This document shows positions 1 through 64,000 of a stretch of DNA of 64,000 bases, in pieces (positions within the stretch are counted from its first letter, which is position 1; every line of letters starts with the position of its first letter). A model generated the notes under the pieces. That model was not told the DNA's origin, did not search any database, and worked only from the letters and a program-made list of their open reading frames with translations. Position numbers and translations under genes: made by a program. Source of the DNA: an uncultured Actinomycetes bacterium. GTDB taxonomy: Bacteria; Actinomycetota; UBA4738; HRBIN12. The stretch is from assembly GCA_963825635.1 (NCBI GenBank), contig CAWGTU010000003.1, positions 459,812 to 523,811 of the forward strand, given 5' to 3'.

Positions 1-1716
1 GACTGGCCCACGTGCTTCGGCAGCTGGGTGCCCCGGTGGGAGTACCACACGCTGATCGAGTACGTGCACCGGGCGCTCGGGGTGATATCGGGGCTCCTCG
101 CCGTGGCCCTCGCCGTCGTCGGCGTGACCGAGCTCGTGCGCGCCCGCCGTGGGCGGCCGACCACGACGCCACGCGGAGCGGTCTGGATGGCGGTCGCCCT
201 CGTGCCCCTCTTCGGCGTGCAGGGGGCCCTCGGCGGCGCGGTCGTGAACAGCGAGCTCGATCCCGCCGTGGTCACGCTGCACTTCGGGCTCGCGATGATC
301 GTGCTCGGCGTGCTGGTGGCGGCCACGACGCTGGCGTTCGAGGGCGACGACCGAGCCGGAGACCGCAGGTACGCGAGGCTCGCCGTGATCACGGCGGTCG
401 CGACGTTCGCGTTGCTCCTCGTCGGCACGTACGTGCGGGCAGAGGGCGCCGGGCTCGCGTTCCGGGACTGGCCGCTGATGGGCGGCCGCCTGGTGCCGTC
501 GTTCGGGCCGCGCGGCGCCGCCGAGATGTTCGCGCACCGGGTCCTCGCGATCCTCGTCGCCGCCCTCGTGCTCTGGCTGAGCGTTCGGGCACGCACGATG
601 CGCGAGCGCTCCGACCGCCTGGTCAGGCTCTCCACGCTGGCCGGCGTGCTCTTCATCGGCCAGATCGCGGTCGGGGGCGTCAACGTGATCACCGAGCTCT
701 CGACCTGGCCGCGCGCCCTGCACGTGGGCTTGTCGGCGGCCATCTGGGCCACCGTCGTCGCGCTCGCGGTGGTCGCACGCCGCGAACCCGTCGTGGGCAG
801 GGGCACCGGCGCCGCCGACGTGGCCGAGGCGCCCGAGGTCGCCGAGCCTGCCTCGCTCGGCGACACGGTCACCGCCTACGTCCGTCTCACGAAGCCGCGC
901 ATCATCGTGCTGCTGCTGATCACGACCGTGCCGGCGATGGTGCTCGCCGAAGGCGGGTTCCCGTCGCTGTGGCTCGTGCTCGCCACGCTCGTCGGGGGTT
1001 CACTCGCCGCCGGGGCCGCGAACGCGATCAACATGTACCTCGACCGCGACATCGACGAGGTGATGCGACGGACCCGCAGCCGTCCCCTCCCGGCGCATCA
1101 GGTCCCCGCCGAGCGAGCCCTCGCGTTCGGGTTCTGGCTCGGGGCCTTCTCGTTCCTGTTCCTGAGCGTGACCGTGAACGTGCTCGCGGCGACGCTCTCG
1201 CTCGCGGCGATCGCCTTCTACGTCGTGGTGTACACGATGTGGCTGAAGCGCTCGACGACGCAGAACATCGTGATCGGCGGGGCGGCCGGCGCCGCGCCGG
1301 CCCTGATCGGATGGGCCGCGGTGACCGGCTCGCTCGCCCTGCCCGCCTGGATCCTCTTCGCGATCGTGTTCGTCTGGACCCCACCGCACTTCTGGGCGCT
1401 GGCGCTGCGGTTCAGCGGCGACTACGCGGCCGCGGGCGTGCCGATGCTGCCGGTGGTCAAGGGTGAGGACGAGACGCGACGCCAGATCTTCCTGTACTCC
1501 CTCGTGCTGTTCGGCACGACGTTGCTGCTCGCGCCCACGGCCGGCCTCGGTCCGATCTACCTCGCCACGGCGGTGGTGCTCGGGGGGGTCTTCGTCTACC
1601 GCGCGCTCGTGCTGTGGCGAACGGCCAGCGCCGACCGTTCGTGGCGGCTCTTCAGCTACTCGATCGTCTACCTCGCCGCCCTGTTCGGCGCCGTCGCGCT
1701 CGACGCCGTCGTCTAA
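1..1716 (+). CDS. ctaA/ctaB: Fused heme A synthase (CtaA-like N-terminal half with four HxxxA/HR helices) and protoheme IX farnesyltransferase (CtaB/heme O synthase C-terminal half); 5' end lies outside the window
   Basis: ORF 28..1716 has no upstream stop in frame to position 1. C-terminal half carries the UbiA/CtaB motifs LTKPRII and NMYLDRDIDEVMRRTRSRPLP. N-terminal half carries paired His-containing TM helices typical of heme A synthase. Confidence 0.75.
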   Translation, partial: DWPTCFGSWVPRWEYHTLIEYVHRALGVISGLLAVALAVVGVTELVRARRGRPTTTPRGAVWMAVALVPLFGVQGALGGAVVNSELDPAVVTLHFGLAMIVLGVLVAATTLAFEGDDRAGDRRYARLAVITAVATFALLLVGTYVRAEGAGLAFRDWPLMGGRLVPSFGPRGAAEMFAHRVLAILVAALVLWLSVRARTMRERSDRLVRLSTLAGVLFIGQIAVGGVNVITELSTWPRALHVGLSAAIWATVVALAVVARREPVVGRGTGAADVAEAPEVAEPASLGDTVTAYVRLTKPRIIVLLLITTVPAMVLAEGGFPSLWLVLATLVGGSLAAGAANAINMYLDRDIDEVMRRTRSRPLPAHQVPAERALAFGFWLGAFSFLFLSVTVNVLAATLSLAAIAFYVVVYTMWLKRSTTQNIVIGGAAGAAPALIGWAAVTGSLALPAWILFAIVFVWTPPHFWALALRFSGDYAAAGVPMLPVVKGEDETRRQIFLYSLVLFGTTLLLAPTAGLGPIYLATAVVLGGVFVYRALVLWRTASADRSWRLFSYSIVYLAALFGAVALDAVV

Positions 1717-2324
1717 CCCTCGCGGTCATCGGCCGCGAGCAGCTCGTCGATCAGCCCGGAGAGCTCGTCGGCGCCAGTCTCGCCGTACACCACGTACCGC
1801 ATCGTGCCCGAGGCGTCGACCAGGTAGGTGTCGGGCAGGAACGGGAAGCCGAGCGTCGACGCCGTGCGTCCGTCGGGGTCGAACAGGCTCTGGTACGGCA
1901 CCGCGAAATCCTCGATCCAGCGTTCCGCCTTGGCTCGGTCGTCGCGGTAGTCGACCCCGACGAAGGCCACGCCCCGATCCTCGTACTCGGCCTGGACCTG
2001 CAGCAGGGCGGGCTGCTCGCGCCGACACGGCCCGCACCACGTGGCCCAGACGTTCACGACGAGCACCGACCACTCCATCGAGCGCGTATCGATCGGGGGC
2101 CCGACGACCGCCTCACCCTCGAGACCGGGGAAGGGCTCGTCGAGCGTGGCCACGCCACCCTCTTCGCGCGGGTCGGTCGTCGGACGCAACGCGAACGCCG
2201 CGAGGCCGATCGCGATCACGACGATCGCGCCGACGACCGCGACGCGCCCGAGCCGAGGGCGGTGACCGGACGGTTCCTCGGGGGCCTGCGGGCCGGTCGC
2301 CGGAGCGTCGGATGCGGACGTCAG
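1713..2324 (-). CDS. TlpA/ResA-like membrane-anchored thiol:disulfide oxidoreductase (thioredoxin fold, WCGPC motif)
   Basis: WATWCGPCRRE active site with a thioredoxin-like fold and one N-terminal TM helix. No canonical start lies between the cupredoxin stop and the TM helix, so the start (~2324, possibly CTG overlapping the upstream TGA) is uncertain. The long Arg-rich N-terminus in the ORF track was rejected. Confidence 0.6.
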   Translation of the reverse strand: MTSASDAPATGPQAPEEPSGHRPRLGRVAVVGAIVVIAIGLAAFALRPTTDPREEGGVATLDEPFPGLEGEAVVGPPIDTRSMEWSVLVVNVWATWCGPCRREQPALLQVQAEYEDRGVAFVGVDYRDDRAKAERWIEDFAVPYQSLFDPDGRTASTLGFPFLPDTYLVDASGTMRYVVYGETGADELSGLIDELLAADDREG

Positions 2325-3628
2325 GTGACCTCGACCGTGCCGATCATCGTCGGATGCACGTCGCAGCGGAACTCGTAGGTCCCGGCCTCCATCGGCGGGA
2401 TCGTGTAGTCGACCGTCGCCGGCCCGTCGATGAGCTCGCCCTGGAACAGCGCGGTGTCGCCGTCGTAGATCGAGACGTTGTGCGGGCCCGCGACGTCGAC
2501 GGGGTCCCGATTGTCGAACGTGAGGGTGACCTCGGAGGCCGCCGGCCACGTGAGCGTCGTCGGATCGAACGCGGTTCCCTCGGCTGCGACCGAGGCGGCT
2601 GCCGTGCCCTCGGCGGTTGCACCGCCGCCTTCGTCGGGCGGCTCCTCGCCGCCCTCGCCCGAGCCGCCGCCACCGCCGTCACCCCCACCGCCGTCGCCGC
2701 TCACGATGACGGTCCCGCTCATGTTCGGATGCACGTCGCAGTGGAAGTAGTACTCCCCCTCGGGGAGCGGCGGGATGTCGTAGACCACGCTCACCGGCCC
2801 CGTCACGATCTCGCCGACGAAGAGCGACTCGTCGAGCGTGTCGTCGGTGTAGATCGCGATGTTGTGGGGCGTGCCGGCGTCCTGGTTGTCGAGCGTGATC
2901 TTCGTGGGCGTGTCGGGAGGCAACTCGATCGTGTCGGTGTCGAACGCGATGTCGGCGGCCACGACCGTGATCCCCTCGCCGCCGCCACCGTCTCCGCCAC
3001 CTTCGGGCGAGGCCGTCATCGTGCCCGTCATCGTGGTCGGGTGGACCTCGCAGTTGAAGAAGAACTCACCCTCGGTCAGCGGCTCGACGGCGTAGTCGAC
3101 CGTGGCAGGCCCCGTGATGATCTCGCCGCGGAACAGCTGCGGCGCCTCGGCGTCGGCGCCGTCGTAGATCACGACGTTGTGCGGCACGGCCGGGTCCGCG
3201 TTCTCGAACGCGAGCGTGAACGGCACATCGCTCGGCACCGACACCGCATCGGTCGAGAACCCGGTGGTGGCCGCCCCTTCGGGCGCGGCCAACGCGACGA
3301 CCGCCTCACCGCCCGGGCCGCCGCCCTCTCCCTCTTCCTCGAGCGGAGCCGCAACCACGGCGAGCCCTCCCGCGAGCATCGCGATGCCGGTCATGGCGGC
3401 GACCATCGAGAACAGCGTGGAACCCGTCACGCGCTTCCTCGAGGCGACCCACGCCGCGACCACCACGATGCCGACAGCCGCCACGAGAGCGACCACGGTC
3501 GCCGCGTTGTGCGAGATCGCGAGCAAGACCCGCGAGAAGCCTGCGAGCACCAGGCCGATCACGGCCAGCACCCCGATCGGCATCAGGATCGGCAGCAGCA
3601 GGCTCTGCCGGTTCTTGCCCTCACTCAT
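2321..3628 (-). CDS. Membrane-anchored triple-cupredoxin (three tandem type-1 blue-copper domains, each with His/Cys/His/Met ligands) joined by Gly-rich linkers
   Basis: Two N-terminal TM helices. Three repeats carry PHN...C(E/D)VHP(T/N)M motifs: PHNVVIY..NCEVHPTTM, PHNIAIY..HCDVHPNM, PHNVSIY..RCDVHPTM. Confidence 0.75.
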   Translation of the reverse strand: MSEGKNRQSLLLPILMPIGVLAVIGLVLAGFSRVLLAISHNAATVVALVAAVGIVVVAAWVASRKRVTGSTLFSMVAAMTGIAMLAGGLAVVAAPLEEEGEGGGPGGEAVVALAAPEGAATTGFSTDAVSVPSDVPFTLAFENADPAVPHNVVIYDGADAEAPQLFRGEIITGPATVDYAVEPLTEGEFFFNCEVHPTTMTGTMTASPEGGGDGGGGEGITVVAADIAFDTDTIELPPDTPTKITLDNQDAGTPHNIAIYTDDTLDESLFVGEIVTGPVSVVYDIPPLPEGEYYFHCDVHPNMSGTVIVSGDGGGGDGGGGGSGEGGEEPPDEGGGATAEGTAAASVAAEGTAFDPTTLTWPAASEVTLTFDNRDPVDVAGPHNVSIYDGDTALFQGELIDGPATVDYTIPPMEAGTYEFRCDVHPTMIGTVEVT

Positions 3629-3667
3629 CGATCCGACGCTCCGATCGCTCGTTCTCCGCGGCGGCGC

Positions 3668-4498
3668 TCATCGGCCGAGCTCCGCACCGATCTCTCGTTG
3701 CACGTTCTGGTACGCCGACCTGTCGAGGCCGTCACGCTGTTCCTGCTCGAACCATCGGAAGAAGATCACCGCGATCACTCCCCAGAGCAGCAGCCCCCCG
3801 ACGATCTTCATGATGAGCCCCGCGACCAGCTGATCGGTCAGGGCCGACATGCCCCAGATGCGGGGGAACGTCGCGTAGACCGGGTACAGGGGCGTGTGAC
3901 CGAACGTCAGGAAGGACGCCGGGATCGTGGGCGCGAGCGACTGCAGGAACAGGTAGATCATCTGTCCCGGTGGCGAGAGCGCCGGCATCTCGGGCAGCGG
4001 CGACATCACCGGCCACCACATCAGCAGCGCCGAGGTCACGATCAGCACGTGGAGCGAGAGGTGGATCGCCTCCGACCCCACCGACGCTTCGACGATCGTG
4101 GGCCAGTGCGTGAACAGCAGCACGCCGTTGAAGACCGCGAGCGCGATCAGCGGCCGCGTGAAGAATCGGAACACACGCCGAACGGGCGGGGGGGCGAGCA
4201 GCGCCCGGAGCATCCACGCCGGCATCCCCGCGATCAGCAGAGGTGCCGCGATCAGCGTGAACAGCAGGTGCTGGGTCATGTGCATGAGGTAGAGGTAGCC
4301 CTCGGCGAGGTCGTGCACCGGCCAATCGGCGCCCAGCCATAGCACACCCATCCCCGAGAGGAAGAGCGCCTTCGTGCGTCGCGGTGTCCCCTCGCCGGTG
4401 GTGTCGGCGTGGCGGCGGGCGGCGATCAGGTAGGCCGCGACGATCGAGCCGAACAACAGCCAGACGTCGGGATGCAGGTGCCAGGGAGGGAGCTGCAC
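3668..4498 (-). CDS. ctaG: Caa3-type cytochrome oxidase assembly factor CtaG-like polytopic membrane protein
   Basis: ~276 aa with 6-7 TM helices, sitting directly downstream of ctaF in the cta operon. Assignment is by position and topology. Confidence 0.5.
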   Translation of the reverse strand: MQLPPWHLHPDVWLLFGSIVAAYLIAARRHADTTGEGTPRRTKALFLSGMGVLWLGADWPVHDLAEGYLYLMHMTQHLLFTLIAAPLLIAGMPAWMLRALLAPPPVRRVFRFFTRPLIALAVFNGVLLFTHWPTIVEASVGSEAIHLSLHVLIVTSALLMWWPVMSPLPEMPALSPPGQMIYLFLQSLAPTIPASFLTFGHTPLYPVYATFPRIWGMSALTDQLVAGLIMKIVGGLLLWGVIAVIFFRWFEQEQRDGLDRSAYQNVQREIGAELGR

Positions 4499-4505
4499 CG
4501 ACGCC

Positions 4506-4871
4506 TCACTCCACCACGAAGACGCCGAACGAGATCAACACGATCAGGTAGAGCGTGGCCGCTCCCGCGAGCCCCATCACGAAGAACCGCGCGTACGTGA
4601 GGCTGTCGAACCTCAGGTGCATGAACCACATCACGACGAGGGCGAACTTGATGATCGACAGCACGATCAGGGTCGGCACCAGGGCCCCGCCGACGTCGAC
4701 GTAGTAGGTGGCGACCTCGAGCGCCGTGAGCACGGCGAGGATCACGCCGATGCGGATGTACTCCTTGGCGCTCGGGTGCTCGTGATGCGGCGCCTGGGCC
4801 TCACGGGGGTCGGGCATGTCCCGTGTGCCGAGTTCCTCCTGGAACCGCGTCTCCGTCTCGGACACCGTCAT
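4506..4871 (-). CDS. ctaF: Cytochrome c oxidase subunit IV (prokaryotic CtaF type)
   Basis: Small protein with two TM helices and a KFALVVMWFMHL motif, between ctaE and ctaG. Confidence 0.65.
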   Translation of the reverse strand: MTVSETETRFQEELGTRDMPDPREAQAPHHEHPSAKEYIRIGVILAVLTALEVATYYVDVGGALVPTLIVLSIIKFALVVMWFMHLRFDSLTYARFFVMGLAGAATLYLIVLISFGVFVVE

Positions 4872-4877
4872 CGCCTC

Positions 4878-5516
4878 CTAGACCGGCGCCGGAGCGGGGG
4901 TCGGGATCAGGTACACGACCGTGAAGATGATGATCCACACGATGTCGACGAAGTGCCAGTACAGGCCCACCATCTCGACCGGGAACGCGGCATCGTCGGG
5001 CAGGCGATCGGCCGCCGAGAAGCCGACGAGCGAGAGGAGCATCAGGATGCCGAACGTCACGTGCACACCGTGGAAGCCCGTGAGCACGTAGAAGGTCGTG
5101 CCGAACAGGTTCGTCGAGATCGACAGACCCTCGTCGTAGAAGACCGTGAACTCGTAGACCTGTCCCGCCACGAACGTGAGGCCGAGCAGGGCGGTGGACA
5201 GCAGCCACAGCCGCATGCGGGAGACGTCGCGCTTCTGGGCCGCCGCGAGCGCCAGGACCATCGTCAGCGACGAGGCCAACAGCACGAACGACGACACCGA
5301 CGTGTAGGGGATGTCGAAGACGTCGTCCGGGTAGGGCCCGACGTCGCTGGCACCGCGATACAGCACGTAGGTGCTGATCAACGCGCCGAACAGCATGCAT
5401 TCGGAGGCGAGGAACACCCACATCGCGAGCTTCGTGTTCGGCAATCCGGTGGAGGTCGCGTGCTCGTCGTGCGCCGGGGCCGCGCCGGATGGTGGGGTGA
5501 TCGCGAGGTCGGCCAC
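4878..5516 (-). CDS. ctaE: Cytochrome c oxidase subunit III
   Basis: Conserved subunit III helices (FFxxGFHGxHV-like: VLTGFHGVHVTFG; WHFVDIVW). Confidence 0.9.
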   Translation of the reverse strand: MADLAITPPSGAAPAHDEHATSTGLPNTKLAMWVFLASECMLFGALISTYVLYRGASDVGPYPDDVFDIPYTSVSSFVLLASSLTMVLALAAAQKRDVSRMRLWLLSTALLGLTFVAGQVYEFTVFYDEGLSISTNLFGTTFYVLTGFHGVHVTFGILMLLSLVGFSAADRLPDDAAFPVEMVGLYWHFVDIVWIIIFTVVYLIPTPAPAPV

Positions 5517-5519
5517 CGT

Positions 5520-7397
5520 CTACTCCTCCGCCACCGAGGGCTCGAACGCCCACCCGTAGAAGCCCACCAACGCGATGAGGGCGCCGAGCCCGAACAGCCA
5601 CCACGAGTAGAGCACGCCGTAGCCGATGATCGGCAGGCCGAGGCTCGAGACGATCGGCCAGTACGAGGGGCTGGGCAGGTGGATCGCGTGGCCGCCCCCG
5701 TGTGCATCGTCGTGGGCGTCGGAGGCGCCCGCCTGCGCGGGCACGAGCCGGCCGGTGCGTTCGTCCTCCACGTACTTGCGATGCCAGAACTCGTCGAGCG
5801 AGTGCACGGTCGGGATCTCGTCGAAGTTGTGCACGGGCGGCGGGCTGGTGGTCATCCACTCGAGCGTGCGGGCGTCCCACGGATCCTCGACGATCTCGGC
5901 CCGGGGCTTCAGATGCGTGCGGATCACGTTCACGATGAACATCAGCACCGCCAGGGCGATCAGGAACGCACCCACCGTGGAAACCTGGTTCCAGAACGTG
6001 AGACCCAGGGTCTCCGGATACGTGTACTCGCGCCGGATCATGCCCTGCAACCCGAGGATGTGCATCGGTCCGAAGGCCAGGTTGAAGCCGATGATGAGGA
6101 GCCAGAACTGCAGCTTGCCGGCCGCCTCGCCGAGCCGACGCCCGAACGCCTTCGGCCACCAGTAGTAGAACCCCGAGAAGATGCCGAAGATCGCGCCGCC
6201 GAACAGCACGTAGTGGAAGTGGGCGACGATGTAATAGGTGTCGGTCTGTTGGTAGTCGCTCGGCACGATCGCGTGGGTCACGCCCGACAGCCCGCCGATC
6301 ACGAACATCGCCACGCCGCCGACCGAGTACAGCATCGCCGAGGTGAACCGGATGTCACCGCCGTACATCGTGCCCATCCAGTTGAAGATCTTGATGCCGG
6401 TCGGCACGGCGATGATCGCCGTCGAGACGCCGAACGCCGTGTTGGCGACCGGCCCGAGGCCGGCCGCGAACATGTGGTGGGCCCACACGCCGAACCCGAT
6501 GAACCCGATCGCGATGCCGGAGAAGACGACGAACTGGTAGCCGAAGAGCGGCTTGCGGCTGAACACCGGCAGGACCTCGCTGAAGATGCCGAACGCCGGC
6601 AGGATCAGGATGTAGACCTCCGGGTGGCCGAACAACCAGAAGAGGTGTTGCCACAGGATCGGATCTCCCCCGCGGGTGGGATCGAAGAACGCGGTGTCCC
6701 ACCGGCGATCGAACAACAGCTGGAACAGCGCGATCGTGATGATCGGCAGGGAGAAGACGAGCAGGAACTGCACGACCAGCCCCATCCACACGAACACGGG
6801 CATGCGGAACAAGGTCATGCCGGGCGCGCGCATGTTGATCACCGTGACCGCGAGGTTCACGGCGCCGGTGGTCGACGCCACGCCGGTGATCAGCAGGCCG
6901 ATCGCATAGAACGTCATGCCGATCGAGGGATCGGTCGTGGAGTTCGGCGCGTACCCGAACCAGCCGCCGTTCGGCGCTCCGCCTAGGAGGAAGCTCGAGT
7001 ACAGGAAGATCCCCCCGAACAGGAAGGCCCAGAAGCTGTACGCGTTGATGCGAGGGAAGGCCACGTCGCGCGCGCCGATCATCAACGGGATCAGGTAGTT
7101 GAACAGCGCCGACGACATCGGCATCACGAACAGGAAGATCATCGTGAGTCCGTGCATCGTGAAGATCTGGTTGTACTCGTCGGCGTTCAGCAGGGTGCTG
7201 TCGGGCTGCGCCAGCTGAGCCCTGATCAGCAGGGCCTCGAGACCCCCGATGATGAAGAAGAAGAACGCGACGACCCCGTACATGATGCCGATCTTCTTGT
7301 GGTCCACCGTGGTGAACCAGCTCCAGAAGCCCGTGATCGCCGTGGGCCGTCGTAGCAGCCCCCGGCCCCCGGTCGAAGGAACGCTCACGCTCGCCAT
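5520..7397 (-). CDS. ctaD: Cytochrome c oxidase subunit I (heme-copper oxidase catalytic subunit) with a C-terminal two-helix extension
   Basis: HHMF, WAHHMF and GHPEVY motifs with 12+ TM helices; 625 aa. Confidence 0.95.
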   Translation of the reverse strand: MASVSVPSTGGRGLLRRPTAITGFWSWFTTVDHKKIGIMYGVVAFFFFIIGGLEALLIRAQLAQPDSTLLNADEYNQIFTMHGLTMIFLFVMPMSSALFNYLIPLMIGARDVAFPRINAYSFWAFLFGGIFLYSSFLLGGAPNGGWFGYAPNSTTDPSIGMTFYAIGLLITGVASTTGAVNLAVTVINMRAPGMTLFRMPVFVWMGLVVQFLLVFSLPIITIALFQLLFDRRWDTAFFDPTRGGDPILWQHLFWLFGHPEVYILILPAFGIFSEVLPVFSRKPLFGYQFVVFSGIAIGFIGFGVWAHHMFAAGLGPVANTAFGVSTAIIAVPTGIKIFNWMGTMYGGDIRFTSAMLYSVGGVAMFVIGGLSGVTHAIVPSDYQQTDTYYIVAHFHYVLFGGAIFGIFSGFYYWWPKAFGRRLGEAAGKLQFWLLIIGFNLAFGPMHILGLQGMIRREYTYPETLGLTFWNQVSTVGAFLIALAVLMFIVNVIRTHLKPRAEIVEDPWDARTLEWMTTSPPPVHNFDEIPTVHSLDEFWHRKYVEDERTGRLVPAQAGASDAHDDAHGGGHAIHLPSPSYWPIVSSLGLPIIGYGVLYSWWLFGLGALIALVGFYGWAFEPSVAEE

Positions 7398-7416
7398 GGG
7401 TGGGTGACCGCCTCCA

Positions 7417-8526
7417 TCACGTCAGGCTGTACAGGTAGGCGACGAGGGCATCGATCTCCTCGTCGGTGAGTTGGTAGTCGGGCATCTTCGACCCGAGCTT
7501 CTCGGCGTCGGGGTTCGCGAGCCACGCCGCCAGCGCCTCACGGTCCTCGGTCGACCAGTTGCAGCCGGCGAAGCATGTGTGTGCCGGGTCGGCGAAGTGC
7601 GACAGGTTGGGTGCCGCGGCGCCTCCCGCGTCGCCCACGGCGTGACAGGCCGTACACGCCCCGCGTCCGTCGCTCAACGGGTTGAGGAACAGCTCCTCTC
7701 CCTGCCGGGCGAGAGGGTCGGTCGGACTCGGCGCCAGGGTCTGCTGGTTCTCGACCCACGCCTCCCACTCCGCCGGATCGAGCGCCACGACCTCGAGCTT
7801 CATCCGTCCGTGCTGCAGCCCGCAGAACTCGGCGCACTGCCCCGTGTAGGTGCCGGCCTCGTCGACTCGGAATTGGATGTGGTTCGTGCGGTTCGGCACG
7901 ACGTCCTGCTTGCCGAAGAGCTGGGGCACCCAGAACGAGTGGATCACCTGGAAGTCGGGATCGCCGTTCGCATCCTGGGCGCCGCCGCCCCTCGCCTCGA
8001 GCGAGAGGTAGACGTCGCGGCCGGTGGGCACCACCATCGTGTCGGCGATCGTGATCGGGCGATCCCAGTCGGTGACCATGTCCTCGTCGGGGTAGGAGAA
8101 CCCCCACCACCACTGGTACCCCTCGACCGTGATGTTGAGCGCACCGTCTTCCGGCGGGCGAGCCAGCTCCCAGATCAACGAGACCGTCGGCACCATCACC
8201 ACGGCGAGCACGACGGCGGGCGCGATCGTCCAGCCGATCTCGAGCCGCGTGTTGCCGTGCGTCTGCCGCGGCATGACGTCGCGGCCCTTGCGATGACGGA
8301 AGCGCAACGCGATGTAGAGGATGCCGCCCTGCACGATCACGAAGACGCCGACGGCGACCCAGAACACGGGAACGAACAGGTCCTTCTGTTGCTTGGCGAC
8401 GTCGCCGACGGGCTGCAGGGTGTCCTGGCCGGCGTTCGGAGCGCACGCCGCGAGCAGCAGTCCCGCGGCGACGAGGCCGAGGGTCCACAGCGCCTTCTTC
8501 CGCACGATCAGTCTCGCTCCTCGCAT
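7417..8526 (-). CDS. ctaC: Cytochrome c oxidase subunit II with a fused C-terminal cytochrome c domain (caa3 type)
   Basis: CuA motif (HSFWVPQL ... CAEFCGLQHGRM) plus a C-terminal CTACH heme c site. Lipoprotein-like signal with Cys. Confidence 0.9.
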   Translation of the reverse strand: MRGARLIVRKKALWTLGLVAAGLLLAACAPNAGQDTLQPVGDVAKQQKDLFVPVFWVAVGVFVIVQGGILYIALRFRHRKGRDVMPRQTHGNTRLEIGWTIAPAVVLAVVMVPTVSLIWELARPPEDGALNITVEGYQWWWGFSYPDEDMVTDWDRPITIADTMVVPTGRDVYLSLEARGGGAQDANGDPDFQVIHSFWVPQLFGKQDVVPNRTNHIQFRVDEAGTYTGQCAEFCGLQHGRMKLEVVALDPAEWEAWVENQQTLAPSPTDPLARQGEELFLNPLSDGRGACTACHAVGDAGGAAAPNLSHFADPAHTCFAGCNWSTEDREALAAWLANPDAEKLGSKMPDYQLTDEEIDALVAYLYSLT

Positions 8527-8613
8527 ACCGTCGCGGTCGGATGCCGGCCCACCCCCGACCGGAACGCGCGAACTGTATCACCCACGCCTACGCAACCAGA
8601 CGCCGCGGATGCA

Positions 8614-9573
8614 TCACTTCGCATAGCTGTGGAGGCCGACGATCCAGAGGTTCACGGCGTAGTACGTGATCAACAACGAGACGAAGCCGACCAGCGCGAT
8701 CACGGCGGCACGGCGGCCCTTCCAGCCGCTCGTGGCCCGAGCGTGCAGGTAGCCGGCGAAGATCACCCAGGTGATGAACGACCACGTCTCCTTGGGGTCC
8801 CAGCCCCAGTACCGACCCCACGCCTCCTGGGCCCAGATCGCGCCGGCGATCACCGCGAACGTCCAGATCGGGAACGCGACGGCGATGATGCGATAGGCGA
8901 GCCGGTCGAGCCCGGCGGCGGACGGCACGAGCCGGCGCGTCGCCGGCCGCGTCTCGGCGTCCTCGGCCGAGTCCGGCACGAGATCGGCCGGCACGTCGGG
9001 GTCGTCGAGGTCGATCGCGCCACCCATGATGGGCGGCGGGGTCTGCGCGCTCATCGACTCGAGCCGCCTGCGCTCGCTGCGGTCGACCACGAGGTAGGCG
9101 ATCGTCGCGATGCCGCCGAGCGCGAAGAGCGACGACCCCCAGATCGCGGCCTGCACGTGGATCTTGATCCAGTACGAGTTGAGCGCCGGCACGAGCGGTC
9201 CGGGACCCACGTAGAGGAACGACACCGCCACCGCCATCGTGAGCACGCTGAACATCAGGGCGAACCCGGTCAGCGAGCGCACCCGGTACACGCCCTCCAC
9301 GACGACCAAGGCCCCCACCACGACGAGCAGGGCGAGCAGCGACGAGTACTCGTACATGTTGCCCCACGGCACCCGGTCGGCCGCCAGTCCTCGCGCGACG
9401 ATCGAGACGAGGTTGGCCGCGACGCCCACGACCGCCACCGCCCGCGACACCTGCCAGATGGCCTCGCGCTTGAAGGCCAGGAAGACGAAGTACCCGACCA
9501 TCGCGGCGAGGTAGGCGAAGAGGGCCACGTTGAACGCGTCGTTCGAGATGCGTGCCCACTGCAGGTCGGTCAC
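8614..9573 (-). CDS. ccsA: Cytochrome c-type biogenesis protein CcsA/ResC (system II heme handling, W-rich motif)
   Basis: WGWDPKETWSF WWD motif and conserved His residues; polytopic. Confidence 0.85.
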   Translation of the reverse strand: MTDLQWARISNDAFNVALFAYLAAMVGYFVFLAFKREAIWQVSRAVAVVGVAANLVSIVARGLAADRVPWGNMYEYSSLLALLVVVGALVVVEGVYRVRSLTGFALMFSVLTMAVAVSFLYVGPGPLVPALNSYWIKIHVQAAIWGSSLFALGGIATIAYLVVDRSERRRLESMSAQTPPPIMGGAIDLDDPDVPADLVPDSAEDAETRPATRRLVPSAAGLDRLAYRIIAVAFPIWTFAVIAGAIWAQEAWGRYWGWDPKETWSFITWVIFAGYLHARATSGWKGRRAAVIALVGFVSLLITYYAVNLWIVGLHSYAK

Positions 9574-11192
9574 GGCGTCTGCACCCTCTCTCGATCCTCC
9601 GGCTCTCGATCTTCCGGCTCTCGATCCCCCCGCCCCGGCACCGAGGCGCCGCCGGCCGCCGAGGAGAGGGCGTCGACCAGGCGGGCGAACTCCTCCTCGA
9701 ACTGCGGCTTGCGCTGCAGCGCGAACCCGCCGACGCGCATCGTCGACCCGTCGCCGTCGGGATCGGCGCGCACCCAGACCTTGCGTCGGGAGCCGTACAA
9801 CGCGGGCAGCAGTCCCACGAGGATGAGGATAGCGGCGGCCAGCACCAGGGGCACCCCTGGGTCGCGCGCCACCTGGAACACCGAGTACTGCCGGAGCTCG
9901 GGGAACGAGATCGTGGAGCCCGACCCTTCCTCGCCGACGGCCAGGGCCGCGCCGTCGGCGAGGTCGGCGGTGCGCTCGGCGCCGACGATGCCCGACGAGA
10001 CCTCGTCGAGCACCGTCGAGTCGAGGCGGTTCGTCGCGAGGTCACCGATCACGCCCTCCCAGACCGTGAAGCGGATGATCGGGTCGAACTCCACCAGCAT
10101 CGCCTGCGGCACCGCTCCGGGCTCGAGCAGCGCCGCGAACGCCCGGCTGTCGGGCCACAGCTCGAGCTCGATCGCGCGGTCGAGGCCGCCGGCGCCCGCG
10201 CCGGGGAGCTTGACCACGCCGCGCCACGGCATCGCGAACTCGACGACGCCCTCGGGCGCAGGGTCGCGATCCATCACCACGGGGCCCGACGAGACGACCT
10301 CGCCGTCGACCGTGACCTGCACCACGGGCGCCCACCCGAAGCTCGACTGGTAGATCCAGAGCCCCTCGACCTTGGCCGGGTGGTTCACCCTGATCGACTC
10401 CTCGCGCAGCAGCGAGCCGTCGGGCTCGAGCACGTCGACCTCGGAGACGAAGTCCATCGGCTGGCCCGTGTTCGCGAAGTCGCTCCGGAAGTCCTTCAAG
10501 TGCAGACCGATGCCCGTGAAGTCGTCGAAGAAGCGCCCGGCACGGATCGTGCCGTCGTAGTTCGCCTCGGCGTCGACCCACGTCTGCCCCTCGACCACCG
10601 CGATCAGCCCGCTGAATCCGGTGCCCTTGCCGTAGATCACGCCGGCCAGCAGCAGGATGAACGCCCAGTGGAACGCGAGGCTCCCGACCTCCCGGGCGAG
10701 CCCCTTCTCCGCCGCGAGCGCGGGCCGATCCGGGTCACGCGCGACGCGGAACCGGCGCCGGCGCAGCGTGCGGCGCGCCGCCTCGATCGCCGCGTCGGGA
10801 CCGGCGGCGACCGCCACCTCCGCGTACCGCGGGAACGCGTCGATCTCGCGGGCCTGCATCGGCGGCGTGCGCACGTTGCGCCAGAGCGCCCTGGTCCTCG
10901 GCACGAGACAGGCGACGAGCGAGACGAAGAGCAGGGTCACGAGCAGCACGAACCACCACGACCCGAAGACGTCGAACAGCCCCGCCCGGTCGAAGAACGT
11001 GCCCCAGAACGGGTGGTCGGCCCGGTACTGCAGCACCCGCTCGGGGGTGTTCGGCCACTGAGGTAGCAGCGACCCGGCGACCGAGGCCAGGCCGATCATC
11101 AGCAGCAGGATGAGCGCCGTGCGCATCGAGCGCAGGGTCCGCCAGACGATGGCGACGGACTGGCGGAGCGTCAGGGACTGGGAAGAGGACAT
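9570..11192 (-). CDS. resB: Cytochrome c biogenesis protein ResB/Ccs1
   Basis: ResB-family N-terminal TM helices followed by a large periplasmic domain; 4-bp overlap with ccsA. C-terminus ends in a low-complexity EDREP repeat. Confidence 0.8.
   Translation of the reverse strand: MSSSQSLTLRQSVAIVWRTLRSMRTALILLLMIGLASVAGSLLPQWPNTPERVLQYRADHPFWGTFFDRAGLFDVFGSWWFVLLVTLLFVSLVACLVPRTRALWRNVRTPPMQAREIDAFPRYAEVAVAAGPDAAIEAARRTLRRRRFRVARDPDRPALAAEKGLAREVGSLAFHWAFILLLAGVIYGKGTGFSGLIAVVEGQTWVDAEANYDGTIRAGRFFDDFTGIGLHLKDFRSDFANTGQPMDFVSEVDVLEPDGSLLREESIRVNHPAKVEGLWIYQSSFGWAPVVQVTVDGEVVSSGPVVMDRDPAPEGVVEFAMPWRGVVKLPGAGAGGLDRAIELELWPDSRAFAALLEPGAVPQAMLVEFDPIIRFTVWEGVIGDLATNRLDSTVLDEVSSGIVGAERTADLADGAALAVGEEGSGSTISFPELRQYSVFQVARDPGVPLVLAAAILILVGLLPALYGSRRKVWVRADPDGDGSTMRVGGFALQRKPQFEEEFARLVDALSSAAGGASVPGRGDREPEDREPEDRERVQTP
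9587..9632. repeat. Three tandem copies of a 15-bp unit (ctctcgatcNNccgg) encoding the EDREP-EDREP tail of ResB
   Basis: Direct reading of the sequence at 9586-9632. Confidence 0.7.
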
Positions 11193-11221
11193 GGGACCGG
11201 GGCCATCCTAGCCGCGCGCCC

Positions 11222-11962
11222 TCAGATGCCCAGGGTGAACCGCTCGGCGAGCGGGGCCACGATGCGCGTGAACTCTCCCGTGAACAGCAGCACACCCACG
11301 ACGATCATGAGGGAGCCCGAAACGATCGCGATCGCCGTGTAGCGGCGCTTGACCCAGTCGAAGGCTCCCATGAACCTCGTCACCCCGAGCCCCACGAGCA
11401 GGAACGGCACCCCGAGCCCCGCCGAGTAGCTGACGAGCAGCAGCACCGCCCTCGGCGTGCTGCCGCTCGCCGCGATCGCGAGGATCGACCCGAGCACGGG
11501 ACCGATGCAGGGGGTCCAGCCCGCAGCGAAGGCCATGCCGAGCGGCACCGCGCCGACGCTGCCCGGCCGCACGCGCGCGAGGAACGGCCGCCGCTCGGCG
11601 TAGAGCGCCATCGACCCCCGGCGCAGCGCGTACCCGATCATCAGGACCCCGAACGTGATCACGATCGCGCCGCCCACCCGCTGCCCGGTCGTGCCCTTGA
11701 ACACCTGCACGAACGTCGAGGCGAACGCCCCGAGCAGCACGAACACGATCGTGAAGCCGAGGATGAACAGCAGCATCGGCGCCAGCGGCCTGCGATCGAC
11801 GCCCGACTCCTCGCCCACGATCTGCTCGCCGGTGATGAACGACACGTAGCCGGGGAGCAGCGGCCACACGCAGGGGCTGAGGCAGGAGACGAGCCCCGCG
11901 GCGAACGCCAAGGCGGGCGCCCACCACGAGGAGAGGCCGGTCTGCACGATGTCGGCGATCAC
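11222..11962 (-). CDS. ccdA: Cytochrome c-type biogenesis thiol-disulfide transporter CcdA (DsbD-family)
   Basis: CLSPC and second Cys motifs with six TM helices. Confidence 0.85.
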   Translation of the reverse strand: MIADIVQTGLSSWWAPALAFAAGLVSCLSPCVWPLLPGYVSFITGEQIVGEESGVDRRPLAPMLLFILGFTIVFVLLGAFASTFVQVFKGTTGQRVGGAIVITFGVLMIGYALRRGSMALYAERRPFLARVRPGSVGAVPLGMAFAAGWTPCIGPVLGSILAIAASGSTPRAVLLLVSYSAGLGVPFLLVGLGVTRFMGAFDWVKRRYTAIAIVSGSLMIVVGVLLFTGEFTRIVAPLAERFTLGI

Positions 11963-12023
11963 GGTTCCTCCGGACGACTGTCTTGCGTGGACCGTGGACC
12001 TGCAGCGATAGTAGCCGGGGAGC

Positions 12024-12042
12024 TTGTGAAACGATTCACGAG
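12024..12042. promoter_or_regulatory. Rex operator (ROP)-like inverted repeat TTGTGAA-acga-TTCACGA, shared between divergent ccdA and the cytochrome b operon
   Basis: One mismatch to the TTGTGAAnnnnTTCACAA consensus. A rex gene lies in the window at 17002..17685. Confidence 0.65.
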
Positions 12043-12077
12043 TGTCGGACGGTCGTCGGGCGCACGCGACACATGTC

Positions 12078-12083
12078 TATAAT
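12078..12083 (+). promoter_or_regulatory. Perfect TATAAT -10-like hexamer ~50 bp upstream of the first gene of the cytochrome b operon
   Basis: AT-rich hexamer in a 70%-GC background. No clear -35, as is common in actinobacteria. Confidence 0.4.
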
Positions 12084-12135
12084 CGCCCCGCCTCAGGGAG
12101 ACTCGCCCACAGAGACGCTAGGGACCCAGGAGCGT

Positions 12136-12552
12136 ATGAGCCAGGTCGAGAGCACGACGCCCACCCAGACCCGGAAGGAACGCGTCGAGGCGTTCCTGAA
12201 GGAGTTCGAGTGGTCGTGGACCACCGCCGTCGTCTTCTCACTGGGACTGGTCTTCTTCCTGTTGATCTCGACGTCGGTGCTCCCGTCGTTCTGGCTCTAC
12301 TTCTCCGAGCAGACGCTCGGCTGGCAGGGTCCGACCGACATCGAGGCCGCCCTGCAGGAGGTCCCGACCTTGCTCCCCGGCGGCGACCCCGCGGAGTACC
12401 AGGAGTTGCTGCTGCAGGTGCGCGACGCGATCGCGATGGGCCTCTCGACGGTGCCGATCATCCTCGTGCTCGTCGTCGCGTCGATCATGCAGAACTGGCG
12501 GCGCAAGCTCCGCGGCGCGTCCGACAGCCGTCCGACCGGCGGGTACCGGTAG
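12136..12552 (+). CDS. Small integral membrane protein (2-3 TM), first gene of the Rieske/cytochrome b operon
   Basis: ATG with a GGAG RBS. Hydrophobic helices. Coordinates computed from ORF track residue M52. Confidence 0.55.
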   Translation: MSQVESTTPTQTRKERVEAFLKEFEWSWTTAVVFSLGLVFFLLISTSVLPSFWLYFSEQTLGWQGPTDIEAALQEVPTLLPGGDPAEYQELLLQVRDAIAMGLSTVPIILVLVVASIMQNWRRKLRGASDSRPTGGYR

Positions 12553-12564
12553 GAGCGGAGGCCG

Positions 12565-12963
12565 ATGCCCTACACCAAGACCGAGGTCGACATCCACGAG
12601 GACTACACCGTGGAAGCCGTCGACCCCGCGTGGCTCGCTCACGGGGTCAAGTCCCCCAAGCACCTGATGCTCGACCCCGACAACTGCATCCTCTGTCGCG
12701 CATGCGAGGACGTCTGCCCGTGGAACTGCATCTACATGATGTCGCCGGGCATCGTCTCGGGAGCCGCCGAGCACGTCGTCGGCGACGAGGTGGACAACGC
12801 GACGGCGGTCTTCGTGGTCGACGACAACGCCTGCACGCGCTGCTCCGTCTGCGTCGACCGCTGCCCCACCGACACCTTGTACTATGCGCGACTGCCCGAG
12901 GGCTCCAAGGGCGGGCAGCGCACGATGGCCGAGGTTCCCGCGTCGCAGGCCGAAGCCGTATGA
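12565..12963 (+). CDS. 2x[4Fe-4S] dicluster ferredoxin
   Basis: Two CxxCxxCxxxCP motifs (CILCRACEDVCP; CTRCSVCVDRCP). Confidence 0.85.
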   Translation: MPYTKTEVDIHEDYTVEAVDPAWLAHGVKSPKHLMLDPDNCILCRACEDVCPWNCIYMMSPGIVSGAAEHVVGDEVDNATAVFVVDDNACTRCSVCVDRCPTDTLYYARLPEGSKGGQRTMAEVPASQAEAV

Positions 12964-13012
12964 GAGCGCTCGCGCTCATGCAGCCGAAGGCGGTAGCGCG
13001 AAGGGAGAGACC

Positions 13013-13783
13013 GTGAAGCTGAAGCCGCCGTCACCCGGCGACCTGGGTGATCGGATCAGGGAGACCGAGGTCTGGAAGTCGATCTTCCGGCCCGGCTCGA
13101 TCTTCCGCAAGGGCTACAAGGACACGTCGCGCGATCGCGCGCTCGCGACGATGAACAACGTGCTCTACCACCTGCACCCGGTGAAGGTGAAACGGCACGG
13201 GCTGAAGCTGACGTACACGTTCTGTCTGGGCGGGCTGTCGTTCTTCCTGTTCATCCTGCTGACGATCACCGGCATCTTCCTGATGTTCTTCTACCGGCCG
13301 ACCGCCGACATCGGCGGCGCCCAGGCGTTCGCCGACATGCAGAACATCCGCACGTCGGTGTTCTTCGGCGACCTGGTGCGCAACCTGCATCGGTGGGGCG
13401 CCCACCTCATGGTCTTCAGCGTGACGCTGCACATGGCGCGCGTCTTCTACACCGGCGCGTACAAGCCGCCGCGCGAGTTCAACTGGGTCGTCGGCGTGAT
13501 CCTGCTCTTCCTCACGCTGGGACTGTCGTTCACGGGCTACCTGCTGCCGTGGGACCAGCTCGCGATCTGGGCGGTCACGGTGGGCACGTCGCTCGCGGGG
13601 TATTCGCCGTTCATCGCGAAGCAGGCGAACTTCCTGCTGCTCGGCGGCGTCGTGGTCGGCCCCGAGACGCTGCTCCGCTGGTACACGCTGCACGTGATCG
13701 GGCTGCCGTTCGTGTTGGTGATCTTCCTCGCGGTGCACTTCTGGCGCATCCGCAAGGACGGCGGCATCTCGGGACCGCTCTAG
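13013..13783 (+). CDS. Cytochrome b6-type (short, N-terminal half of cytochrome b) with four heme-ligating His residues
   Basis: GTG start with a GGGAGA RBS. His pairs in helices B and D (HRWGAH...TLHMAR; TLHVIG...AVHFWRIR). Confidence 0.85.
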   Translation: MKLKPPSPGDLGDRIRETEVWKSIFRPGSIFRKGYKDTSRDRALATMNNVLYHLHPVKVKRHGLKLTYTFCLGGLSFFLFILLTITGIFLMFFYRPTADIGGAQAFADMQNIRTSVFFGDLVRNLHRWGAHLMVFSVTLHMARVFYTGAYKPPREFNWVVGVILLFLTLGLSFTGYLLPWDQLAIWAVTVGTSLAGYSPFIAKQANFLLLGGVVVGPETLLRWYTLHVIGLPFVLVIFLAVHFWRIRKDGGISGPL

Positions 13784-13801
13784 AGGGATCCAGGGGAAGA
13801 C

Positions 13802-14239
13802 ATGGCCAAGGAAGACACCCCGCTCGACCAAGGAGTCTTCGACTCCACGCTCGAGGCGGAGCTCGCCAAGGGCACCGACCGGCGCGTCGCCGAAGGGCGA
13901 GCGCGCTCGGCGGCGGTGCGAGCCTTCCGCGCCGCCAACCCCGAGGAGGCCGCGAAGCACGAGGCCGCAGGCGCGAAGCCGGCCGCTGCTGCAGGAGCTG
14001 GAGCCGGGGCCGCAGCGGCAGCCCCTGCCGCTGCTTCCGCCGCGAGCGCTGGCGCGGCGGCCGGCGCCGCCCCGTCGCCGTCGCGGCCGCCTCGGTCACC
14101 ACACCGGTTCGCGAGGCGCCGCTGCCCACCGGCAACGTGCCGACGCCGAAGAAGGGCGCGGAGGACAAGCACCGATTGCTCGCGCTCGTGCCCCCCGAGG
14201 GCATCCAGCGCGTGGAACGCGAACAGGGCGACCGCGTGA
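13802..14239 (+). CDS. Ala-rich ORF, either a separate small protein or an N-terminal extension of subunit IV that is out of frame
   Basis: ATG 19 bp after the cyt b6 stop with an RBS-like GGGGAAG. The first ~60 aa look protein-like, then an Ala/Gly-rich linker, then Arg-rich junk. The subunit IV reading frame continues in frame 0. Confidence 0.3.
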   Translation: MAKEDTPLDQGVFDSTLEAELAKGTDRRVAEGRARSAAVRAFRAANPEEAAKHEAAGAKPAAAAGAGAGAAAAAPAAASAASAGAAAGAAPSPSRPPRSPHRFARRRCPPATCRRRRRARRTSTDCSRSCPPRASSAWNANRATA

Positions 14240-14655
14240 ACGTCTGGCCCCACCTGCTGATCGAAGAGTTCGTCGCGATGTTCATCCTGCTCGCGGGCAT
14301 GACGCTCTTCTCCACGTTCATCAACGCGCCGCTGCGCGAGCTCGCGAACCCGAACCTCACGCCGAACCCGTCGAAGGCACCCTGGTACTTCCTGGGTCTG
14401 CAGGAGCTGCTGCGCTACTTCCACCCGATGGTCGCGGGCATCACGATCCCGACGTTCATCCTGGTCGGGCTCGCCGCGGTCCCCTACGTCGACCGCAACC
14501 CGAGCAACAAGCCGGGCGACCGCAAGATCGCGATCACGCTGATGACGATCCTCTTCATGTTCGGCGGGGTGCTCACGATCATCGGCTCGTTCTTCCGCGG
14601 GCCCGGGTACAACTGGGTGTGGCCGTGGGCGCAGGGGGTGTTCTTCGAACTGTGA
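14137..14655 (+). CDS. Cytochrome b6-f subunit IV-like (C-terminal half of cytochrome b, PEWY-like APWYF motif)
   Basis: NPSKAPWYFLGLQELLRYF motif plus three TM helices. A GTG start at 14137 is the minimal model; the true start may lie upstream via the 13802 ORF. Confidence 0.7.
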   Translation: MPTPKKGAEDKHRLLALVPPEGIQRVEREQGDRVNVWPHLLIEEFVAMFILLAGMTLFSTFINAPLRELANPNLTPNPSKAPWYFLGLQELLRYFHPMVAGITIPTFILVGLAAVPYVDRNPSNKPGDRKIAITLMTILFMFGGVLTIIGSFFRGPGYNWVWPWAQGVFFEL

Positions 14656-15392
14656 GCACGCTGCTCTCCGGTTCCTCGGCCAGTCTCTTGGGCATCTCCA
14701 CGCCGCTCGTCGCCGCGATCCTGGCCTTCGTGGTGCTCGACATCTTCGCGATCGTCTTCGGCCTCTCGTTCGTGCGCGCGAACCGCGCCGCCCGCGAGAC
14801 CGCCGACGGCCAGATCGAGGTGGCCGGCAAGCCGGTCAAGTCGCTCTCTCGTCGCGACTTCTTCCGCCGCTCGCTGCTGACCTCGCTGATCGTCTTCGGC
14901 GCGCAGTTCGGCGGCGCGACGATCGCCTTCCTCTGGCCGAACCTGAAGGGCGGGTTCGGGTCGTTGGTCGCGGCGGGCAACATCGACGACATCAAGGCCG
15001 AGATCGACGACGCCGGCGTGGCCTACAACGGAACCGGCCGGTTCTACGTGGTCGAGTACAGCGGCTCACCGAGCGGTGACGTCGACTACGCGACCCAAGG
15101 CGTCACCGCCGAGGGCATCATGCCCCTGTACCAGCGGTGCGTGCACCTGGGGTGCCGCGTGCCCTACTGCGGCTCCTCACAGTGGTTCGAGTGCCCCTGC
15201 CACGGCTCGAAGTACAACGGCGCCGGCGAGTACAAGCTCGGGCCCGCGCCCCGAGGCATGGACCGGTTCCAGCTCGAGATCATCGACGGCAGCGTGGTGG
15301 TCGACACGAGCGAGGTGATCCTCGGACCGCCGCGCGGCACCGACACCGTCGACCAGCCACCGCAGGGTCCGTTCTGCGTGGCGACCGGATAG
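14652..15392 (+). CDS. Rieske [2Fe-2S] protein with a twin-arginine signal and N-terminal TM helices
   Basis: CVHLGC and CPCHGS Rieske boxes; SRRDFFRRS Tat motif; GTGA overlap with the subunit IV stop. Confidence 0.9.
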   Translation: MSTLLSGSSASLLGISTPLVAAILAFVVLDIFAIVFGLSFVRANRAARETADGQIEVAGKPVKSLSRRDFFRRSLLTSLIVFGAQFGGATIAFLWPNLKGGFGSLVAAGNIDDIKAEIDDAGVAYNGTGRFYVVEYSGSPSGDVDYATQGVTAEGIMPLYQRCVHLGCRVPYCGSSQWFECPCHGSKYNGAGEYKLGPAPRGMDRFQLEIIDGSVVVDTSEVILGPPRGTDTVDQPPQGPFCVATG

Positions 15393-15411
15393 GAGAGGAA
15401 CGGCCACGACC

Positions 15412-16119
15412 ATGCTCGCAGCCACGAACACCGCAGGCATCGTCCTGCTCGTGCTCGGCGCGATCTTCGTGCTCGCGGCGGGAGCCGCGCTCTACTTCCG
15501 CAGCCGCCAGAAGGAGCAGCCGCTCGACATCCCGCGGGGGATGCGCCCCGGCCCGAGCGACGCCGCCCTCGAGACCCCGCTCCTGCAGAAGCTGCAGGGC
15601 TGGGGGGTCGTGCTCGTCGCGTTCTTCGTGGTCTTCATCCCCTACAACTGGCTGCGTGAACCGAGCGAGAACCTGCGCCAAGAGGAGGAGTTGCTGACGC
15701 TCGCGTTCGACCGCGGCGAGCTCGCCGTGCAGAACTTCAGCGAGGAGAACCAGCTCGGCGTGGGCTGCGTGCGCTGTCACGGCCCCGAGCTGCGCGGCGG
15801 CGTGATCCAGTCGGGTGACACGCTCGCCTATCCGCCGAACCTCACGAACATCTGCGCGGGGCCCTTCGGCGATCCGCCGCACAACACGATCTTCTCCCAG
15901 GAGGACATCTACCAGGTGCTCGAGGAGGGCCGCAACGCGATGCCCTCGTGGAGCATCCGCTACCAGGGCGCCCTGAACGACCAGCAGATCAACGACCTGG
16001 TCGTGTACCTGGTCGAGATGAGCTCGGAGAACGTGCCGTTCGAGGACAACGTCTGCCTGAACCCCGAGGCGTCCGATCGCGCGCTCGCCGAGACCGACCT
16101 GAACCCGAGGGACCCGTAG
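15412..16119 (+). CDS. Membrane-anchored monoheme cytochrome c
   Basis: N-terminal TM helix and a CVRCH heme-binding motif; GGAGAGGAA RBS. Confidence 0.85.
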   Translation: MLAATNTAGIVLLVLGAIFVLAAGAALYFRSRQKEQPLDIPRGMRPGPSDAALETPLLQKLQGWGVVLVAFFVVFIPYNWLREPSENLRQEEELLTLAFDRGELAVQNFSEENQLGVGCVRCHGPELRGGVIQSGDTLAYPPNLTNICAGPFGDPPHNTIFSQEDIYQVLEEGRNAMPSWSIRYQGALNDQQINDLVVYLVEMSSENVPFEDNVCLNPEASDRALAETDLNPRDP

Positions 16120-16863
16120 ATGGAGCACAGCTGCCTGGGATTCGCGGTCGAGTGCGACACCCTGTGGAAGGGCGCCGGCGTCACGATCATGGGCTTCACG
16201 CTGTTCATCTTCAGCGTCTACCTGCTGCTCACGGCGATCTTCGGGCGGTGGCTCGGGTTCCTCGTCCTGATGGTGTCGTTCTCCGGATGGATGATCCTGC
16301 AGTCTGCGCTCTGGCTCTTCGGCTTCTGGTCCCAGGGATTCGAGACGCCCACGAACCTCGGCCCCCGCGGGGCCGAGCCGGCGTGGGTCGCGCTCGAGGC
16401 GGCAGTCGACGAGACCTCCACCGAGTACGCGACCTACGAGACGTGGCCCGGCGATCCGTGGGCGATCCCGGACGAGACCGATCCTGCCCAATCGGCCGAC
16501 GTGCAGAGCGCGAGCGGCGCGGTGACGGCGTTCCTGGCCGAACAGACGAACGAGGAGCTCGGCCTGGAAGAGACCGATCCGACCGCGATCCAGGGCAGCC
16601 AGTTCTCGATCGACTCGATCCAGTTCGCCTCGGACGAGGGGACCAAGCTCGCGGTCGTGCAGTCCCACTACACCGGCGGCGGTCCGCTGTGGACCGTATC
16701 GCTGTATTACGACTCGGGCAGCGTGCCCCGCTACTCGTACATGTTCCTGGCAGGCTCGATCGTGGCGTTCGCGGCGTTCCTGCCGCTGCTGGATCGGGCC
16801 GAGAAGAAGCGCAAGGAGTTCCTGACCGGGGGCGGCGCGCCCGCCTGGTACGGCCCCGCCTAG
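16120..16863 (+). CDS. Integral membrane protein of unknown function (3 N-terminal TM helices, a ~150-aa soluble domain, then a C-terminal TM), translationally coupled to the cytochrome c gene
   Basis: Start ATG immediately after the cytochrome c TAG; hydrophobicity pattern. Confidence 0.5.
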   Translation: MEHSCLGFAVECDTLWKGAGVTIMGFTLFIFSVYLLLTAIFGRWLGFLVLMVSFSGWMILQSALWLFGFWSQGFETPTNLGPRGAEPAWVALEAAVDETSTEYATYETWPGDPWAIPDETDPAQSADVQSASGAVTAFLAEQTNEELGLEETDPTAIQGSQFSIDSIQFASDEGTKLAVVQSHYTGGGPLWTVSLYYDSGSVPRYSYMFLAGSIVAFAAFLPLLDRAEKKRKEFLTGGGAPAWYGPA

Positions 16864-16881
16864 GCACGAGAGAGGAACACG

Positions 16882-16995
16882 ATGATCGCCACCCTGGAGC
16901 TTCCCTTCCTCGAACAGGGAAGCGTGCAGTTCATCCTGATGGGCGTCATGATCCTCGCGGTCTTCGCCGCGCTCTGGGTCACGATCTCGAAGTAG
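16882..16995 (+). CDS. Unannotated 37-aa single-TM peptide (MIATLELPFLEQGSVQFILMGVMILAVFAALWVTISK) ending the cytochrome b operon
   Basis: ATG preceded by a GAGAGGAA RBS at -8. Hydrophobic core. Below the ORF-track length cutoff. Confidence 0.5.
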   Translation: MIATLELPFLEQGSVQFILMGVMILAVFAALWVTISK

Positions 16996-17001
16996 CGGCC
17001 C

Positions 17002-17685
17002 TCATCTCCCGGCGACGTCGGCCACCGCCCGGCCCCGTCGCTTCACCTCCGCGAGCGTCGCCTTCCGCTGCTCATAGAAGGCGAGGATCTGCAGCTCCAC
17101 CGCCAGGTCCACCTTGCGCACGGAGACCCCTGGCGGCACCGTGATCATCGCCGGCGCGAAGTTCAGCACCGACCGCACCCCCGCATCGACAAGTCGGTCG
17201 GCGACCTCCTGGGCGGCCGTGGCCGGCGTGGCGATCACCCCGATCGCCACGTCGAGCTCCTCGACGATGCGCGGCAGGTCGTCGACGGGCCGCACGCCGA
17301 GCTCGCCGATGCGCTCCCCCACCCTGGCCGGGTCGGCGTCGACGAGCGCCGCCACACGGAAGCCTCGCTCCGCGAACCCGCCGTAGTTCGCGAGCGCCTG
17401 GCCGAGGTTGCCGATGCCGACGATCACGATCGCCCAGTCCTGCGTGAGACCCAGCTCCCGCCTGATCTGGTGGATCAGGTAGGCGACGTCGTAGCCGACG
17501 CCCCGCGTGCCGTAGGAGCCGAGGTGCGACAGGTCCTTGCGGACCTTCGCGGAGTTCACCCCCGCGGCCCCGGCGAGCTCGTCGCTCGAGACCGTGGCCG
17601 CACCGGCTTCCGCGAGGTCGACGAGCGCGCGCAGATATACCGGGAGCCGACCGACCGTCGCCTCGGGGATCGATCGTTCCCTCAC
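17002..17685 (-). CDS. rex: Redox-sensing transcriptional repressor Rex
   Basis: N-terminal winged helix (RLPVYLR), Rossmann NADH-binding domain (VGIGNLGQAL), CoA-binding-like fold. Confidence 0.9.
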   Translation of the reverse strand: MRERSIPEATVGRLPVYLRALVDLAEAGAATVSSDELAGAAGVNSAKVRKDLSHLGSYGTRGVGYDVAYLIHQIRRELGLTQDWAIVIVGIGNLGQALANYGGFAERGFRVAALVDADPARVGERIGELGVRPVDDLPRIVEELDVAIGVIATPATAAQEVADRLVDAGVRSVLNFAPAMITVPPGVSVRKVDLAVELQILAFYEQRKATLAEVKRRGRAVADVAGR

Positions 17686-17763
17686 CAGGGGGACACGCTC
17701 CGCTGCATGGGTTCAGCCTAGCCCGGGGTCCGGTCCGTTCACAAACTCACAAGCCTGACCGAT

Positions 17764-17997
17764 TCAGTGTCGCAGGAGGGAGGCGAGCTCGCCCGCATCG
17801 ACCGTGTACTCGAAGACCTCCACCCCGTCGAGGGCGACCACCGGGATGCGAACGCCGTACTCGGCGACCAGCGAGTCGGACGTCTCGATGTCGACCTCCA
17901 CGAGCTCGAACGGCGTGCGGTCGCGCTCGGCCTGCAACACGGCTCTCGCCTCGTCGCAGAGGTGACACCCGGCGCGGGAGTAGAGCGTGACCTGCAT
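17764..17997 (-). CDS. Glutaredoxin-like small thioredoxin-fold protein (CxxC)
   Basis: 77 aa with CHLC near the N-terminus; upstream of rex. Confidence 0.6.
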   Translation of the reverse strand: MQVTLYSRAGCHLCDEARAVLQAERDRTPFELVEVDIETSDSLVAEYGVRIPVVALDGVEVFEYTVDAGELASLLRH

Positions 17998-18054
17998 CGA
18001 CGCAGCCTATCCGGCGTCACCGGCGGCCACCGGGTGTCTGGGAGGATACGGCGC

Positions 18055-18648
18055 ATGCGGGACGGCGATCGTGACGACCTCGAGCTGCACCGCGGCCTGT
18101 CCGCGGGCGATCGTGGCTCGTTCGACGCGCTGTACCGCCGCTACTCGTCGTCGGCGTACGGACTCGCGTATCGCATCACCGGGCAGCAGGTGCTGGCACA
18201 GGACGTGGTGCACGAGGCCTTCTTGGCGTTGTGGCGAGCGCCGGAGGCCTTCGACCCGGCGCGGGGCGCGTTCCGTACGTTCTTCCTCTCGCTCGTGCAT
18301 CACCGGGCGGTCGACACCGTGCGGCGGGAAGAGCGCATCCGCTCTCGTCAGCAACGCGCGTCGAACCTCGAGCCGGTCACCGTCGAAGACCCAGCGGAGG
18401 GCGTGACCGACGCGGCCGACCTGGCCGACCGTCGGACCGAGGTCCGTGCGGCGCTCGACACGCTCCCACCCGAACAACGACAGGTGCTCGAGATGGCGTA
18501 CTACGGCGGCAAGACGCAGGTGCAGATCGCTGAGGAGATCGACATCCCGGTCGGCACGGTGAAGACGAGGACCCTCGCGGCGATGCGCAAGCTGCGCGTC
18601 ATCCTCGATCGCACGACCACCCCCCACGACGATCCGGAGGTTCAGTGA
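18055..18648 (+). CDS. ECF-type RNA polymerase sigma-70 factor
   Basis: Sigma-70 region 2 and region 4 (QIAEEIDIPVGTVKTR); GGAGG RBS. Confidence 0.85.
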   Translation: MRDGDRDDLELHRGLSAGDRGSFDALYRRYSSSAYGLAYRITGQQVLAQDVVHEAFLALWRAPEAFDPARGAFRTFFLSLVHHRAVDTVRREERIRSRQQRASNLEPVTVEDPAEGVTDAADLADRRTEVRAALDTLPPEQRQVLEMAYYGGKTQVQIAEEIDIPVGTVKTRTLAAMRKLRVILDRTTTPHDDPEVQ

Positions 18649-19355
18649 CCGACGACCACGACGAGATCGAGGAGCTGCTGGCCGGCTACGTGCTCCGCAG
18701 CCTCTCCGGCGCCGACGCCGCCGAGGCCGACCGGCTGCTCTCCGATCATGTGCCCGGCTGCACGACGTGTCGTGACACGCTCGACGATCTCCAGCGGCTC
18801 ACCGCCGATCTGGGCCTCGCCGCGACGCCGGTGGCCCCGCCCGAGACCCTGCTTCCGCGCCTGCATCGCGAGCTCGAGCCGCAGGCGCCCCGTCGTCGCC
18901 CGTTGCAGCTGTTCGCCGTGGCGGCCGGCGTGGTGGCGGTCGTGGGACTCGCCGGGCTCACGGTCAGCCAGAACATCCGGGCGAACAACGCCGACGTGCG
19001 AGCCGACTCCCTCGCGAACGCCGCGCAGCTCGCCGCGCGCCCCGATGCCCGCATGGTCGACGTCGGGCCCGTGCAGGAGATCTCGGCGCCGGGCGAGGAA
19101 CACCTCTACGTGATGGGAGACGGCGTGCCGGCCCCGCCCGTGGGATCGGTCTATCGCGTCTGGCTCGTGACCGACGGCGTCCCGGCGTTCGCCGGCGACT
19201 TCGTCCCCGAGGGCGGCGAGGTGTTCCTCGACGTCACGTTCGACCCGAGCCGCCACGACGACCTGTGGATCTCGATCGAACCCGCCGGCGCGTCCACCGA
19301 CGCGCCCACCAGCGCCGACTGGTGGTCGGCGAGCGCGAGCGACGCCGCCGCCTGA
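18645..19355 (+). CDS. Anti-sigma factor (zinc-finger HxxxCxxC, RskA-like) with TM helix and extracytoplasmic domain
   Basis: HVPGCTTC motif, 4-bp overlap with the sigma gene, central TM helix. Confidence 0.75.
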   Translation: MTDDHDEIEELLAGYVLRSLSGADAAEADRLLSDHVPGCTTCRDTLDDLQRLTADLGLAATPVAPPETLLPRLHRELEPQAPRRRPLQLFAVAAGVVAVVGLAGLTVSQNIRANNADVRADSLANAAQLAARPDARMVDVGPVQEISAPGEEHLYVMGDGVPAPPVGSVYRVWLVTDGVPAFAGDFVPEGGEVFLDVTFDPSRHDDLWISIEPAGASTDAPTSADWWSASASDAAA

Positions 19356-19362
19356 GTCGCGG

Positions 19363-20088
19363 TCAGGTCGTCGGAACGGTCGTCGCCACCGGCGCCGCCG
19401 CAGGCCGCCCCGCCCGAAGGAACCCGAGGAACATGACGCTGATCCCCGTCGCAAGGGCCACGGAGAAGGCGGCGAGGAGGCCCAGGGCGGCGAACGCCGA
19501 CCCGAAGCCCGCGATCACGGTCGCACCGAGGGCGATCAGCAGCGTGCCGACGAACCGATCCCGCAGCTCAGGCCGGCCCCTCATGCGCCACGCCGACCAG
19601 AGCGCCCCGCCGAGCAACACGAGGTAGGAGGGGATCGAGATCAGCTGCGGCAACCGGTGCGCCGGAGACCCGTCGCCGAACACGTGCTTGCCCGACGGCA
19701 GATCCTCGGCGAGCGCCGCGGCGTCGAACGTGGCGCCGCGCAGCACCGAGACCGTGTACGCCGTCAGGAACACCAGCAGGATCCAGATCGCGGCCTGCGC
19801 GGTGCGGTTGCGCACGAGAAGCATCAACTCGCCACCCGCGAGGAACGGAACGTTGAGCACGGCCCCGAGCGCCCAGTAGAGCCGGAACTCCCCGGTCGTC
19901 CAGCCCTCGGCGACACCGAACACCACGGCGAGCGAGGCGGCCGCGTACATCGCGAGCGAGATCGCCCATGCGAGCTGGGAGGGGCGGCGCCTGGTCACGT
20001 ACTGCTTCGCGACGAGGCCGGCGAAGACGGCGGCGACCACGGCCGCGACCAGCGGGAACACCCACATGGCCCTCAGCATACGGGTCAC
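19363..20088 (-). CDS. Polytopic integral membrane protein, function unknown
   Basis: 6-7 hydrophobic helices. Position matches the membrane protein next to the sugar-phosphate isomerase barrel in the mycobacterial proC region. Confidence 0.6.
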   Translation of the reverse strand: MTRMLRAMWVFPLVAAVVAAVFAGLVAKQYVTRRRPSQLAWAISLAMYAAASLAVVFGVAEGWTTGEFRLYWALGAVLNVPFLAGGELMLLVRNRTAQAAIWILLVFLTAYTVSVLRGATFDAAALAEDLPSGKHVFGDGSPAHRLPQLISIPSYLVLLGGALWSAWRMRGRPELRDRFVGTLLIALGATVIAGFGSAFAALGLLAAFSVALATGISVMFLGFLRAGRPAAAPVATTVPTT

Positions 20089-20956
20089 GCAGCGCGCGCC
20101 TTCTCCGGCGCCCGATGCCTACGATGGTGGCGTGCGTGTGTCCGGATTGCTCTTCTCGTCGGCGGCCTTCTTCGCGAGGCCGCTCGCCAACACGTTCCGC
20201 ATCGTGGCCGAGACCGGGTTCACGGGGGTCGAGGTCATGGTCACGAAGGATCCGGCCAGCCAGGACCCGGCACGCATGCGGGCCCTGGCCGACGAGCACG
20301 GCCTCACGATCGGGGCGATCCACGCCCCGTCGCTGCTGGTGACGAGGAAGGTGTGGGGCACCGATCCGATCGGCAAGATCGACCGGGCGATCCGGGTGGC
20401 CGAGCAGGCCCAGGTGCCCGTCGTGGTGATGCACCCGCCGTTCCGATGGCAACGTCCGTACCGTCGCTGGCTCGTGGACGAGCTCCCGGTCCTCGAGGCC
20501 CGTACCGGGGTGATCGTGGCGATCGAGAACATGTTCCCCGTGCGCATGGGCCGTCGCAGCGTGACCTTCCACTCGAACCAGGACCTCGACGAGCTCGAGG
20601 GCCTGCCGCACCTGGTGCTCGACACGAGCCACGCCGCGGTCGCCGGGCACGACCTGATCGATGTGCGCAGGCGTTTCGGGGAGCGGCTCAGCCACGTGCA
20701 TCTCTCCGACAACGCAGGCAAGGGGTGGGATTCGCACCTGCCGCCCGGCGAGGGCGTACTGGATCTCGACGCATTCTGTGACGACCTCATGGAGAGCGGG
20801 TTCGCGGGGGCGGTCTCGCTCGAGGTCGATCTGCGCACGCACCTCACCGATCCGGTCCGCCTGCGCGAGGTCATGGTCGAGATGCGGGAGCGGGCCGAGC
20901 GGGCGCTCGGCATCGGTGTATCGGACCGCGCCGGGCGCGACGGCGAGGCCTGCTAG
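20066..20956 (+). CDS. Sugar phosphate isomerase/epimerase (xylose-isomerase-like TIM barrel)
   Basis: Motifs VAIENMF, HLVLDTSHAAVAGHD and LSHVHLSDN. The start may instead be the GTG at ~20132, because 20066 overlaps the divergent membrane gene. Confidence 0.75.
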   Translation: MALSIRVTQRAPSPAPDAYDGGVRVSGLLFSSAAFFARPLANTFRIVAETGFTGVEVMVTKDPASQDPARMRALADEHGLTIGAIHAPSLLVTRKVWGTDPIGKIDRAIRVAEQAQVPVVVMHPPFRWQRPYRRWLVDELPVLEARTGVIVAIENMFPVRMGRRSVTFHSNQDLDELEGLPHLVLDTSHAAVAGHDLIDVRRRFGERLSHVHLSDNAGKGWDSHLPPGEGVLDLDAFCDDLMESGFAGAVSLEVDLRTHLTDPVRLREVMVEMRERAERALGIGVSDRAGRDGEAC

Positions 20957-20968
20957 CCTGCCGCCCCC

Positions 20969-21160
20969 ATGCGCCGACAGACCCTGATCATGATCGTCGT
21001 GCTGTTGCTGCTGATCGGCGGGGCCGCGGTCGCCCAGCTCGTGATCGTGAGCGGAGGCGGCGATCCCTTCCCGGGTCCCGCGAGTCCCGGGCAGCTGCCC
21101 AGTTCCTCGGCCGATTCCTCCGCCGGTTCCTCGGCCCCACCGAGCGCGTCGGCTCCCTAG
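20969..21160 (+). CDS. Possible small single-TM protein (63 aa) with a Ser/Pro-rich tail
   Basis: ORF with one strong hydrophobic helix; no clear RBS. Confidence 0.25.
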   Translation: MRRQTLIMIVVLLLLIGGAAVAQLVIVSGGGDPFPGPASPGQLPSSSADSSAGSSAPPSASAP

Positions 21161-21946
21161 TCACTCGAGCACGACGGCGCTGCCCGCCTTCAGGCTCAGC
21201 GCCTGCGCGGCGCTGCCGTGGTTCACCACGAGGGCCAGGTACCCCTGCGAGTCGACGATCGCGGCGAGCTCGCCCTCGGGCACGTCGGCGAAGATGCCCA
21301 CCAGCGGCAGCGTTCGCCCGGAAACGGTGAACGGGGGCCCGATCCCGGCGGCCTCCAGGTCGGTCGGTCGCGCGCTCAGCTGCACGTTGCCGAACGCGTC
21401 GACCTCGATCACGCGGGTGCCGACCGCGCCGGGCGTCACCATCGCGCCGGGCATCTCCACGATCCGCAGCTCGCCCACCTCGACCGCCGGCCCGACGTGC
21501 TCGAGCGCGGATCCGGTAGCCAGGTGAGCGGCGGCGGGGGCGAACACGTCGCGTCCGTGGAACGTCTTCGACACCGGCGAGAGCATCACGCGCTCGTCCT
21601 CGATCGCGGCGGCGGCCTCGGCGCCGCCGAGGGTCTCCCACGCGAGGGAGAGCAGGCCGTTGTCCGGACCCACGAGTAGTGCCCCGGCCGCGGTCCGCAC
21701 CGCGATCGAACGGCGTTCCGAGCCGACGCCGGGGTCGACCACGGCGACGTAGACCGCGTCGTCGGGCATGTACGGGGTCGCCCGCGAGATCGTCAGCGCG
21801 CCGCGCAGCACGTCCTGGCGCGGCACGGCGTGGGTGAGGTCGATGATGCGCGCCTCGGGCGCGATGCGAGCGATCACGCCGTGACAGACACCCACGAACA
21901 CGTCCGACAACCCGTAGTCGGTGCAGAAGACGATCGGCCTCGTCAT
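21161..21946 (-). CDS. SAM hydroxide adenosyltransferase / fluorinase-chlorinase family protein (DUF62)
   Basis: IVFCTDYGLSDVFVGVCHGVI N-terminal signature and DNGLLS motif. Start computed from ORF track residue M184. Confidence 0.75.
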   Translation of the reverse strand: MTRPIVFCTDYGLSDVFVGVCHGVIARIAPEARIIDLTHAVPRQDVLRGALTISRATPYMPDDAVYVAVVDPGVGSERRSIAVRTAAGALLVGPDNGLLSLAWETLGGAEAAAAIEDERVMLSPVSKTFHGRDVFAPAAAHLATGSALEHVGPAVEVGELRIVEMPGAMVTPGAVGTRVIEVDAFGNVQLSARPTDLEAAGIGPPFTVSGRTLPLVGIFADVPEGELAAIVDSQGYLALVVNHGSAAQALSLKAGSAVVLE

Positions 21947-22719
21947 GCGCCTCCCTCGGTCGGTGCCTGCACGGGCAGGAACTGCGCGAGCCACACCGAG
22001 AGCAACCTTCGCACGTTCGGACCCTGGTTGCCGTCGAGCAGCTCCGTCCCGTGATCGTCGGAGGGCACGATCTCCACCCGCTTGGGTGGCACGCTGAGGT
22101 CGTACATGCGTTGCGCGTCGTCGGCGGCCGTCACATCGCCGTTGCCGGCGATGAAGAGCTTCGCCGAGGTGGCCGCCACGAGCGTCTCCGGCGCCACCAC
22201 GAGCCCACCGATCGCCATCGGGGCGGAGAGCGTCGCGACTGCCCCGATGCGCGCGCCCGGCTGCGCGGCGGCCACCAGGGCCGCGGTGCCTCCCATGCTG
22301 GCCCCGATCACCGCGACCCGAGGGATGCCCGTCGATCGCAGGTACCGCACCGCCGCCTGCACGTCGCGCCAGAGCACCGCGAGGTCGGTCTCTCCGCCCG
22401 AACACCCCGCGTCGCCGCCAGGACAGTAGCCGCGGAAGTTGAACGTGAGCGTGCGGTACCCCTCGTCGGCGAGGGCCTCGGCTTCCTCGAACCACGAGGA
22501 CTGGTCGGCGGGCTGCATATGCGCCAGCACGACGCCGGCCGACGCCCCCTCGGCCTCGAAGATCCGGCCCTCGAGCTCGACGCCGCCGGACGCCGTGAAG
22601 CTGACCGGACGCGAGCCCGACGACGGTGGAGGCGACGACGGACCGCAGGCCGAGAGCGCGAAGACCGCGGCCGCGATCGCGGCCGAGGACCGGACGAACC
22701 GGAACCGTGGCGCGCGCAC
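21943..22719 (-). CDS. Alpha/beta-hydrolase-fold lipoprotein (dienelactone-hydrolase-like)
   Basis: Lipobox LSAC; GASMGG nucleophile elbow. The Glu/Ala-rich N-terminal 44 aa in the ORF track is the alternate frame of the bS22 gene and was rejected. Confidence 0.6.
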   Translation of the reverse strand: MRAPRFRFVRSSAAIAAAVFALSACGPSSPPPSSGSRPVSFTASGGVELEGRIFEAEGASAGVVLAHMQPADQSSWFEEAEALADEGYRTLTFNFRGYCPGGDAGCSGGETDLAVLWRDVQAAVRYLRSTGIPRVAVIGASMGGTAALVAAAQPGARIGAVATLSAPMAIGGLVVAPETLVAATSAKLFIAGNGDVTAADDAQRMYDLSVPPKRVEIVPSDDHGTELLDGNQGPNVRRLLSVWLAQFLPVQAPTEGGA

Positions 22720-22733
22720 GAGCGTGCTCGCGC

Positions 22734-22835
22734 TTACTTGCCCAGCTTCATGCGCTGGTGCCGCGTGCGCTTCAGAAGCTTCTTGTGCTTCTTCTTGCGC
22801 ATCTTCTTGCGGCGCTTCTTGATCAGCGACGGCAA
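22734..22835 (-). CDS. 30S ribosomal protein bS22 (33 aa, translated (M)PSLIKKRRKKMRKKKHKKLLKRTRHQRMKLGK)
   Basis: About 70% identical to mycobacterial bS22 ([33 protein letters not shown]). TTG start, TAA stop. Absent from the ORF track. Confidence 0.8.
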   Translation of the reverse strand: MPSLIKKRRKKMRKKKHKKLLKRTRHQRMKLGK

Positions 22836-22847
22836 GCGGTGACCCTT

Positions 22848-23759
22848 TCACTCGGTTCCGAAGAGGTTCCGGAGGTCGACGCGCTTCACGCGGAAGCTGT
22901 CCTCCAGACGAACGGAGCCCAGTCTAAGCGCTTTCGGCGGCTCTGCCACGGGCGAGATCAGCCGCAGGCCCTGGTCCTCGGGCACGTACTCGAGGTAGCC
23001 GAGCCCGGTGAAGCCACCGGCGCCGTCGGACAGGCCCACGAGCAGACGGTCGAGCTCGTGCAGGTCGAACAGCGGCGGCAGGGTGGGCATGAACACCGTG
23101 GGCTTCACCCGGAAGCGCTGGAGGTCACCCTCGAAGTAGGCCGCCATCGCCCGTTCCCGCTGCTCGGACCGCTGATCCACGCTCGTGGCCACCACGTTCG
23201 GATGCACCGGGAGGGTGACGAGATCCACGCCGAAGAACCGCTGGATCACGCCGAGCACCGGTTCCAGCTCCTCGCCTCGCTGCAGCCCGACGACGAGGTC
23301 GGGCTCGAGCATGTCGACCTTGTAGTACTTCACGAGCTGGCCCCAGATGCCACTCACCATGGCGCTGGTGTCGACGACGATCAGGTCGGCGCCCTCGGCC
23401 CTTCCCCGGTCGCGGAGGCGAGCGAGCGCCCCGACGAGCGGGAGCACGTGCCCCTGGGGGCTGGTCGAGCCGACGAACCCGAGCGCGTCGGCGGTCGAGA
23501 GGCGATCGAGCGTGAGATCGTCGGGCTCGCGCACGTGCTTCAGACCGACGGTCGCCGGCGGCCCCACGGTCTTCTGCGCCACGTCGGCATCGAGGTAGGC
23601 GACCGTGCGACCCTGCCGCAGCGCGAACGCCGCGGTGGCCCGTGCCAGCGTGCTCTTGCCGGCGTCCAGGCCGCCGACGAACAGCACGGTGCGTGCCTCG
23701 CGGGCGGCCCGATCGACGAGCCGGTCGTGCTCGTTCACTGCGCCCCCTCCGTTCTCCAC
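22848..23759 (-). CDS. Clp1/Grc3-family P-loop polynucleotide 5'-kinase-like protein
   Basis: Walker A GGLDAGKST, a Clp1-type LDADVAQ (DxDxGQ-like) motif and Walker B LIVVDTS. Confidence 0.55.
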   Translation of the reverse strand: MENGGGAVNEHDRLVDRAAREARTVLFVGGLDAGKSTLARATAAFALRQGRTVAYLDADVAQKTVGPPATVGLKHVREPDDLTLDRLSTADALGFVGSTSPQGHVLPLVGALARLRDRGRAEGADLIVVDTSAMVSGIWGQLVKYYKVDMLEPDLVVGLQRGEELEPVLGVIQRFFGVDLVTLPVHPNVVATSVDQRSEQRERAMAAYFEGDLQRFRVKPTVFMPTLPPLFDLHELDRLLVGLSDGAGGFTGLGYLEYVPEDQGLRLISPVAEPPKALRLGSVRLEDSFRVKRVDLRNLFGTE

Positions 23760-23809
23760 GGAGGTCGGCTGAGCGCGCGTGCGCGGGAGCGGTGTCGTGT
23801 CCGCCGGAC

Positions 23810-24007
23810 TCAGCCGGCCTCGGTGTACCGCTCCGTCAGGTAGGTGTCGACGTCCTCGGAACGGAGCCGGTAGCTCCGGCCCACCCTCACGGCGGGCATC
23901 TCTCCTGTCTTGATCATGCGGTAGACGGTCATCCTGGATACGCGCAACAGGTCTGCGACCTCGTTGACGGTCTTCAGCCGAGCCTCGGTGAAGGGTTCTC
24001 GCTTCAC
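23810..24007 (-). CDS. Excisionase-family helix-turn-helix DNA-binding protein (MerR-like HTH_17)
   Basis: VNEVADLLRVSRMTVYRMIKTGEMPAVRVGRSYR. Appears orthologous in position to the HTH gene that neighbours bS22 in mycobacteria. Confidence 0.65.
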   Translation of the reverse strand: MKREPFTEARLKTVNEVADLLRVSRMTVYRMIKTGEMPAVRVGRSYRLRSEDVDTYLTERYTEAG

Positions 24008-24111
24008 GATGGCGGAATCATAGGGGGTGGACCGCCCCGCTGGATACCCCTCGGTGCGGAACCCCAGGTCAGCCACGGTGTGGGCGTCTGATGGTGGGGT
24101 TGGAACGCGAT

Positions 24112-24937
24112 TCAGAACCGTGAGGCGATCGCCTGGAAGCAGGGCCAGTACGCGTCCGGCTCGACGTGATCGTCCATCACCACGACGACGTCCGTCCGCC
24201 CCTGCGCCTTGCCCACGATGAGCGCCGGGTCGTTCACGTCCGCGATCGAGAGGGTCTCGACCCCGGCCTCGATCGCCGCCCCCGCGAAGCCGTGATCGGC
24301 CACGACGAGATCGGGCCGCTCCTCGTCGAGCATGCGCCGCATCGCGTCGGGCCGGTGGGTGTGACGCGGCTCCCGTCCGTCGGTGAGCATCGCCACGCCG
24401 CCCCAGTGGTCGACGAACCAGTCGTGGGCGAGGTGCGGGTCCCGCCACCGCTCCCCGTTCGCGAGACTCAGCACCTCGGCGCCGCGCTCGGTCAGCAGCC
24501 GGTCGATCGCGTGGTAGAGCAGCGCGAGGCCGACGGGGTGTCCGGTCGCGAGCACGACGCGCTGCGCGGTCGGTCGCGGCACGGGCGAGCCGCTCCCCCA
24601 TCGCCTCGCACGCCTCGACGATCGGCTCGGGCGCGATCTCGACCGGCCCGTACCGCGCCTCGTGGTCGATCGGCACGCCGGCGCCCTCGGCGACCAGGTC
24701 GAGGATGCCGTCGATGTCGAACGCCCCAGGGAGCCCCGAGAGTCCGAAGAGCTTGTCGGGGTCGCCGTCGATCAACATCAGGGCGTTGGCACGCACGTTG
24801 TCGAGCGGATGCGTGGCGGTGCCGGCGACGTCGCCGTCGAGCAACGCGACGGCCAACTCGTCGCGATCGTGGGGTCGTGGCGTCCATCGCTCATCGAGCG
24901 AAGGAAGCCGGGCAACGTGGCGTCCGATAACGTCCAT
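24112..24937 (-). pseudogene. Two adjacent out-of-frame ORF pieces. The 3' piece (24112..24582) resembles the N-terminal Rossmann domain of a GT-B glycosyltransferase. Possibly a disrupted or truncated gene.
   Basis: VVLATGHPVGLALLYHAIDRLLTERGAEV and RPDLVVADHGFAGAAIEAG motifs. No C-terminal GT domain precedes the next gene. The frame change lies near 24585. Confidence 0.3.
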
Positions 24938-24965
24938 GCATGGTCGATGCTAGAGGAGCTCACTC

Positions 24966-25788
24966 GTGTCGCCCGCCCTGCAGGAGCGTTCCATGGAGCT
25001 GAAGGGTGCCGTCGTGGTCGTCACCGGTGCCTCGGCCGGGATCGGCGAGGCGACCGCGGTGGCCTTCGCGAAGCGGGGCGCACGCGTCGTGCTGACCGCC
25101 CGTCGGCTGGAGCGCCTCGAAAGCGCTCTCCCACCGGATCGAAAGGGCCGGCGGTTCGTCGTTTGCGCTGCGGATCGACGTGACCGAGCCCCGTGAGGTC
25201 GCGGGACTGCCCGCGGTCGTGCGCGAGGTCTACGGGCGCCACGCCGACGTGCTCGTGAACAACGCGGGCGTCCCGGGCGGCGGCGCGATCCAGGACCTCT
25301 CCTACGACCGGATCCGCGACGTCGTCGAAGTCAACCTGCTCGGGGTGCTGTACGGGATGCGGGCGTTCCTGCCCGAGATGCTGCGCACGGGTCGGGGCCA
25401 CATCGTGAACGTGGCGTCGCTCGCCGGCAGATTCGCGACCCCCGGCACCGGCCTGTACTCGGCGACCAAGCACGCGGTGGTCGCGGCGAGCGAGTCGGCG
25501 AACTACGACGCCGAGTCCCGCGGGGTGCACGTGACCGCGGTGAACCCGGGATTCGTGGCGACGGAAGCCTTCCCACAGGACGATCTGCCCACGTGGGCGG
25601 TGATGTCGGCCGATCGCATCGCGGACGCGATCGTGAAGGTGGTCCGCGAGGGCATCGCTCCCGAGTACGCCGTGCCCCGCTGGGTCTCGCCGTTCCAAGC
25701 CTTCCGCGTGCTCACGCCCCCGCTGTACCGTTGGGGGGTGCGCCAGGCGCGACGGACAGGCGTGCGAGCGACGCAGGCGAAGCGATGA
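24966..25788 (+). CDS. Short-chain dehydrogenase/reductase (SDR) with an apparent +1 frameshift near 25115-25125
   Basis: [12 protein letters not shown] and YSATKHAV motifs. N-terminal ORF 24966..25196 and C-terminal ORF 25180..25788 are in different frames and join at [16 protein letters not shown]. Confidence 0.6.
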
Positions 25789-26084
25789 CGAGCGCGAGCA
25801 CCGCACCGGTCGAGATCGGTCGTCCCGAGACGGTCGAGGACATCGAACCCGACGTGCCCTGGATCGTGATCGTCTGGAACGACCCGATCAACCTGATGAC
25901 GTACGTGACGTGGGTCTTCCAGAAGCTGTTCGGCTACTCGCGGGCGAAGGCGGAGAAGCTGATGTGGGACGTGCACACGAAGGGCAGAGCCGTGGTGTCG
26001 AACGGCACGCGTGACGAGGCCGAGCGCGACGTCGCCCGCCTGCACGCGTACGGGCTCTGGGCGACGATGCAGAAGGACCGCTAG
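25785..26084 (+). CDS. clpS: ATP-dependent Clp protease adaptor protein ClpS
   Basis: VIVWNDPINLMTYVTWVFQKLFGYSRAKAEKLMWDVHTKGRAVV is a canonical ClpS core. Confidence 0.85.
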   Translation: MTSASTAPVEIGRPETVEDIEPDVPWIVIVWNDPINLMTYVTWVFQKLFGYSRAKAEKLMWDVHTKGRAVVSNGTRDEAERDVARLHAYGLWATMQKDR

Positions 26085-26597
26085 GTGCGTCGGCGCAAGG
26101 GGCCGGTGCAGCGCACGGGGCCCGGTCGGTTCGCGGTGCGCCTCTCCGACGGGGAGCGAGACGCCGTGCGCACGTTCACGTCGCAGCTGCGGGTGCTGCT
26201 GACGTCGGAGAGCCCCTCGAGCGACCCGGCCGTGGCTCGCCTCTTCCCACCGGCGCTGCCCGACGACGACGTGCTCGGCAACCTGGAGTACGAGCAGCAG
26301 CACGGCGACGAGCTGCTGCTCGGCAAGCTGGAGGCCCTCGATACCGTCGACCGCACCCTCGACGAACGGGAGCTCACGGAGGATGAGCTGATGGCCTGGC
26401 TCGGGTCGCTCAACTCGATCCGTCTCGTGGTCGGCACGAGGCTCGGGGTGACCGAGGAGACGACCGAGAAGGACTTCGCCGGCGACGAGCAGGGCGGCGA
26501 GATGTTCGCGCTCTACGGCTACCTGACGTGGCTCGAGGGTTGGGTGATCCAGGCCCTCGACCAGGAGCTCACCACCGACGATGCGGCCGACGCCTAA
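26085..26597 (+). CDS. Conserved actinobacterial hypothetical protein usually paired with clpS (DUF2017-like)
   Basis: GTG start overlapping the clpS stop; acidic protein. Confidence 0.45.
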   Translation: MRRRKGPVQRTGPGRFAVRLSDGERDAVRTFTSQLRVLLTSESPSSDPAVARLFPPALPDDDVLGNLEYEQQHGDELLLGKLEALDTVDRTLDERELTEDELMAWLGSLNSIRLVVGTRLGVTEETTEKDFAGDEQGGEMFALYGYLTWLEGWVIQALDQELTTDDAADA

Positions 26598-26633
26598 GTA
26601 ATCTGTTCCAGAGTAGTCGAACGGCTGGAGCGA

Positions 26634-28070
26634 TCAGCGGACGGGCGAGCCGACCTGGTGGAGCTTCAGCATGTTGGTGGTCGTGCGCCCAGCAGGAGAG
26701 GACGCGGCCATCACCACGATCTCTCCGGGCGCCACGAGCGATCGGTGACGGAGCCCCTCGTCCATCAGGGCGATCATCGCGTCGGTGTCCTCGGGGCGCT
26801 CGGCCGCGAGCGGCATCACGCCCCAGTTCAACGTGTTCACGCGCCTGACCTGTTCGTCGGGGATGAATGCGTAGATCGGGCTCGCCGGCCGCTCGGCCGA
26901 GAGCAGCCTGGCGGTCCGCCCCGTCTCGGTGTAGCACGTGATCGCCACCACCTCGGGCTCGTTCGTGGCCACGGCTGCGACGGCGTGGGCGACGGCGGCA
27001 GCCTCGCCGGTGTGGCGACAATCCGGCTGGGCGGCGCGGTAATCGCGGCCGCGGGCCTCCACCGCCGTCGCGATCTTCGCAGCGGCTGCGGCCGCCTCGA
27101 ACGGGTACTCGCCGATCGCGGTCTCACCGGAGAGCATGATCGCGTCGGCCCCGTCGAGCACGGCGTTCGCCACGTCGGTCGCCTCGGCGCGCGTCGGCCT
27201 CGGAGCGCGGATCATCGATTCCAGCATCTGGGTCGCCACGATCACGGGACGGCTCGCGGCGCGTGCGGCACGCAACAGGTCCTTCTGCAACAACGGGATC
27301 TGCTCCATCGGCAGCTCCACCCCGAGATCGCCGCGGGCCACCATCAGCGCGTCGGTGACCTCGAGGATCGATCCGATGTGCTCGATCGCCGGCTTCGTCT
27401 CGATCTTCGCGACGATCGGCACGACCCGATCGCCCATCAGCGTCCGAAGCTCGTGCAGGTCGTCGGCGCCCCGCACGAACGACTGGGCGACCAGGTCCAC
27501 CCCGAGATCGAGCGCCCGCGCGAGCCCCTCGCGATCGCGCTCGGTCACCGCGGGCAGGCCGAGCCGCTCCGCGGGGACGTTCACCCCCTGCCCCGACCGC
27601 ACGGTTCCGCCCCGCACGCACTCGGTGCGCACCGTGGCACCGTCGATCCCGGTGACGAGCAGCTCGACGGCGCCGTCGGCCAGCAGCACTCGGTCGCCCT
27701 GCCGCAGGTCCTCGGCCAGGCCCGGGTACGTCGTCGACGTGCCGAGCTCGGAGCCGGACCCGCCCGGTCGCAGTTCGAACGGCTGCCCCGGCGCGAAGCG
27801 GAACGGGTCGGGGTCCATCGCGCCGAGCCGCACCTTGGGTCCGGGCAGGTCGGCGAGCACGGCGAGCGCCCGGTCGCCCTCGGCCTCCGCTTCACGCACC
27901 AACCCCACCGCGCGGGCGTGGTCGTCGGGCGTGCCGTGGGAGAAGTTCACGCGGAAGATCGACGCCCCCGCCGTCACCAGGCCACGGACGAACGCCGGCG
28001 TGTTCGTGGCCGGTCCGAGGGTGCACAGGAGCTTCGTGCGGGCGGTCAGCGAGGGGCCCGGGGTGCTCAC
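26634..28070 (-). CDS. pyk: Pyruvate kinase
   Basis: TKLLCTLGPAT, FSHG, MVARGDLGVE and SGETA motifs. Confidence 0.9.
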   Translation of the reverse strand: MSTPGPSLTARTKLLCTLGPATNTPAFVRGLVTAGASIFRVNFSHGTPDDHARAVGLVREAEAEGDRALAVLADLPGPKVRLGAMDPDPFRFAPGQPFELRPGGSGSELGTSTTYPGLAEDLRQGDRVLLADGAVELLVTGIDGATVRTECVRGGTVRSGQGVNVPAERLGLPAVTERDREGLARALDLGVDLVAQSFVRGADDLHELRTLMGDRVVPIVAKIETKPAIEHIGSILEVTDALMVARGDLGVELPMEQIPLLQKDLLRAARAASRPVIVATQMLESMIRAPRPTRAEATDVANAVLDGADAIMLSGETAIGEYPFEAAAAAAKIATAVEARGRDYRAAQPDCRHTGEAAAVAHAVAAVATNEPEVVAITCYTETGRTARLLSAERPASPIYAFIPDEQVRRVNTLNWGVMPLAAERPEDTDAMIALMDEGLRHRSLVAPGEIVVMAASSPAGRTTTNMLKLHQVGSPVR

Positions 28071-29233
28071 GGAGGGCCTCCCCCGTCAGGTGCACGTGGC
28101 TCGAACCGGTGGGCCAACGCGGCGGAGGCCACGGCCCCGGCCTCCTCGTCGGCCGGCGACGGGCGGGCGGGTGGCTCCGAGAGGGTGGTCGGCACCTCCC
28201 CGCGCAGCTCGAACTCTGCGCGCTCGATCCATCCCTCGGGGATCTCGTCGGGCGGCCTCACCCCGGCCATCTCGGCGAAGTAGATCGTCCAGGCGCGCGG
28301 CACGACCCGCGCCCACTGGTAGCCGCCACCGCCCGTCGCGACCCACCGTCCACCTGCCGCGTCGTGCGCCAGCTCGTGCAGGATCGACGCGGCCGCGCGA
28401 TAGGCGTTCGTCGTGAGCCCGAGATGCGCGAGCGGATCGCTCGCGTGCGTGTCGCACCCCAGCTGGGTCACGAGCACGTCGGGTCCGAAGTCCCGCACGA
28501 TCGGGGGCACGGCCGCGCGGAACGCCTCGAGCCACCCCTCGTCGCTCGTGCCCGGAGGCAGCGGCAGGTTCACGGCGGAGTCGGGAGCGTTCGGCCCTCC
28601 CCGCTCCGAGGGTCCACCCGTGCCGGGGAAGAAACCGATCTCGGGCGCGTACTCGTGGATCGAGACCGTGAGCACCCTCGGATCGTCCCAGAAGATCGCC
28701 TGCGGACCGTCGCCGTGATGCACGTCGACGTCGACGTAGGCGATGCGCTCCGCGCCCCGGGCAAGCATCCACGCGATCGCGATCGCCGGATCGTCGTAGA
28801 CGCAGAAGCCAGAGGCTCGGCCGGGCATCGCGTGGTGCAGGCCGCCCGCCGCGTTGAACGCGTGCGCGACCTCGCCTTGCAGCACGGCACGGGCCGCGGC
28901 GAGGCTCGCGCCGGCGACGATGGCCCCGGCCTCGTGCATGCGATCGAAGATCGGGTTGTCACCGGGGCCGTATCCGAACCGGCCCCAGGATCCCTCGATC
29001 CCGTGGCCCGCGTCGCGGGTCGCCTCGATGAACTCCCGGGTGTGCACGAGCATCAGCGTGTCGTCGTCGGCCGGCTCTGCGCCGAGCCGGACGACGTGCG
29101 GTTCCCGGTCGATCCCGTACTCGGCGATCAGGTCCCAGGTCAACAGCACCCGCTGGGGCCGCAAGGGGTGTCGCAGGCCATGGTCGTAGATCCTCGCCTC
29201 GGGGGCGATCACGAGGCCGGCGGTGCCGCTCAC
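28067..29233 (-). CDS. Histone-deacetylase-family amidohydrolase (AcuC / acetylpolyamine amidohydrolase-like)
   Basis: DVDVHHGDG zinc-site motif. Start computed at GTG (V137 of the track ORF), overlapping the upstream stop. Confidence 0.75.
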   Translation of the reverse strand: MSGTAGLVIAPEARIYDHGLRHPLRPQRVLLTWDLIAEYGIDREPHVVRLGAEPADDDTLMLVHTREFIEATRDAGHGIEGSWGRFGYGPGDNPIFDRMHEAGAIVAGASLAAARAVLQGEVAHAFNAAGGLHHAMPGRASGFCVYDDPAIAIAWMLARGAERIAYVDVDVHHGDGPQAIFWDDPRVLTVSIHEYAPEIGFFPGTGGPSERGGPNAPDSAVNLPLPPGTSDEGWLEAFRAAVPPIVRDFGPDVLVTQLGCDTHASDPLAHLGLTTNAYRAAASILHELAHDAAGGRWVATGGGGYQWARVVPRAWTIYFAEMAGVRPPDEIPEGWIERAEFELRGEVPTTLSEPPARPSPADEEAGAVASAALAHRFEPRAPDGGGPP

Positions 29234-30540
29234 GCGACCGAGCGGACCGCGGCCGCCGTGCGCGCGACCAGCTCGGCGGCGTCGTCGTCGGTGAGCACGA
29301 ACGGTGGGCCCAGCATCAGCAGATCGCCGTCGCGGCCGTCGACGTGCCCGGTCGAGGAGTACAGCAGCAGGCCCGCCTCGCGCGCCGCGGTCACGACCCG
29401 CTCCGTGACCCGGTCGGCGCGCGCGAACGGCTCCTTGGTCTCGGGGTCGCGGACGAGCTCGATGCCGATCATCGTTCCCAGCCCGCGCACGTCGCCCACG
29501 ATCGACAGGTCGGCGAGCGCGGCCACGAGGTCCGTCCGGAGCCGCTCGCCGAGCGAGGCCGAACGCGCGACCAGATCGCGGTCGCGCAGCAGGCGGAGCA
29601 CGGCGCCCGCCGCGGCGGCCCCCAGGCCGTTGTGCGACCACGTGAAGCCGTGGACGAACCCGGTGGTGGAGACCGTCTCGAAGACCTCACCGCTCGCCGC
29701 GGCGAACCCGAACGGCACGTATCCGCTCGTCGTGCCCTTGCCGGCGGTCAGGATGTCCGGCCGCACGTCCCAATGCTCGACCCCGAACCAGCGACCGGTG
29801 CGGCCCATGCCCGTCATCACCTCGTCGGCGATCACGAGGACGCCGTGGCGCCGGCACGCGTCGACGATCGAGGGCCAGTAGTCCTCGCACGGGACGGCCG
29901 CGCCGAGCGTCGCGCCGGCCACCGGCTCGGCGATGAACGCCGCGACCGAGTTCGGTGGCGCCTGGGAGATCATGCGTTCGAGCTCCCCCGCGTGCCACGC
30001 GCCGCACGCCTCGGGGTGCTGCGGGTTCTCGCATCGGTACTCGTATGCCGCAGGCGCGTGCAGGAAGCGGCCGAGCCACGGCGTGTACGGCTTGCGGAGC
30101 GGCTCCTTGCCGCTCGCGTCCAGTGCCCCGAGCGTGTTCCCGTGGTAGGCGCTGCGACGCCCGATCACGACGAAGCGCGACTCCTCGCCACGCGCCAGGT
30201 GATACGCGCGAGCCAGCTTCAGCGCGGTCTCGACGGCCTCGCTGCCGCCCGACACGGGGTAGAGGCGGGCATCGTCGAGCGGAAGCAACGGCGCCAAGTC
30301 GTCGGCGTACGCCTCGAGCACGCCCGTCGTGAACATCGTGCCGTGCACGTACTGCGTGCGGGCGAGCTGGGCCTCGATCGCCTCGATCACGGCACGTTCC
30401 CCGTGCCCGACGTTCACGACGATCGCACCGCCGGCGCCGTCGAGGAACCGTCCGCCGTCGGCCGTGATGATCCACGCGCCCTCCGCCGCGACCGCCTCGG
30501 GCAGGTCGCGGTCGAGCACCCTCGGGAAGACGTGGCTCAC
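29230..30540 (-). CDS. Class III (omega) aminotransferase, PLP-dependent
   Basis: VIADEVMTGMGRTG and TAGKG motifs. Confidence 0.8.
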   Translation of the reverse strand: MSHVFPRVLDRDLPEAVAAEGAWIITADGGRFLDGAGGAIVVNVGHGERAVIEAIEAQLARTQYVHGTMFTTGVLEAYADDLAPLLPLDDARLYPVSGGSEAVETALKLARAYHLARGEESRFVVIGRRSAYHGNTLGALDASGKEPLRKPYTPWLGRFLHAPAAYEYRCENPQHPEACGAWHAGELERMISQAPPNSVAAFIAEPVAGATLGAAVPCEDYWPSIVDACRRHGVLVIADEVMTGMGRTGRWFGVEHWDVRPDILTAGKGTTSGYVPFGFAAASGEVFETVSTTGFVHGFTWSHNGLGAAAAGAVLRLLRDRDLVARSASLGERLRTDLVAALADLSIVGDVRGLGTMIGIELVRDPETKEPFARADRVTERVVTAAREAGLLLYSSTGHVDGRDGDLLMLGPPFVLTDDDAAELVARTAAAVRSVA

Positions 30541-30740
30541 GAGCCCTCCTCGTCGGTGGATCGGGGAGGCGACGTCGTCGGTGTGGGATCGTCGTCGAAG
30601 GTCGCGAAGACCTCACGGAGCCGGTCGCCTCGAGCCTTGCGCCCCCGACGGATCGCCTCCGCCCACTCGGGCTCGGGCCCGGCGTCGACCGACCACGGCG
30701 CCTCCTGCCCACCGGCCGTGCGATCCTCGTCGGGGTGCAT
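30537..30740 (-). CDS. Possible small acidic protein (67 aa)
   Basis: In-frame tail of track ORF 30537..31535 with ATGA overlap onto the aminotransferase start. No homology recognised. Confidence 0.25.
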   Translation of the reverse strand: MHPDEDRTAGGQEAPWSVDAGPEPEWAEAIRRGRKARGDRLREVFATFDDDPTPTTSPPRSTDEEGS

Positions 30741-30745
30741 GTCGC

Positions 30746-31657
30746 TCACGTTACCGTCTGAACGTCGGCGAGCCATCGCCGCATCGAACCGTCGTCGCGC
30801 GCTCGCAGCACGCCGATCCTTCGGTCGCTCGCATCCAGGTCGCCGAAGACCCGCATCACCAGGGCCGCGATCGCGAACACCGGATCGACCGGGTCGGTCG
30901 CCGCCGTCCAGCGCACGCTCGCCTGCATCCGGAAGTCGCCCACCACCGACGAGCCGGCATCGTGCGCGGCGAGCAGCGCGCCGAAGAAGAGCAGCGCCGG
31001 GAACGGCCCCGGGCTGCTCGTGGCGAGGGAGCCCAGCGCCTCGAGCACGGCTCGCACGTCGGCCCGGCGGGCTGCGATCGAGTCGGCGTCGGCCGACGCG
31101 GGCAGCGCCCCGTCGCGCAGTCGAAGGCACGCGCGCTGGCCACGCACGTACGCCGCCAGGGCGGCCCCGGTCGGCACGGAGTAGAGGGAGCTCCAGACCG
31201 GGCGGATCCCCGCCGGGCCCACGGCCTCGACGACGGCGCGCGGCAGCCTCTCGAGCGCCGCACCCAACGTCTCTTCGTCGTGCGCCTCCCGCACGACCTC
31301 GGCGATGACGTCGCCCGCGGCATCGAGCACACGCAGGGTGATCGATGCGCGACCCTCGGCACCGACGGCGCTGCGGACGGTCACCGGCGCGCCCGGCACC
31401 GCCTCGGATCCGGACAGCGGAAGTGTGCCGGCGAGCGGCCGCGCGTTCGTGCCGAACCTCACCGCTTCCGCGAGGTAGACCGGCAGCCCGAGCCGCAGAT
31501 CGCGACCCGCCGCGCCGACCGCCCGATCCTCCCACGCCTCGGCGCGGAAGACGATCGTCGGCGCGCCCTCACGCACGACCGGCACGAGCCACGATGGCGA
31601 CCGCAGGGGCGTGTACCAGACCGGGGGTTCGAGCGGCTCGTTCGGGCCGGGCGTCAC
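30746..31657 (-). CDS. Hypothetical protein (~303 aa) within the catabolic operon
   Basis: Non-Arg-biased segment of track ORF 30746..32569 starting at GTG (V305) with GTGA overlap onto the CoA-transferase B stop. Confidence 0.45.
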   Translation of the reverse strand: MTPGPNEPLEPPVWYTPLRSPSWLVPVVREGAPTIVFRAEAWEDRAVGAAGRDLRLGLPVYLAEAVRFGTNARPLAGTLPLSGSEAVPGAPVTVRSAVGAEGRASITLRVLDAAGDVIAEVVREAHDEETLGAALERLPRAVVEAVGPAGIRPVWSSLYSVPTGAALAAYVRGQRACLRLRDGALPASADADSIAARRADVRAVLEALGSLATSSPGPFPALLFFGALLAAHDAGSSVVGDFRMQASVRWTAATDPVDPVFAIAALVMRVFGDLDASDRRIGVLRARDDGSMRRWLADVQTVT

Positions 31658-32436
31658 TTCGTGTAGACCCCGCCGGGGTCGAGCTCCTCGCGGATCAGCC
31701 GCAGCTCGTCGTCGGTCGGGGCAGGCGTCCCGCCCAGGTCCACCCCCACCTTCGGCTCCCAGCCCATGTTCGCTCGCACGTCGTCGAGCGTGACCCCTGG
31801 GTGCAGGGTGCGCAGCGTCATCTCCCCGGTCGGCCCGTCGAAGGTGTACGTGGCGAGGTCGGTCACGACGCTCGTCGGCCCGCTCCCCCACCAGCCGCGA
31901 GCGGCGTCGTGCACGGGGTCGCCGCTGTGACCCGGCGAGGTGCGGAAGTCGAGCCGCTCGACGAACGAGCGCTGCGCCTGCCGCATGATCACCAGGATCT
32001 GCCGGGCGTGGATCGCGATCTCGCAGGCGCCACCCGAGCCCGGCAGCCGGACCTTCGGATGGTCGTAGTCGCCGATCACCGTGGTGTTGAGGTTCCCGTA
32101 TCGGTCGATCTGGGCCCCGCCCAGGAACGCCACATCGATCAGTCCCGCCTGCAGGTAGAACGCGAACAGCTCGAACATGCTCGTGACCGCTGTCGAGCCC
32201 GTCGCGAGCGTCGGGTCTCCGATCGAGAGGGGAAGCCGCTCCGGGCGCGCGCCGTAGACGCCCGACTCGTACACGAGCTGGAGCTCGGGGGCGACCGTCC
32301 GCTGGGCGAGGTTGCACACGATGTTGGGGAGCCCGACGCCGACGAAGCAGTTCGAGACGCCACCCAGCAGGCGCGCGCTGGCCGCGATCATCAGCTCGGA
32401 CTTCGAGTACCCGAGGTCGGCCGCGGCGTCGCTCAC
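31654..32436 (-). CDS. CoA-transferase family I, beta subunit (3-oxoacid / glutaconate CoA-transferase B-like)
   Basis: GGxxQ-like LGGAQIDRYGNLN motif and PGSGGACEIA; GTGA coupling. Confidence 0.75.
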   Translation of the reverse strand: MSDAAADLGYSKSELMIAASARLLGGVSNCFVGVGLPNIVCNLAQRTVAPELQLVYESGVYGARPERLPLSIGDPTLATGSTAVTSMFELFAFYLQAGLIDVAFLGGAQIDRYGNLNTTVIGDYDHPKVRLPGSGGACEIAIHARQILVIMRQAQRSFVERLDFRTSPGHSGDPVHDAARGWWGSGPTSVVTDLATYTFDGPTGEMTLRTLHPGVTLDDVRANMGWEPKVGVDLGGTPAPTDDELRLIREELDPGGVYTK

Positions 32437-33383
32437 GCGTACCTCCCGTAGTCGACCTCGCCCGACGGCGCCGGTTCGGGCCGCAGGGCGTCCCAGTACG
32501 CGTCGCCGTACTTCTGCACGTACTCGCGATGGTTCGCCAGGCCGTAGACCCACTCGTCGAGCCAGGCATCGAGCGTCTCCTGCTCCTTCGCGATGCGGTC
32601 CCACTCGAGGTAGAAACGGTTGTCGCGGTCGTAGTAGCCCTGCGCGAACGACGGGTGGCAGGCGAACGGCTCCTCGACCACCGCGTCGACCACCGCGCCC
32701 GGGATCACCGTGCGGTTGGGGTCTCGTCGGATCACCGCCTCGTCGACGACCTCCTCCACCACGACGATCACCTTGTGCGCCGCGAACGCGACCTCCTTCT
32801 GACACCCCATCAGGCCCCAGATCTGCGTGTCACCGGCGGCGTCGGCCCTCTGCGCGTGCACGATCGCCACGTCGGGCTTCAACGGCGGCACGACGAAGAC
32901 CTCGTCGCTCTCGTCGTACGGGGATCGCATCGGGACGATCTTGGGGTTGACCTTCGGGATGTCGCTCTCGTAGTAGCTGCGGATCGGGAAGAACGGCAGG
33001 TTCGCGGCGCCCGCCATGTACCGGCACACCATGCCGAAGTGCGAGTACTCCTCGATCTCGAGGGGTGCCGGGTCCGCCTTCTCGATGCGCCGACGTACCG
33101 CGTGCAGGTTGCCGACGCCGGGATTGCCCATCCAGCTGAAGATCAGCTTCGAGGCGACCCCGGCCCCGATCATCTGGTCGTAGACCACGTCGGGCGTCAT
33201 GCGGGCGAGCGTGAGGTCGCGCCGGCGTTGCCGGATGATCTCGTGCCCGGCGGCGAAGCAGATCAGATGCGTGAAGCCCTCGATCGCCACGGTGTCGCCG
33301 TCGCGCACGAGCTCGCGCACGGCGTCCTGCATCGTCGTGACCTTGCTCACCCCACCCACCCCGGGCTCATGATGCGTCCGCAC
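32433..33383 (-). CDS. CoA-transferase family I, alpha subunit
   Basis: Typical A-subunit core (GFTHLICFAAGHEII ... SWMGNPGVG). Confidence 0.7.
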   Translation of the reverse strand: MRTHHEPGVGGVSKVTTMQDAVRELVRDGDTVAIEGFTHLICFAAGHEIIRQRRRDLTLARMTPDVVYDQMIGAGVASKLIFSWMGNPGVGNLHAVRRRIEKADPAPLEIEEYSHFGMVCRYMAGAANLPFFPIRSYYESDIPKVNPKIVPMRSPYDESDEVFVVPPLKPDVAIVHAQRADAAGDTQIWGLMGCQKEVAFAAHKVIVVVEEVVDEAVIRRDPNRTVIPGAVVDAVVEEPFACHPSFAQGYYDRDNRFYLEWDRIAKEQETLDAWLDEWVYGLANHREYVQKYGDAYWDALRPEPAPSGEVDYGRYA

Positions 33384-33386
33384 GGC

Positions 33387-33770
33387 TCACGACGGCCGCT
33401 CCTTCGGGGGGTCGTCGTTCGGGCCGCGGAGCACGCAGAACTCGTTGCCCTCGGGGTCGACCAGGACGGTCCAGTAGCTGCCACCCTCGTCGACACGGCG
33501 CACGACGCGCGCACCGGCGTCGACGAGTCGATCGACCTCCCCGCGCATCGTCGAGGGAGGGGAGAGATCCAGGTGCAGCCGGTTCTTGACCGACTTCCCC
33601 TCGGGCACCTGTTGGAACAGCAGCGGCCACCCGCGGCCCGACGGGTCCCGGAGCCACGCGTCGTCGTCGTCGACCTCCTCGAGCTCGTAGCCGAGCGCCG
33701 CGCACCAGAAGTCGGCGACCAGCCGCGGGTCCCGGCAGTCGATCGTGAGCGTGGAGACGAGCGAGGTCAC
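33387..33770 (-). CDS. Glyoxalase/bleomycin-resistance (VOC) family protein
   Basis: 127 aa with a VOC fold pattern (LHLDLS ... EGNEFCV). Confidence 0.65.
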   Translation of the reverse strand: MTSLVSTLTIDCRDPRLVADFWCAALGYELEEVDDDDAWLRDPSGRGWPLLFQQVPEGKSVKNRLHLDLSPPSTMRGEVDRLVDAGARVVRRVDEGGSYWTVLVDPEGNEFCVLRGPNDDPPKERPS

Positions 33771-33784
33771 GGAGGGCCCGCCGC

Positions 33785-35086
33785 CTACGAAGCGGCCTCG
33801 ACCTCGGCGACGGCCTCCTCGAAGATCTCGAGGGCCGCCCGGGCTTGGTCCTCACGGAACACCAGCGGCGGCGAGATGCGGATCGCGTCGTCACCGCACC
33901 CGAGCATCAACAGCCCCTTGCGGAACGACGCCTGCTCGACCGCGAGTGCCTGGTCGTGATCGGCGAACGAGAGTCCGATCCAGAGGGCCCGGCCACGTAC
34001 CTCGATGATGATCGGGTGCCGTTCGGCGATGGTGCGAACCCCGTCGAGGAAGATCTCCCCGACCGAGCGCGCGTTGTCGAGCAATCCTTCCCGATCGATC
34101 ACCTCGAACGTGGCGAGGGCAGCGGCGCACGAGATCGGCGAGCCGCCGTACGTCGAGCCGTGCGCGCCGAGCTCCCAGGTCATCAGGTCGTCGCGGGCGA
34201 TCATCGCGCCGAGCGGCAGGCCGCTCGCGATGCCCTTGCCGGCCGTGATCACGTCGGGCGCGATGCCCTCCTGCTCGATCGCCCACATCGTGCCGCTGCG
34301 ACCCATGCCCGACTGCACCTCGTCGCAGACCAGCAGGATGCCGTGGCGGTCGCAGAGCTCTCGCAGGTAGGTGAACCAGCCCTCGGGCGGCAGGACGTAC
34401 CCACCCTCGCCGAGCCACGACTCGACGACGATCGCCGCCACCTCGGTCGGCGAGACGACCCGCTTGAACAACACCTGCTCGAGGTACTCGAAGTCACCGT
34501 AGAACGAGTGGTAGACGCTCGGCATCATCGGACCGAAGCCCGTGCGGTAGCGGGCTTTCGACGCCGTGAGCGTGACCGACCCCATCGAACGCCCGTGGAA
34601 CGACTGGTAGAACCCGATCAGGTATTGGCGACCGGTCGCGTAGCGCGCGAGCTTGATCGCGGCCTCGACGGCCTCGGTGCCCGAGTTCGTGAGGAACGAG
34701 CGTGCCCGCTTCCCCCCGAACGGCGCCATCGCGTCGAGCCGCTCGCACACGTCGGAGTAGATCGGCAGGAAGAAGTCCGACGCCGAGTAGTGCAGCAGCT
34801 GGGTCGCCTGTCTCTGCACGGCCTCCACCACCGTCGGATGGCAGTGCCCGGTGCTCGTCACGGCGATGCCCGCGTTCAGGTCGAGGAAGATGTTCCCGTC
34901 GACGTCCTCGACGATCGAGCCGGAACCGCGTCGCGGCACGAACGGGTAGGCGCGCGGGAGCGACGGCGAGGTGACCTTGCGGTCGCGCTCGATGCGCGCC
35001 ATCGCCTCGGGGCCGGGCACCTCCGTGATGAGCTTGGGCCTGGCGTGCGCCGCGAGGCCCTCGAGCTCCATGTCCTCGAGGCTCAC
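33785..35086 (-). CDS. Class III aminotransferase, 4-aminobutyrate/ornithine aminotransferase-like
   Basis: CDEVQSGMGRSG and TAGKG motifs; GTGA overlap with the P5CDH stop. Confidence 0.8.
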   Translation of the reverse strand: MSLEDMELEGLAAHARPKLITEVPGPEAMARIERDRKVTSPSLPRAYPFVPRRGSGSIVEDVDGNIFLDLNAGIAVTSTGHCHPTVVEAVQRQATQLLHYSASDFFLPIYSDVCERLDAMAPFGGKRARSFLTNSGTEAVEAAIKLARYATGRQYLIGFYQSFHGRSMGSVTLTASKARYRTGFGPMMPSVYHSFYGDFEYLEQVLFKRVVSPTEVAAIVVESWLGEGGYVLPPEGWFTYLRELCDRHGILLVCDEVQSGMGRSGTMWAIEQEGIAPDVITAGKGIASGLPLGAMIARDDLMTWELGAHGSTYGGSPISCAAALATFEVIDREGLLDNARSVGEIFLDGVRTIAERHPIIIEVRGRALWIGLSFADHDQALAVEQASFRKGLLMLGCGDDAIRISPPLVFREDQARAALEIFEEAVAEVEAAS

Positions 35087-36648
35087 TCGGAGATCACCGT
35101 CCTCGACTGCTCGCGCAGGTACTGCAGCATGTAGTAGGGGCCGCCGCCGGCCTTGCCGGTCGTCCCCGACGCCTTCCAGCCGCCGAACGGCTGCACGCCC
35201 GGCCAGGCTCCCGTGGTGGACCCGGCCTGACGGTTGACGTAGACGACCCCCGCCTGGATGCGGTCGAGCCACTCGTCGATCTCGTTCTCCTCGTTGCTGA
35301 AGAGCCCGGCGGTCAGCCCGTACTCCGTGGCGTTCGCCTTCTCGATCGCATCGTCGAGCTCGTCGAACGGCGCGACGACGACGAACGGCACGAACAGCTC
35401 CTTGTGCCAGATCCAGCTGTCCTCGGGAGCCTCGGCGATCGTGGGCTCGACGAAGAGGCCGCGGCCGAGATCCCCTTCGGTGATGCGCTGTCCGCCGGTG
35501 ACGATCGTGCCGCTCTTCTGGGCTTCCTCCGCCGCCTCCTCGTAGGTGTCGAGGGCGGCCTCGTTGATGATCGGGCCCAGGAAGACGTCACGCTCGATCG
35601 GGTTGCCGACCTTGATCTGCTCGGTCTTCGTCTTGAGCTGGGATACGAACTCGTCGTAGACCTCCCGCTCGACGTAGACACGGCTGCACGCCGAGCACTT
35701 CTGTCCGCCGAATCCGAAGGCGCTACGCATCACACCCGTGGTCGCCTTGTCGATGTCGGCGCTCTTCGTGACGATCGTCGGGTTCTTGCCACCCATCTCG
35801 CAGATGACGGGCTTCGGCACGTTCGTCGCGAAGTTCTTGTAGATGTCCATGCCCACCGGGTACGAGCCGGTGAACGTGATGCCGTTCACGTCGGGGTGGC
35901 GCCACAGCGCCTCGCCGGCCACGGCGCCTCGCCCGGTGACGAGGTGGAACGCGCCCGCCGGCACGCCGCCGTCGCGGTAGCACTCGTAGAGCTTGTAGCC
36001 GAGCAGGGCGCCCTGGTTCGACGGCTTCAGCACGACCGCGTTGCCCGCGACGAGCGCGCCGCTCGTCGGGCCGCCCGACAGCGCCATCGGGAAGTTGAAC
36101 GGACTGATGACGGCCCAGACGCCGTGGGGCCGCAGGACGTCGTAGTAGTCGCCGGCGGCGCCGAGCCCGCTCATCGGCGCGCGGAAGCCCTCGTGCTTCT
36201 CGACCTCGTCGCAGTTCCAGCGGATCAGCTCCGCCGTCTCCTGCACGTCGCCGAGCGCCTCGAGCCTGCTCTTGCCCACCTCGTACGCCATCAGTGCCGC
36301 GAGATCGAAGAGGCGCTCCTCCATGATGTCGGCGGCGCTGCGCAGGATGCGCACGCGCTCCTGCCAGCCCATGCGGTCCCACTCGAGCTGGAACGCCTTG
36401 GCCGCCGCCACGGCGTCCTCGACGTCTTCGGGGGTGGCTTGGGAGAAGCGCCCGATGACGATCTCCTTGTCGATCGGCGAGGGCTCCTCGTAGCGATCCT
36501 CGCGCCAACGCTCCTCGCCGTTCACGATGACCGGGTAGTCCTTGCCGAGGTCGGCCTTGACCCGCTCTGCTGCCTCGTCGTACGCCGCCTGCAACTCCTC
36601 GTTGTCGGCCGACAGCGTCGCGTAGGTGATGCGGAACTTCTCGCTCAT
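35083..36648 (-). CDS. L-glutamate gamma-semialdehyde (1-pyrroline-5-carboxylate) dehydrogenase, RocA/PruA type aldehyde dehydrogenase
   Basis: LGKDYPVIVNGEE N-terminal signature shared with RocA. ALDH catalytic Cys (GGQKCSACSR) and Glu (ICEMGGKN). Confidence 0.75.
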   Translation of the reverse strand: MSEKFRITYATLSADNEELQAAYDEAAERVKADLGKDYPVIVNGEERWREDRYEEPSPIDKEIVIGRFSQATPEDVEDAVAAAKAFQLEWDRMGWQERVRILRSAADIMEERLFDLAALMAYEVGKSRLEALGDVQETAELIRWNCDEVEKHEGFRAPMSGLGAAGDYYDVLRPHGVWAVISPFNFPMALSGGPTSGALVAGNAVVLKPSNQGALLGYKLYECYRDGGVPAGAFHLVTGRGAVAGEALWRHPDVNGITFTGSYPVGMDIYKNFATNVPKPVICEMGGKNPTIVTKSADIDKATTGVMRSAFGFGGQKCSACSRVYVEREVYDEFVSQLKTKTEQIKVGNPIERDVFLGPIINEAALDTYEEAAEEAQKSGTIVTGGQRITEGDLGRGLFVEPTIAEAPEDSWIWHKELFVPFVVVAPFDELDDAIEKANATEYGLTAGLFSNEENEIDEWLDRIQAGVVYVNRQAGSTTGAWPGVQPFGGWKASGTTGKAGGGPYYMLQYLREQSRTVISE

Positions 36649-36879
36649 CGGAAGCTCGCCCCCTTCTGGCGTTCCCATGGCTCGGCCAATGGGTCGGTAT
36701 GTGGATAACCGTGTGACGGCCGCCATCGTATCCGAGCGCCCCGAGGGCCGCCCATGGGCGCCGATGACCTGCGGTTGGAGCCACCGGCACCGTCTGTGAC
36801 CTGCAACGATGCGTGGTCATGATCCGGCGAGCGGAAACCGGGAAATCGTCGTCGGACAGGCGTATGCTTCGGCTCCCAC

Positions 36880-37668
36880 ATGAGGCTCGTGACCTACGAC
36901 CGGGGGGGGCACCGGCGACTGGGAGCGATCCTCGAGGGTGAGGTGGTCGATCTCCCCGACGCGGTCGGGCATCCGGCCTTCCCCACCACCCTCGAGGGTC
37001 TGGTCTCGAGCAGCCGAGGCAGCGTGATGGATGCCGCCCGTGCCGCCCTGCAGCGCGACGACGCGTGGAACTGGCGCGTGCCGAAGCCGCGCATCCTCAC
37101 CCCGCTGTTCCCGCATTCCCTGCTCTCGCCTCGCGCGATGGACGTCGAACGGCGCATCGTCGGGCCCGAGCAGCCGGTACCGTGGCCGGCCGGCGCGGCC
37201 TGGCTCGACTACGAGCCGATGGTGGCCGCGGTGGTGGGCAACGAGGCGTCGAAGGTGAGCGCCGACGAGGTGCGCGCCGACGTCTTCGGGTACACGCTCG
37301 TGAACGACTGGCGGGCACGCTCGGCCGACGGGGCCCCCGTCGGCTCGGCCGAGGGCGTCCCGATCTCGATCGGACCCTGCGTGGTCACGGCCGACGATCT
37401 GGACCCGCAGGCGATGTTCGTGCAGGTGAAGGTCGACGACCACGACGTGCTGAAGGGCAACCTCAACGGCGCCGCGACGTCGCTGTTCGAGCTCATCTCG
37501 TCGGTCTCGCGGCACGCGGTGCTCGAGCGGGGCGACGCGTTCGCGCTCGGACCCTTCCCACCGGTCGCCGACGACGCGGACCCCGCTCGGCGGCTGTGGC
37601 CGGGCGCCCTGATCGAGCTGGCGGCCGAGGGCATCGGCACCTTGCGCAATCGCCTCGGCGCCCGCTGA
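36880..37668 (+). CDS. Fumarylacetoacetate hydrolase (FAH) family protein
   Basis: FAH-domain core (VFGYTLVNDWRAR ... LFELISSVS). Confidence 0.7.
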   Translation: MRLVTYDRGGHRRLGAILEGEVVDLPDAVGHPAFPTTLEGLVSSSRGSVMDAARAALQRDDAWNWRVPKPRILTPLFPHSLLSPRAMDVERRIVGPEQPVPWPAGAAWLDYEPMVAAVVGNEASKVSADEVRADVFGYTLVNDWRARSADGAPVGSAEGVPISIGPCVVTADDLDPQAMFVQVKVDDHDVLKGNLNGAATSLFELISSVSRHAVLERGDAFALGPFPPVADDADPARRLWPGALIELAAEGIGTLRNRLGAR

Positions 37669-37687
37669 GGGCGGCGCCGGCGCCGGA

Positions 37688-37810
37688 CTACTTCTTCTTC
37701 GCGGTCTTCCGCGCCGTGCCGGCTTCGACGGCCCTGCGCGCGTCGCGTGCCTTCTTCTTGCGCTGACGGTCCTTCGCGGACCGCACTTTCGCCAGATCTC
37801 CCCTGCCCAT
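37688..37810 (-). CDS. Unannotated 40-aa highly basic small protein (MGRGDLAKVRSAKDRQRKKKARDARRAVEAGTARKTAKKK), 11 nt downstream of proC
   Basis: ATG preceded by GGAG at -10, TAG stop, pI >11. Below the ORF-track cutoff. Coordinates read by hand, +/-2. Confidence 0.4.
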   Translation of the reverse strand: MGRGDLAKVRSAKDRQRKKKARDARRAVEAGTARKTAKKK

Positions 37811-37823
37811 CGTCGTCGTCTCC

Positions 37824-38672
37824 TCAGTCGTCGTCGTCGTCGCCGCCCTGCGCCAGCTCGAGCGAGCGTTGGCGGGCGGCGTCGATCGCGTTCAGGAACG
37901 CGGCCCGCACACCGGCTTCCTCGAGGTGACGGATCGCCGCGATCGTCGTGCCGCCGGGCGACGTCACCATCTCGCGGAGCTCCACGGGGTGCGTGCCCGT
38001 ATCGCGCAACATCTTGGCCGAGCCCAGCATCGTCTGGATGATCAGCTCGGTCGCGACGTCACGTGACAGCCCGAGCAGGATACAGGCCTCGATCATCGCC
38101 TCGGCCAACAGGAAGAAGTACGCAGGACCGCTGCCGCTCGTCGCCGTGACCGCGTCGAGGTGCTGCTCGGGCAGCCGCAGCACCTTGCCGACGGTGCCGA
38201 GTAGCTCCTCGGCGATCGAGAGATGCTCCTCCCCCGCCGAGCGCCCGGCCGCGATCACCGACATCGCCTCGTCGACCATCACGGGAACGTTGGACATCAC
38301 GCGCACGACCGGTACCCCGTCAGGCAGCTGCTTCTGCACGAAGGAGGTGCGCACCCCGGCGGCGAAGCTGATCACCGTGTCCCGAGGCTGCACGTGCTCG
38401 CGGATCTGCTGCAGCAGCGCCTCGATGTCCTGCGGCTTCGTCATCAGCACGAGCACGTCGGCCCAGCGCACCGCCTCGGGGTTGTCGAGGGTCGCCGTGA
38501 TGCCGTACTTGCCAGCGAGCTCCTGGGCGCGCTCCTCACGGCGGTTCGTGACCATGATCTCGTCGACCGTGCGCCCGCCCGACCGGATCAGGCCCGAGAT
38601 CAGCGCCTCGGCCATCTTGCCGCCGCCCAGGAAGGCGACCCTGCGTGCCTCGTCGCTGCTCATGGCGGACAA
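37824..38672 (-). CDS. proC: Pyrroline-5-carboxylate reductase
   Basis: FLGGGKMAEAL NADP site and a C-terminal dimerisation domain; full-length. Confidence 0.9.
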   Translation of the reverse strand: MSAMSSDEARRVAFLGGGKMAEALISGLIRSGGRTVDEIMVTNRREERAQELAGKYGITATLDNPEAVRWADVLVLMTKPQDIEALLQQIREHVQPRDTVISFAAGVRTSFVQKQLPDGVPVVRVMSNVPVMVDEAMSVIAAGRSAGEEHLSIAEELLGTVGKVLRLPEQHLDAVTATSGSGPAYFFLLAEAMIEACILLGLSRDVATELIIQTMLGSAKMLRDTGTHPVELREMVTSPGGTTIAAIRHLEEAGVRAAFLNAIDAARQRSLELAQGGDDDDD

Positions 38673-38699
38673 CCTATCGCACGCGCGCGGACCGGCGCC

Positions 38700-39359
38700 T
38701 CACGCGTCGTCGGGGGCGGACTGGATGCCGTGGCGCAGGATCTCGACGAACTCCTTGATGCGCATCTCGCGCCGCTCCGGCCGCCGGTGGATCAGCCCGG
38801 GGTCGAGATCGGCCGAGACCAGCGCGTCCTGGAAGCGCTCGGCGACCCAGTCGAGCGTCGACGCGAGCATCTCGGGGTCGACGTCGTCGCGGACCTCGCC
38901 GCTGCGCACGCCGAACTCCACGAACTCGAGCGTGCCGTACGGATCCTCGCTGCGCATGAAGCGGTCGATCGGGCGTCGCACGCCCATGCCCGCGTCGTAG
39001 CGGCCGATCACCGCGATGCGATTGGGCACGGGATCACGGTCCACGAAGTCCTCGGTGTGCTCGAGCCACCAGTCGAGCGTGGCCCAGAACCCCTCGGCGG
39101 TGACCTGATCGGGCGCGTCGAGCCACGCGGGCAGCATCGACACCGCGCGTTGGTAGGCCGCCAGGAACAGCCCCTCCTTCGACCCGAAGTCGAGGAAGAC
39201 GGTCCCCTTGGCCACTCCCACGTCGGCCGCGATGTCCTCGACGCGCCCGCCCCGATATCCGTGCTCGGCGAAGTGGCGCATCGCGGCGTCGACGACGCGA
39301 TCGCGACGCTCGGCGGCGTCGACCCGCTTGGCCCTGCCCTCGCTCACGCCCGACGTCAT
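38700..39359 (-). CDS. TetR-family transcriptional regulator
   Basis: N-terminal HTH (VEDIAADVGVAKGTVFLDF); start at M41 of the track ORF. Confidence 0.8.
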   Translation of the reverse strand: MTSGVSEGRAKRVDAAERRDRVVDAAMRHFAEHGYRGGRVEDIAADVGVAKGTVFLDFGSKEGLFLAAYQRAVSMLPAWLDAPDQVTAEGFWATLDWWLEHTEDFVDRDPVPNRIAVIGRYDAGMGVRRPIDRFMRSEDPYGTLEFVEFGVRSGEVRDDVDPEMLASTLDWVAERFQDALVSADLDPGLIHRRPERREMRIKEFVEILRHGIQSAPDDA

Positions 39360-39544
39360 GCCCGCACGGTAGCGGCCGAGGGCGCCCGAGGAAAGAAAGA
39401 GCCCGAGAGACCTTCCGGCTCGCCGAGAGCCGAAGCTCCCAGCCACCGTCAGCCTCTCGGGCTCAGGTGCTCCAAGCAACCTCCGCGTCGTCGCGGCGGT
39501 GACCGATCGTGCCCGGCGGGTTCGGCTCGCCCGAAGGCGCTCCG

Positions 39545-39765
39545 ATCGCCTGCCGCCGACAGGCTCGCCTTGCGGCGCTCCTGCTGCGGCGGGGCTCCCC
39601 TGCGGCCCACCCGAGGGCGTTCCGCCGGGGGCCGGACCCGGCTTCGTCCTTGCGGCGTCTGCCTGGCCCGGAAGGTTCCGCTTCCAGCCTTGCGGCCTTC
39701 GTCGGCGCCCCGGAGTTCCGCGTCTGGCCTTGCGGCCTTCGTCGGTTCTCCCGGTTCCGTCTCCA
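39545..39765. repeat. Intergenic tandem array of ~5 degenerate 40-bp repeats (core CCTTGCGGC ... CCGGARGTTCCG), resembling a MIRU/VNTR locus
   Basis: Three contiguous well-conserved 40-bp units at ~39629-39748, preceded by two degenerate units. Sits in a 616-bp non-coding gap between the TetR start and the mshA stop. Confidence 0.65.
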
Positions 39766-39976
39766 CCTCTCGGCGGCTCCGGAACCTCGTCCGGTCTCCT
39801 CGCGTCGGTGCTTCGACTGCTTGGAGCGAGGCGAACTGTACGGGCGGGAACGGGGCACGGTCAACTCGACGTTTCCGCAGGTCAGAGCACGAATGCGCTG
39901 GTAGCGGACGTGCGAAGAAGAGTGACAAATCCGGACGGGAGGTGACGGATGTCGCAGCGGACGATGAACGCCCAGG

Positions 39977-41224
39977 TCAGCGGGGGTGCGCGAGCACCTC
40001 GTCGTACACCGACACCATCTGGTCGGTCGTCGCGTCCCACGTGAACCGCAGCGCCTGACGGGCCGCTTCGTCGCCGAACGACGACTGGAGCTGAGGGTCT
40101 CGCAGTATCTGCAGCAATCGATCGGCATGGTCGCCCGGGTCGTGTCCCTCGACGAGGAAGCCGCTCCGGCCGTCCTCGACCACGTACGGCAGGCCGCCGA
40201 CGTCCGCGGCGATCACGGGGGTGCCGCAGGCCTGGGCCTCGAGGGCCACCAGCCCGAACGACTCCGATCGTGAGGGCACGAGCACGACGTCGGCCGCGGT
40301 GTAGAAGTCGACGAGCTTGGGCTGCGGTTGCGGCGGGAACAGCATCACGCGCTCGCTCACGCCGAGCGCCGCAGCGAGCTCGAGGAGCCTCGCGACCTCG
40401 GCCCCCTTGTCCGGGCCGCTCGGTCCACCGACGATCGCGAGCACGAGGTCGCCGGCGACGTCGGGATCTCGGGCGACGGCTTCGGCGAGCGTGCGCACGG
40501 CGACGTCGGGACCCTTGTGCGGCTGCAGCCGCCCGACGTAGAGGGCGAGGCGGAGTCCGGACAGGTGCAGGTGCTCTCGGGCGCGGGCGCGGTCGCCCGG
40601 CACGAACAGCAGGTGGTCGACGCCCGGCGGCACGAGCCGCACGCTGCTCGGATCGGCCCGGTACAGGCCGACGAGCTGCGCTGCCTCCGTCGGCGTGGGC
40701 GCCAGTACACGATCGGCCTCGGCGATCACCGCCTGCTCGGCGGCGAGCCGCACGTCGGACTCGGGGCGCTCACCTCTGGCGAGCGAGTAGTTCTTGACCT
40801 TGCCGAGCGTGTGGAACGACGCCACGAGCGGCGCTCCCAGCGACGACTTGACCGCCCGCCCGACCCAGCCGGAGAGCCAGTAGTGACTGTGCACGATGTC
40901 GTAGCCGCGGCCGTCCTCGTGGGCCACGCGGAGCACACCGCCGAGGAACTCCGGCAGGTACCGCGGCAGCTCCGCCTTCGGCAGGATCTCGCACGGCCCC
41001 GCCTTGACGCTCACGACGCGGATGCCGGGAGCGAGCGTCTTCACCTCGTGGTCGTCGCCTCCGCGGCATCGCGTGAACAGATCGACGGCGACGCCTCGAC
41101 TCGCGAGGCGTTCGGCCACCGCTCGCACGTAGACGTTCATGCCGCCGGAGTCGCCGGTTCCCGGCTGATCCATGGGCGACGTATGCACCGAGAGGACGGC
41201 GACGCGGGCGCTGTCGTTCATCAT
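39977..41224 (-). CDS. mshA: D-inositol-3-phosphate glycosyltransferase (mycothiol biosynthesis)
   Basis: VAVLSVHTSPMDQPGTGDSGGMNVYV N-terminus typical of MshA. GT4 C-terminal E-x7-E region. Confidence 0.8.
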   Translation of the reverse strand: MMNDSARVAVLSVHTSPMDQPGTGDSGGMNVYVRAVAERLASRGVAVDLFTRCRGGDDHEVKTLAPGIRVVSVKAGPCEILPKAELPRYLPEFLGGVLRVAHEDGRGYDIVHSHYWLSGWVGRAVKSSLGAPLVASFHTLGKVKNYSLARGERPESDVRLAAEQAVIAEADRVLAPTPTEAAQLVGLYRADPSSVRLVPPGVDHLLFVPGDRARAREHLHLSGLRLALYVGRLQPHKGPDVAVRTLAEAVARDPDVAGDLVLAIVGGPSGPDKGAEVARLLELAAALGVSERVMLFPPQPQPKLVDFYTAADVVLVPSRSESFGLVALEAQACGTPVIAADVGGLPYVVEDGRSGFLVEGHDPGDHADRLLQILRDPQLQSSFGDEAARQALRFTWDATTDQMVSVYDEVLAHPR

Positions 41225-41261
41225 GCCGATGGTAGGCGAGGTCGCGGCGAACGAGGCGGGA

Positions 41262-42242
41262 TCAGCGACGTCGCAGGGTCACGACGGGCTCGATCGTCCC
41301 GACCACCTCGCCGCCGCCGCGGACCGGGGGCGAGGCGTGCGACGCGAGCGCCCGTCGCTGCGCCGCGTCGATCACGTCGACCTGACCCAGCACATCGACC
41401 ATCGCGGGTCCCGCGGCGCGGAACCCCGCGTCGGCGACCTTCAGCGCCACCCCGATGCCCCTCTCGGGGACGGACACGCAGACCAGCGCCTCCGCGCCCT
41501 CCTTCGCCACCAGCCCGGGGACGGCCTGCATCAGCGCGGTATCGAAGCGATCGCGACCCCCGACGAGGTAGGGCTCGGCGAGCATCGCCTCGATCGCGCG
41601 TTCCACCTCGGGCTCGAGCTCGCCGAGCCGTTCGGGAACGCCGAGGCGGGCGTAGAGGGTCGCGATCGCGCGCAGGGGAACGCCGTGCACGGGCACGCCG
41701 CACCCGTCGACCCCCACCCGGACGTCGTCGACCCCGGTCGCCCGTCGCACGGCCCGCAGCACCCGCCGCTGCAGCGGGTGGGAGCGCCGCTGATACGTGG
41801 CCGTGTCCCAGCCGGCCCGGGTGCAGGCGAGCAGCATGCCGGCGTGCTTGCCCGAGCAGTCACTGAACAGCGGGTGACGATGCTGGGCGCGCGCCATCTC
41901 GTCGTCGTCGATCGGGTAGGACGGCGGCGTCCGCAACGCCTGGGGGCCGAGCCCGGCCCGCTCGAGCAGAGCACGGACCGCGCCGAGGTGCACGGGTTCT
42001 CCGTTGTGCGATGCGCACATCACGGCGACCTCTCGGTCCGGCAGGGGCTCGTCGCCGATCGCCGCCAGCGAGACAGCCGCCTGCATCGGCTTGGCGCACG
42101 ACCTGATGAACACCGGTCGATCCGCATCACCGGCCCGCGCTGCGAGCCGGCCGTCGACGTCGCAGACCGCGACGTGACCCAGGTGCACCGATTCCTCGAG
42201 CCCGGAGCGCACCACGCGAGCGATCGGCACCGCGGCGACCAT
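41262..42242 (-). CDS. Asparaginase_II family protein (PF06089-like)
   Basis: Family-typical length (326 aa) and conserved SCAKPMQA and DGCGVP segments. Confidence 0.6.
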   Translation of the reverse strand: MVAAVPIARVVRSGLEESVHLGHVAVCDVDGRLAARAGDADRPVFIRSCAKPMQAAVSLAAIGDEPLPDREVAVMCASHNGEPVHLGAVRALLERAGLGPQALRTPPSYPIDDDEMARAQHRHPLFSDCSGKHAGMLLACTRAGWDTATYQRRSHPLQRRVLRAVRRATGVDDVRVGVDGCGVPVHGVPLRAIATLYARLGVPERLGELEPEVERAIEAMLAEPYLVGGRDRFDTALMQAVPGLVAKEGAEALVCVSVPERGIGVALKVADAGFRAAGPAMVDVLGQVDVIDAAQRRALASHASPPVRGGGEVVGTIEPVVTLRRR

Positions 42243-42283
42243 CGTTCGAGCCTACCCCGCCGGAGACAGGGGTTCGGGCGACG

Positions 42284-43054
42284 CTAGACCGCGGCCGCGA
42301 GCGGTGAGGCGGGAGAGCCGCCGATGAGGTCGCCCTCGTCGACGAGATCGAGGAACGCCGTCGCGACGTCGGGGTCGAACTGGGTCCCCGCCCCGGCGCG
42401 GATCTCGTCGAGCGCGCGCTCGAGCGGCATCGCCGCTCGGTAGGGACGGTCGCTCGTCATCGCGTCGAAGGAATCGGCGATCGCGAAGATGCGCGCCGCG
42501 AGCGGGATCTCCTCGCCGCGCAGCCCCTGCGGATACCCCAGTCCGTCCCATCGCTCGTGGTGGGTTTGCACGATCTCGACGGCGCCGGCGAGGAACCGGA
42601 TCGGCGAGACGATCTGCGCCCCGATCGCAGGGTGCTCGCGCATCACGATCCACTCGGCCTCGTCGAGGGGACCGGGCTTGCACAGCACCGCCTCGGGGAC
42701 CCCCACCTTCCCGATGTCGTGCAGGAAGAACCCGTATCCGACCTCGGGACGAGCCGCGAGCTCGGGATCGATGCGTTCGGCGAGGGCGAGCCCGTATCGG
42801 TGAGTCCGATCGAGATGACCCCGTGTGGTGACGTCCTTGGCCTCGACGACCTTGGCCAGCGACGTCATCGTCGAGACGTACATGTCGCGGATACCTTCGA
42901 GCGCCTCCTCGAGCTCGAGGCTGCGCGTGCGCTCGGCCTGGTACAGCGATCCGATCTCCCGTGCGAAGACCACGAGCTGCGCGTGCAGGGCCGGAACCTC
43001 GGCGTCGCCCGGCACCGAAGCTCCCGGCGCCCGAGCGATGTGCGTGACTGACAT
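42284..43054 (-). CDS. HD-GYP domain phosphohydrolase (putative c-di-GMP phosphodiesterase)
   Basis: HD motif (LHDIGK) and an HHERWDGLGYP HD-GYP signature. Confidence 0.8.
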   Translation of the reverse strand: MSVTHIARAPGASVPGDAEVPALHAQLVVFAREIGSLYQAERTRSLELEEALEGIRDMYVSTMTSLAKVVEAKDVTTRGHLDRTHRYGLALAERIDPELAARPEVGYGFFLHDIGKVGVPEAVLCKPGPLDEAEWIVMREHPAIGAQIVSPIRFLAGAVEIVQTHHERWDGLGYPQGLRGEEIPLAARIFAIADSFDAMTSDRPYRAAMPLERALDEIRAGAGTQFDPDVATAFLDLVDEGDLIGGSPASPLAAAV

Positions 43055-43241
43055 GTGCGCAAGCCCCCCGGCCCGTCGTGACCAGCACACTCTGGACGCA
43101 GGAACGGCTCGGCGCCATCGGACGCGCGCGGGGTTCTCGCCGGGAGACCGGCGGACGTCGGCATGGGCCGGTCGGCGTGGGTGTCGGGAGGAGGGGTGCT
43201 CCCCCACGCGGGGGACACGGGGTGCGAGAACGGCTGCCCCG

Positions 43242-43793
43242 CTACTGCAGCACGAGCGTCGGATCGTCCTTGTACCGGCGCATCAGCTCCGCCTGCAGCG
43301 TGTCGAGCACGCCGATCACGTCGCCGCGCGCCGTCGACACCTCGTGCTCCTCCGCTGTGAGCAGCTCAACAGCGGCGGCCAGCCGTTCGTCGTCGAGCTC
43401 GGTGGGGTCGGAGATTCCGGCATCGGAGACGAGCCGCTCGATGCGACGGCGAGCGATCAGCATCTCGTCCTCGGGCAGACCGACCCGCACGGCTTCGCCC
43501 CTCGAGGCGGTCTGCGGCTCGTCGCCGGAGAGGATCGTGGACAGCCGCTCGACCAGCGAGGCGCGATCGCCGTCGCTCCCCCGGCTCTCGAGCTCGGCCT
43601 GCAAGATCTCGGCACGGCCTTGCACGAGGCGGCGCAACAGCGAGAGGTACTCGCGCTCGGCGAGGCACTCGTCACGGCGCGCGCGCAGATCCTGCAGGCT
43701 CAGCGCGTCGATGTCCTCGACGAAGCCGGGCTCGCGGATCCGGTCGATCCGACGGTTGGCGGGATGGTCCTGCTCGTCACTCACGCGGCACAT
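43242..43793 (-). CDS. Hypothetical coiled-coil protein
   Basis: Acidic helical protein; start at M56/V59 of the track ORF. Confidence 0.4.
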   Translation of the reverse strand: MCRVSDEQDHPANRRIDRIREPGFVEDIDALSLQDLRARRDECLAEREYLSLLRRLVQGRAEILQAELESRGSDGDRASLVERLSTILSGDEPQTASRGEAVRVGLPEDEMLIARRRIERLVSDAGISDPTELDDERLAAAVELLTAEEHEVSTARGDVIGVLDTLQAELMRRYKDDPTLVLQ

Positions 43794-43827
43794 CCTACGG
43801 CGGCCGAGCGACGCCCGCCCCGGGCGC

Positions 43828-44940
43828 TCAGCAGACGCCGAGCAGCGCGGTGTACGGGTTGATCGCACCGCCTCCGCCCGGGTGGTACTCGAAGTGCAGG
43901 TGGTAGACGGTCGTGCCGGTGTTCCCCACGTAGCCGATCGTGCTGCCCGCCGAGACACGGGACCCCTCGCCGTAGGCGCCGTACGAGTCGAAGTGCGTAT
44001 AGAACGTCCAGTCCGAGCTTCCTTCGTGGAAGATCACGATGCCGAGCCCGCCGATCGAGCTGCCGGTGCGGTGCACGGTGCCTGCGTGCACAGCCACCAC
44101 CGGGGTGCCCCGAGCGGCGATCAGGTCGATGCCTGCGTGCGAGCGACCCCCCGGCCTCGGGTCGCCGAACGAGTCGACGAACGAGTTGGGGCCGTTCACG
44201 GGGCACGTCTGGATCCAGCCGGTGCCGCTGACCGGCGGAGGCCCGCCGCCGCCGCCACCACCGCCGTCGTCGGTCGAGCCGCCCCCGCCGCCGCCACCGC
44301 CACCGGCATCGGCCGCCGCGGCGGCCGCGGCCTCTTCCTCGGCGAGTCGGTCCTCGAGCTCCCCGACGCGTGAGGCGAAGCGCTCCAACTCCGACTGGAT
44401 CGCCGACTGCTGGGTCTCGAGGTCGGCGGCCGCCGACTCCTGGTCGGCGATCGCGTCGGCGAGCTGCTCCTGCTGCCACGCGAGCTCCTGGGTCTCCACG
44501 CTCACCTGGTTCGCGAGGTCGCTGTCCCCCTCGGCCACGGCCGACGCGAACTCGAGGCGGTCGACCGCGTCGCCGACCGAATCCGACGTCAGCAGGGCGA
44601 GCGCCTGCGGGCTGCCGCCGGCGATGAACAGCGCCGCGGCGCGACGGTTCAGCTCCCGCTGGATCGTCGCGAGCTCGGACCGCAGGGTGTCGATGCGCTG
44701 CTGCGCGGCGTCGGCGGCGTCCTGGGACCGGGCGAGGTCGGCCTCGGCATCCTGCCAGAGCTGGTTGATGCGGTCGAGCTCAGCTCTGGCGGACTGCAGG
44801 TTCTGCTCCGCCGATTCGAGCTCGCCCTCCGTGTCGGCGCTCGCCGGCATCGACACCATGGCGCCGACGAGGGCGCATGCCAGGATCAGGCTGAGTGAAG
44901 CTCGGGAACGGATCGTCGACTCCTTACGACGGGCACTCAC
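43828..44940 (-). CDS. Secreted M23-family peptidoglycan metalloendopeptidase with an N-terminal coiled-coil (EnvC-like) domain
   Basis: Signal peptide, long coiled-coil, Gly-rich linker. M23 motifs HAGIDL and HLHFEYH. Confidence 0.8.
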   Translation of the reverse strand: MSARRKESTIRSRASLSLILACALVGAMVSMPASADTEGELESAEQNLQSARAELDRINQLWQDAEADLARSQDAADAAQQRIDTLRSELATIQRELNRRAAALFIAGGSPQALALLTSDSVGDAVDRLEFASAVAEGDSDLANQVSVETQELAWQQEQLADAIADQESAAADLETQQSAIQSELERFASRVGELEDRLAEEEAAAAAAADAGGGGGGGGGSTDDGGGGGGGGPPPVSGTGWIQTCPVNGPNSFVDSFGDPRPGGRSHAGIDLIAARGTPVVAVHAGTVHRTGSSIGGLGIVIFHEGSSDWTFYTHFDSYGAYGEGSRVSAGSTIGYVGNTGTTVYHLHFEYHPGGGGAINPYTALLGVC

Positions 44941-44944
44941 GGGC

Positions 44945-45544
44945 CTATGACCAGGGAGGACGTTCGATCGAGGCTACCAGTGGCCCTCGCGGCGCCTCAA
45001 CTCGTGTCACATCCCCCTGGTGGGGATCGATGCCCTCCGCCCGGGCACGATCGATCTCGTCGCGCAGCGCCTCCAGGTGTTCGAGATGCACGATGTCCTT
45101 GACCCGCCCACTCGCCGACTTCATGCGGATCAGATCCTCGACACTGGCGACCAGGATGGTCAGCCCGTCGGCGGCAACGAGCGTTTCAGCCCCGGCCTCG
45201 AGATCGGGGTATCCCGCCGTGCCCGCGGGCGTGCCGAGGATGTCGAGATCGCCCATCGACGTGACGAACGTGAACGAGTCGCCGTTGCGGAGCGTGACGG
45301 CGTCGAGCCTGAACGGGAGGTCGGCGTCCGGCTCCCGCGCGACCCGAAGGCGAGCCTGAAGCTCGGTGAGGGCGCCGGCAAGCGCTTCAAGGTTAGCGAG
45401 ATCCCTTGCATAGCAGATATCGAGGTCCTGCGTGACGTCGGCGGTTCCTCTCAGGTTCGCGGCGAGCCCGCCGATCAGCACGAAGCGAACCCCTCGCTCG
45501 ACGAGGATCCGCAGCATGCCGAGCGGATCGAAAAGCAGGCTCAT
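44945..45544 (-). CDS. Nucleotidyltransferase-fold protein, AbiEii-like putative toxin
   Basis: GG-x9-R-x-T-x-D-x-D motif (LIGGLAANLRGTADVTQDLDI), 4-bp overlap with the upstream HTH gene. Confidence 0.55.
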   Translation of the reverse strand: MSLLFDPLGMLRILVERGVRFVLIGGLAANLRGTADVTQDLDICYARDLANLEALAGALTELQARLRVAREPDADLPFRLDAVTLRNGDSFTFVTSMGDLDILGTPAGTAGYPDLEAGAETLVAADGLTILVASVEDLIRMKSASGRVKDIVHLEHLEALRDEIDRARAEGIDPHQGDVTRVEAPRGPLVASIERPPWS

Positions 45545-45867
45545 GCTGGTCTCCGGGCGCCGAAGGCTCGTCGGAGCTCGCGCACCCCGTTGGCGGCGTC
45601 GACCGCCAGTCGAAACCGCTCCGCAGGCGTCATCGCCAAGCGTTCCGTGATCTGGGATCGATCGACGTCGACACCGCCCTGATCGGCGACGCCGAGGCGC
45701 ATGCCGCAGGCACGGATCAGCGGGTCGAGGGTGTCGAGCGTCGGTGAGACCACACGGTTCTCGATCCGAGAGATCGTGGCCTGAGGAACTCCCGCTCGGC
45801 GGGCCAGCTCACGCTGGGAGAGCTGAGCCCGCCGACGCGCCATCCGCAACATCACAGCAGCGTCCAC
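45541..45867 (-). CDS. XRE-family helix-turn-helix transcriptional regulator (putative antitoxin)
   Basis: LSQRELARRAGVPQATISRIENR HTH signature. Confidence 0.75.
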   Translation of the reverse strand: MDAAVMLRMARRRAQLSQRELARRAGVPQATISRIENRVVSPTLDTLDPLIRACGMRLGVADQGGVDVDRSQITERLAMTPAERFRLAVDAANGVRELRRAFGARRPA

Positions 45868-45882
45868 GCTGCGATGATATCA

Positions 45883-45908
45883 GATACGTATCACGCACGA
45901 TACGTATC
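45883..45908. promoter_or_regulatory. Two copies of the perfect 10-bp palindrome GATACGTATC separated by 6 bp, in an AT-rich island just upstream of the XRE gene
   Basis: Sequence aGATACGTATCacgcacGATACGTATCtg. Local AT-richness contrasts with the 70%-GC background. Confidence 0.6.
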
Positions 45909-45922
45909 TGTATCGAGCCCGC

Positions 45923-47098
45923 TCAGCCCTCCTGCGCCTGCATCGCCGCGATCAGGATGTCGGCAACCTCGGGCCGAGAGAACTCCTGCGGGGGTCGTTC
46001 CCCGTTGCGCAGCATCTCGCGGACCTTCGTGCCCGACAGCGAGATGCGGGTCTCCTCGCCGTGGGGGCACGTCTTCGGCGAGGCCATGCCCTCGCACGCC
46101 TCACACCAGAACGAGTGCTCGAAGTTCAGCGTCGTGATGCCCAGCTCGCCCGGCTCGAACTCGTTGAAGATCTGCTGGGCGTCGTAGGTGCCGTAGTACG
46201 TGCCGACACCGGCGTGGTCGCGACCCACGATGAAGTGGGTGCAGCCGTAGTTCTTGCGGCAGATCGCGTGCCAGATCGCCTCGCGGGGCCCCGCGTAGCG
46301 CATCGCGGCGGGGAAGATCGACACCATCGCGCGGTCCTTCGGGTAGTACCCCTCGAAGAGCGCCTCGTAGCACTCCATGCGCACATCGGGCGGCACGTCG
46401 TCGCTCTTGGTGGCTCCCATCAAAGGGTGCACGAGCAGGCCGTCGACGATCTCGAGCGCGCACTTCTGGATGTACTCGTGTGCACGGTGGATCGGGTTGC
46501 GGGTCTGGAACCCGACGACCGTCTTCCACCCGCGCTTCGCGAACTCGGCGCGGGTCTCGGCCGGCGTGAGCCGGTAGGGCCGGAAGTCGTCGTGGACCGG
46601 CAGCGACAGCACCTCGAGGTCCCCGGCGAGGCAGTACTCACCCGAGTCGTACACGGCAGCGACGCCCGGGTGCTCGGCCTCGTCGGTGCGGTAGACGGCG
46701 ACGGCCTCCTTCTGCTTGTCACGCTTGAACGATCCGCTGACCCTGAGCACGGCGATGGGGTCGGCGCCCTCGGCGGGCGCGAGCGCGACGGCGCCGCCGC
46801 CACCGAACCGATGTGCCTGCTCCTCGGTCACGCCGAGCACCACCGGGATCGCCCAGGCGAGGCCGTTCGTGAGGTGCATCGAGTCGAGCACCGAGTGGTA
46901 GTCGGCCTCGCCTTGGAACCCGGTCAGCGGGCTGAGCGCGCCGACCGCGAGCATCTCGAGGTCGGAGAGCTCGCGCTCGTTCGGCACGAGCTTGGGCAGG
47001 TTGGCGGCCTCCGTGGCGAGCGCGGCGACGGCCTCGGCGTCGGCGAGCAGGTCGACGAGGGTGCCGCCGTGGGGCGCGATGGGATACGTGTCGGACAT
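45923..47098 (-). CDS. sat: Sulfate adenylyltransferase (ATP sulfurylase, single-subunit Sat type)
   Basis: QTRN and GRDHAG motifs ([14 protein letters not shown]; [11 protein letters not shown]). Confidence 0.85.
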
Positions 47099-47158
47099 CT
47101 GTGCAGGCTCCTTCGATGGATGGCGTCTCGGCCGCCGGGGGGCGAACGACCGGGCACA

Positions 47159-47196
47159 GCATACGCGGTATGCTCCGCGGACCCGAGAGGGGTCCG
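47159..47196. promoter_or_regulatory. Two adjacent perfect inverted repeats (AGCATAC-gcg-GTATGCT and GGACCC-gagag-GGGTCC) in the sat/cysH divergent intergenic region, immediately 5' of cysH
   Basis: Read directly; coordinates +/-2. Confidence 0.45.
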
Positions 47197-47201
47197 ACCG
47201 C

Positions 47202-47930
47202 ATGCGAACCCTGCTTCCCGACGACGAGCTCGTCGATCTGAACATCACCTTCGAGGACGCGCACCCGCGCGAGATCCTCGCGTGGGCTCTCGAGGCATCG
47301 GGGCTGCGCACGATCGCGATCGCGTCGGCGTTCCAGGCCGAGGGCACGGCGATCATGCACATGGCGTCGGAGATCCGAGCCGACGTGCCGGTGCTCTTCC
47401 TCGAGACCGGGTTCCAGTTCGCGGAGACGCTCGCGTTCAAGGAACAGCTCGCCGACCGGCTCGGGCTGAACGTGATCGATCTGTACGGCGAGCTGACGGT
47501 CGAGCAGCAGGCGACGGAGTTCGGCGAGCGGCTCTACGAGCGAGACCCCGAGCGATGCTGCGACCTCAACAAGGTGCGGCCGATGTTCGAGGCGCTGCGC
47601 GGGCTCGACGGGTGGGTCACCGCGTTCCGGCGCGACTCGTCACCGACGCGGGCCGCCGCGCCGTTCGTGGAGCAGTACGAGCTGGAACCGGGACACACGA
47701 TCGTGAAGGTGAACCCCGTGGCGGCGTGGACGCGCCGCGACACGTGGGCCTACCTGAAGGAGCACGACCTGCCGCACAACCCGCTGTACGACCTCGGCTA
47801 CGCGTCGATCGGTTGCGCGCCCTGCACACGCCTGCGGTTCGCGGGTGAGCCCGAGCGCGCGGGACGCTGGGCCGGTCTCTCGAAGTGGGAGTGCGGCATC
47901 CACGAGAAGGAAGCCTCGGCCGAGGCCTGA
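47202..47930 (+). CDS. cysH: Adenylylsulfate/phosphoadenylylsulfate reductase (thioredoxin-dependent) with a C-terminal Cys cluster
   Basis: PAPS-reductase fold plus CC...CAPC cysteines suggesting the Fe-S APS reductase subtype. Confidence 0.8.
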
Positions 47931-47944
47931 CCGGCCCGCGACGT

Positions 47945-49381
47945 TCACCACGAGAAGCCCGGCGGCGCCGGGTCGCACCGTCGCTGTGCGTAGCGCCGGA
48001 GCGCCGCGATCTCCCGGCGCCACTTGCGATCGTCGATGACGTTCTTGAGGCTGTACGGATCGTCGGCGAGCCGGTAGTACTCCTCGTCGCCGCCGACGTA
48101 GTGCACGAACAGCTCCTCGCGGGTGCGCGCACCGCAGTAGGCGGGAACACCGCCTTCGGCGTGCTCCACGACGAACCGCTTCCGCACGCGAACGGCCGAC
48201 CCGTCAAGCAGCGGCACGAGGCTCCGCCCGTCGACCGCCGTCGGGGGCGCCAGCCCGACGAGCTCGGCGATCGTGGGAGCGACGTCCAGGTTCAGCACGA
48301 GCGATCGTGCCGACGCACCTCGCCCCGGCGCCGTGAGCGGGTCGTAGCGCACCAGCATCGGCACGTGAGAGGCGCCGTCGAACGGGGCGGCCTTGCGGAT
48401 GAGCCTGTGCTCCCCCCACATCACGCCGTTGTCGGAGGCGAACACGATCAACGTGTTCGACAGACGCCCCGACTGGCGCAGCGACTTCACGATGTCGGCG
48501 ATGCCGTCGTCGACCGACAGCAGGGTGCGGTACTGATCGAGGCGCCGCGCGTCGATCGCTCGACGCTGGGCGGCATCGAGGCGATCCGTGCGTCGGAGCC
48601 AGCCCGACTTGTCGGAAACGTCCCGCTCGTTGAAGTTCGGCGGTCGCCACGGTGCCAGATCGAGCGGCACGTCGGCATAGGCCGATTCGGGCAGTGCCGG
48701 GCTGTGCGGAGCGACCGGCGTCCAGAGCGCGAACAGCGGCCGGTCGGCCGGGGTCGAGCGGATGAACCGCGACACCTCCTCGTACGTCGCGGTCGTGGAG
48801 TATTCGTCATCGGGGAAGTCGACCAGCTCGCCGTTCACGCTGGCGTTGAACCCGTAGTACGAACGCCCGTCTCCTGATAAGAACCCGAACCACTCGTCCC
48901 ACCCCGGCGGCACGATCGAGGCGTCGCTGTAGCCGTTGAGGTACTTGCCGAACAGGCCGGTGCGATACCCGGCGTCGTCGAGCCAGGTGGCGATCGTCGA
49001 GCTAGGGTCGAACGCCGCGAAGCCCCCGAACTCACCGCTGTTCTTCCACACCCCGTTCGTGTGGGAGTACGTGCCGGTGAGGAAGCTCGCCCGACTCGGA
49101 CAGCACGAGGGATTGGGAACGAACGCGGATCGGAACCGAACGCCCCGGGCGGCGATCAGCTTCTGGAGCTGCGGCATGTGCGTCAGGGTGCGCGCTCGCT
49201 GGTCGTCGGTGATCACCACGACGATGTCGAGCGGATCTGCTCTTTGGGCCGCGACGGCTCGAGGCGAACCGATCACCACGACGACCATCACGATCTGCGC
49301 GAGCACGGCAGCTGCCACAGGGGGTAGAGCCGCGCGATGACGAGGCCACGTGCTTGCGTCGAACGTTGCCTTGCGTAGCAT
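47945..49381 (-). CDS. Cys-type sulfatase (arylsulfatase family)
   Basis: CCPSR formylglycine motif (SCCPSRASFLTG), signal/TM at the N-terminus, metal-binding DDQ. Start uncertain (49381-49420). Confidence 0.8.
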   Translation of the reverse strand: MLRKATFDASTWPRHRAALPPVAAAVLAQIVMVVVVIGSPRAVAAQRADPLDIVVVITDDQRARTLTHMPQLQKLIAARGVRFRSAFVPNPSCCPSRASFLTGTYSHTNGVWKNSGEFGGFAAFDPSSTIATWLDDAGYRTGLFGKYLNGYSDASIVPPGWDEWFGFLSGDGRSYYGFNASVNGELVDFPDDEYSTTATYEEVSRFIRSTPADRPLFALWTPVAPHSPALPESAYADVPLDLAPWRPPNFNERDVSDKSGWLRRTDRLDAAQRRAIDARRLDQYRTLLSVDDGIADIVKSLRQSGRLSNTLIVFASDNGVMWGEHRLIRKAAPFDGASHVPMLVRYDPLTAPGRGASARSLVLNLDVAPTIAELVGLAPPTAVDGRSLVPLLDGSAVRVRKRFVVEHAEGGVPAYCGARTREELFVHYVGGDEEYYRLADDPYSLKNVIDDRKWRREIAALRRYAQRRCDPAPPGFSW

Positions 49382-49388
49382 CCGATCC

Positions 49389-50651
49389 ATGCTACGTCGT
49401 CTGGACCCGAGGTCGAGCATCTGGCGACGAGCCGAGCGTGGAGCCGCGCTGGCGAGCCTCCTGGGAGCACTGGCCGCTGGGACTCAGGGCACGGCCGCGG
49501 CGCCCGCTCGCGAGCCGATCCGCGACATCGGCGTGCAGTCAGGGCTGCGGATCGAACAGCGAAGCTACGCCGTCCGTGCTCGCGACGTCGACGGCGACGG
49601 CCGTAGGGATCTCCTGTTCGTTCACCACACCGGGCCCACGGAGCTCTTCAGGAGCACATCGTCGGGCTTCGAGCTCCAGACGACCTTCGTCGACGAGATC
49701 CACGGTGAGAACGACCGCCACGACTGCGCGTGGGGAGACGTGGATCTCGACGGCCGACTCGATCTGTACTGCGTGAAGGGTGCGAGGGTCGGAACCGCCG
49801 AGAAGCACAACGAGCTCTGGATGCAGCAACCCGACGGCACCTTCGTCGATCGCGCGGGCGCGTTCCGCGTCGTGGATCGATGGGGGCGGGGACGACGCAC
49901 AGAGTTCCTCGATCTGAACGGCGACGCCTTCCCCGACCTCTTCGTGGGAAACGCATTCCCTCGGCGAGACGGCCGCCCGACGCCCAACAGGACGTTCCTG
50001 AACGTGCAGGGCGAGCGCTTCCGGCGTGCTGACATGGGGTTGACCCGGGAGGCCGGCGCGTCCTGCCTCGACGTCGACGACTTCGACGGTGACGGGAATG
50101 ACGATCTCTTGGTCTGCGAGAAGCGGGGGCTGAAGCTCTACCTCCGACGCCAGGGCGGATTCGTCGATGCGACTCGGGCCTTCGGGATACCGGAGCGAGC
50201 CGTCGAATGGGCGCGATCGCACGACCTCGATCGTGACGGTGCGCTCGATCTCGTTGCGATCACCGAGCGGCGACTCACGGTTCGGCTGCGCCTGGGGCCC
50301 GGCCGGTTCGACCGTCCGTCCCTTCGACTCCCGCTCGAGATGGGCCACGCCGTCGAGATCGCCGACATCGACGGTCGCGCAGGGGCGGACCTCCTGGTCG
50401 TGCAGGGGTGCGTCGACGGCGTCAACGTCGATGATCTCGTGCTTCTGAATGACGGGACCGCCGGGATCTGGCAACAGCACTCCACGCCCGGTGATGTGCC
50501 GGGATGTGGCGACGTGGCAGCGACCCTCGACTTCGACCGGGACGGCGCGATCGAGTTCGTGGTCATGAACGGCGGCGGACAGGGACAGCCCTTGAGTCCG
50601 GTGGGGCCCGACCAGCTCCTGACGATGGGCGACTGGCCGCAGGATCCCTAA
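49389..50651 (+). CDS. Secreted FG-GAP/VCBS-repeat protein (ASPIC/UnbV-like)
   Basis: Repeated DxDGDGxxD(L/V) calcium-binding-like motifs and a signal peptide. The start overlaps the divergent sulfatase start region and is uncertain. Confidence 0.6.
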   Translation: MLRRLDPRSSIWRRAERGAALASLLGALAAGTQGTAAAPAREPIRDIGVQSGLRIEQRSYAVRARDVDGDGRRDLLFVHHTGPTELFRSTSSGFELQTTFVDEIHGENDRHDCAWGDVDLDGRLDLYCVKGARVGTAEKHNELWMQQPDGTFVDRAGAFRVVDRWGRGRRTEFLDLNGDAFPDLFVGNAFPRRDGRPTPNRTFLNVQGERFRRADMGLTREAGASCLDVDDFDGDGNDDLLVCEKRGLKLYLRRQGGFVDATRAFGIPERAVEWARSHDLDRDGALDLVAITERRLTVRLRLGPGRFDRPSLRLPLEMGHAVEIADIDGRAGADLLVVQGCVDGVNVDDLVLLNDGTAGIWQQHSTPGDVPGCGDVAATLDFDRDGAIEFVVMNGGGQGQPLSPVGPDQLLTMGDWPQDP

Positions 50652-51562
50652 GCGACGACCCAGAGGGCCTCACGGGCGAGCTCGATCTGGAGCCGCTGGT
50701 GCTCGCCGAGCGAATCGCCGTCGACCTGCACCGGGAACGGCCGGTCGGACGTGACCACCACGTGGGACGCATCGTGGCGGTAGTCGATGTCGCGGCTCTG
50801 CACGTGGCGCGCCGAGCCGAACACCTGCGCGGCGATGCGCGGCACGTTGCGGCGGGCGAGCTTGCGCATGCTCAACACGTCGAGACCGGTCTCGAGCGAT
50901 GCCTGCGGCGTCATGCGCAAGCCACGATCCTTGTAGTACGTGTACGGATCGGTGCGCCCCACCATCACCGAGAGCGACGGTTCCACCGCCCCCCCGTCGA
51001 TCGACACCTCGAGATCGGGGAGCTTGCCCGCATAGCCCACCATCAGCTCCCACGCGACGCTGCGGAACGCGACCCGGTCGAATTTCGCCTTCGTCTTGGG
51101 GAACTTCGCGTCCATGCGGGCCATCGCCGCGGCATCGACGCCCGCCCCGCAGTTCACCGCGAAGTACCGGCCGTCCGCCCGGCCCAGGTGCAGCTTGAAC
51201 GACTCGTCGTCGAGCGCCTTGCCGATCAGCACGCCGGTGGCATCGACCGGCTCGGTCGGCAGTCCCAGCGCGCGCACCAGGATGTTGGTCGCTCCACCGG
51301 GCAGCACCCCCAAGGCCGTCTCGGTCCCGGCCAGCGAGTTCACGACCTCGTTGATCGTGCCGTCGCCGGAGAAGACCACGACGAGGTCGACGCCCTCGTC
51401 GACGGCCTGGGTCGCGATCTCGCTCGCATGGCCTCGTTCCTTCGTCTCGGTGACCTCGAGGCGGAAGTCTGCAGACATCGCCTTCTCGATCACGGCGAGC
51501 GTCGGCTGGGACACCGTGCGGGCCACGGGGTTGACGATGAGGAGGACTCGTTGGAATCGCAT
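50648..51562 (-). CDS. Diacylglycerol/lipid kinase catalytic-domain protein (YegS/DagK family)
   Basis: GGDGT motif (VVFSGDGTINEVVN). Confidence 0.75.
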   Translation of the reverse strand: MRFQRVLLIVNPVARTVSQPTLAVIEKAMSADFRLEVTETKERGHASEIATQAVDEGVDLVVVFSGDGTINEVVNSLAGTETALGVLPGGATNILVRALGLPTEPVDATGVLIGKALDDESFKLHLGRADGRYFAVNCGAGVDAAAMARMDAKFPKTKAKFDRVAFRSVAWELMVGYAGKLPDLEVSIDGGAVEPSLSVMVGRTDPYTYYKDRGLRMTPQASLETGLDVLSMRKLARRNVPRIAAQVFGSARHVQSRDIDYRHDASHVVVTSDRPFPVQVDGDSLGEHQRLQIELAREALWVVA

Positions 51563-51620
51563 GCGCGCGGCCAGTATCGCAGGGAGTGCTCGAGAGCGCG
51601 TCGGCCGCTAGCCTGCGGTC

Positions 51621-52103
51621 GTGCGGATCCTCCTCCTCGTCCTGCACGTGCTCGGTGCGGTGGTCGCCCTCGGGTTCTCGCTCAGCTACGGGTTGTGGGT
51701 GCGTCGCGGTGAGGCCGACGGCCCGCAGGGTCGGGCCTTCGCGCTGCGCACCGTGTCGTGGATCGACCGACGCATCACGACGCCGGCCTTCATCGCGCAG
51801 CTGATCACGGGACTCCTGCTGGTCGCGACGATCGACTGGGACCTGCTCCGGCAGGCGTGGCTGGAGCTGTCCCTCGGCATCTACGTGCTGCTCACGGTGC
51901 TCGCGATCACGGTCTACGCGCCGTCGTTCCGGAAGCAGCGCGAGATCGCGGAGGCCATCGCAGAGGGTGGCGCCGAGGGCGGCGCCGACGAGTCCGCGTA
52001 CGCCGCCGCCGCATCGAAGGCGACCACTTGGGGCGTGATCGTCACCGTGCTCACCCTCGTGATCGTCGTGTTGATGGTGTGGAAGCCGGCACTCTGGAGC
52101 TAA
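51621..52103 (+). CDS. Small integral membrane protein (4 TM), function unknown
   Basis: Hydrophobicity pattern. Confidence 0.5.
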   Translation: MRILLLVLHVLGAVVALGFSLSYGLWVRRGEADGPQGRAFALRTVSWIDRRITTPAFIAQLITGLLLVATIDWDLLRQAWLELSLGIYVLLTVLAITVYAPSFRKQREIAEAIAEGGAEGGADESAYAAAASKATTWGVIVTVLTLVIVVLMVWKPALWS

Positions 52104-52363
52104 CTGCCGGCGCTGCGTGGCTCCGCTGAGGAGCCGCCGCTGACCGGCGGCAGCAACGCCACCTCGTCGCCATCGGCGAGCGGCGTGTCACGGGAGGCTC
52201 GCTCCCCGTTCACGACGAACGACCCCACCTCGGCGATCTGCGAGAACCGCCCCCCGTAGCGCGCCGAGAGGTCGTCGACCACGTCACCCACCGTGTGACC
52301 CGTCGCCTCGACGTGCGAGTCGCCGGCGATCTCGCGGAGCGCGGCGAACAGACGTACGTTCAC
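52100..52363 (-). CDS. MoaD/ThiS/CysO-family sulfur carrier protein with a 10-residue extension after the Gly-Gly motif
   Basis: VNVRLFAALRE ... DGDEVALLPPVSGG followed by SSAEPRSAGS. GTGA overlap with the upstream hydrolase stop. Confidence 0.65.
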   Translation of the reverse strand: MNVRLFAALREIAGDSHVEATGHTVGDVVDDLSARYGGRFSQIAEVGSFVVNGERASRDTPLADGDEVALLPPVSGGSSAEPRSAGS

Positions 52364-53226
52364 GTGAGGTCCACCATCTCGCCCAGGACGTCGACGAGCT
52401 TGTGTGCGAACGCGGGCGTCAGCCCGTCCTCCGCGTGACCGAACCCCTCCCCGATCAGCAGACGCTTCGGCTCGCCGGCGGCCTCGTAGAGCCGATGGGC
52501 GTGCGACGGCGGGAACAGCCGGTCGTCGGCCCCGTGCACGATCACCACCGGGGTCGGCGCGATCTTGCCGATCACGTCCTCGGGAGACTCGGGCGGGTCC
52601 CAGCGGTCGGGCATGCGCACGCCGAACGCCCGCAGGGCGGCACGCCCGGCCGGCGTGCCGATGCTCGCGTGCATGTTGCGTCGGGCTCGAGGGTGCGCAT
52701 CGTCGTGCCAATCCCAGTACGCGAGCGAGGAGATGCCGACCACCGCGTCGGTGCCACCGAGCAACGCGCCGTGGCGGATCGAGGCGATCGCCCCCATCGA
52801 TGTGCCGCAGGAGATCACCGTCGCGTGCCCTTCGTCGCGCGCGAGCCGATGGGCCGCCTCCAGATCGTAGATCTCGTCGCCCCCGAAGTCGCAGACACCG
52901 TCGCTGTGACCGTGCCCGCGCATGTCCAGCGCGTAGACCGTGAACGAGGGGGTCAACTGCTCGCCGAAGACGGCGAACCGCGGCTTGCGGTGCCATCCGA
53001 TCATGCCGTGGGCGAGCAGCAGAGCCGGGCGACCGGGTTCCGCCTCGCCGAGGCGCGAGCCGTGGATGTGCACACCGTCTTCGGTCGTCACGACGAACGG
53101 CTCAGCCGGCACGCGCCAGTGATGCGACGTGATGCCCTGGAAGGTCGTCATCGCCGTTCGAGCGATCCCCGATACCTCGTCATCGTGAGCCAGCGTACCC
53201 ATGATGCACGGAGCCGCCAGGGCCAT
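52360..53226 (-). CDS. Alpha/beta hydrolase
   Basis: HGMIG oxyanion region, CGTSMG nucleophile elbow, C-terminal His. Start uncertain (53151-53226). Confidence 0.65.
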   Translation of the reverse strand: MALAAPCIMGTLAHDDEVSGIARTAMTTFQGITSHHWRVPAEPFVVTTEDGVHIHGSRLGEAEPGRPALLLAHGMIGWHRKPRFAVFGEQLTPSFTVYALDMRGHGHSDGVCDFGGDEIYDLEAAHRLARDEGHATVISCGTSMGAIASIRHGALLGGTDAVVGISSLAYWDWHDDAHPRARRNMHASIGTPAGRAALRAFGVRMPDRWDPPESPEDVIGKIAPTPVVIVHGADDRLFPPSHAHRLYEAAGEPKRLLIGEGFGHAEDGLTPAFAHKLVDVLGEMVDLT

Positions 53227-53256
53227 AGACCCCGGCGGCTCGTGGTGAAGCGGCTC

Positions 53257-53832
53257 CTAGACCGCGGCCGTTTCCTTGACCAACGGCGCGGACTGGACCT
53301 CTGCGACGCGCTTCGCGTGGCGGAACCCGAGGAACGCGAGCACCGCGAAGAGGATCCCGGCCACGATCATCAGGTACCCCGCGTACACCGCGATCGTGGC
53401 TGCGGTCCACCACCCGTACGCGTTCAGCAGGATCGCCCTGAGCGTCTCACCCTTGAACAGAGTGTCTGCCTTGCCCTGAAGCTCGGCCGCCGTGTCTGGG
53501 TCGAGGCCCTCCTCACGGGCAGCAGCGCTCGTCTCCGAGTACGTGGCTCCCTCGTTGATCTCGGCGAGGTGGCCCTGGATATAGCGCGAGTACGCCTCGG
53601 CCTGATCCCCGTTGACGACCTGCTGCTCGGCGTAGTCCCCAAGCTCTGCCTGCTCTTCAGGAGTCATCGCGTCGTATGGCGGGAACACGATGTTCTGCGG
53701 CTCGAGTCGGTCGGTCACGTTGGACTGCGCGAAGTTCCCGCCGTAGACAGCGAGCGCTCCGAGCACGATCAACGCGACGGCGAGCACCACGCCGGCGGTG
53801 CTGATCAGCTGGTCCCATGTCTTCCTGTTCAT
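53257..53832 (-). CDS. Membrane protein with two TM helices flanking a ~120-aa extracytoplasmic domain
   Basis: Hydrophobicity; start at M9 of the track ORF. Confidence 0.45.
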   Translation of the reverse strand: MNRKTWDQLISTAGVVLAVALIVLGALAVYGGNFAQSNVTDRLEPQNIVFPPYDAMTPEEQAELGDYAEQQVVNGDQAEAYSRYIQGHLAEINEGATYSETSAAAREEGLDPDTAAELQGKADTLFKGETLRAILLNAYGWWTAATIAVYAGYLMIVAGILFAVLAFLGFRHAKRVAEVQSAPLVKETAAV

Positions 53833-54026
53833 GCCGTACCCCTTTCTGATACCCACATCTCGGTTCAGCGTGCACCTCCGAGGAGGCCGCGACCGCAGGC
53901 GGACGGCACCACCTGCTCGGGACGTCTCCCACCGGCGGTGGGACCTTCGGCCCCCCGACAGCCCAGGTCGAACGGCCGCCGACCGGGTTCGCCGTCGTAT
54001 TCCCCGCTGAAGGAGCAGCCGATATC

Positions 54027-54698
54027 GTGAGCACAGCCATGAGACGCCTCGCCCTGCTCTCGGACCGCTCGCCGCAGGTGGCCCTGCCGGCCCTCACCGA
54101 GGTGCTCCCCGACCTGAAGGTGGAACCGCTGTCGGTGGTCTCGATCGGCCACGTGCTCGCCCTCGAGCCCGAGGCGGTGCTGGTCGATGCGGCCGAGCAT
54201 CCGGCGCAGGCGTGGACCGTGATGCAGGCGCTGCGCGAACGCGATCCTCGGGTACCGGCGATCCTCGTCGTGGAACGCGACACGATCGAGCGCTATCCCT
54301 GGCACGAGGTCGCCGACGAGTTCCTCTATCCGGGGGCTCCGGGGCCCGAGGTGCGCGTGCGGCTCGCGATGCTCCGACGAAGGGCGGGGAGCGGCGACGG
54401 CTCCATCACGAGGCTCGGCCCGCTCGCGCTCGACGTCGACACGTACCGGGTCACGGCGAGCGGACGTCCCCTCGATCTCACCTACAAGGAGTTCGAGCTG
54501 CTGCGGTTCCTCGCGTCGAACCCGGGGCGCGTCTACACCCGCCCCGCCCTGCTGCGCGAGGTCTGGGGATACGACTTCTACGGCGGCACACGCACGGTCG
54601 ACGTGCACGTGCGACGCCTGCGCGCCAAGCTCGGGCCCGAGCACGAGCACCTGATCGAGACCGTGCGGGGCGTCGGCTACCGATCGGCCACACCATGA
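54027..54698 (+). CDS. glnR: Orphan OmpR-family response regulator GlnR (global nitrogen regulator)
   Basis: C-terminal winged helix nearly identical in pattern to actinobacterial GlnR (LDLTYKEFELLRFLASNPGRVYTRPALLREVWGYDFYGGTRTVDVHVRRLRAKLGPEHE). Atypical receiver domain. Confidence 0.8.
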   Translation: MSTAMRRLALLSDRSPQVALPALTEVLPDLKVEPLSVVSIGHVLALEPEAVLVDAAEHPAQAWTVMQALRERDPRVPAILVVERDTIERYPWHEVADEFLYPGAPGPEVRVRLAMLRRRAGSGDGSITRLGPLALDVDTYRVTASGRPLDLTYKEFELLRFLASNPGRVYTRPALLREVWGYDFYGGTRTVDVHVRRLRAKLGPEHEHLIETVRGVGYRSATP

Positions 54699-54714
54699 CG
54701 TGCCGGGGTCCTGC

Positions 54715-55926
54715 ATGACACGACACGACGTGGTGGTGATCGGTGGCGGCCAGGCGGGACTGGCGGTCAGCCGCGAGCTCGGCCGACGCCAGGTGGATCA
54801 CTCTGTGCTCGAGCGAGCCCGCGTCGGATCCTCGTGGGCGACGCTGTGGGAGAGCTTCCACCTCAACACCCCGAACTGGAGCGTCAAGCTCCCGGGCATG
54901 CCGTACGACGGCGACGACCCGGACGGCTTCATGTCGCGCCGCGAGATCGTGGGGCACCTCGAACGCTACGTGGCGGCGAGCGACGCGCCGCTGCGCACCG
55001 GGATCGACGTCACGTCGCTCGTGCCGAAGGCAGGTGAGGTCCGGCTGGAGACGAACGAGGGCCCGATGACGGCGCGAGCGGCTGTGGTCTGCACCGGTGC
55101 CTACCAGCGGTCCTTCCGGCCGCCCGGCGCCGACGAGCTTCCTCCAGGCTTGATCACCCTGGACCCGCGCTCCTATCGGACCCCCGACTCCGTCCCCGAC
55201 GGGGTCGTGCTGGTGGTGGGCAGCGGGCAGTCGGGCTGTCAGATCGCGGAGGAACTGTGCGAGGCCGGGCGAGAGGTCGTGGTGGCGTGCGGCAGAGCGC
55301 CAAGGGCACCGCGCAGGGTCGGCGGCCACGACCTGATGTGGTGGGCGGTCGAGACTGGGTTCCTCGACGGCACGATCGACTCCCTCCCCTCGCCAGCAGC
55401 CAGGTTCACGGCGAACGTCACCGCGAGCGGCGCCAACGGCGGCCACGACCTCGATGCACGCGCCCTGCGAGCCAAGGGCGCCGTGCTGGTCGGGCGTTTC
55501 ATGAGCTGCGATGGGGGCCGCGTGCGGTTCGCCGATGACCTCGCCGAGTCCGTCGCGTGGGCCGACGAGCGATACCTCGAGTTCCGTGAGGATGTCCTGG
55601 CGCTCTGCGAGGACCGCGGCCTGGACGTGCCCGATCTCCCCGACCCCGAGCCGTTCGATGCCGAGTCGCCGGATGCCTTCGATGTGGACGCGCTGGGCGG
55701 CGTGATCTTCACCGGCGGGTTCCGGCCCGACTACGGGTGGATCGACGTGCCCGGCGTCGTCGACGAGATGGGGTTCCCGGTGCAGCGCGACGGCGTCAGC
55801 GGTGTGGCGCCGGGTGTGTTCTTCGCGGGGGTGCACTTCCTGCGTTCGCGCAAGTCGTCGCTGCTGTACGGGATCGGCGATGACGCCTCGGTCGTTGCGG
55901 ACAAGGTCTCGGCGCACCTGGGCTGA
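54715..55926 (+). CDS. FAD/NAD(P)-binding oxidoreductase (flavin-monooxygenase-like)
   Basis: Two dinucleotide-binding motifs (VVVIGGGQAG; VLVVGSGQSG). Confidence 0.65.
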   Translation: MTRHDVVVIGGGQAGLAVSRELGRRQVDHSVLERARVGSSWATLWESFHLNTPNWSVKLPGMPYDGDDPDGFMSRREIVGHLERYVAASDAPLRTGIDVTSLVPKAGEVRLETNEGPMTARAAVVCTGAYQRSFRPPGADELPPGLITLDPRSYRTPDSVPDGVVLVVGSGQSGCQIAEELCEAGREVVVACGRAPRAPRRVGGHDLMWWAVETGFLDGTIDSLPSPAARFTANVTASGANGGHDLDARALRAKGAVLVGRFMSCDGGRVRFADDLAESVAWADERYLEFREDVLALCEDRGLDVPDLPDPEPFDAESPDAFDVDALGGVIFTGGFRPDYGWIDVPGVVDEMGFPVQRDGVSGVAPGVFFAGVHFLRSRKSSLLYGIGDDASVVADKVSAHLG

Positions 55927-56307
55927 TCCGGCCGAACCCAGTCGAGATGGACTACCCAAGTCGGGCCATCGGCAAATGACTCACATGGGCTCTGCGCCGA
56001 GCGCTGCTGTAGCGCCGATGACCTCGGTGTGAACGGCGACATGGGAGCCGCGCCACTCGTCCCCCCGGGCGAACTCCCCTCGGTCACGCGGCCTCCGCCG
56101 CCGTTCCCCGGCTCGCGTCGGCGACCGCCGCGGCACCTTCGGGCGCCCGCGCCGACGCGAGCCGGCTTCCCCCCCGTCCACCCAGGTCCCGTCCGCTCCC
56201 CTCGCGGTCGGGACCTCGCTCCATGCCCGTCTGGCCGCTGCGGGCGGTTCCGTGCTACAACACCCGACCGCTGACCGAGGCGGTTCCCTTCCTCACCCGA
56301 GCTGACG

Positions 56308-57690
56308 ATGAACGATCCCTCCCTCATCCCGATCGACGGTGCCGGCGACATCCGCCGGACGATCCCGCCGCGCGCCGAGCGTGAGGCGATGGGCAAGGAG
56401 CTGCGCCGGCGCGTGCCGCGCTCGGTTCACGGGCGTTGGCGTGCGGCGCCGGACCGGCCGGATCCGGTGGACGTGATCCGGGCCGGCAACCGCGGACGTC
56501 AGCAACGGCTCGTGCCGATCCGCATCGGGCGCATGATCGCATCGCCGTTCGCGTTCTACCGGGGCTCGGCCGACCTGATGGCGATCGATCTCAGGCCATG
56601 GCCGACGACCGGACTCGTCGTGCAGCTCTGCGGCGACGCCCACCTGTCCAACTTCGGCCTCTATGCCTCCCCCGAGCGCCGACTCATGATGGACATCAAC
56701 GACTTCGACGAGACCGCACGCGGGCGGTGGGAGTGGGATCTGAAGCGACTGGTCGCCAGTGTCGAGCTCTGCGGACGGGACAACGGGCTCGACGAGGACC
56801 TCCGGACTGAGGCGGTCGCGAGCGCGACCCGCGCCTACCGCACGCTGCTCGCCAGGACCGGACCCCTCCCCCGGCTCGACGTGCACTACCTGGCGTTCGG
56901 CGAGGGCGACGGCACGCCCGATCACTGGAGCCCCGCGACCGTGAAGCTCATCGAGCGCGAGCGTAAGCGCGCGCACCGGCGCACACACGAGCAGCTCGGT
57001 CTGCGCCTGACCGACGAGGGCGGTGGACGATTCCATCACGATCCTCCGGTCCTAACGGCGGCGAACAGCCGGGTCCGCGCCTCGGTGCTGAGCGCGCTCG
57101 AGACCTACCTCACGACGGTCTCCCCCGACATCCAGGAGCTGTTGAAGGACTACGGGGTGCTCGACGTCGCGCACAAGGTGGTGGGCGTCGGGAGCGTCGG
57201 CACCCGCGACTACATCGTGCTGCTGCAGGGGAACCACGAGGGCGACCACCTCTTCCTGCAGGTCAAGGAGGCGCTGCCCTCGATCGTGCGCGACCCCGCG
57301 CTCTCGTCCCACGACCATCACGGCCAGCACGTCGTCGACGGCCAGCGGCGCATCCAGTCGGTGAGCGATCCGTTCCTGGGCTGGACGAACGTGGGCGCGA
57401 GGCCTTACTACGTGCGTCAGCTCCGCGACATGAAGGGGGGCGTGCACCCCGAGCAGCTGCAGGGCCGAACGCTCGTCGACTACGCGGAGCTGTGCGGGGC
57501 GATCCTCGCCAAGGCCCACGCACGCACCGGCTACCCCGCCGTGATCGCGAGCTACTGCGGCACGAACGACGGGATCGATCGAGCCATGGTCACGTTCGCG
57601 AGAGCGTATGCCGATCAGGTCGAACGCGACCACGCGGCGCTCGTCGCCGCCGTCGACGAGGGAGCCCTGGCCGCGGAGACCGGCGTCTGA
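56308..57690 (+). CDS. Conserved hypothetical protein (DUF2252-like)
   Basis: 460-aa ORF with a normal composition. The family assignment is from memory of the sequence pattern only. Confidence 0.4.
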   Translation: MNDPSLIPIDGAGDIRRTIPPRAEREAMGKELRRRVPRSVHGRWRAAPDRPDPVDVIRAGNRGRQQRLVPIRIGRMIASPFAFYRGSADLMAIDLRPWPTTGLVVQLCGDAHLSNFGLYASPERRLMMDINDFDETARGRWEWDLKRLVASVELCGRDNGLDEDLRTEAVASATRAYRTLLARTGPLPRLDVHYLAFGEGDGTPDHWSPATVKLIERERKRAHRRTHEQLGLRLTDEGGGRFHHDPPVLTAANSRVRASVLSALETYLTTVSPDIQELLKDYGVLDVAHKVVGVGSVGTRDYIVLLQGNHEGDHLFLQVKEALPSIVRDPALSSHDHHGQHVVDGQRRIQSVSDPFLGWTNVGARPYYVRQLRDMKGGVHPEQLQGRTLVDYAELCGAILAKAHARTGYPAVIASYCGTNDGIDRAMVTFARAYADQVERDHAALVAAVDEGALAAETGV

Positions 57691-57711
57691 GCCGTCGCGG
57701 ACCGACCGACC

Positions 57712-58305
57712 CTAGAGGCCGGGAGCCGCACTCGGGGTCGGGGGTGGCGGCGGTGGGGGTGGCGGCGGGGGCGGGGTCTCCGACGGGGTGGGAGGAGGCG
57801 TGTCTGTCGGGCTGGGGGGCGGTGTCTCCGATGGGCTCGGGGGCGGCGTCTCCGACGGGCTCGGGGGCGGCGTCTCCGCATCGGTCGTCGGCGCGGGTGA
57901 GGGGACCGGCTCCGGCTGCACCCCGTCCTCCGCCGTCTCCGCGGACTCCGCGTCACCCGGATCGACGCTGGGCGCCGGACTCGGCGTGCCCTCGGAGCCT
58001 CCGACGACCGGCGGATCGGCATCGCCGACGGCGGGCCGCGGGACGACCACGATCTCCGCCTCGATCACGAGCGGGTCCTGCAGGACCTCGGTCAGGTTAC
58101 GGTAGGCGGCGCGCACGCCGAGATCGGAATCCGACGCCACCAGGCCGATCAGCAGCCCTGGCACCGCAACGAGCATCGCGCCCACCCAGACCCGAGGCGT
58201 TCGGGGGGCCGGCCTGCGTACGAGGTAGGCGCAGGCGAACGCCAACCCCAAGCCGGCGGCGATGAAGAGCGCGTTCGCGAGATCTGCGAGTCCACGTCCC
58301 TGCAC
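57712..58305 (-). CDS. Membrane protein with a Pro/Ser/Thr-rich C-terminal tail containing (SETPPPSP)n repeats
   Basis: Two N-terminal TM helices; tandem peptide repeats and a poly-Pro run. Confidence 0.5.
   Translation of the reverse strand: MQGRGLADLANALFIAAGLGLAFACAYLVRRPAPRTPRVWVGAMLVAVPGLLIGLVASDSDLGVRAAYRNLTEVLQDPLVIEAEIVVVPRPAVGDADPPVVGGSEGTPSPAPSVDPGDAESAETAEDGVQPEPVPSPAPTTDAETPPPSPSETPPPSPSETPPPSPTDTPPPTPSETPPPPPPPPPPPPTPSAAPGL
57775..57890. repeat. About four tandem copies of a 24-bp unit (ctccgacgggctcgggggcggcgt) encoding the SETPPPSP repeats
   Basis: Direct reading of the sequence. Confidence 0.7.
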
Positions 58306-58347
58306 CCCGCGATACTACCGGCCTCAGGGTGGGTCCTCAGGCGATCA

Positions 58348-58369
58348 TCGTTGCGTAGTCACGCAACGA
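58348..58369. promoter_or_regulatory. Perfect 9-bp-arm palindrome TCGTTGCGT-agtc-ACGCAACGA upstream of glnA
   Basis: Direct reading of the sequence; ~110-130 bp upstream of the glnA start. Confidence 0.45.
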
Positions 58370-58413
58370 GAACACCTCCGAGCGGGGCCCGCCCAGCCGG
58401 CGACGCGCGGCAC

Positions 58414-58440
58414 GTAACGCAGAGTTAACGGCCAGGTAAC
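58414..58440. promoter_or_regulatory. Three GTnAC-type half-sites at 11-bp periodicity (GTAAC-n6-TTAAC-n6-GTAAC), a putative GlnR box upstream of glnA
   Basis: Fits the actinobacterial GlnR a-site/b-site architecture (xTnAC-n6-xnAAC). glnR is encoded 4 kb upstream. Confidence 0.5.
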
Positions 58441-58479
58441 AGCGCTGCCCGGAGCCGCCTCTAGGCTCGGTGGGACCGA

Positions 58480-59928
58480 GTGCCGAGCGACAAGGGGGAA
58501 GCGCGCGTGGCAACGCCGAAAGACGTCATCGCGATGGCCAAGGAGCAGGGAGCCGAGATCGTCGACTTCCGATTCACCGACCTGCCGGGTCAGGTACAGC
58601 ACCTCTCGGTGCCGGCGCACGAGCTGACGGAGACCAAGCTCACCGACGGACAGCCGTTCGACGGCTCGTCGATCCGCGGGTTCCAGGAGATCCAGGAGTC
58701 GGACATGCTCCTGATGCCCGACCCCGACTCCGCCTACATGGACCCGTTCACGAAGCACCCGACGTTGAACATCACCTGCTTCGTGAAGGACCCGGTGACC
58801 GGCGAGGACTACTCGCGCGACCCGCGCAACATCGCGAAGAAGGCCGAGCTGTACCTGAAGCAGACCGGCATCGCCGACCGCTCGTACTGGGGTCCCGAGG
58901 CCGAGTTCTACATCTTCGACTCGATCCGTTACGACCAGAACGAGTTCGAGGGCTACTACCACGTCGACTCGGTGGCCGGCGCCTGGCAGACCGGCCGCAT
59001 CGAGGAAGGCGGCAACCTCGGATACAAGCCTCGCTACAAGGGCGGGTACTTCGCGCTCCCGCCGATGGACAAGTACCAGGACCTGCGCACCGACATGGTG
59101 CTGAACCTCGAGAAGGTCGGCCTCACGATCGAGGTGCACCACCACGAGGTCGGCACCGCCGGTCAGGCCGAGATCGACATGCGGTACGACACGCTGCTCA
59201 CCACGGCCGACAACGTCATGAAGTACAAGTACGTCGTCAAGAACACGGCCTATCAGGCCGGCAAGACGGTGACGTTCATGCCGAAGCCGCTGTTCATGGA
59301 CAACGGCTCGGGCATGCACACCCACCAGTCGCTGTGGATGGGCGACGACAACCTCTTCTGGGACGAGGTCGGCTACGGCGGTATCAGCGACGCGGCCCGC
59401 TTCTACATCGGCGGCCTGATCGCGCACGCGCCGGCGCTGCTCGCGTTCACGAACCCGACGACGAACTCCTACCGCAGGCTCGTGCCCGGCTACGAGGCGC
59501 CGATCAAGCTCGTGTACAGCCAGCGCAATCGCAGCGCCTGCGTGCGCATCCCGCTCGGCGGCAAGGGTCCGGGGGCCAAGCGCCTGGAGTTCCGCACGCC
59601 CGACCCCTCGTGCAACCCGTACCTCGCGTTCAGCGCGATGCTGATGGCCGGCATCGACGGCATCAAGAACAAGATCGAGCCGCCCGACCCGATCGACAAG
59701 GACCTGTACGACCTGCCGCCCGAGGAGCACGCGGCCGTGAAGCAGGTGCCGGGGTCGCTGCTCGAGGTGCTGGGCGAGCTCGAGGCCGACCACCAGTGGC
59801 TGCTGGAAGGCGGCGTGTTCACCCAGGACGTGATCGACACCTGGATCGAGTACAAGCGCCTCGAGGAGCATGACGCGGTCGCGTTGCGTCCGCACCCGTA
59901 CGAGTTCGGCCTCTACTACGACGTATGA
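58480..59928 (+). CDS. glnA: Glutamine synthetase type I, with the adenylylation-site Tyr ([10 protein letters not shown])
   Basis: Full-length GSI with canonical motifs. Confidence 0.95.
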
Positions 59929-59975
59929 GCCGCTCGATCGCGCCCCGATCAGCGCCGGGGCGGAACGTGACGAGC

Positions 59976-60000
59976 GAGGGCGGGCCTGAGGCCCGCCCTC
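59976..60000. terminator. Bidirectional intrinsic-terminator-like hairpin (GAGGGCGGGCC-tga-GGCCCGCCCTC) between convergent glnA and dhaK; a second hairpin lies at 59941-59962
   Basis: Perfect 11-bp stem. There is no U-tract, which is common for actinobacterial terminators. Confidence 0.5.
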
Positions 60001-60025
60001 GGTTCGCCTCAGCCCCGAAAGGTCC

Positions 60026-61021
60026 CTAGAAGACCCGTGAGGCGACCTCGGCCGGTGCTGCGAACAGCGACACGAGCTCGTCGTCGAGCTTCACGAGCGT
60101 GACCGAGCAGCCCGCCATGTCGAGCGAAGTGCAGTACTCGCCGACGTAGCTCCGTCCGACGTTGATCCCTCGTGACGCGAGCTGGTCGTGGGCACGGCCG
60201 TAGAGCAGGTACAGCTCGCTGATCGGCGTGCCGCCGAGCCCGTTGATCATCAGCGCCACGTTGTCGCCCTTGTTGAAGGGAAGATCCGACGCGGTCGCCT
60301 CCACGAGCTCGTCGACGATCGCGTTGGCGTCGGCGAGCTTCTCGCGGCGGCGGCCCGGCTCGCCGTGGATGCCGACGCCCATCTCCATCTCGTCCTCGCC
60401 GAGGTCGAAGAGGGGCGACCCCTTCGCAGGCGGCGTGCACGACGTGAGCGCCATGCCCATCGTGCGGGTGACCGAGTTCACCCGCTCACCCAACGCGACC
60501 AGGTCGTCGAGCTCGGCCCCCTGCTCGGACGCGGCGCCCACCGCCTTGATCACGAAGAAGTTCCCCGCGACACCGCGCCGCCCGACCGTCCAGGTGGAGT
60601 CCTTCACGGCGACGTCGTCGTCGACGATCACGGTCCCGATCCGGATGCCCTCGGCGTCGGCCATCTCGGCGCCCATCTCGAACGCCATGCGATCACCGGT
60701 GTAGTTGTTGATCAGGTGGAGCACGCCCTTGGCCGAGTTCAGCAGCTTGGTGGTCTCGAGCACGTAGTCCATCGGCGGGGCCGCGAAGACGTCGCCCGGA
60801 CAGGCGGCGTCGAGCATACCCTTGCCCACGATCATCACGTGCGCGGGCTCGTGCCCCGATCCCGAGCCCTGCACGATCGAGACCTTCGAGTCGTTCGGCG
60901 CGTCGGTCCGCATGATCAGGTTGTACTCGGGCACGTACTTCAGGGTGTCCGGGTTGGCGAGCGCGATCCCCTTGAGCATCTCGGGGACGAACTCCTTCGG
61001 ATCGTTCACGAACTTCTTCAC
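60026..61021 (-). CDS. dhaK: Dihydroxyacetone kinase subunit DhaK
   Basis: Dak1-domain motifs; GTG start with a GAAGGAGGG RBS; GTGA overlap with the dhaL stop. Confidence 0.85.
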   Translation of the reverse strand: MKKFVNDPKEFVPEMLKGIALANPDTLKYVPEYNLIMRTDAPNDSKVSIVQGSGSGHEPAHVMIVGKGMLDAACPGDVFAAPPMDYVLETTKLLNSAKGVLHLINNYTGDRMAFEMGAEMADAEGIRIGTVIVDDDVAVKDSTWTVGRRGVAGNFFVIKAVGAASEQGAELDDLVALGERVNSVTRTMGMALTSCTPPAKGSPLFDLGEDEMEMGVGIHGEPGRRREKLADANAIVDELVEATASDLPFNKGDNVALMINGLGGTPISELYLLYGRAHDQLASRGINVGRSYVGEYCTSLDMAGCSVTLVKLDDELVSLFAAPAEVASRVF

Positions 61022-61683
61022 GACGTTCCCTCCTTCGACTCGTCGGCCGCCCATGCGTCGGCGACCTGCTCGAACATGAGCGCGACGGCGATCGCCCCCG
61101 CGTCGAGGGTTCCGATGCTGCGCTCACCCGTGTACGCCGCCCGGCCGCGCTTGGCGATCATCTCCTTGGTCGCCTCGGCCCGTTCCCGAGCCGTGGTGGC
61201 GGCCTTGCGGATCGCAGCCTCCGCGGCGTCCCCGGCGGCCAGCGCCTGCTCGAGCTCGTCGACCGCCGGCTGGAGCGCATCCAGCAGGGTCTTGTCACCC
61301 AGGTCGGAGTTCCCGCGCTTCTTGATGCCCTCGATCGCCGCGCGGAGCATCGCCACCACGTCGTCGGTCGTGAGCTCGGTCTTACCGGCGGCCACGGCTC
61401 CGGCACGTAGGAACCCCGTGCCCCACAGTGGCCCGGACGTGCCCCCGACGCGGCTCGTGATCACCACCGCGATCTTCTTCAGGAACGTCCCGATGTCGTC
61501 GCGGTCGAAGGCATCGAAGTCGGTCAGCACCAGCTCGAAGCCGCGCGCCATCGAGTATCCGAAGTCGCCGTCACCCACGACCGCGTCCAGATCCCCGAAG
61601 TACTTCTCGTTGTCGACCGCGGTCTGCGCGATCGTCCGCACGACCAGCTCGACACCCTCAAAGCTCGAGTCCGCCATCCACAC
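61018..61683 (-). CDS. dhaL: Dihydroxyacetone kinase ADP-binding subunit DhaL
   Basis: Dak2-domain motifs (DGDFG). Confidence 0.85.
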   Translation of the reverse strand: MWMADSSFEGVELVVRTIAQTAVDNEKYFGDLDAVVGDGDFGYSMARGFELVLTDFDAFDRDDIGTFLKKIAVVITSRVGGTSGPLWGTGFLRAGAVAAGKTELTTDDVVAMLRAAIEGIKKRGNSDLGDKTLLDALQPAVDELEQALAAGDAAEAAIRKAATTARERAEATKEMIAKRGRAAYTGERSIGTLDAGAIAVALMFEQVADAWAADESKEGTS

Positions 61684-62491
61684 CTCCTCGATCTCTCATC
61701 CGCCGGACGTTGCCCCCGGCCACCAGACACCCCTGCAGGTCCCCGAGGACGAGGTAGCCCTCGGGCTCGGGGATGCCCCCCTGGTTGGTCAACACCTTCG
61801 TGCGCTCGCCGTCCGGCTCACCGAGGGAGGACACGACGAGAACCGCCTCGGAGAAGTCCTCGTGTTCCGTGTAGCTGCTCGCCGTGACGACGCAGGTCAA
61901 GCCGGCGCCGGCCGCCGCGAGGAGTCCGTTGCGGGAATCCTCGATCACGAGCGCCTGTTCGCGGGCCACGCCGAGTCGCTCCACCGCGAGCTCGTAGATG
62001 TCGGGAGCCGGCTTCTTCCTGGGCACCACATCACCGGCGAGCACCAACGCGAATCGCGCCGCCTGGTCGGCGCCCACGACGTGCTCGAGCACCGCCCGCA
62101 CCGATGCCTCCGACGAGGTCGATGCGACCCCCAGGTCCCACCCCGCGTCGAGCGCCTCGGCGGCGATCCGCGCCACGCCCGGCCGTCCGGGCAGTCGGCC
62201 GGAAGCGACCATCTCGGTGTAGATCTCGGTCTTGCGACGGTGCCAGTCGGCCACCGTCGCCTTCTGGCCGTCGGGATCGGTGGGCAGGCCGGCGTCGCGG
62301 ACGAAGTCGTCGGTCAGGAGACTCATCATCCGTTCCTTGCCGCCGGCGATCGCGAGCTTCTCGCCGTACTCCTCCTCGGACCAACGCACCGGCAGGCCGA
62401 ACTCCTCGAACATCTGGTTGAACGCCGGCAGGTGGCCGTAGCGCTCCGTGTCGGCGAGCACGCCGTCGCAGTCGAAGATCAGCGCGGTCAC
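61658..62491 (-). CDS. HAD-superfamily hydrolase (beta-phosphoglucomutase/CbbY-like)
   Basis: DxDGV motif I ([12 protein letters not shown]), motif II/III residues, GTGA overlap with the fbaA stop. Confidence 0.7.
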
Positions 62492-63393
62492 CAGGCCTTG
62501 CCCTCGCTCCCGAACCGACGGATGTGGTCCCGGGCCATCTCGACGACGTCGGCCCGCACGTGCGTGAACAGCGAGGGAGGATCCCACCTGTTGGCGGCCT
62601 CGGCCTCACGCAGGAACTCCAGGTTCGAGCGCATGTACACGCGCTTCAGCGCCGTCGAGATGTTCACCTTCGCGCAGCCACGCGCGATCAGGTCGGTGAA
62701 CTGAGCATCGGTCATGCCGCTGCCGCCGTGCAACGCGATCGGGATCGGCTCGGCGTCCACGATGTCGGAGACCCGCTGAGCGTCGAGCTTCGGCTCGGCC
62801 GCGTACATGCCGTGCGCGTTCCCGATCGCCGGCGCGAAGCAATCGACCCCGGTCGTACGGATGAACCCCAACGCCACCTCGAGTGACTGACGGGCCGACT
62901 CCTCGTCGGAGCCGACGTCGTCCTCGACACCCTTGATGCCCTCGATCTCGCCTTCCACGTGCGCGCCCTGTCGGTGGGCCTCCGCCACCACCTCTTCGGT
63001 CTGACGCTGGTTCTCCTCGACCGGCAGCGCCGAGGCATCGAAGAGCACGGAGTTCCAGCCCGCCTCGAGACACGACGTGATGACCTCGCGCTCCGGGCAG
63101 TGGTCGAGATGCAGGGTGACCGGAACATCGATGCCCGCCGTCATCGTTCGCCACATGCCGAAGAGCACGTCACGACCGATCGACTTCACGGTCTTGACCG
63201 ACGTCTGGACGATCACCGGCGCACGGAGCTCGACGGCGGCGGCGAGCACGGCCTCGAGGGTGAGGTCGTTGACGATGTTGAACGCCGCCACGCCATAGCG
63301 CTCCTCGAAGGCGCGATCGAGCATGTCCTTCAGCGAGACGACAGGCACGGGGCTCCCTCCGGGACGGTCGGTCCCAGGGTAGGGAGACCCCAC
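62488..63393 (-). CDS. fbaA: Class II fructose-bisphosphate aldolase
   Basis: HLDHC and GGSG class II motifs. The exact start is uncertain (63324-63393). Confidence 0.85.
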
Positions 63394-63440
63394 TCCCGAG
63401 ACATCGGGGAGACCACCCGTCGCCGCGATGGGGGGTTTCC

Positions 63441-64000
63441 CTACCCCGCGAGGCGCTCACGCGCCCGGGCGACGGCCTGGGTGCGGTTCTGCGCACCGAG
63501 CTTGCGCAGGATCGAGCCGACGTGCTTCTCGACGGTCTTCACCGAGATCGTGAGCGCTGACGCGATCTCGCGATCGGTGGAGCCCCGCTCCAGGAGCGCG
63601 AGCACCTGACGCTCTCGATCGGTGAGGCCGTGGGCATCGTCGACGCCGTTGAGATGGGAATGGAGCCGCTCGGCCGCATCACCGGACACCACCATCTCGC
63701 CGCGAGACGCAGCACGAACCGCCCTGACCAGCTCGACCTCAGACGCTTCCTTGCCGATGTAGCCGCGGGCCCCCGCACGGAACGCCCCGGCGACCAGGTC
63801 GTCGCTGGCGAACGCGGTCAGCGCCACGATGCTGGCCGTCGCATCCTCGGCCCTGATGCGCGCGATCGCGTCGATCCCGTCACCGTCGAGCATCTGAAGG
63901 TCCATGAGCACCACGTCGGGGCGCAGCTTCCTCCACTCGAGGATCGCCTGCTCCCCCGACCCCGCCTCGCCGACGACGCGCAACGCGGGATCGGATCGCG
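63441..64000 (-). CDS. NarL/FixJ-family response regulator (LuxR-type HTH), N-terminus beyond the window end
   Basis: C-terminal LuxR HTH ([35 protein letters not shown]) and a receiver domain; the ORF runs off the 3' edge. Confidence 0.8.

Follow-up and report, generated by a model that had tools for sequence, protein, structure and literature searches.

Directly downstream of ctaG in a caa3 oxidase gene block, the window (the whole 64,000-nucleotide stretch analysed here, from an uncultured Actinomycetes bacterium) encodes a protein which, judged from its sequence, is a real membrane-anchored chain of three predicted blue-copper electron-transfer domains. The explanation we favour, with moderate confidence, is that this tethered three-domain type-1 (T1) copper chain is the dedicated partner of the upstream caa3 oxidase, probably as a bound accessory subunit. 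The features on which this reading is built are collected in Table 1.

Table 1. Positions of the triple-cupredoxin gene, its parts and the neighbouring respiratory genes in the window
Feature	Position	Strand	Description and source
Triple-cupredoxin gene	2321..3628	(-)	ORF list; ATG start, 435 aa, stop 2321-2323
N-terminal membrane anchor	3347..3628	(-)	Residues 1-94; hydropathy, AF2 helices
Linker 0	3305..3346	(-)	Residues 95-108, PLEEEGEGGGPGGE; acidic, Gly-rich, disordered, AF2 pLDDT <50
Cupredoxin domain D1	3008..3304	(-)	Residues 109-207; H150/C193/H196/M200, loop C-x2-H-x3-M
Linker 1	2975..3007	(-)	Residues 208-218, PEGGGDGGGGE; short leash
Cupredoxin domain D2	2699..2974	(-)	Residues 219-310; H255/C297/H300/M303, amicyanin-like loop C-x2-H-x2-M
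Linker 2	2603..2698	(-)	Residues 311-342; Gly/Pro/Glu-rich long leash, AF2 pLDDT about 40
Cupredoxin domain D3	2324..2602	(-)	Residues 343-435; H383/C422/H425/M428, loop CxxHxxM
TlpA/ResA/DsbE-like membrane thioredoxin (WCGPC)	1713..2324	(-)	Low end exact, start inferred
Caa3_CtaG	3668-4498	(-)	Pfam/NCBIfam; 39-nt gap to cupredoxin gene
ctaF	4506-4871	(-)	COX4_pro; Pfam/NCBIfam
ctaE	4878-5516	(-)	Pfam/NCBIfam
ctaD	5520-7397	(-)	Pfam/NCBIfam
ctaC	7417-8526	(-)	CuA + cytochrome c domain, i.e. caa3 type; Pfam/NCBIfam
ccsB	8614-9573	(-)	System II cytochrome c maturation; Pfam
resB	9570-11192	(-)	System II cytochrome c maturation; Pfam
ccdA	11222-11962	(-)	System II cytochrome c maturation, heads block; Pfam
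Rieske/cyt b6-type operon	12565..16119	(+)	Divergent; Pfam
Membrane-anchored monoheme cytochrome c	15412-16119	(+)	Single CxxCH

Copper domains, linkers and membrane anchor

A GGAG lies about 10 nt 5' of the ATG of the cupredoxin gene, and the N-terminal stretch of the product, MSEGKNRQSLLLPIL, is kept among homologues. The Pfam family Cupredoxin_1 (PF13473) matches the protein in three stretches (E=2e-34; 118 bits against a 27-bit cut-off) and Copper-bind (PF00127) matches it as well (E=3e-11). The exact sequence is absent from the assembly index; the closest recorded protein (P0001) is 98% identical, and a MAG from Danish soil or sediment (locus L001) encodes a cupredoxin 96% identical to the window protein.

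The initial annotation had described three type-1 domains, each with a full His/Cys/His/Met set. All 12 ligands were located and, on alignment, all three sets are complete; across 100 full-length homologues (46–91% identity) 12 of 12 are invariant, save for one Met-to-Lys change in D2. The first ligand His is followed by Asn in D1, D2 and D3, as in classical cupredoxins, and these His-Asn pairs are also conserved across the 100 homologues. D1 constitutes its own orthologous group; D3 is a paralogue of D2, is missing from two-domain relatives and would be an evolutionary add-on. Structure prediction of the full-length protein with AlphaFold2 (AF2) agrees with the domain assignment, returning three beta-sandwich domains, each with a pLDDT above 90 (98 when D2 is modelled alone). 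The linkers between them, originally called poly-Gly, are indeed rich in this residue (43–64% Gly in the window protein) and disordered (pLDDT <50).

Searched alone with Foldseek, D2 comes out closest in fold to amicyanin (TM 0.72) and the auracyanins (TM 0.85), and a PDB profile search gives auracyanin A as the best match to the cupredoxin (E=1.8e-10). The nearest solved folds and sequences are those of the electron carriers amicyanin, auracyanin and plastocyanin. Two of these names were tried as identities and rejected, namely amicyanin orthologue (NCBIfam TIGR02657; 39.2 bits against a cut-off of 110.2, over part of D3 only) and plastocyanin (NCBIfam TIGR02656; 29.9 bits against 87.85). A Foldseek search of the full-length model against the PDB ranks NirK and laccases first (E down to 5e-16), as a three-domain multicopper oxidase of laccase or NirK type would do, but the probability of such an identity is close to nil. 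Those matches have a TM of about 0.2 and an rmsd of 15–22 Å, the query being three independent domains in a chain, held apart on disordered linkers and not packed as one body. Moreover, the protein has no HxH motif and eight His in total, six of which are T1 ligands, leaving no trinuclear or T2 site, and both multicopper oxidase and copper nitrite reductase were rejected on this ground.

Two TM helices had been described ahead of the copper domains; this count was wrong, since hydropathy and AF2 give three N-terminal helices, at residues ~11–35, 40–62 and 69–93. The N-terminus and the TM2-TM3 loop carry basic residues, and we infer an N-in, C-out topology; because the number of TM helices is odd, the copper domains would be extracytoplasmic. 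A lipid anchor of the halocyanin type was rejected: the only Cys residues of the protein are the three T1 ligands, with none before residue 193 that could serve as a lipobox Cys, and the anchor consists of three TM helices.

The end of TM1 carries a conserved motif, F-S-R-(V/I)-L-L, and mean column conservation in the 100-homologue set is 0.77 for TM1, 0.65–0.72 for the copper domains and 0.40–0.55 for the linkers. A Pfam search with the anchor alone returned nothing meaningful, and phmmer with the same query returned 158 clusters at 50% identity. A cupredoxin is present in every inspected anchor relative that is long enough to show its C-terminal region, and the number of cupredoxins on this anchor ranges from one to three, even cupredoxins with an azurin loop being among them. 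These sequence patterns suggest that the anchor is more than a tether. Linker lengths are conserved too, at about 12, 10 and 32 residues, and the linkers are acidic, Gly-rich and disordered throughout. In the family, linker 0 spans 8–16 aa, linker 1 has a median of 10 aa (with the same short spacing in two-domain relatives) and linker 2 a median of 32 aa (range 19–53).

Operon context and conservation among relatives

The initial placement of the gene between ctaG and a TlpA-like thioredoxin, in one unit with ctaCDEF, agrees with what we found: Caa3_CtaG lies 39 nt upstream and the thioredoxin immediately downstream, all these genes share a strand, the gaps are 3–19 nt from ctaC through ctaG and 3–39 nt with the cupredoxin gene included, and no terminator-like site was seen on the (-) strand of the cta block. 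Because promoter and terminator scans return nothing useful in DNA of 70% GC, the assignment to one transcription unit rests on spacing and synteny. A search of the whole window with Rfam gave no match, neither rRNA nor tRNA. Among relatives, the thioredoxin gene starts at the cupredoxin stop in the form ATGA or GTGA (start-codon comparison), and in the window it probably starts at a CTG overlapping that stop (CTGA). Scores do not separate TlpA (CuA assembly) from ResA (cytochrome c maturation) as the identity of this thioredoxin.

The haem inventory likewise stands as first described. In the window, the respiratory complex has only a 235-aa monoheme cytochrome c with a single CxxCH, encoded in an operon together with a 2x[4Fe-4S] ferredoxin, cyt b6, a subunit-IV-like protein and a Rieske protein, and the oxidase has its own cytochrome c domain, found in CtaC with one CxxCH; these two are the only haem-c proteins near the cupredoxin gene within the window.

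Relatives occur in at least 541 species-level genomes, almost all of them labelled as uncultured Actinomycetota MAGs and mostly from soil, with other environmental MAGs besides. One relative is labelled Solirubrobacterales and one Planctomycetaceae, the latter probably through a binning error. A search for orthologues recovered multi-cupredoxins next to cta genes, with the cupredoxin gene directly after ctaG in 80/80 inspected species-level loci. The locus order in relatives is ccdA-resB-ccsB-ctaCDEFG-cup-tlpA: ctaCDEF stand upstream in the same order wherever the related contigs reach, the thioredoxin is downstream in most of the 80 loci, the order ccdA-resB-ccsB is conserved in most loci that extend that far, and the ferredoxin and cyt b6 genes hold their position in loci of sufficient length. 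Besides the oxidase and the b6-type complex, the conserved neighbours serve haem A synthesis and cytochrome c maturation. Complete loci encode either two cupredoxin domains (42 loci) or three (33 loci).

In databases the homologues carry the generic names 'plastocyanin' or 'cupredoxin domain-containing protein' (many were named 'plastocyanin' by JGI, again as a generic label), and the triple-cupredoxin gene did not prove to be a known annotated oxidase subunit. The remark that such proteins are rarely described is accurate for the searchable literature, where we found no description of the tandem-cupredoxin family and only AcoP/Cup, sulfocyanin and halocyanin as precedents; the sequences themselves are abundant in databases.

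Because the oxidase and the bc-type complex each own a cytochrome c, an intermediate carrier between them is not strictly required, and the chain could instead be an entry point through which an extracytoplasmic donor (Fe(II), a wall-associated or secreted dehydrogenase, or another small carrier) feeds the oxidase directly, in the manner of rusticyanin, AcoP or sulfocyanin. Iron oxidisers do have cupredoxins in or beside cox clusters (Cup/AcoP in the rus operon; the Ferroplasma sulfocyanin with oxidase subunit II), the D3 leash is long at 19–53 residues, and amicyanin, the best relative in sequence and fold, takes electrons from a dehydrogenase. We nevertheless regard this explanation as unlikely: related loci show no conserved dehydrogenase or outer electron conduit beside the cupredoxin gene, the relatives are mostly soil and environmental MAGs with no sign of acidophilic iron oxidisers, and the loop type and Met axial ligand hint at no unusually high potential.

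Natural fusions with oxidase subunits

Two kinds of gene fusion join related cupredoxins to oxidase subunits. The first occurs in about 30 clusters, a distant subgroup with one cupredoxin domain, in which a subunit-IV-like module stands N-terminal to the anchor and cupredoxin. Searched against the PDB, a profile of this module finds the mycobacterial 'cytochrome c oxidase polypeptide 4' as best match over near full length (E=2.7e-4), and its top three matches are CtaF chains (E=2.7e-4 to 1.5e-3). The Pfam family of actinobacterial cytochrome c oxidase subunit IV (PF12270) matches 7 of 10 members at E<=1 (best E=1.7e-5), with a best single-sequence score of 24.8 bits against a gathering threshold of 26.9 bits, in a TM-rich sequence where spurious similarity arises more easily; a precomputed PF12270 match exists for the database relative P0280. 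In three contigs COX1-COX3 immediately precede the fusion gene, in a fourth COX3 does, and a fifth and sixth contig fit this pattern with flanking genes that have no Pfam call.

The second kind is a COX2 with a C-terminal cupredoxin, found in 120/120 of the top relatives (counted as protein clusters) of P0300 from Ca. Limnocylindrales. A CuA motif is present in 119 of these clusters and the T1 Cys-His-Met loop in all 120, and CxxCH in none of the 120. The fusion gene is followed by COX1-COX3, and the fused cupredoxin, with which D2 aligns closely in P0300, occupies the place where caa3 oxidases carry cytochrome c. No papers on COX2::cupredoxin or CtaF-like::anchor::cupredoxin fusions were found in the searchable literature. 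Both kinds resemble the window protein in their homologous cupredoxin and cox-cluster location, and the CtaF-like group also in having the same anchor; they differ from it in that their single domain is covalently joined to an oxidase subunit. As the fusions are distant relatives from other lineages, we assume that what they indicate can be transferred to the window protein.

An electron-transfer cupredoxin tied functionally to the caa3 oxidase is supported by these data, because the position after ctaG is kept in every inspected locus, a subunit-IV-like fusion sits in the subunit-IV slot, and a COX2 fusion exists. To this extent the 'mobile electron shuttle' of the initial annotation is upheld by synteny and fusions, but 'mobile' is probably the wrong word, because conservation of the three-TM anchor matches that of the copper domains and the anchor occurs in fusions with the subunit-IV-like module. 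The pattern suggests that the protein docks on the oxidase and that the copper domains alone swing on leashes.

A strongly conserved anchor that in distant relatives is fused to a subunit-IV-like module would also suit an accessory subunit with a structural or stabilising function and with copper sites that take no catalytic part in electron transfer along the main pathway; AcoP, for its part, is reported to interact with cytochrome c oxidase, and it also stabilises that enzyme. Such a role is very improbable for the window protein, in whose family purifying selection keeps all 12 ligands and the second-sphere Asn of every domain, a pattern sensible only with working copper sites.

As a counterpoint to a carrier role, the gene is flanked by two assembly-type genes, ctaG and the thioredoxin, and its product might act alongside them in copper handling or in the assembly of CuA or CuB, keeping copper for the oxidase or supplying it while the enzyme is built. 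No Sco- or PCuAC-like gene was seen within the window, and the fold of PCuAC is cupredoxin-like (PMC9145763). We judge this role improbable, however. A regular-expression search found neither the PCuAC motif H(M)X10MX21HXM nor the Sco motif CxxxC and, with Cys present only as T1 ligands, a PCuAC/Sco chaperone was rejected. Each domain holds instead a rigid, buried His/Cys/His/Met plus His-Asn electron-transfer site that is conserved over 100 homologues, and a homologous domain is permanently joined to mature COX2, at the cytochrome c place of caa3. Duplicating a chaperone domain in tandem has no obvious rationale, and the thioredoxin may just as well belong, as ResA, to the ccdA-resB-ccsB cytochrome c maturation set of its own block.

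Proposed electron route and comparison with known systems

If the chain is the docked partner of the caa3 oxidase, as we favour, its anchor would dock against the oxidase in the membrane and its copper domains would lie on the outer face of a presumably monoderm cell. Electrons would reach them one at a time from the membrane-anchored monoheme cytochrome c of the Rieske/cyt b6-type complex encoded next to the oxidase block, the probable donor by gene neighbourhood, and would pass on to CtaC, entering at its cytochrome c domain, at CuA or at both. D1 and D2 would be kept close to the membrane, and D3, on its long leash, would widen the capture radius or add carrier copies. Copper would in this way do the work that falls to small membrane-bound cytochromes c in Bacillus or to the dihaem QcrC in classical Actinobacteria. 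Charge complementarity gives such docking no support, because the extracellular copper domains and the CtaC c-domain are all strongly acidic (pI about 4).

A dihaem QcrC is considered obligatory for the actinobacterial III-IV supercomplex. As a tentative but possible extension of the docked-partner reading, the protein would be a copper wire of two or three tethered T1 sites, a stoichiometric docked subunit that bridges the b6-type complex and caa3 and replaces QcrC. D3 would serve as a collecting arm, and the anchor would be a general plug for cupredoxins into haem-copper oxidases, found free, fused to subunit IV, or bypassed by COX2 fusion.

In textbook Actinobacteria, electrons pass from complex III to complex IV via a dihaem cytochrome c within an obligate supercomplex. 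The lineage described here, which is large, uncultured, mostly from soil and assigned to Actinomycetota, instead combines its caa3 oxidase with a complex of the b6 type, and a tethered blue-copper chain is always present as well. If this chain is a carrier, it would be the multi-domain equivalent in bacteria of the archaeal halocyanin and sulfocyanin and a natural case of type-1 copper sites arranged in tandem on flexible tethers whose length is conserved, and it would tie the respiration of abundant soil bacteria to copper supply. Entries named 'plastocyanin' or 'cupredoxin domain-containing protein' could then receive a specific role. The anchor and the two natural fusion types (subunit IV and COX2) offer constructs for cupredoxin docking to haem-copper oxidases.

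The kind of protein is already known from halocyanin, sulfocyanin, auracyanin and AcoP; the tandem form in an oxidase operon is a new variant. Halocyanin is a single-domain protein. Like the window protein, the halocyanin of Natronomonas pharaonis is a membrane-attached type-1 copper protein and a proposed carrier from a b6-like bc complex to a haem-copper oxidase. Halocyanins are proposed as one-electron carriers to haloarchaeal oxidases, including the halocyanin/CbaD fusion of Halobacterium, and in both systems a gene fusion with a small oxidase subunit backs the link to the oxidase (PMC8305020). The halocyanin is archaeal and lipid-anchored, whereas the protein studied here is bacterial, has a conserved three-TM anchor and two or three tandem domains, and belongs to a caa3 operon.

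Sulfocyanin (SoxE) of Sulfolobus and Ferroplasma is likewise a membrane-bound blue copper protein associated with a terminal oxidase, and is encoded with the genes of the SoxM supercomplex. It differs in being a single-domain, archaeal protein of another cupredoxin subfamily, from acidophiles; its Pfam family (PF06525) gives only a faint overlapping match in some of our homologues. AcoP/Cup of Acidithiobacillus ferrooxidans is a cupredoxin encoded in an aa3-type oxidase cluster, and its interaction partners include a cytochrome c as well as the oxidase. In contrast to the window protein, it has a single domain with a green copper site, lies in the periplasm of a diderm iron oxidiser in association with the membrane, and is encoded ahead of coxB instead of behind ctaG; no specific homology between the two proteins was detected.

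The auracyanins of Chloroflexus and Roseiflexus share the role of membrane-tethered type-1 cupredoxin electron carriers, but are single domains with longer copper loops (CxxxxHxxxxM), and work together with alternative complex III and the photosynthetic chain. Amicyanin has the same short C-x2-H-x2-M loop with His-Pro (TM about 0.72, 24–26% identity); it is, in contrast, soluble and single-domain, with methylamine dehydrogenase as its partner. Finally, the membrane-anchored cytochromes c (Bacillus c550/c551, Rhodobacter cy) and QcrC use haem in place of copper and have unrelated folds, but are alike in the proposed function, a tethered relay between complexes III and IV; tethered one-electron relays of this type serve cells without a free periplasmic pool.

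Architecture of the cupredoxin chain

The cupredoxin-chain gene is a real feature. Its 435-codon ORF opens with an ATG preceded, about 10 nt upstream, by GGAG, and we consider this start codon right because the N-terminus of the product (MSEGKNRQSLLLPIL...) is conserved among homologues. Pfam assigns three stretches to Cupredoxin_1 (E=2e-34) and also matches Copper-bind (E=3e-11). Each of the copper domains D1, D2 and D3 contains the four ligands of a type-1 (T1) site, with Asn directly after the first ligand His. Across 100 aligned full-length homologues (46-91% identity) the 12 ligand columns are invariant, bar one Met-to-Lys in one sequence; a redox-silent structural subunit is thus a very improbable reading. 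AlphaFold2, run with this alignment, yields a mean pLDDT of 84.6, with three transmembrane (TM) helices, three separate beta-sandwich domains (pLDDT >90) and three disordered linkers (pLDDT <50) that are acidic and 43-64% Gly. Pfam, the ligand alignment and the predicted structure, which had been proposed as a check on domain boundaries, bear out the three complete T1 domains and Gly-rich linkers of the initial annotation; its sole factual error was to count two TM helices, where hydropathy and the model both place three. Given three helices, with basic residues in the TM2-TM3 loop as well as N-terminally, the predicted topology is N-in/C-out, with the copper domains outside.

In a domain-level search of solved structures, every one of the nearest relatives is an electron carrier with a single domain: auracyanin A (E=1.8e-10), plastocyanin (E=1.9e-9) and amicyanin (E=5.5e-9). 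Foldseek with the D2 model (pLDDT 98) matches amicyanin at TM score 0.72 and auracyanins at 0.85. Orthology to amicyanin (39 vs 110 bits) and to plastocyanin (30 vs 88 bits) was rejected. Full-length Foldseek does return NirK and laccase, at TM score ~0.2 and by chaining separate domains; there is no HxH motif, only two His lie outside the T1 ligands, and the protein is almost certainly not a multicopper oxidase. PCuAC (motif as defined in PMC9145763) and Sco were likewise rejected, their motifs being absent and the T1 ligands being the only Cys residues; a copper chaperone of any kind is improbable.

Domain number varies within the family. Among complete ORFs in 80 related loci, T1 motifs number three in 33, two in 42 and one in a single ORF that is probably an assembly error. 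D1 domains are orthologous to one another and stand apart, most of them having a C-x2-H-x3-M loop. D2 and D3 are paralogues: within one protein they share 57% identity, vs 44% with D1. In two-domain relatives the second domain groups with D2. Linker lengths are conserved over the family, and two-domain forms retain the short D1-D2 spacing; the add-on is therefore D3, with its long leash. The anchor has no Pfam family match. Mean column conservation is 0.77 in TM1, which carries the motif F-S-R-(V/I)-L-L, vs 0.65-0.72 in the copper domains, and judged by its sequence the anchor appears to be more than a passive tether.

Coordinates of the cupredoxin gene, its product, neighbouring genes and related fusions (window positions unless stated)
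Feature	Location	Strand	Details
CtaA::CtaB fusion (haem A + haem O synthase)	28-1716	+	562 aa; COX15-CtaA + UbiA; convergent on cupredoxin block
TlpA/ResA/DsbE-like membrane thioredoxin		-	downstream of cupredoxin gene
Cupredoxin gene	2321-3628	-	435 codons
TM helices	residues ~11-35, 40-62, 69-93
Linker TM3 to D1			median 12 aa, range 8-16 aa
D1	residues 109-207		H150/C193/H196/M200
Linker D1 to D2			median 10 aa, range 5-18 aa
D2	residues 219-310		H255/C297/H300/M303
Linker D2 to D3			median 32 aa, range 19-53 aa
D3	residues 343-435		H383/C422/H425/M428
Caa3_CtaG		-	Bacillus-type, directly upstream of cupredoxin gene
ctaD, ctaE, ctaF		-	ctaF is COX4_pro
ctaC	7417-8526	-	CuA + C-terminal cytochrome c domain (caa3 type)
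ccdA, resB, ccsB		-	system II cytochrome c maturation
ORF	11983-12552	+	a hydrophobic segment
2x[4Fe-4S] ferredoxin	12565-12963	+	132 aa; heads b6-type operon
Rieske/cyt b6-type operon after the ferredoxin gene	12884-16119	+	longest cyt b6 ORF overlapped by ferredoxin gene
ORF	16120-16863	+
Rex-like redox-sensing regulator	17002-17685	-	Put_DNA-bind_N + CoA_binding
Sigma-70-family factor + RskA-type anti-sigma factor	17767-19355	+
Subunit-IV-like::3-TM anchor::one cupredoxin	L081 2375-3418; L082 1056-2273; L083 1727-2740; L085 10001-11065
COX2::cupredoxin	L086 320-1456		followed by COX1-COX3

A conserved respiratory island

On the minus strand the gene order, upstream to downstream, is ccdA, resB, ccsB, ctaC, ctaD, ctaE, ctaF, Caa3_CtaG, the cupredoxin gene and the thioredoxin gene. 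This order confirms the placement between ctaG and a TlpA-like thioredoxin, and membership of the ctaCDEF unit is supported as well: from ctaC to the cupredoxin gene the intergenic gaps are 3-39 nt, and no terminator-like site lies on this strand of the ccdA-to-thioredoxin block. A Rieske/cyt b6-type operon diverges from the block and encodes, in order, ferredoxin, cyt b6, a subunit-IV-like protein, Rieske and cytochrome c. The last is membrane-anchored (235 aa) with one CxxCH; the only other respiratory haem-c site within the window is that of CtaC. Both the monoheme cytochrome c of the complex and the oxidase's own cytochrome c domain had been noted at the outset, and both are found.

Several further features were observed. 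Wherever a related locus extends far enough, the ferredoxin gene adjoins cyt b6; bc-type complexes do not usually have an iron-sulfur ferredoxin subunit. The ORFs flanking the b6-type operon have coding-like composition without a Pfam match and may be extra subunits of the complex. The Rex-like regulator and the sigma/anti-sigma pair lie just downstream of the island. At its N-terminus CtaC has a lipobox-like LLLAAC behind a basic hydrophobic leader and may be a lipoprotein; subunit II of the Bacillus oxidase is also one. The CtaA::CtaB fusion, kept in related loci, has a stop overlapping that of the convergent thioredoxin gene. The latter lacks any ATG, GTG or TTG from 229 nt before the cupredoxin stop as far as its own TM helix. 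Precisely where other relatives have a stop-start overlap of ATGA or GTGA, at 2319-2324 (-), the window reads CTGA, as do its nearest relatives (loci L001 and L002 among them), which points to a CTG start or to translational coupling.

More than 1,159 homologous clusters were found in a database search with the cupredoxin protein. Among the best 120 (45-98% identity) most are full-length, and their only labels are 'plastocyanin' (JGI) or 'cupredoxin domain-containing protein [Actinomycetota bacterium]' (NCBI). When one genome per GTDB species was scanned, at least 541 contained a relative. Orthologues beside cta genes, a search proposed at the outset, proved to be the rule: in all 80 loci inspected, nearly all from uncultured Actinomycetota MAGs and many from soil catalogues, the gene follows ctaG. 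Wherever the contig reaches, ctaCDEF lies upstream; in most loci the thioredoxin gene and then the convergent ctaAB gene follow. Most of the longer loci also have ccdA-resB-ccsB and, diverging, the ferredoxin-cyt b6 genes where the window has them. The neighbourhood is not due to chance: the region is a conserved respiratory island. Consistent with the initial remark that such proteins are rarely described, we found no paper on the family in the open-access texts searched.

Fusions to oxidase subunits in other lineages

A phmmer search of 1.84 billion cluster representatives with anchor residues 1-95 matched 158 clusters. Their lengths lie near 200, 320 and 440 aa, fitting the anchor plus one, two or three cupredoxins, and every inspected match long enough to show the C-terminal region has a cupredoxin, some with azurin-like C-x2-P-G-H-x3-M loops. 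Clusters P0217, P0241 and P0265 pair the conserved anchor with a single cupredoxin whose loop is C-x2-P-G-H-x3-4-M; it looks as though the anchor is a module that can be reused with cupredoxins of different types.

One anchor-matched subgroup, from lineages other than the window's, has an additional N-terminal module of ~135 aa that resembles oxidase subunit IV. The top three PDB matches of its profile are 'cytochrome c oxidase polypeptide 4' (CtaF) of mycobacterial supercomplexes (E=2.7e-4 to 1.5e-3, near full length). PF12270 (Cyt_c_ox_IV) is matched by 7 of 10 members, sub-threshold in this TM-rich sequence (best E=1.7e-5, just below the gathering score), and a precomputed match exists in one further relative. 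In four contigs the fusion gene occupies the slot expected of a subunit IV gene, behind COX1-COX3 in three of them and behind COX3 in the other; in two more it has the same position behind genes without a Pfam call. After it comes a similar thioredoxin, a COX2 with a cytochrome c domain, or both. L085 has two tandem oxidase gene sets, the first without its own COX2.

Searching with a subunit-IV-like fusion protein also found clusters P0299 and P0300, likewise from other lineages, in which COX2 carries a C-terminal cupredoxin and no cytochrome c. All of the best 120 clusters for P0300 are COX2_TM + COX2 + Cupredoxin_1 (67-100% identity), those named by organism being Candidatus Limnocylindrales. 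The CuA motif is kept in 119 and the T1 Cys-His-Met loop in 120, with His-Asn too in 119; CxxCH occurs in none of the 120. The fused cupredoxin of P0300 aligns closely with window D2. A relative is thus joined covalently where caa3 oxidases have cytochrome c, which argues directly for electron transfer from T1 copper to CuA. These proteins look like a 'cupredoxin-aa3' oxidase family, on which we found no paper.

Proposed role and known tethered carriers

We consider it probable that the cupredoxin chain is an electron carrier into the oxidase, with the caveat that the b6-type complex and the caa3 oxidase each already own a cytochrome c; we are less confident of the specific donor and of individual domain roles. 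The anchor would dock on the oxidase and the acidic copper domains would lie at the outer face, receiving electrons one at a time from the b6-type complex through its membrane-anchored monoheme cytochrome c and handing them to the c-domain and/or CuA of CtaC. D1 and D2 would stay near the membrane, while the leashed D3 might widen the capture radius or be an extra carrier copy. That the chain instead admits electrons from an external donor, in the manner of rusticyanin, AcoP or sulfocyanin, is rather unlikely.

It is already established that cupredoxins can serve terminal oxidases as tethered carriers, auracyanin being one. Other examples are halocyanin, for which a halocyanin/CbaD fusion was taken as evidence of an oxidase link (PMC8305020), sulfocyanin with oxidase subunit II (PMC10654088), and AcoP/Cup of the rus-cox cluster, which interacts with cytochrome c and oxidase (PMC4059628). 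New features are the arrangement of two or three domains in tandem on leashes whose length is conserved, a dedicated and conserved 3-TM anchor, and the gene's fixed position behind ctaG within a caa3 operon. The host is new as well: a large, uncultured lineage of Actinomycetota that has a b6-type complex in place of the classical dihaem bcc.

Follow-up and report, generated by a model that had tools for sequence, protein, structure and literature searches.

The operon on the + strand at 12136-16995 of the window (the whole 64,000-nucleotide stretch of DNA analyzed here) is, as a whole, probably best explained as encoding a complex III built on the cytochrome b6 plan, with a ferredoxin subunit on the cytoplasmic (n) side and with expression controlled by Rex. 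Open reading frames and Pfam and NCBIfam profile searches gave the gene order TM138, ferredoxin, cytochrome b6, subunit IV, Rieske protein, cytochrome c, U247 and U37, and every gene described in the first-pass annotation of this DNA was found. The operon is tight, with gaps of 0-49 nt or 4-nt overlaps, and no excess of internal terminators was seen in it.

The cytochrome b is split into b6 and subunit IV in a b6c-like Rieske/cytochrome b complex, as previously described. The b6 protein (13013..13783, + strand, 256 aa; start corrected to the GTG at 13013) has four helices, matches PF00033 with 145.5 bits, and contains the histidine pairs H-x13-H and H-x14-H, the heme ci motif FC71LGG and the C-terminal motif RIRKDGGISGPL. 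Its closest solved relatives are the b6 proteins of b6f complexes (1q90_B, 8.9e-47), in which Cys35 aligns with Cys71, and the ExtP model scores 288.9 bits on it against a cut-off of 290. A conserved N-terminal extension of about 36 aa brings H53, H55 and H62. Subunit IV (13802..14655, + strand; PF00032, 33.6 bits) has the Qo motif APWY and a cytoplasmic N-terminal extension of about 130 aa, consisting of a conserved head and an Ala/Pro-rich linker. In the window its gene is split over two frames, with one G missing near 14070-14073 in a DNA alignment with the relatives L005, L007 and L008, where it is a single ORF of 280-289 aa. This 1-nt deletion is probably an assembly error; if it is real, the complex would be defective in this organism. 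The b6/subunit IV pair is a member of the "APWY clade" of Kao and Hunte (2014, PMC4122944).

The Rieske [2Fe-2S] protein (14652..15392, + strand) matches PF00355 and scores 62 bits with the b6f Rieske model. With its start corrected to the GTG at 14652, the gene overlaps the subunit IV stop by 4 nt and encodes 246 aa, as in L007. The N-terminus has an extra helix, then the Tat motif SRRDFFRR, then the anchor helix; this motif and the cluster boxes CVHLGC and CPCHGSKY are conserved in relatives. The cytochrome c (15412..16119, + strand, 235 aa; PF13442, PF00034) is a membrane-anchored monoheme protein with two N-terminal helices and the motif CVRCH. There is one CxxCH in this protein throughout the near clade, and there are two in Nitriliruptoria, Acidimicrobiia and many Chloroflexota. 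The QcrB, QcrA and QcrC models all score below their cut-offs (107, 21 and 15.5 bits against 500, 275 and 200), in line with the earlier statement that this is not the canonical actinobacterial qcrCAB.

We consider it very probable that the operon product acts as a complex III (quinol:cytochrome c oxidoreductase), which we assume to be "the" complex III of the organism. The sequence shows a core of a four-helix b6 with a cysteine for a third, covalent heme (ci), a three-helix APWY subunit IV, a Rieske protein exported by the Tat route and a monoheme cytochrome c anchored in the membrane. The complex would oxidize menaquinol and pass the electrons to the adjacent caa3-type oxidase, whose subunit II has a cytochrome c domain. 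It is most likely a menaquinol:cytochrome c reductase that feeds this oxidase and has an iron-sulfur port on the n side.

The neighboring genes form a respiratory island that is also found in relatives. Upstream and divergent from the operon are the System II cytochrome c maturation genes (8614..11962), all on the - strand: ccdA (11222-11962; DsbD_TM), resB (9570-11192; annotated as ResB in relatives) and ccsA (8614-9573; annotated as Cytochrom_C_asm in relatives). They are followed on the same strand by genes identified with Pfam and NCBIfam as COX2 with a fused cytochrome c domain (7417-8526), COX1 (5520-7397), COX3 (4878-5516), caa3 subunit IV (4506-4871), Caa3_CtaG (3668-4498) and a three-cupredoxin protein (2321-3628); the same searches identified a fusion of a heme A synthase-like protein with heme O synthase (28-1716) on the + strand. 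This setting bears on whether the complex could run in reverse or have a non-respiratory role, as has been proposed for some members of the APWY clade. A reversed Q cycle was proposed for one of these complexes, and the complex of the Geobacter metallireducens p-cresol cluster was proposed to return electrons from a periplasmic donor to the menaquinone pool (Kao and Hunte 2014, PMC4122944, section 13). The APWY Qo motif, which lacks the carboxylate of PEWY/PDWY, would suit such a role. We nevertheless judge it very unlikely here, given that the operon shares its island with genes for a caa3 oxidase, for making hemes a and o and for maturing cytochrome c, that no periplasmic dehydrogenase gene adjoins it, and that the organism has mycothiol (MshA, 487.8 bits against a cut-off of 462.5), in keeping with an aerobic actinobacterial lifestyle.

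The ferredoxin (12565..12963, + strand, 132 aa; Pfam Fer4 with 48.6 bits, Fer4_7) is a stand-alone 2x[4Fe-4S] protein with two CxxCxxCxxxCP motifs, the dedicated dicluster ferredoxin that had been reported. It has a ninth invariant cysteine, C55, and neither a signal peptide nor a membrane helix, and the extensions at both its N- and C-terminus hardly vary in an alignment of relatives. The best solved relatives are modules of the polyferredoxin FwdF (7bkb_K, 5.7e-21; 5t5i_F, 8e-13). Its AlphaFold2 model has a pLDDT of 48 and is unusable. Public annotation calls the protein by the generic name "4Fe-4S binding protein".

At least 597 species-level genomes have a close relative of this b6, and the neighborhoods of 80 species-level loci fetched from these were compared. 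The ferredoxin, or a ferredoxin domain, is directly upstream of b6 in 76 of the 80; two of the other four loci are cut off at b6, and two from Thermomicrobiales lack it. The adjacency extends over two phyla and holds for b6 identities as low as 59%, and the ferredoxin stands alone in 42 Actinomycetota loci. The only apparent fusion of the ferredoxin to b6, in P0002, was rejected as a frameshift artifact. In the near clade, the ferredoxin ranks third in mean identity (82%), after b6 (91%) and the subunit IV core (88%) and ahead of cytochrome c (67%) and the Rieske protein (65%). The operon had been called atypical, which is true relative to model actinobacteria and does not hold within its own clade. 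There, the order ferredoxin, b6, subunit IV, Rieske protein, cytochrome c is the standard locus, in a large and mostly uncultured clade that includes many uncultured Actinomycetota; this is not a well-studied clade, and no biochemical description of the ferredoxin-bearing operon type was found in the searchable literature.

In 33 Chloroflexota loci, the ferredoxin domain forms the C-terminal part of an FAD/NAD(P) iron-sulfur flavoprotein that is GltD/NfnB-like and is encoded at the same gene position. The fused ORFs, of 618-657 aa, combine Fer4_20, Pyr_redox_2 and a C-terminal Fer4, and there is a 4-nt overlap between their stop and the start of b6. No flavoprotein partner was found within 10 kb in any Actinomycetota locus. 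Judged by similarity (E about 1e-9 to 1e-12) and synteny, the window ferredoxin and the C-terminal domain of the Chloroflexota flavoprotein are homologues, an assignment that rests largely on synteny because similarity among dicluster ferredoxins is dominated by the cysteine motifs. Since it is the stand-alone counterpart of this domain at the same gene position, we infer that the ferredoxin is a structural subunit on the n side, with a likelihood comfortably above even. It would be bound over heme bH/ci, as a port for electrons passing between the cytoplasm and the chain of b hemes. Through it, the complex might carry out quinol-driven reduction of a low-potential acceptor, or a cytoplasmic reductant might deliver electrons to the quinone site.

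A ferredoxin with no membrane helix, no signal sequence and only a generic public annotation might instead be an ordinary soluble carrier that is merely co-expressed and serves other enzymes without contact to the complex. That seems quite unlikely, because its position next to b6 is kept across two phyla with overlaps of the translational-coupling type, the same position is occupied by a flavoprotein fusion in Chloroflexota, its lineage-specific extensions are nearly invariant, and the cytoplasmic extensions of b6 and subunit IV co-occur with it. Residue 62 of b6 is histidine in 85 of 87 sequences and tyrosine only in the two loci without any iron-sulfur module, a correlation behind which there are only two related genomes.

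The ferredoxin, possibly together with TM138, could also be a maturation factor absent from the mature complex. It would then provide reducing power on the cytoplasmic side, either for binding heme ci covalently to b6 Cys71 or for a different step of assembly. In line with this, b6 has the CxGG motif of heme ci, the operon begins with the genes of TM138 and the ferredoxin, and TM138 belongs to no known family. In its favor, too, the machinery for heme ci attachment is to our knowledge unknown outside chloroplasts and cyanobacteria (the CCB system); against it, we know of no such ferredoxin gene for the Bacillus-type b6c complexes, which attach heme ci. The Thermomicrobiales b6 also has the heme ci cysteine and yet no ferredoxin, the ferredoxin is more conserved than the Rieske protein and cytochrome c, and the Chloroflexota domain is part of a protein that also contains a complete NAD(P)/FAD oxidoreductase, which is easier to reconcile with a catalytic path for electrons than with a chaperone. 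We therefore regard a maturation factor as unlikely and retain the n-side subunit as the preferred interpretation.

The three uncharacterized membrane proteins noted in the first-pass annotation were confirmed and are conserved in relatives. TM138 (12136..12552, + strand, 138 aa; start corrected to the ATG at 12136, conserved in relatives, where the gene has 138-143 aa) is predicted to have two membrane helices and ends in the invariant sequence (T/S)GGY(R/K). It has no Pfam or NCBIfam match, and only 70 clusters match it among 1.84 billion representatives. Upstream of the ferredoxin, it is conserved among near-clade members with 35-79% identity; in Nitriliruptoria and Ca. Actinomarina the conservation is weak. 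U247 (16120..16863, + strand, 247 aa) is a three-helix protein with an acidic alpha/beta domain of about 115 aa predicted on the outer side; its invariant residues include C5, C12 and H183, and its C-terminal motif is LTGGGAPAWYGPA. It has no Pfam, NCBIfam or PDB relative and 697 homologues, all annotated "hypothetical". Its AlphaFold2 model (pLDDT 82) gave at best E 0.07 and a TM-score of at most 0.14 in a Foldseek search of the PDB. U37 (16882..16995, + strand) is a single-helix peptide of 37 aa, encoded by a gene of 37-39 aa in relatives (53-100% identity by tblastn) that keeps the motif PLL(D/E)QGSVQFIL...W(I/V)TI(A/S)K. These lineage-restricted proteins are probably accessory subunits.

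The predicted Rex operator TTGTGAAACGATTCACGA, corrected to 12024-12041 from 12024-12042, has 1 mismatch to TTGTGAA-N4-TTCACAA and is the only match in the 64-kb window; one or more matches turned up in 14 of 100 shuffles even when as many as 3 mismatches were allowed. A box is present at the orthologous position in 16 of 18 species-level relatives (L005-L020, L023-L026), with the half-sites kept, a varying spacer and 0-2 mismatches, and it is the sole site with two or fewer mismatches in each locus of about 20 kb. By this phylogenetic footprinting, the recurrence is far above chance and the operator reported earlier appears real. The box is lost in three relatives (the L001-L004 species, L021 and L022); rex still adjoins the operon in the first, and the loci of the other two end before rex. 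In the window, rex (17002..17685, - strand; NCBIfam equivalog NF003992, 361.4 bits against a cut-off of 226) is convergent with the operon, as claimed previously and as in relatives, and lies downstream of a glutaredoxin-like gene (17764-17997; Glrx-like domain).

Directly upstream of the box is the element TTGCGT-N18-GATAGT (11983..12012, + strand), which we take for a promoter with a predicted transcription start near 12019. A generic promoter scan made no call on it; alignment of 20 orthologous ccdA/TM138 intergenic regions showed conserved GGGTTGC and (G/C)ATAGT blocks. In the same alignment, a perfect, conserved TATAAT (12078..12083, + strand), 36 nt downstream of the box and followed by GCCCCGCC, is nearly invariant and may be a second -10 element. 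Rex would control transcription from an operator just downstream of a promoter-like element, and by analogy with characterized Rex proteins the operon would be repressed at low NADH/NAD+ and released once NADH accumulates. The box lies in a divergent region, upstream of ccdA and 62 nt from its start codon, and could regulate ccdA-resB-ccsA-cta in place of the bc operon or together with it. Control of the divergent ccdA-resB-ccsA-caa3 operon rather than of the bc operon, with the latter transcribed mainly from the TATAAT, where a promoter would escape the roadblock, has a small but real chance of being correct. With the conserved + strand element TTGCGN-N18-nATAGT as the promoter, however, the box falls at about +5 to +22; on the - strand we could place no reasonable -35/-10 pair that would let the box repress, and control of the two sides is not mutually exclusive. 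We are rather confident that Rex control of the operon is functional.

The suggestion of a possibly novel respiratory module was not borne out as wholly novel, because the b6/subunit IV pair belongs to the APWY clade already in the literature and the ferredoxin has a clear relative in the iron-sulfur flavoprotein subunit of the Chloroflexota complexes, which resembles the anammox subunit. Residues 21-367 of the Chloroflexota flavoprotein match NfnA/NfnABC (including 9bp5) and GltD, and residues 542-625 match FwdF (5t5i). Proteins of the NfnA/NfnABC-GltD type and FwdF are also the reported structural homologues of anammox Kuste4570/Kustd1483 (PMC12954380, section 2.5), and the architecture of the flavoprotein is that reported for the anammox Rieske/cytochrome b complexes. 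In AlphaFold3 models of those complexes, an N-terminal histidine of b6 carries an extra heme beside the reductase (PMC12954380). The complex encoded by the operon is similar to the anammox complexes that are linked to NAD(P).

From the sequence, we predict that eight close-set genes on the + strand, at 12136-16995 of the window, encode a Rex-controlled b6-type complex III of the APWY clade with a dedicated ferredoxin on the cytoplasmic side (n-side). The gaps between the genes are 0-49 nt, with one 4-nt overlap (ORF map). First in order is TM138, a 138-aa protein with two hydrophobic helices and no Pfam or NCBIfam family (12136-12552), followed by a 132-aa ferredoxin with two CxxCxxCxxxCP motifs (12565-12963; Fer4, 48.6 bits), cytochrome b6 (13013-13783; PF00033, 145.5 bits), subunit IV (13802-14655; PF00032), and a Rieske protein (14652-15392; PF00355), in which an extra hydrophobic helix precedes the twin-arginine motif SRRDFFRR. 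The remaining genes encode a cytochrome c with one CVRCH motif and two N-terminal helices (15412-16119), a 247-aa membrane protein of no known family (U247; 16120-16863), and a 37-aa hydrophobic peptide that is conserved in relatives (U37; 16882-16995). On the - strand, rex (17002-17685; NCBIfam equivalog NF003992, 361.4 bits, cut-off 226) converges on the end of the operon, and ccdA, resB, and ccsA, recognized by domain matches and by the annotation of relatives, diverge from its start. ORFs, Pfam, and NCBIfam bear out the gene list of the first-pass annotation, with all eight genes, the convergent rex, and the divergent ccdA.

Also on the - strand are the genes of a caa3-type oxidase: COX2 with a fused cytochrome c domain (7417-8526), COX1 with a Cyt_c_ox_IV-like tail on subunit I (5520-7397), COX3 (4878-5516), and caa3 subunit IV (4506-4871), together with Caa3_CtaG (3668-4498) and a protein with three cupredoxin domains (2321-3628). 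A fusion of a heme A synthase-like protein and heme O synthase lies on the + strand at the window edge (28-1716). The bc operon, the caa3 oxidase, ccdA-resB-ccsA, and the heme synthase fusion form one respiratory island from position 28 onward, an island common to the relatives' loci. MshA, of mycothiol synthesis (39977-41224), scored 487.8 bits against an equivalog cut-off of 462.5, confirming both the earlier recognition of mshA and the actinobacterial host. An Rfam scan of the whole window gave zero matches.

Cytochrome b is split between separate genes for a four-helix b6 (the PF00033 protein) and a three-helix subunit IV (the PF00032 protein). The b6 protein has the histidine pairs H-x13-H and H-x14-H, with H227 and H242 invariant in 87 sequences; the H-x14-H spacing of helix D is of the b6 type, and the C-terminal motif is GISGPL. 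Its best solved relative is the b6 of b6f complexes (1q90_B, E = 8.9e-47). Cys71, in the CxGG motif (FC71LGG), aligns with the heme-ci-binding Cys35 of Chlamydomonas b6, is invariant in the same 87 sequences, and is the predicted attachment site for the covalent third heme, ci (or cn). At the quinol-oxidation site (Qo), subunit IV has APWY (SKAPWYFLGLQE) where others have PEWY or PDWY, and this motif is kept across the loci. The motif points to membership of the b6/subunit IV pair in the APWY clade of Kao & Hunte 2014, with indirect support from the score against the ExtP model. The Rieske boxes CVHLGC...CPCHGSKY are kept in all relatives.

Two more familiar identities were considered and rejected. 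All three models of the actinobacterial QcrCAB complex scored far below cut-off on the window proteins (NF050120, 107.3 against 500; NF050121, 20.7 against 275; NF050122, 15.5 against 200), and the cytochrome c has only one CxxCH. The ExtP and ExtQ proteins of Geobacter selenite/tellurite reduction came closer, with b6 at 288.9 bits against the ExtP model (cut-off 290) and subunit IV at 52.6 bits against ExtQ (cut-off 150). Both scores are under the cut-offs, and neither the window nor the relatives' loci contain the extHIJKLMNOS neighbours (porin, rhodanese, and multiheme cytochromes). Three actinobacterial relatives of b6 (P0059, P0082, and P0107) have the NCBI name "selenite/tellurite reduction operon b-type cytochrome ExtP". 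Given the scores below cut-off and the missing Geobacter context, we regard this label as an over-annotation in the present clade.

The number of hemes in the cytochrome c differs between lineages (loci L027-L065 compared with the window's clade): there is one in the window's clade and in L037 and L038, and there are two in Nitriliruptoria, in Acidimicrobiia (474-499 aa), and in many Chloroflexota. This distribution indicates that the electron exit on the outer side has been remodelled repeatedly.

Subunit IV is spread over two reading frames in the window. In the relatives' loci L005, L007, and L008 it is a single gene of 280-289 aa, and their DNA alignment with the window shows a single G to be missing from the latter near 14070-14073, in an Ala/Pro-rich linker. 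Many genes are broken in sister assemblies of that project (L002, L004, and L006), and for this reason we take the frameshift to be a likely assembly error; the 1-nt deletion is probably of long-read origin.

A scan of one genome per species yielded at least 597 genomes with a close relative of b6, the best 80 of which (59%-97% identity) were analysed, the loci being searched by tblastn with the window's proteins and a Chloroflexota protein. A stand-alone ferredoxin of 113-149 aa lies upstream of b6 in 42 of the 80 loci, all from Actinomycetota: the soil metagenome-assembled genomes nearest the window, Nitriliruptoria (Euzebya and Egibacteraceae among them), and Acidimicrobiia (Ca. Actinomarina among them). 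In 33 loci, from Chloroflexota of the Limnocylindria type, a ferredoxin domain forms the C-terminus of a large flavoprotein upstream of b6. One locus ends within the ferredoxin domain, two begin at b6 and are uninformative on ferredoxin, and two, from Thermomicrobiales, have no ferredoxin although upstream DNA is present. The order ferredoxin-b6-subunit IV-Rieske-cytochrome c is constant across the loci. Matches to TM138 and U247 occur in the near clade (the loci closest to the window), with weak ones in Nitriliruptoria and a small number of others; U37 was found in the near clade only.

The arrangement had been called unusual for an actinobacterium. Among the best 80 of at least 597 genomes it is the normal layout in a large, mostly uncultured part of Actinomycetota, and since the same gene order runs through this large clade, the arrangement is atypical only when compared with Mycobacterium or Streptomyces. 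The first-pass reading as a b6c-like variant with a ferredoxin stands as regards the split b6/subunit IV and the distinction from QcrCAB, and falls as regards an atypical character within its own clade. As read from this locus alone, the gene content shows a large part of Actinomycetota that appears not to use the textbook QcrCAB-aa3 chain. In the searchable literature we found a ferredoxin-bearing Rieske/cytochrome b complex undescribed in Actinomycetota and Chloroflexota, an earlier account in subscription journals being possible. One flavoprotein-b6 locus, L050 (JAICUY010000026.1), is labelled Steroidobacteraceae (Gammaproteobacteria) and is 88-95% identical to the Chloroflexota locus L047; its contig is probably mis-binned.

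In Chloroflexota, the "ferredoxin" stop codon closes an ORF of 618-657 aa and overlaps the b6 start by 4 nt. Examples are L047:8022-9995, L058:7992-9965, L063:8043-9974, and L086:8136-9992, with 29 more in the other Chloroflexota loci. Pfam finds in it Fer4_20 (61-65 bits), Pyr_redox_2 (99-108 bits), and a C-terminal dicluster Fer4. Among solved structures, residues 21-367 match NfnA/NfnABC (including 9bp5), NfnI, and the glutamate synthase small subunit, and residues 542-625 match the FwdF polyferredoxin (5t5i, 9sw6, and 7bkb). The protein is thus predicted to combine a GltD/NfnB-like FeS module, an FAD/NAD(P) module, and a dicluster ferredoxin, an architecture published for the anammox NAD(P) oxidoreductase subunit. 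We found no description of such a flavoprotein from aerobic Chloroflexota in the searchable literature. A weak Fer4_20 match at the N-terminus of a seemingly short Chloroflexota ferredoxin was discarded as a feature of its own, the ORF really running about 500 aa further upstream.

The best solved relatives of the window ferredoxin are likewise FwdF modules (7bkb_K, 5.7e-21; 5t5i_F, 8e-13), and it matches the C-terminal domain of the Chloroflexota flavoprotein with E of about 1e-9 to 1e-12 at an equivalent gene position. No GltD-like module was found by tblastn with the 510-aa L047 query in the 64-kb window, or with the L047 query within the 10-kb flanks of any Actinomycetota locus. By synteny and similarity, the window ferredoxin appears to correspond, as a stand-alone protein, to the FeS domain joining the NAD(P) flavoprotein to b6, and we infer, with reasonable though far from full confidence, that it is a bound subunit on the n-side. 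The actinobacterial complex would then be a reduced relative of the NAD(P)-flavoprotein-bearing Chloroflexota and anammox complexes.

Sequence conservation, the ends of the ferredoxin, co-occurring traits, and cytoplasmic features of b6 lend the subunit role more support, all of it indirect. In the near clade, mean identity is 91% for b6, 88% for the subunit IV core, and 82% for the ferredoxin, followed by cytochrome c (67%), Rieske (65%), U247 (63%), and TM138 (55%). Outside the cluster-binding core, the N-terminal 40 residues and the C-terminal tail of the ferredoxin show almost no variation, and the loop between the clusters is variable. A ninth cysteine, C55 (window 12727-12729), stands in the motif CPWxC four residues past the first cluster motif; it is invariant in the stand-alone actinobacterial form and missing from the fused Chloroflexota domain. 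The stand-alone form goes together with C55, with TM138 (which has an invariant C-terminal (T/S)GGY(R/K)), and with a cytoplasmic extension of about 130 aa on subunit IV, and all three are missing from the fused form. They may hold the small ferredoxin in place. The AlphaFold2 model of the ferredoxin, made from a shallow alignment of sequences at least 80% identical, has a pLDDT of 48 and a pTM of 0.40. A candidate natural ferredoxin-b6 fusion (P0002, a 407-aa ENA protein) was rejected, as the C-terminal half of its ferredoxin and the linker are an out-of-frame translation; it is a long-read frameshift artefact and provides no Rosetta-stone evidence.

The b6 protein has a conserved cytoplasmic N-terminal extension of about 36 residues with invariant H53 and H55 (HLHP), plus H62. 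At residue 62 (window 13196-13198, just ahead of helix A), 85 of 87 sequences have His; the two exceptions, with Tyr, are the Thermomicrobiales loci L080 and L088, both of which are without a ferredoxin or flavoprotein gene. The RK pair R247 and K248 is also invariant. AlphaFold3 models of the anammox complexes place an extra heme b on an N-terminal His (His43 or His62) of each b6 monomer, where it adjoins a C-terminal Arg/Lys and an Arg of the reductase (PMC12954380). By analogy with this prediction, His62 may be a ligand of an extra n-side heme. The parallel between the His62/RK pair and the anammox models is suggestive, its anammox side being taken from a description and the His62 correlation from two related genomes.

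TM138, U247, and U37 are probably accessory subunits, as judged by their operon membership and conservation. The TM138 family is very small, with 70 clusters among 1.84 billion representatives. U37 is a conserved single-helix peptide whose size recalls the small b6f subunits. U247 has 697 homologues, none of them named, and no relative in Pfam, NCBIfam, or the PDB; sequence matches in the PDB to designed armadillo proteins were dismissed as compositional, and a fold search of its model against the PDB gave a best E of 0.07. In the AlphaFold2 model (mean pLDDT 82), two N-terminal helices lead into a mixed alpha/beta domain at about 85-200, after which come a third helix and a basic tail. The positive-inside rule predicts an outward orientation for the acidic domain and for the invariant Cys5 and Cys12; His183, also on the predicted outer side, and the C-terminal motif LTGGGAPAWYGPA are invariant as well.

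The Rex box at 12024-12041, TTGTGAAACGATTCACGA, has one mismatch to TTGTGAA-N4-TTCACAA and is the sole match in the window. The operator had already been proposed from the window sequence, and comparison strengthens that proposal: of the 18 species-level relatives in the near clade, 16 have a box at the orthologous position, the closest, L005-L008, included. These boxes have 0-2 mismatches and keep the half-sites around a variable 4-nt spacer, and the box is the sole such site in each near-clade locus of about 20 kb. It has been lost in three relatives, namely the species of L001-L004, L021, and L022. The intergenic alignment also shows a conserved TTGCGN-N18-(G/C)ATAGT that ends 11 nt ahead of the box and a perfect, conserved TATAAT 36 nt past it. 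The first of these elements would be the + strand promoter, placing the box at about +5 to +22. Because the generic promoter scan called nothing in 11800-17800 and flagged neither element, we infer both promoter assignments from conservation alone. Terminator-like sites in 11800-17800 were no more frequent than in shuffled sequences. Most plausibly, Rex is a repressor of the bc operon, and it may also act on the divergent ccdA-cta operon. In L039, a relative from Actinomycetota at a greater distance, a box with one mismatch (L039:15169-15186) lies about 40 nt upstream of rex and not of the bc operon, which suggests autoregulation of rex and a rewiring of the regulon.

A bound n-side ferredoxin raises the question of the direction of electron flow. 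Menaquinone is the quinone of Actinomycetota and Chloroflexota, and mutagenesis has established that hydrogen bonds from Ser and Tyr raise the potential of Rieske clusters. The anammox authors make the same point on Ser/Tyr hydrogen bonds and report +303 and +335 mV for anammox Rieske proteins of the Ser/Tyr type despite menaquinone as the quinone; they argue that so high a Rieske potential would drive heme bP very low and permit reduction of a low-potential acceptor (PMC12954380). This argument could apply, by analogy, to the present complex as well. At Qo, a high-potential Ser/Tyr-type Rieske protein would be paired with low-potential menaquinol, and the second electron would be forced onto very low-potential b hemes and then onto the [4Fe-4S] clusters. 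The product would be reductant at the level of ferredoxin in Actinomycetota and NAD(P)H in the Chloroflexota with the fused flavoprotein, and this low-potential output would replace, or accompany, the proton-motive Q cycle. That the bound ferredoxin is such an electron exit, with an aerobic complex III making low-potential cytoplasmic reductant from oxygen respiration, we put forward as a speculative and rather unlikely proposal. The gene content would be equally compatible with flow in the reverse direction, in which a cytoplasmic reductant enters the quinone-reduction site via the ferredoxin, and equally with a ferredoxin that is a purely structural remnant.

If the electron-exit proposal were true, the mechanism proposed for anammox would extend to abundant aerobic lineages of soil and sea, including Ca. 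Actinomarina. At least 42 species-level genomes of Actinomycetota, those of Ca. Actinomarina, Euzebya, and Nitriliruptorales among them, have the ferredoxin hard-wired into this operon, and the sister Chloroflexota carry it as part of a full NAD(P) flavoprotein. The locus bears on two questions: n-side electron exchange between b6-type complexes and ferredoxin, which is the disputed role of b6f as a ferredoxin:quinone reductase in cyclic electron flow, and the diversion of the low-potential electron to cytoplasmic acceptors by Rieske/cytochrome b complexes, proposed for anammox but not demonstrated. These are aerobic systems, some with cultivated members, in which an n-side FeS link becomes directly testable.

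In its regulation, the locus resembles the Rex regulons of Streptomyces coelicolor and other Gram-positive bacteria, with a Rex orthologue and TTGTGAA-N4-TTCACAA upstream of respiratory genes. The known Streptomyces targets of Rex are cydABCD, nuo, and rex-hemACD, and we found no report of a Rieske/cytochrome b operon as a Rex target in the searchable literature. With the QcrCAB-aa3 chain of Mycobacterium and Corynebacterium, the complex shares the phylum, the task of passing electrons from menaquinol to an oxidase, lineage-specific accessory subunits, and a Rieske protein with one or more extra helices ahead of the Tat motif. It differs from that chain, which has a long fused QcrB, a diheme QcrC, and an oxidase subunit II without cytochrome c.

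The QcrABC (b6c) complex of Bacillus and Geobacillus is closer in having a split b6 and subunit IV, the heme ci cysteine, a menaquinol-using Gram-positive host lineage, and a caa3-type partner oxidase with cytochrome c fused to subunit II. To our knowledge, Bacillus lacks a ferredoxin as well as counterparts of TM138, U247, and U37. Bacillus subunit IV carries a fused cytochrome c, and PDWY stands at Qo (PMC4122944), whereas the window has a separate, two-helix cytochrome c and APWY. The cyanobacterial and chloroplast b6f complexes have the closest solved b6, with Cys35, the helix D H-x14-H, and the C-terminal GISGPL, and they have small single-helix subunits (PetG/L/M/N, compared with U37 in the window). 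They differ in having cytochrome f rather than a class I cytochrome c, the PEWY motif, and a ferredoxin or FNR that is at most loosely bound and encoded outside the operon. Ferredoxin has long been proposed as an electron donor to the n-side heme of b6f (PMC5600118).

The APWY clade, which includes Geobacter ExtOPQ, shares APWY, the split cytochrome b, and CxGG with the window, and subunit IV matches ExtQ; the window has FCLGG in place of the WCMGG typical of the clade. Its members include Actinobacteria (Ilumatobacter) and Chloroflexi, none characterised according to Kao & Hunte 2014 (PMC4122944). Geobacter ExtOPQ sits amid multiheme cytochromes and a porin, without a ferredoxin (PMC5877670).

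The anammox complexes of Kuenenia stuttgartiensis (Kuste4569-4574 and Kustd1480-1485) share with the window a b6-type split cytochrome b with subunit IV and a heme cN site, a Ser/Tyr-type Rieske protein (the high potential having been measured on the anammox side), and an extra FeS protein on the cytoplasmic side with an FwdF-like FeS part. The reported structural homologue of Kuste4570 is 5t5i (PMC12954380). The anammox complexes differ in their hexa- and octaheme cytochromes and HAO-like protein, where the window has a single monoheme cytochrome c with a caa3 oxidase next to it. They also have an NfnB/GltD-like FAD/NAD(P) module, which neither the window nor any of the 42 Actinomycetota loci has and which has a counterpart in the 33 Chloroflexota loci.
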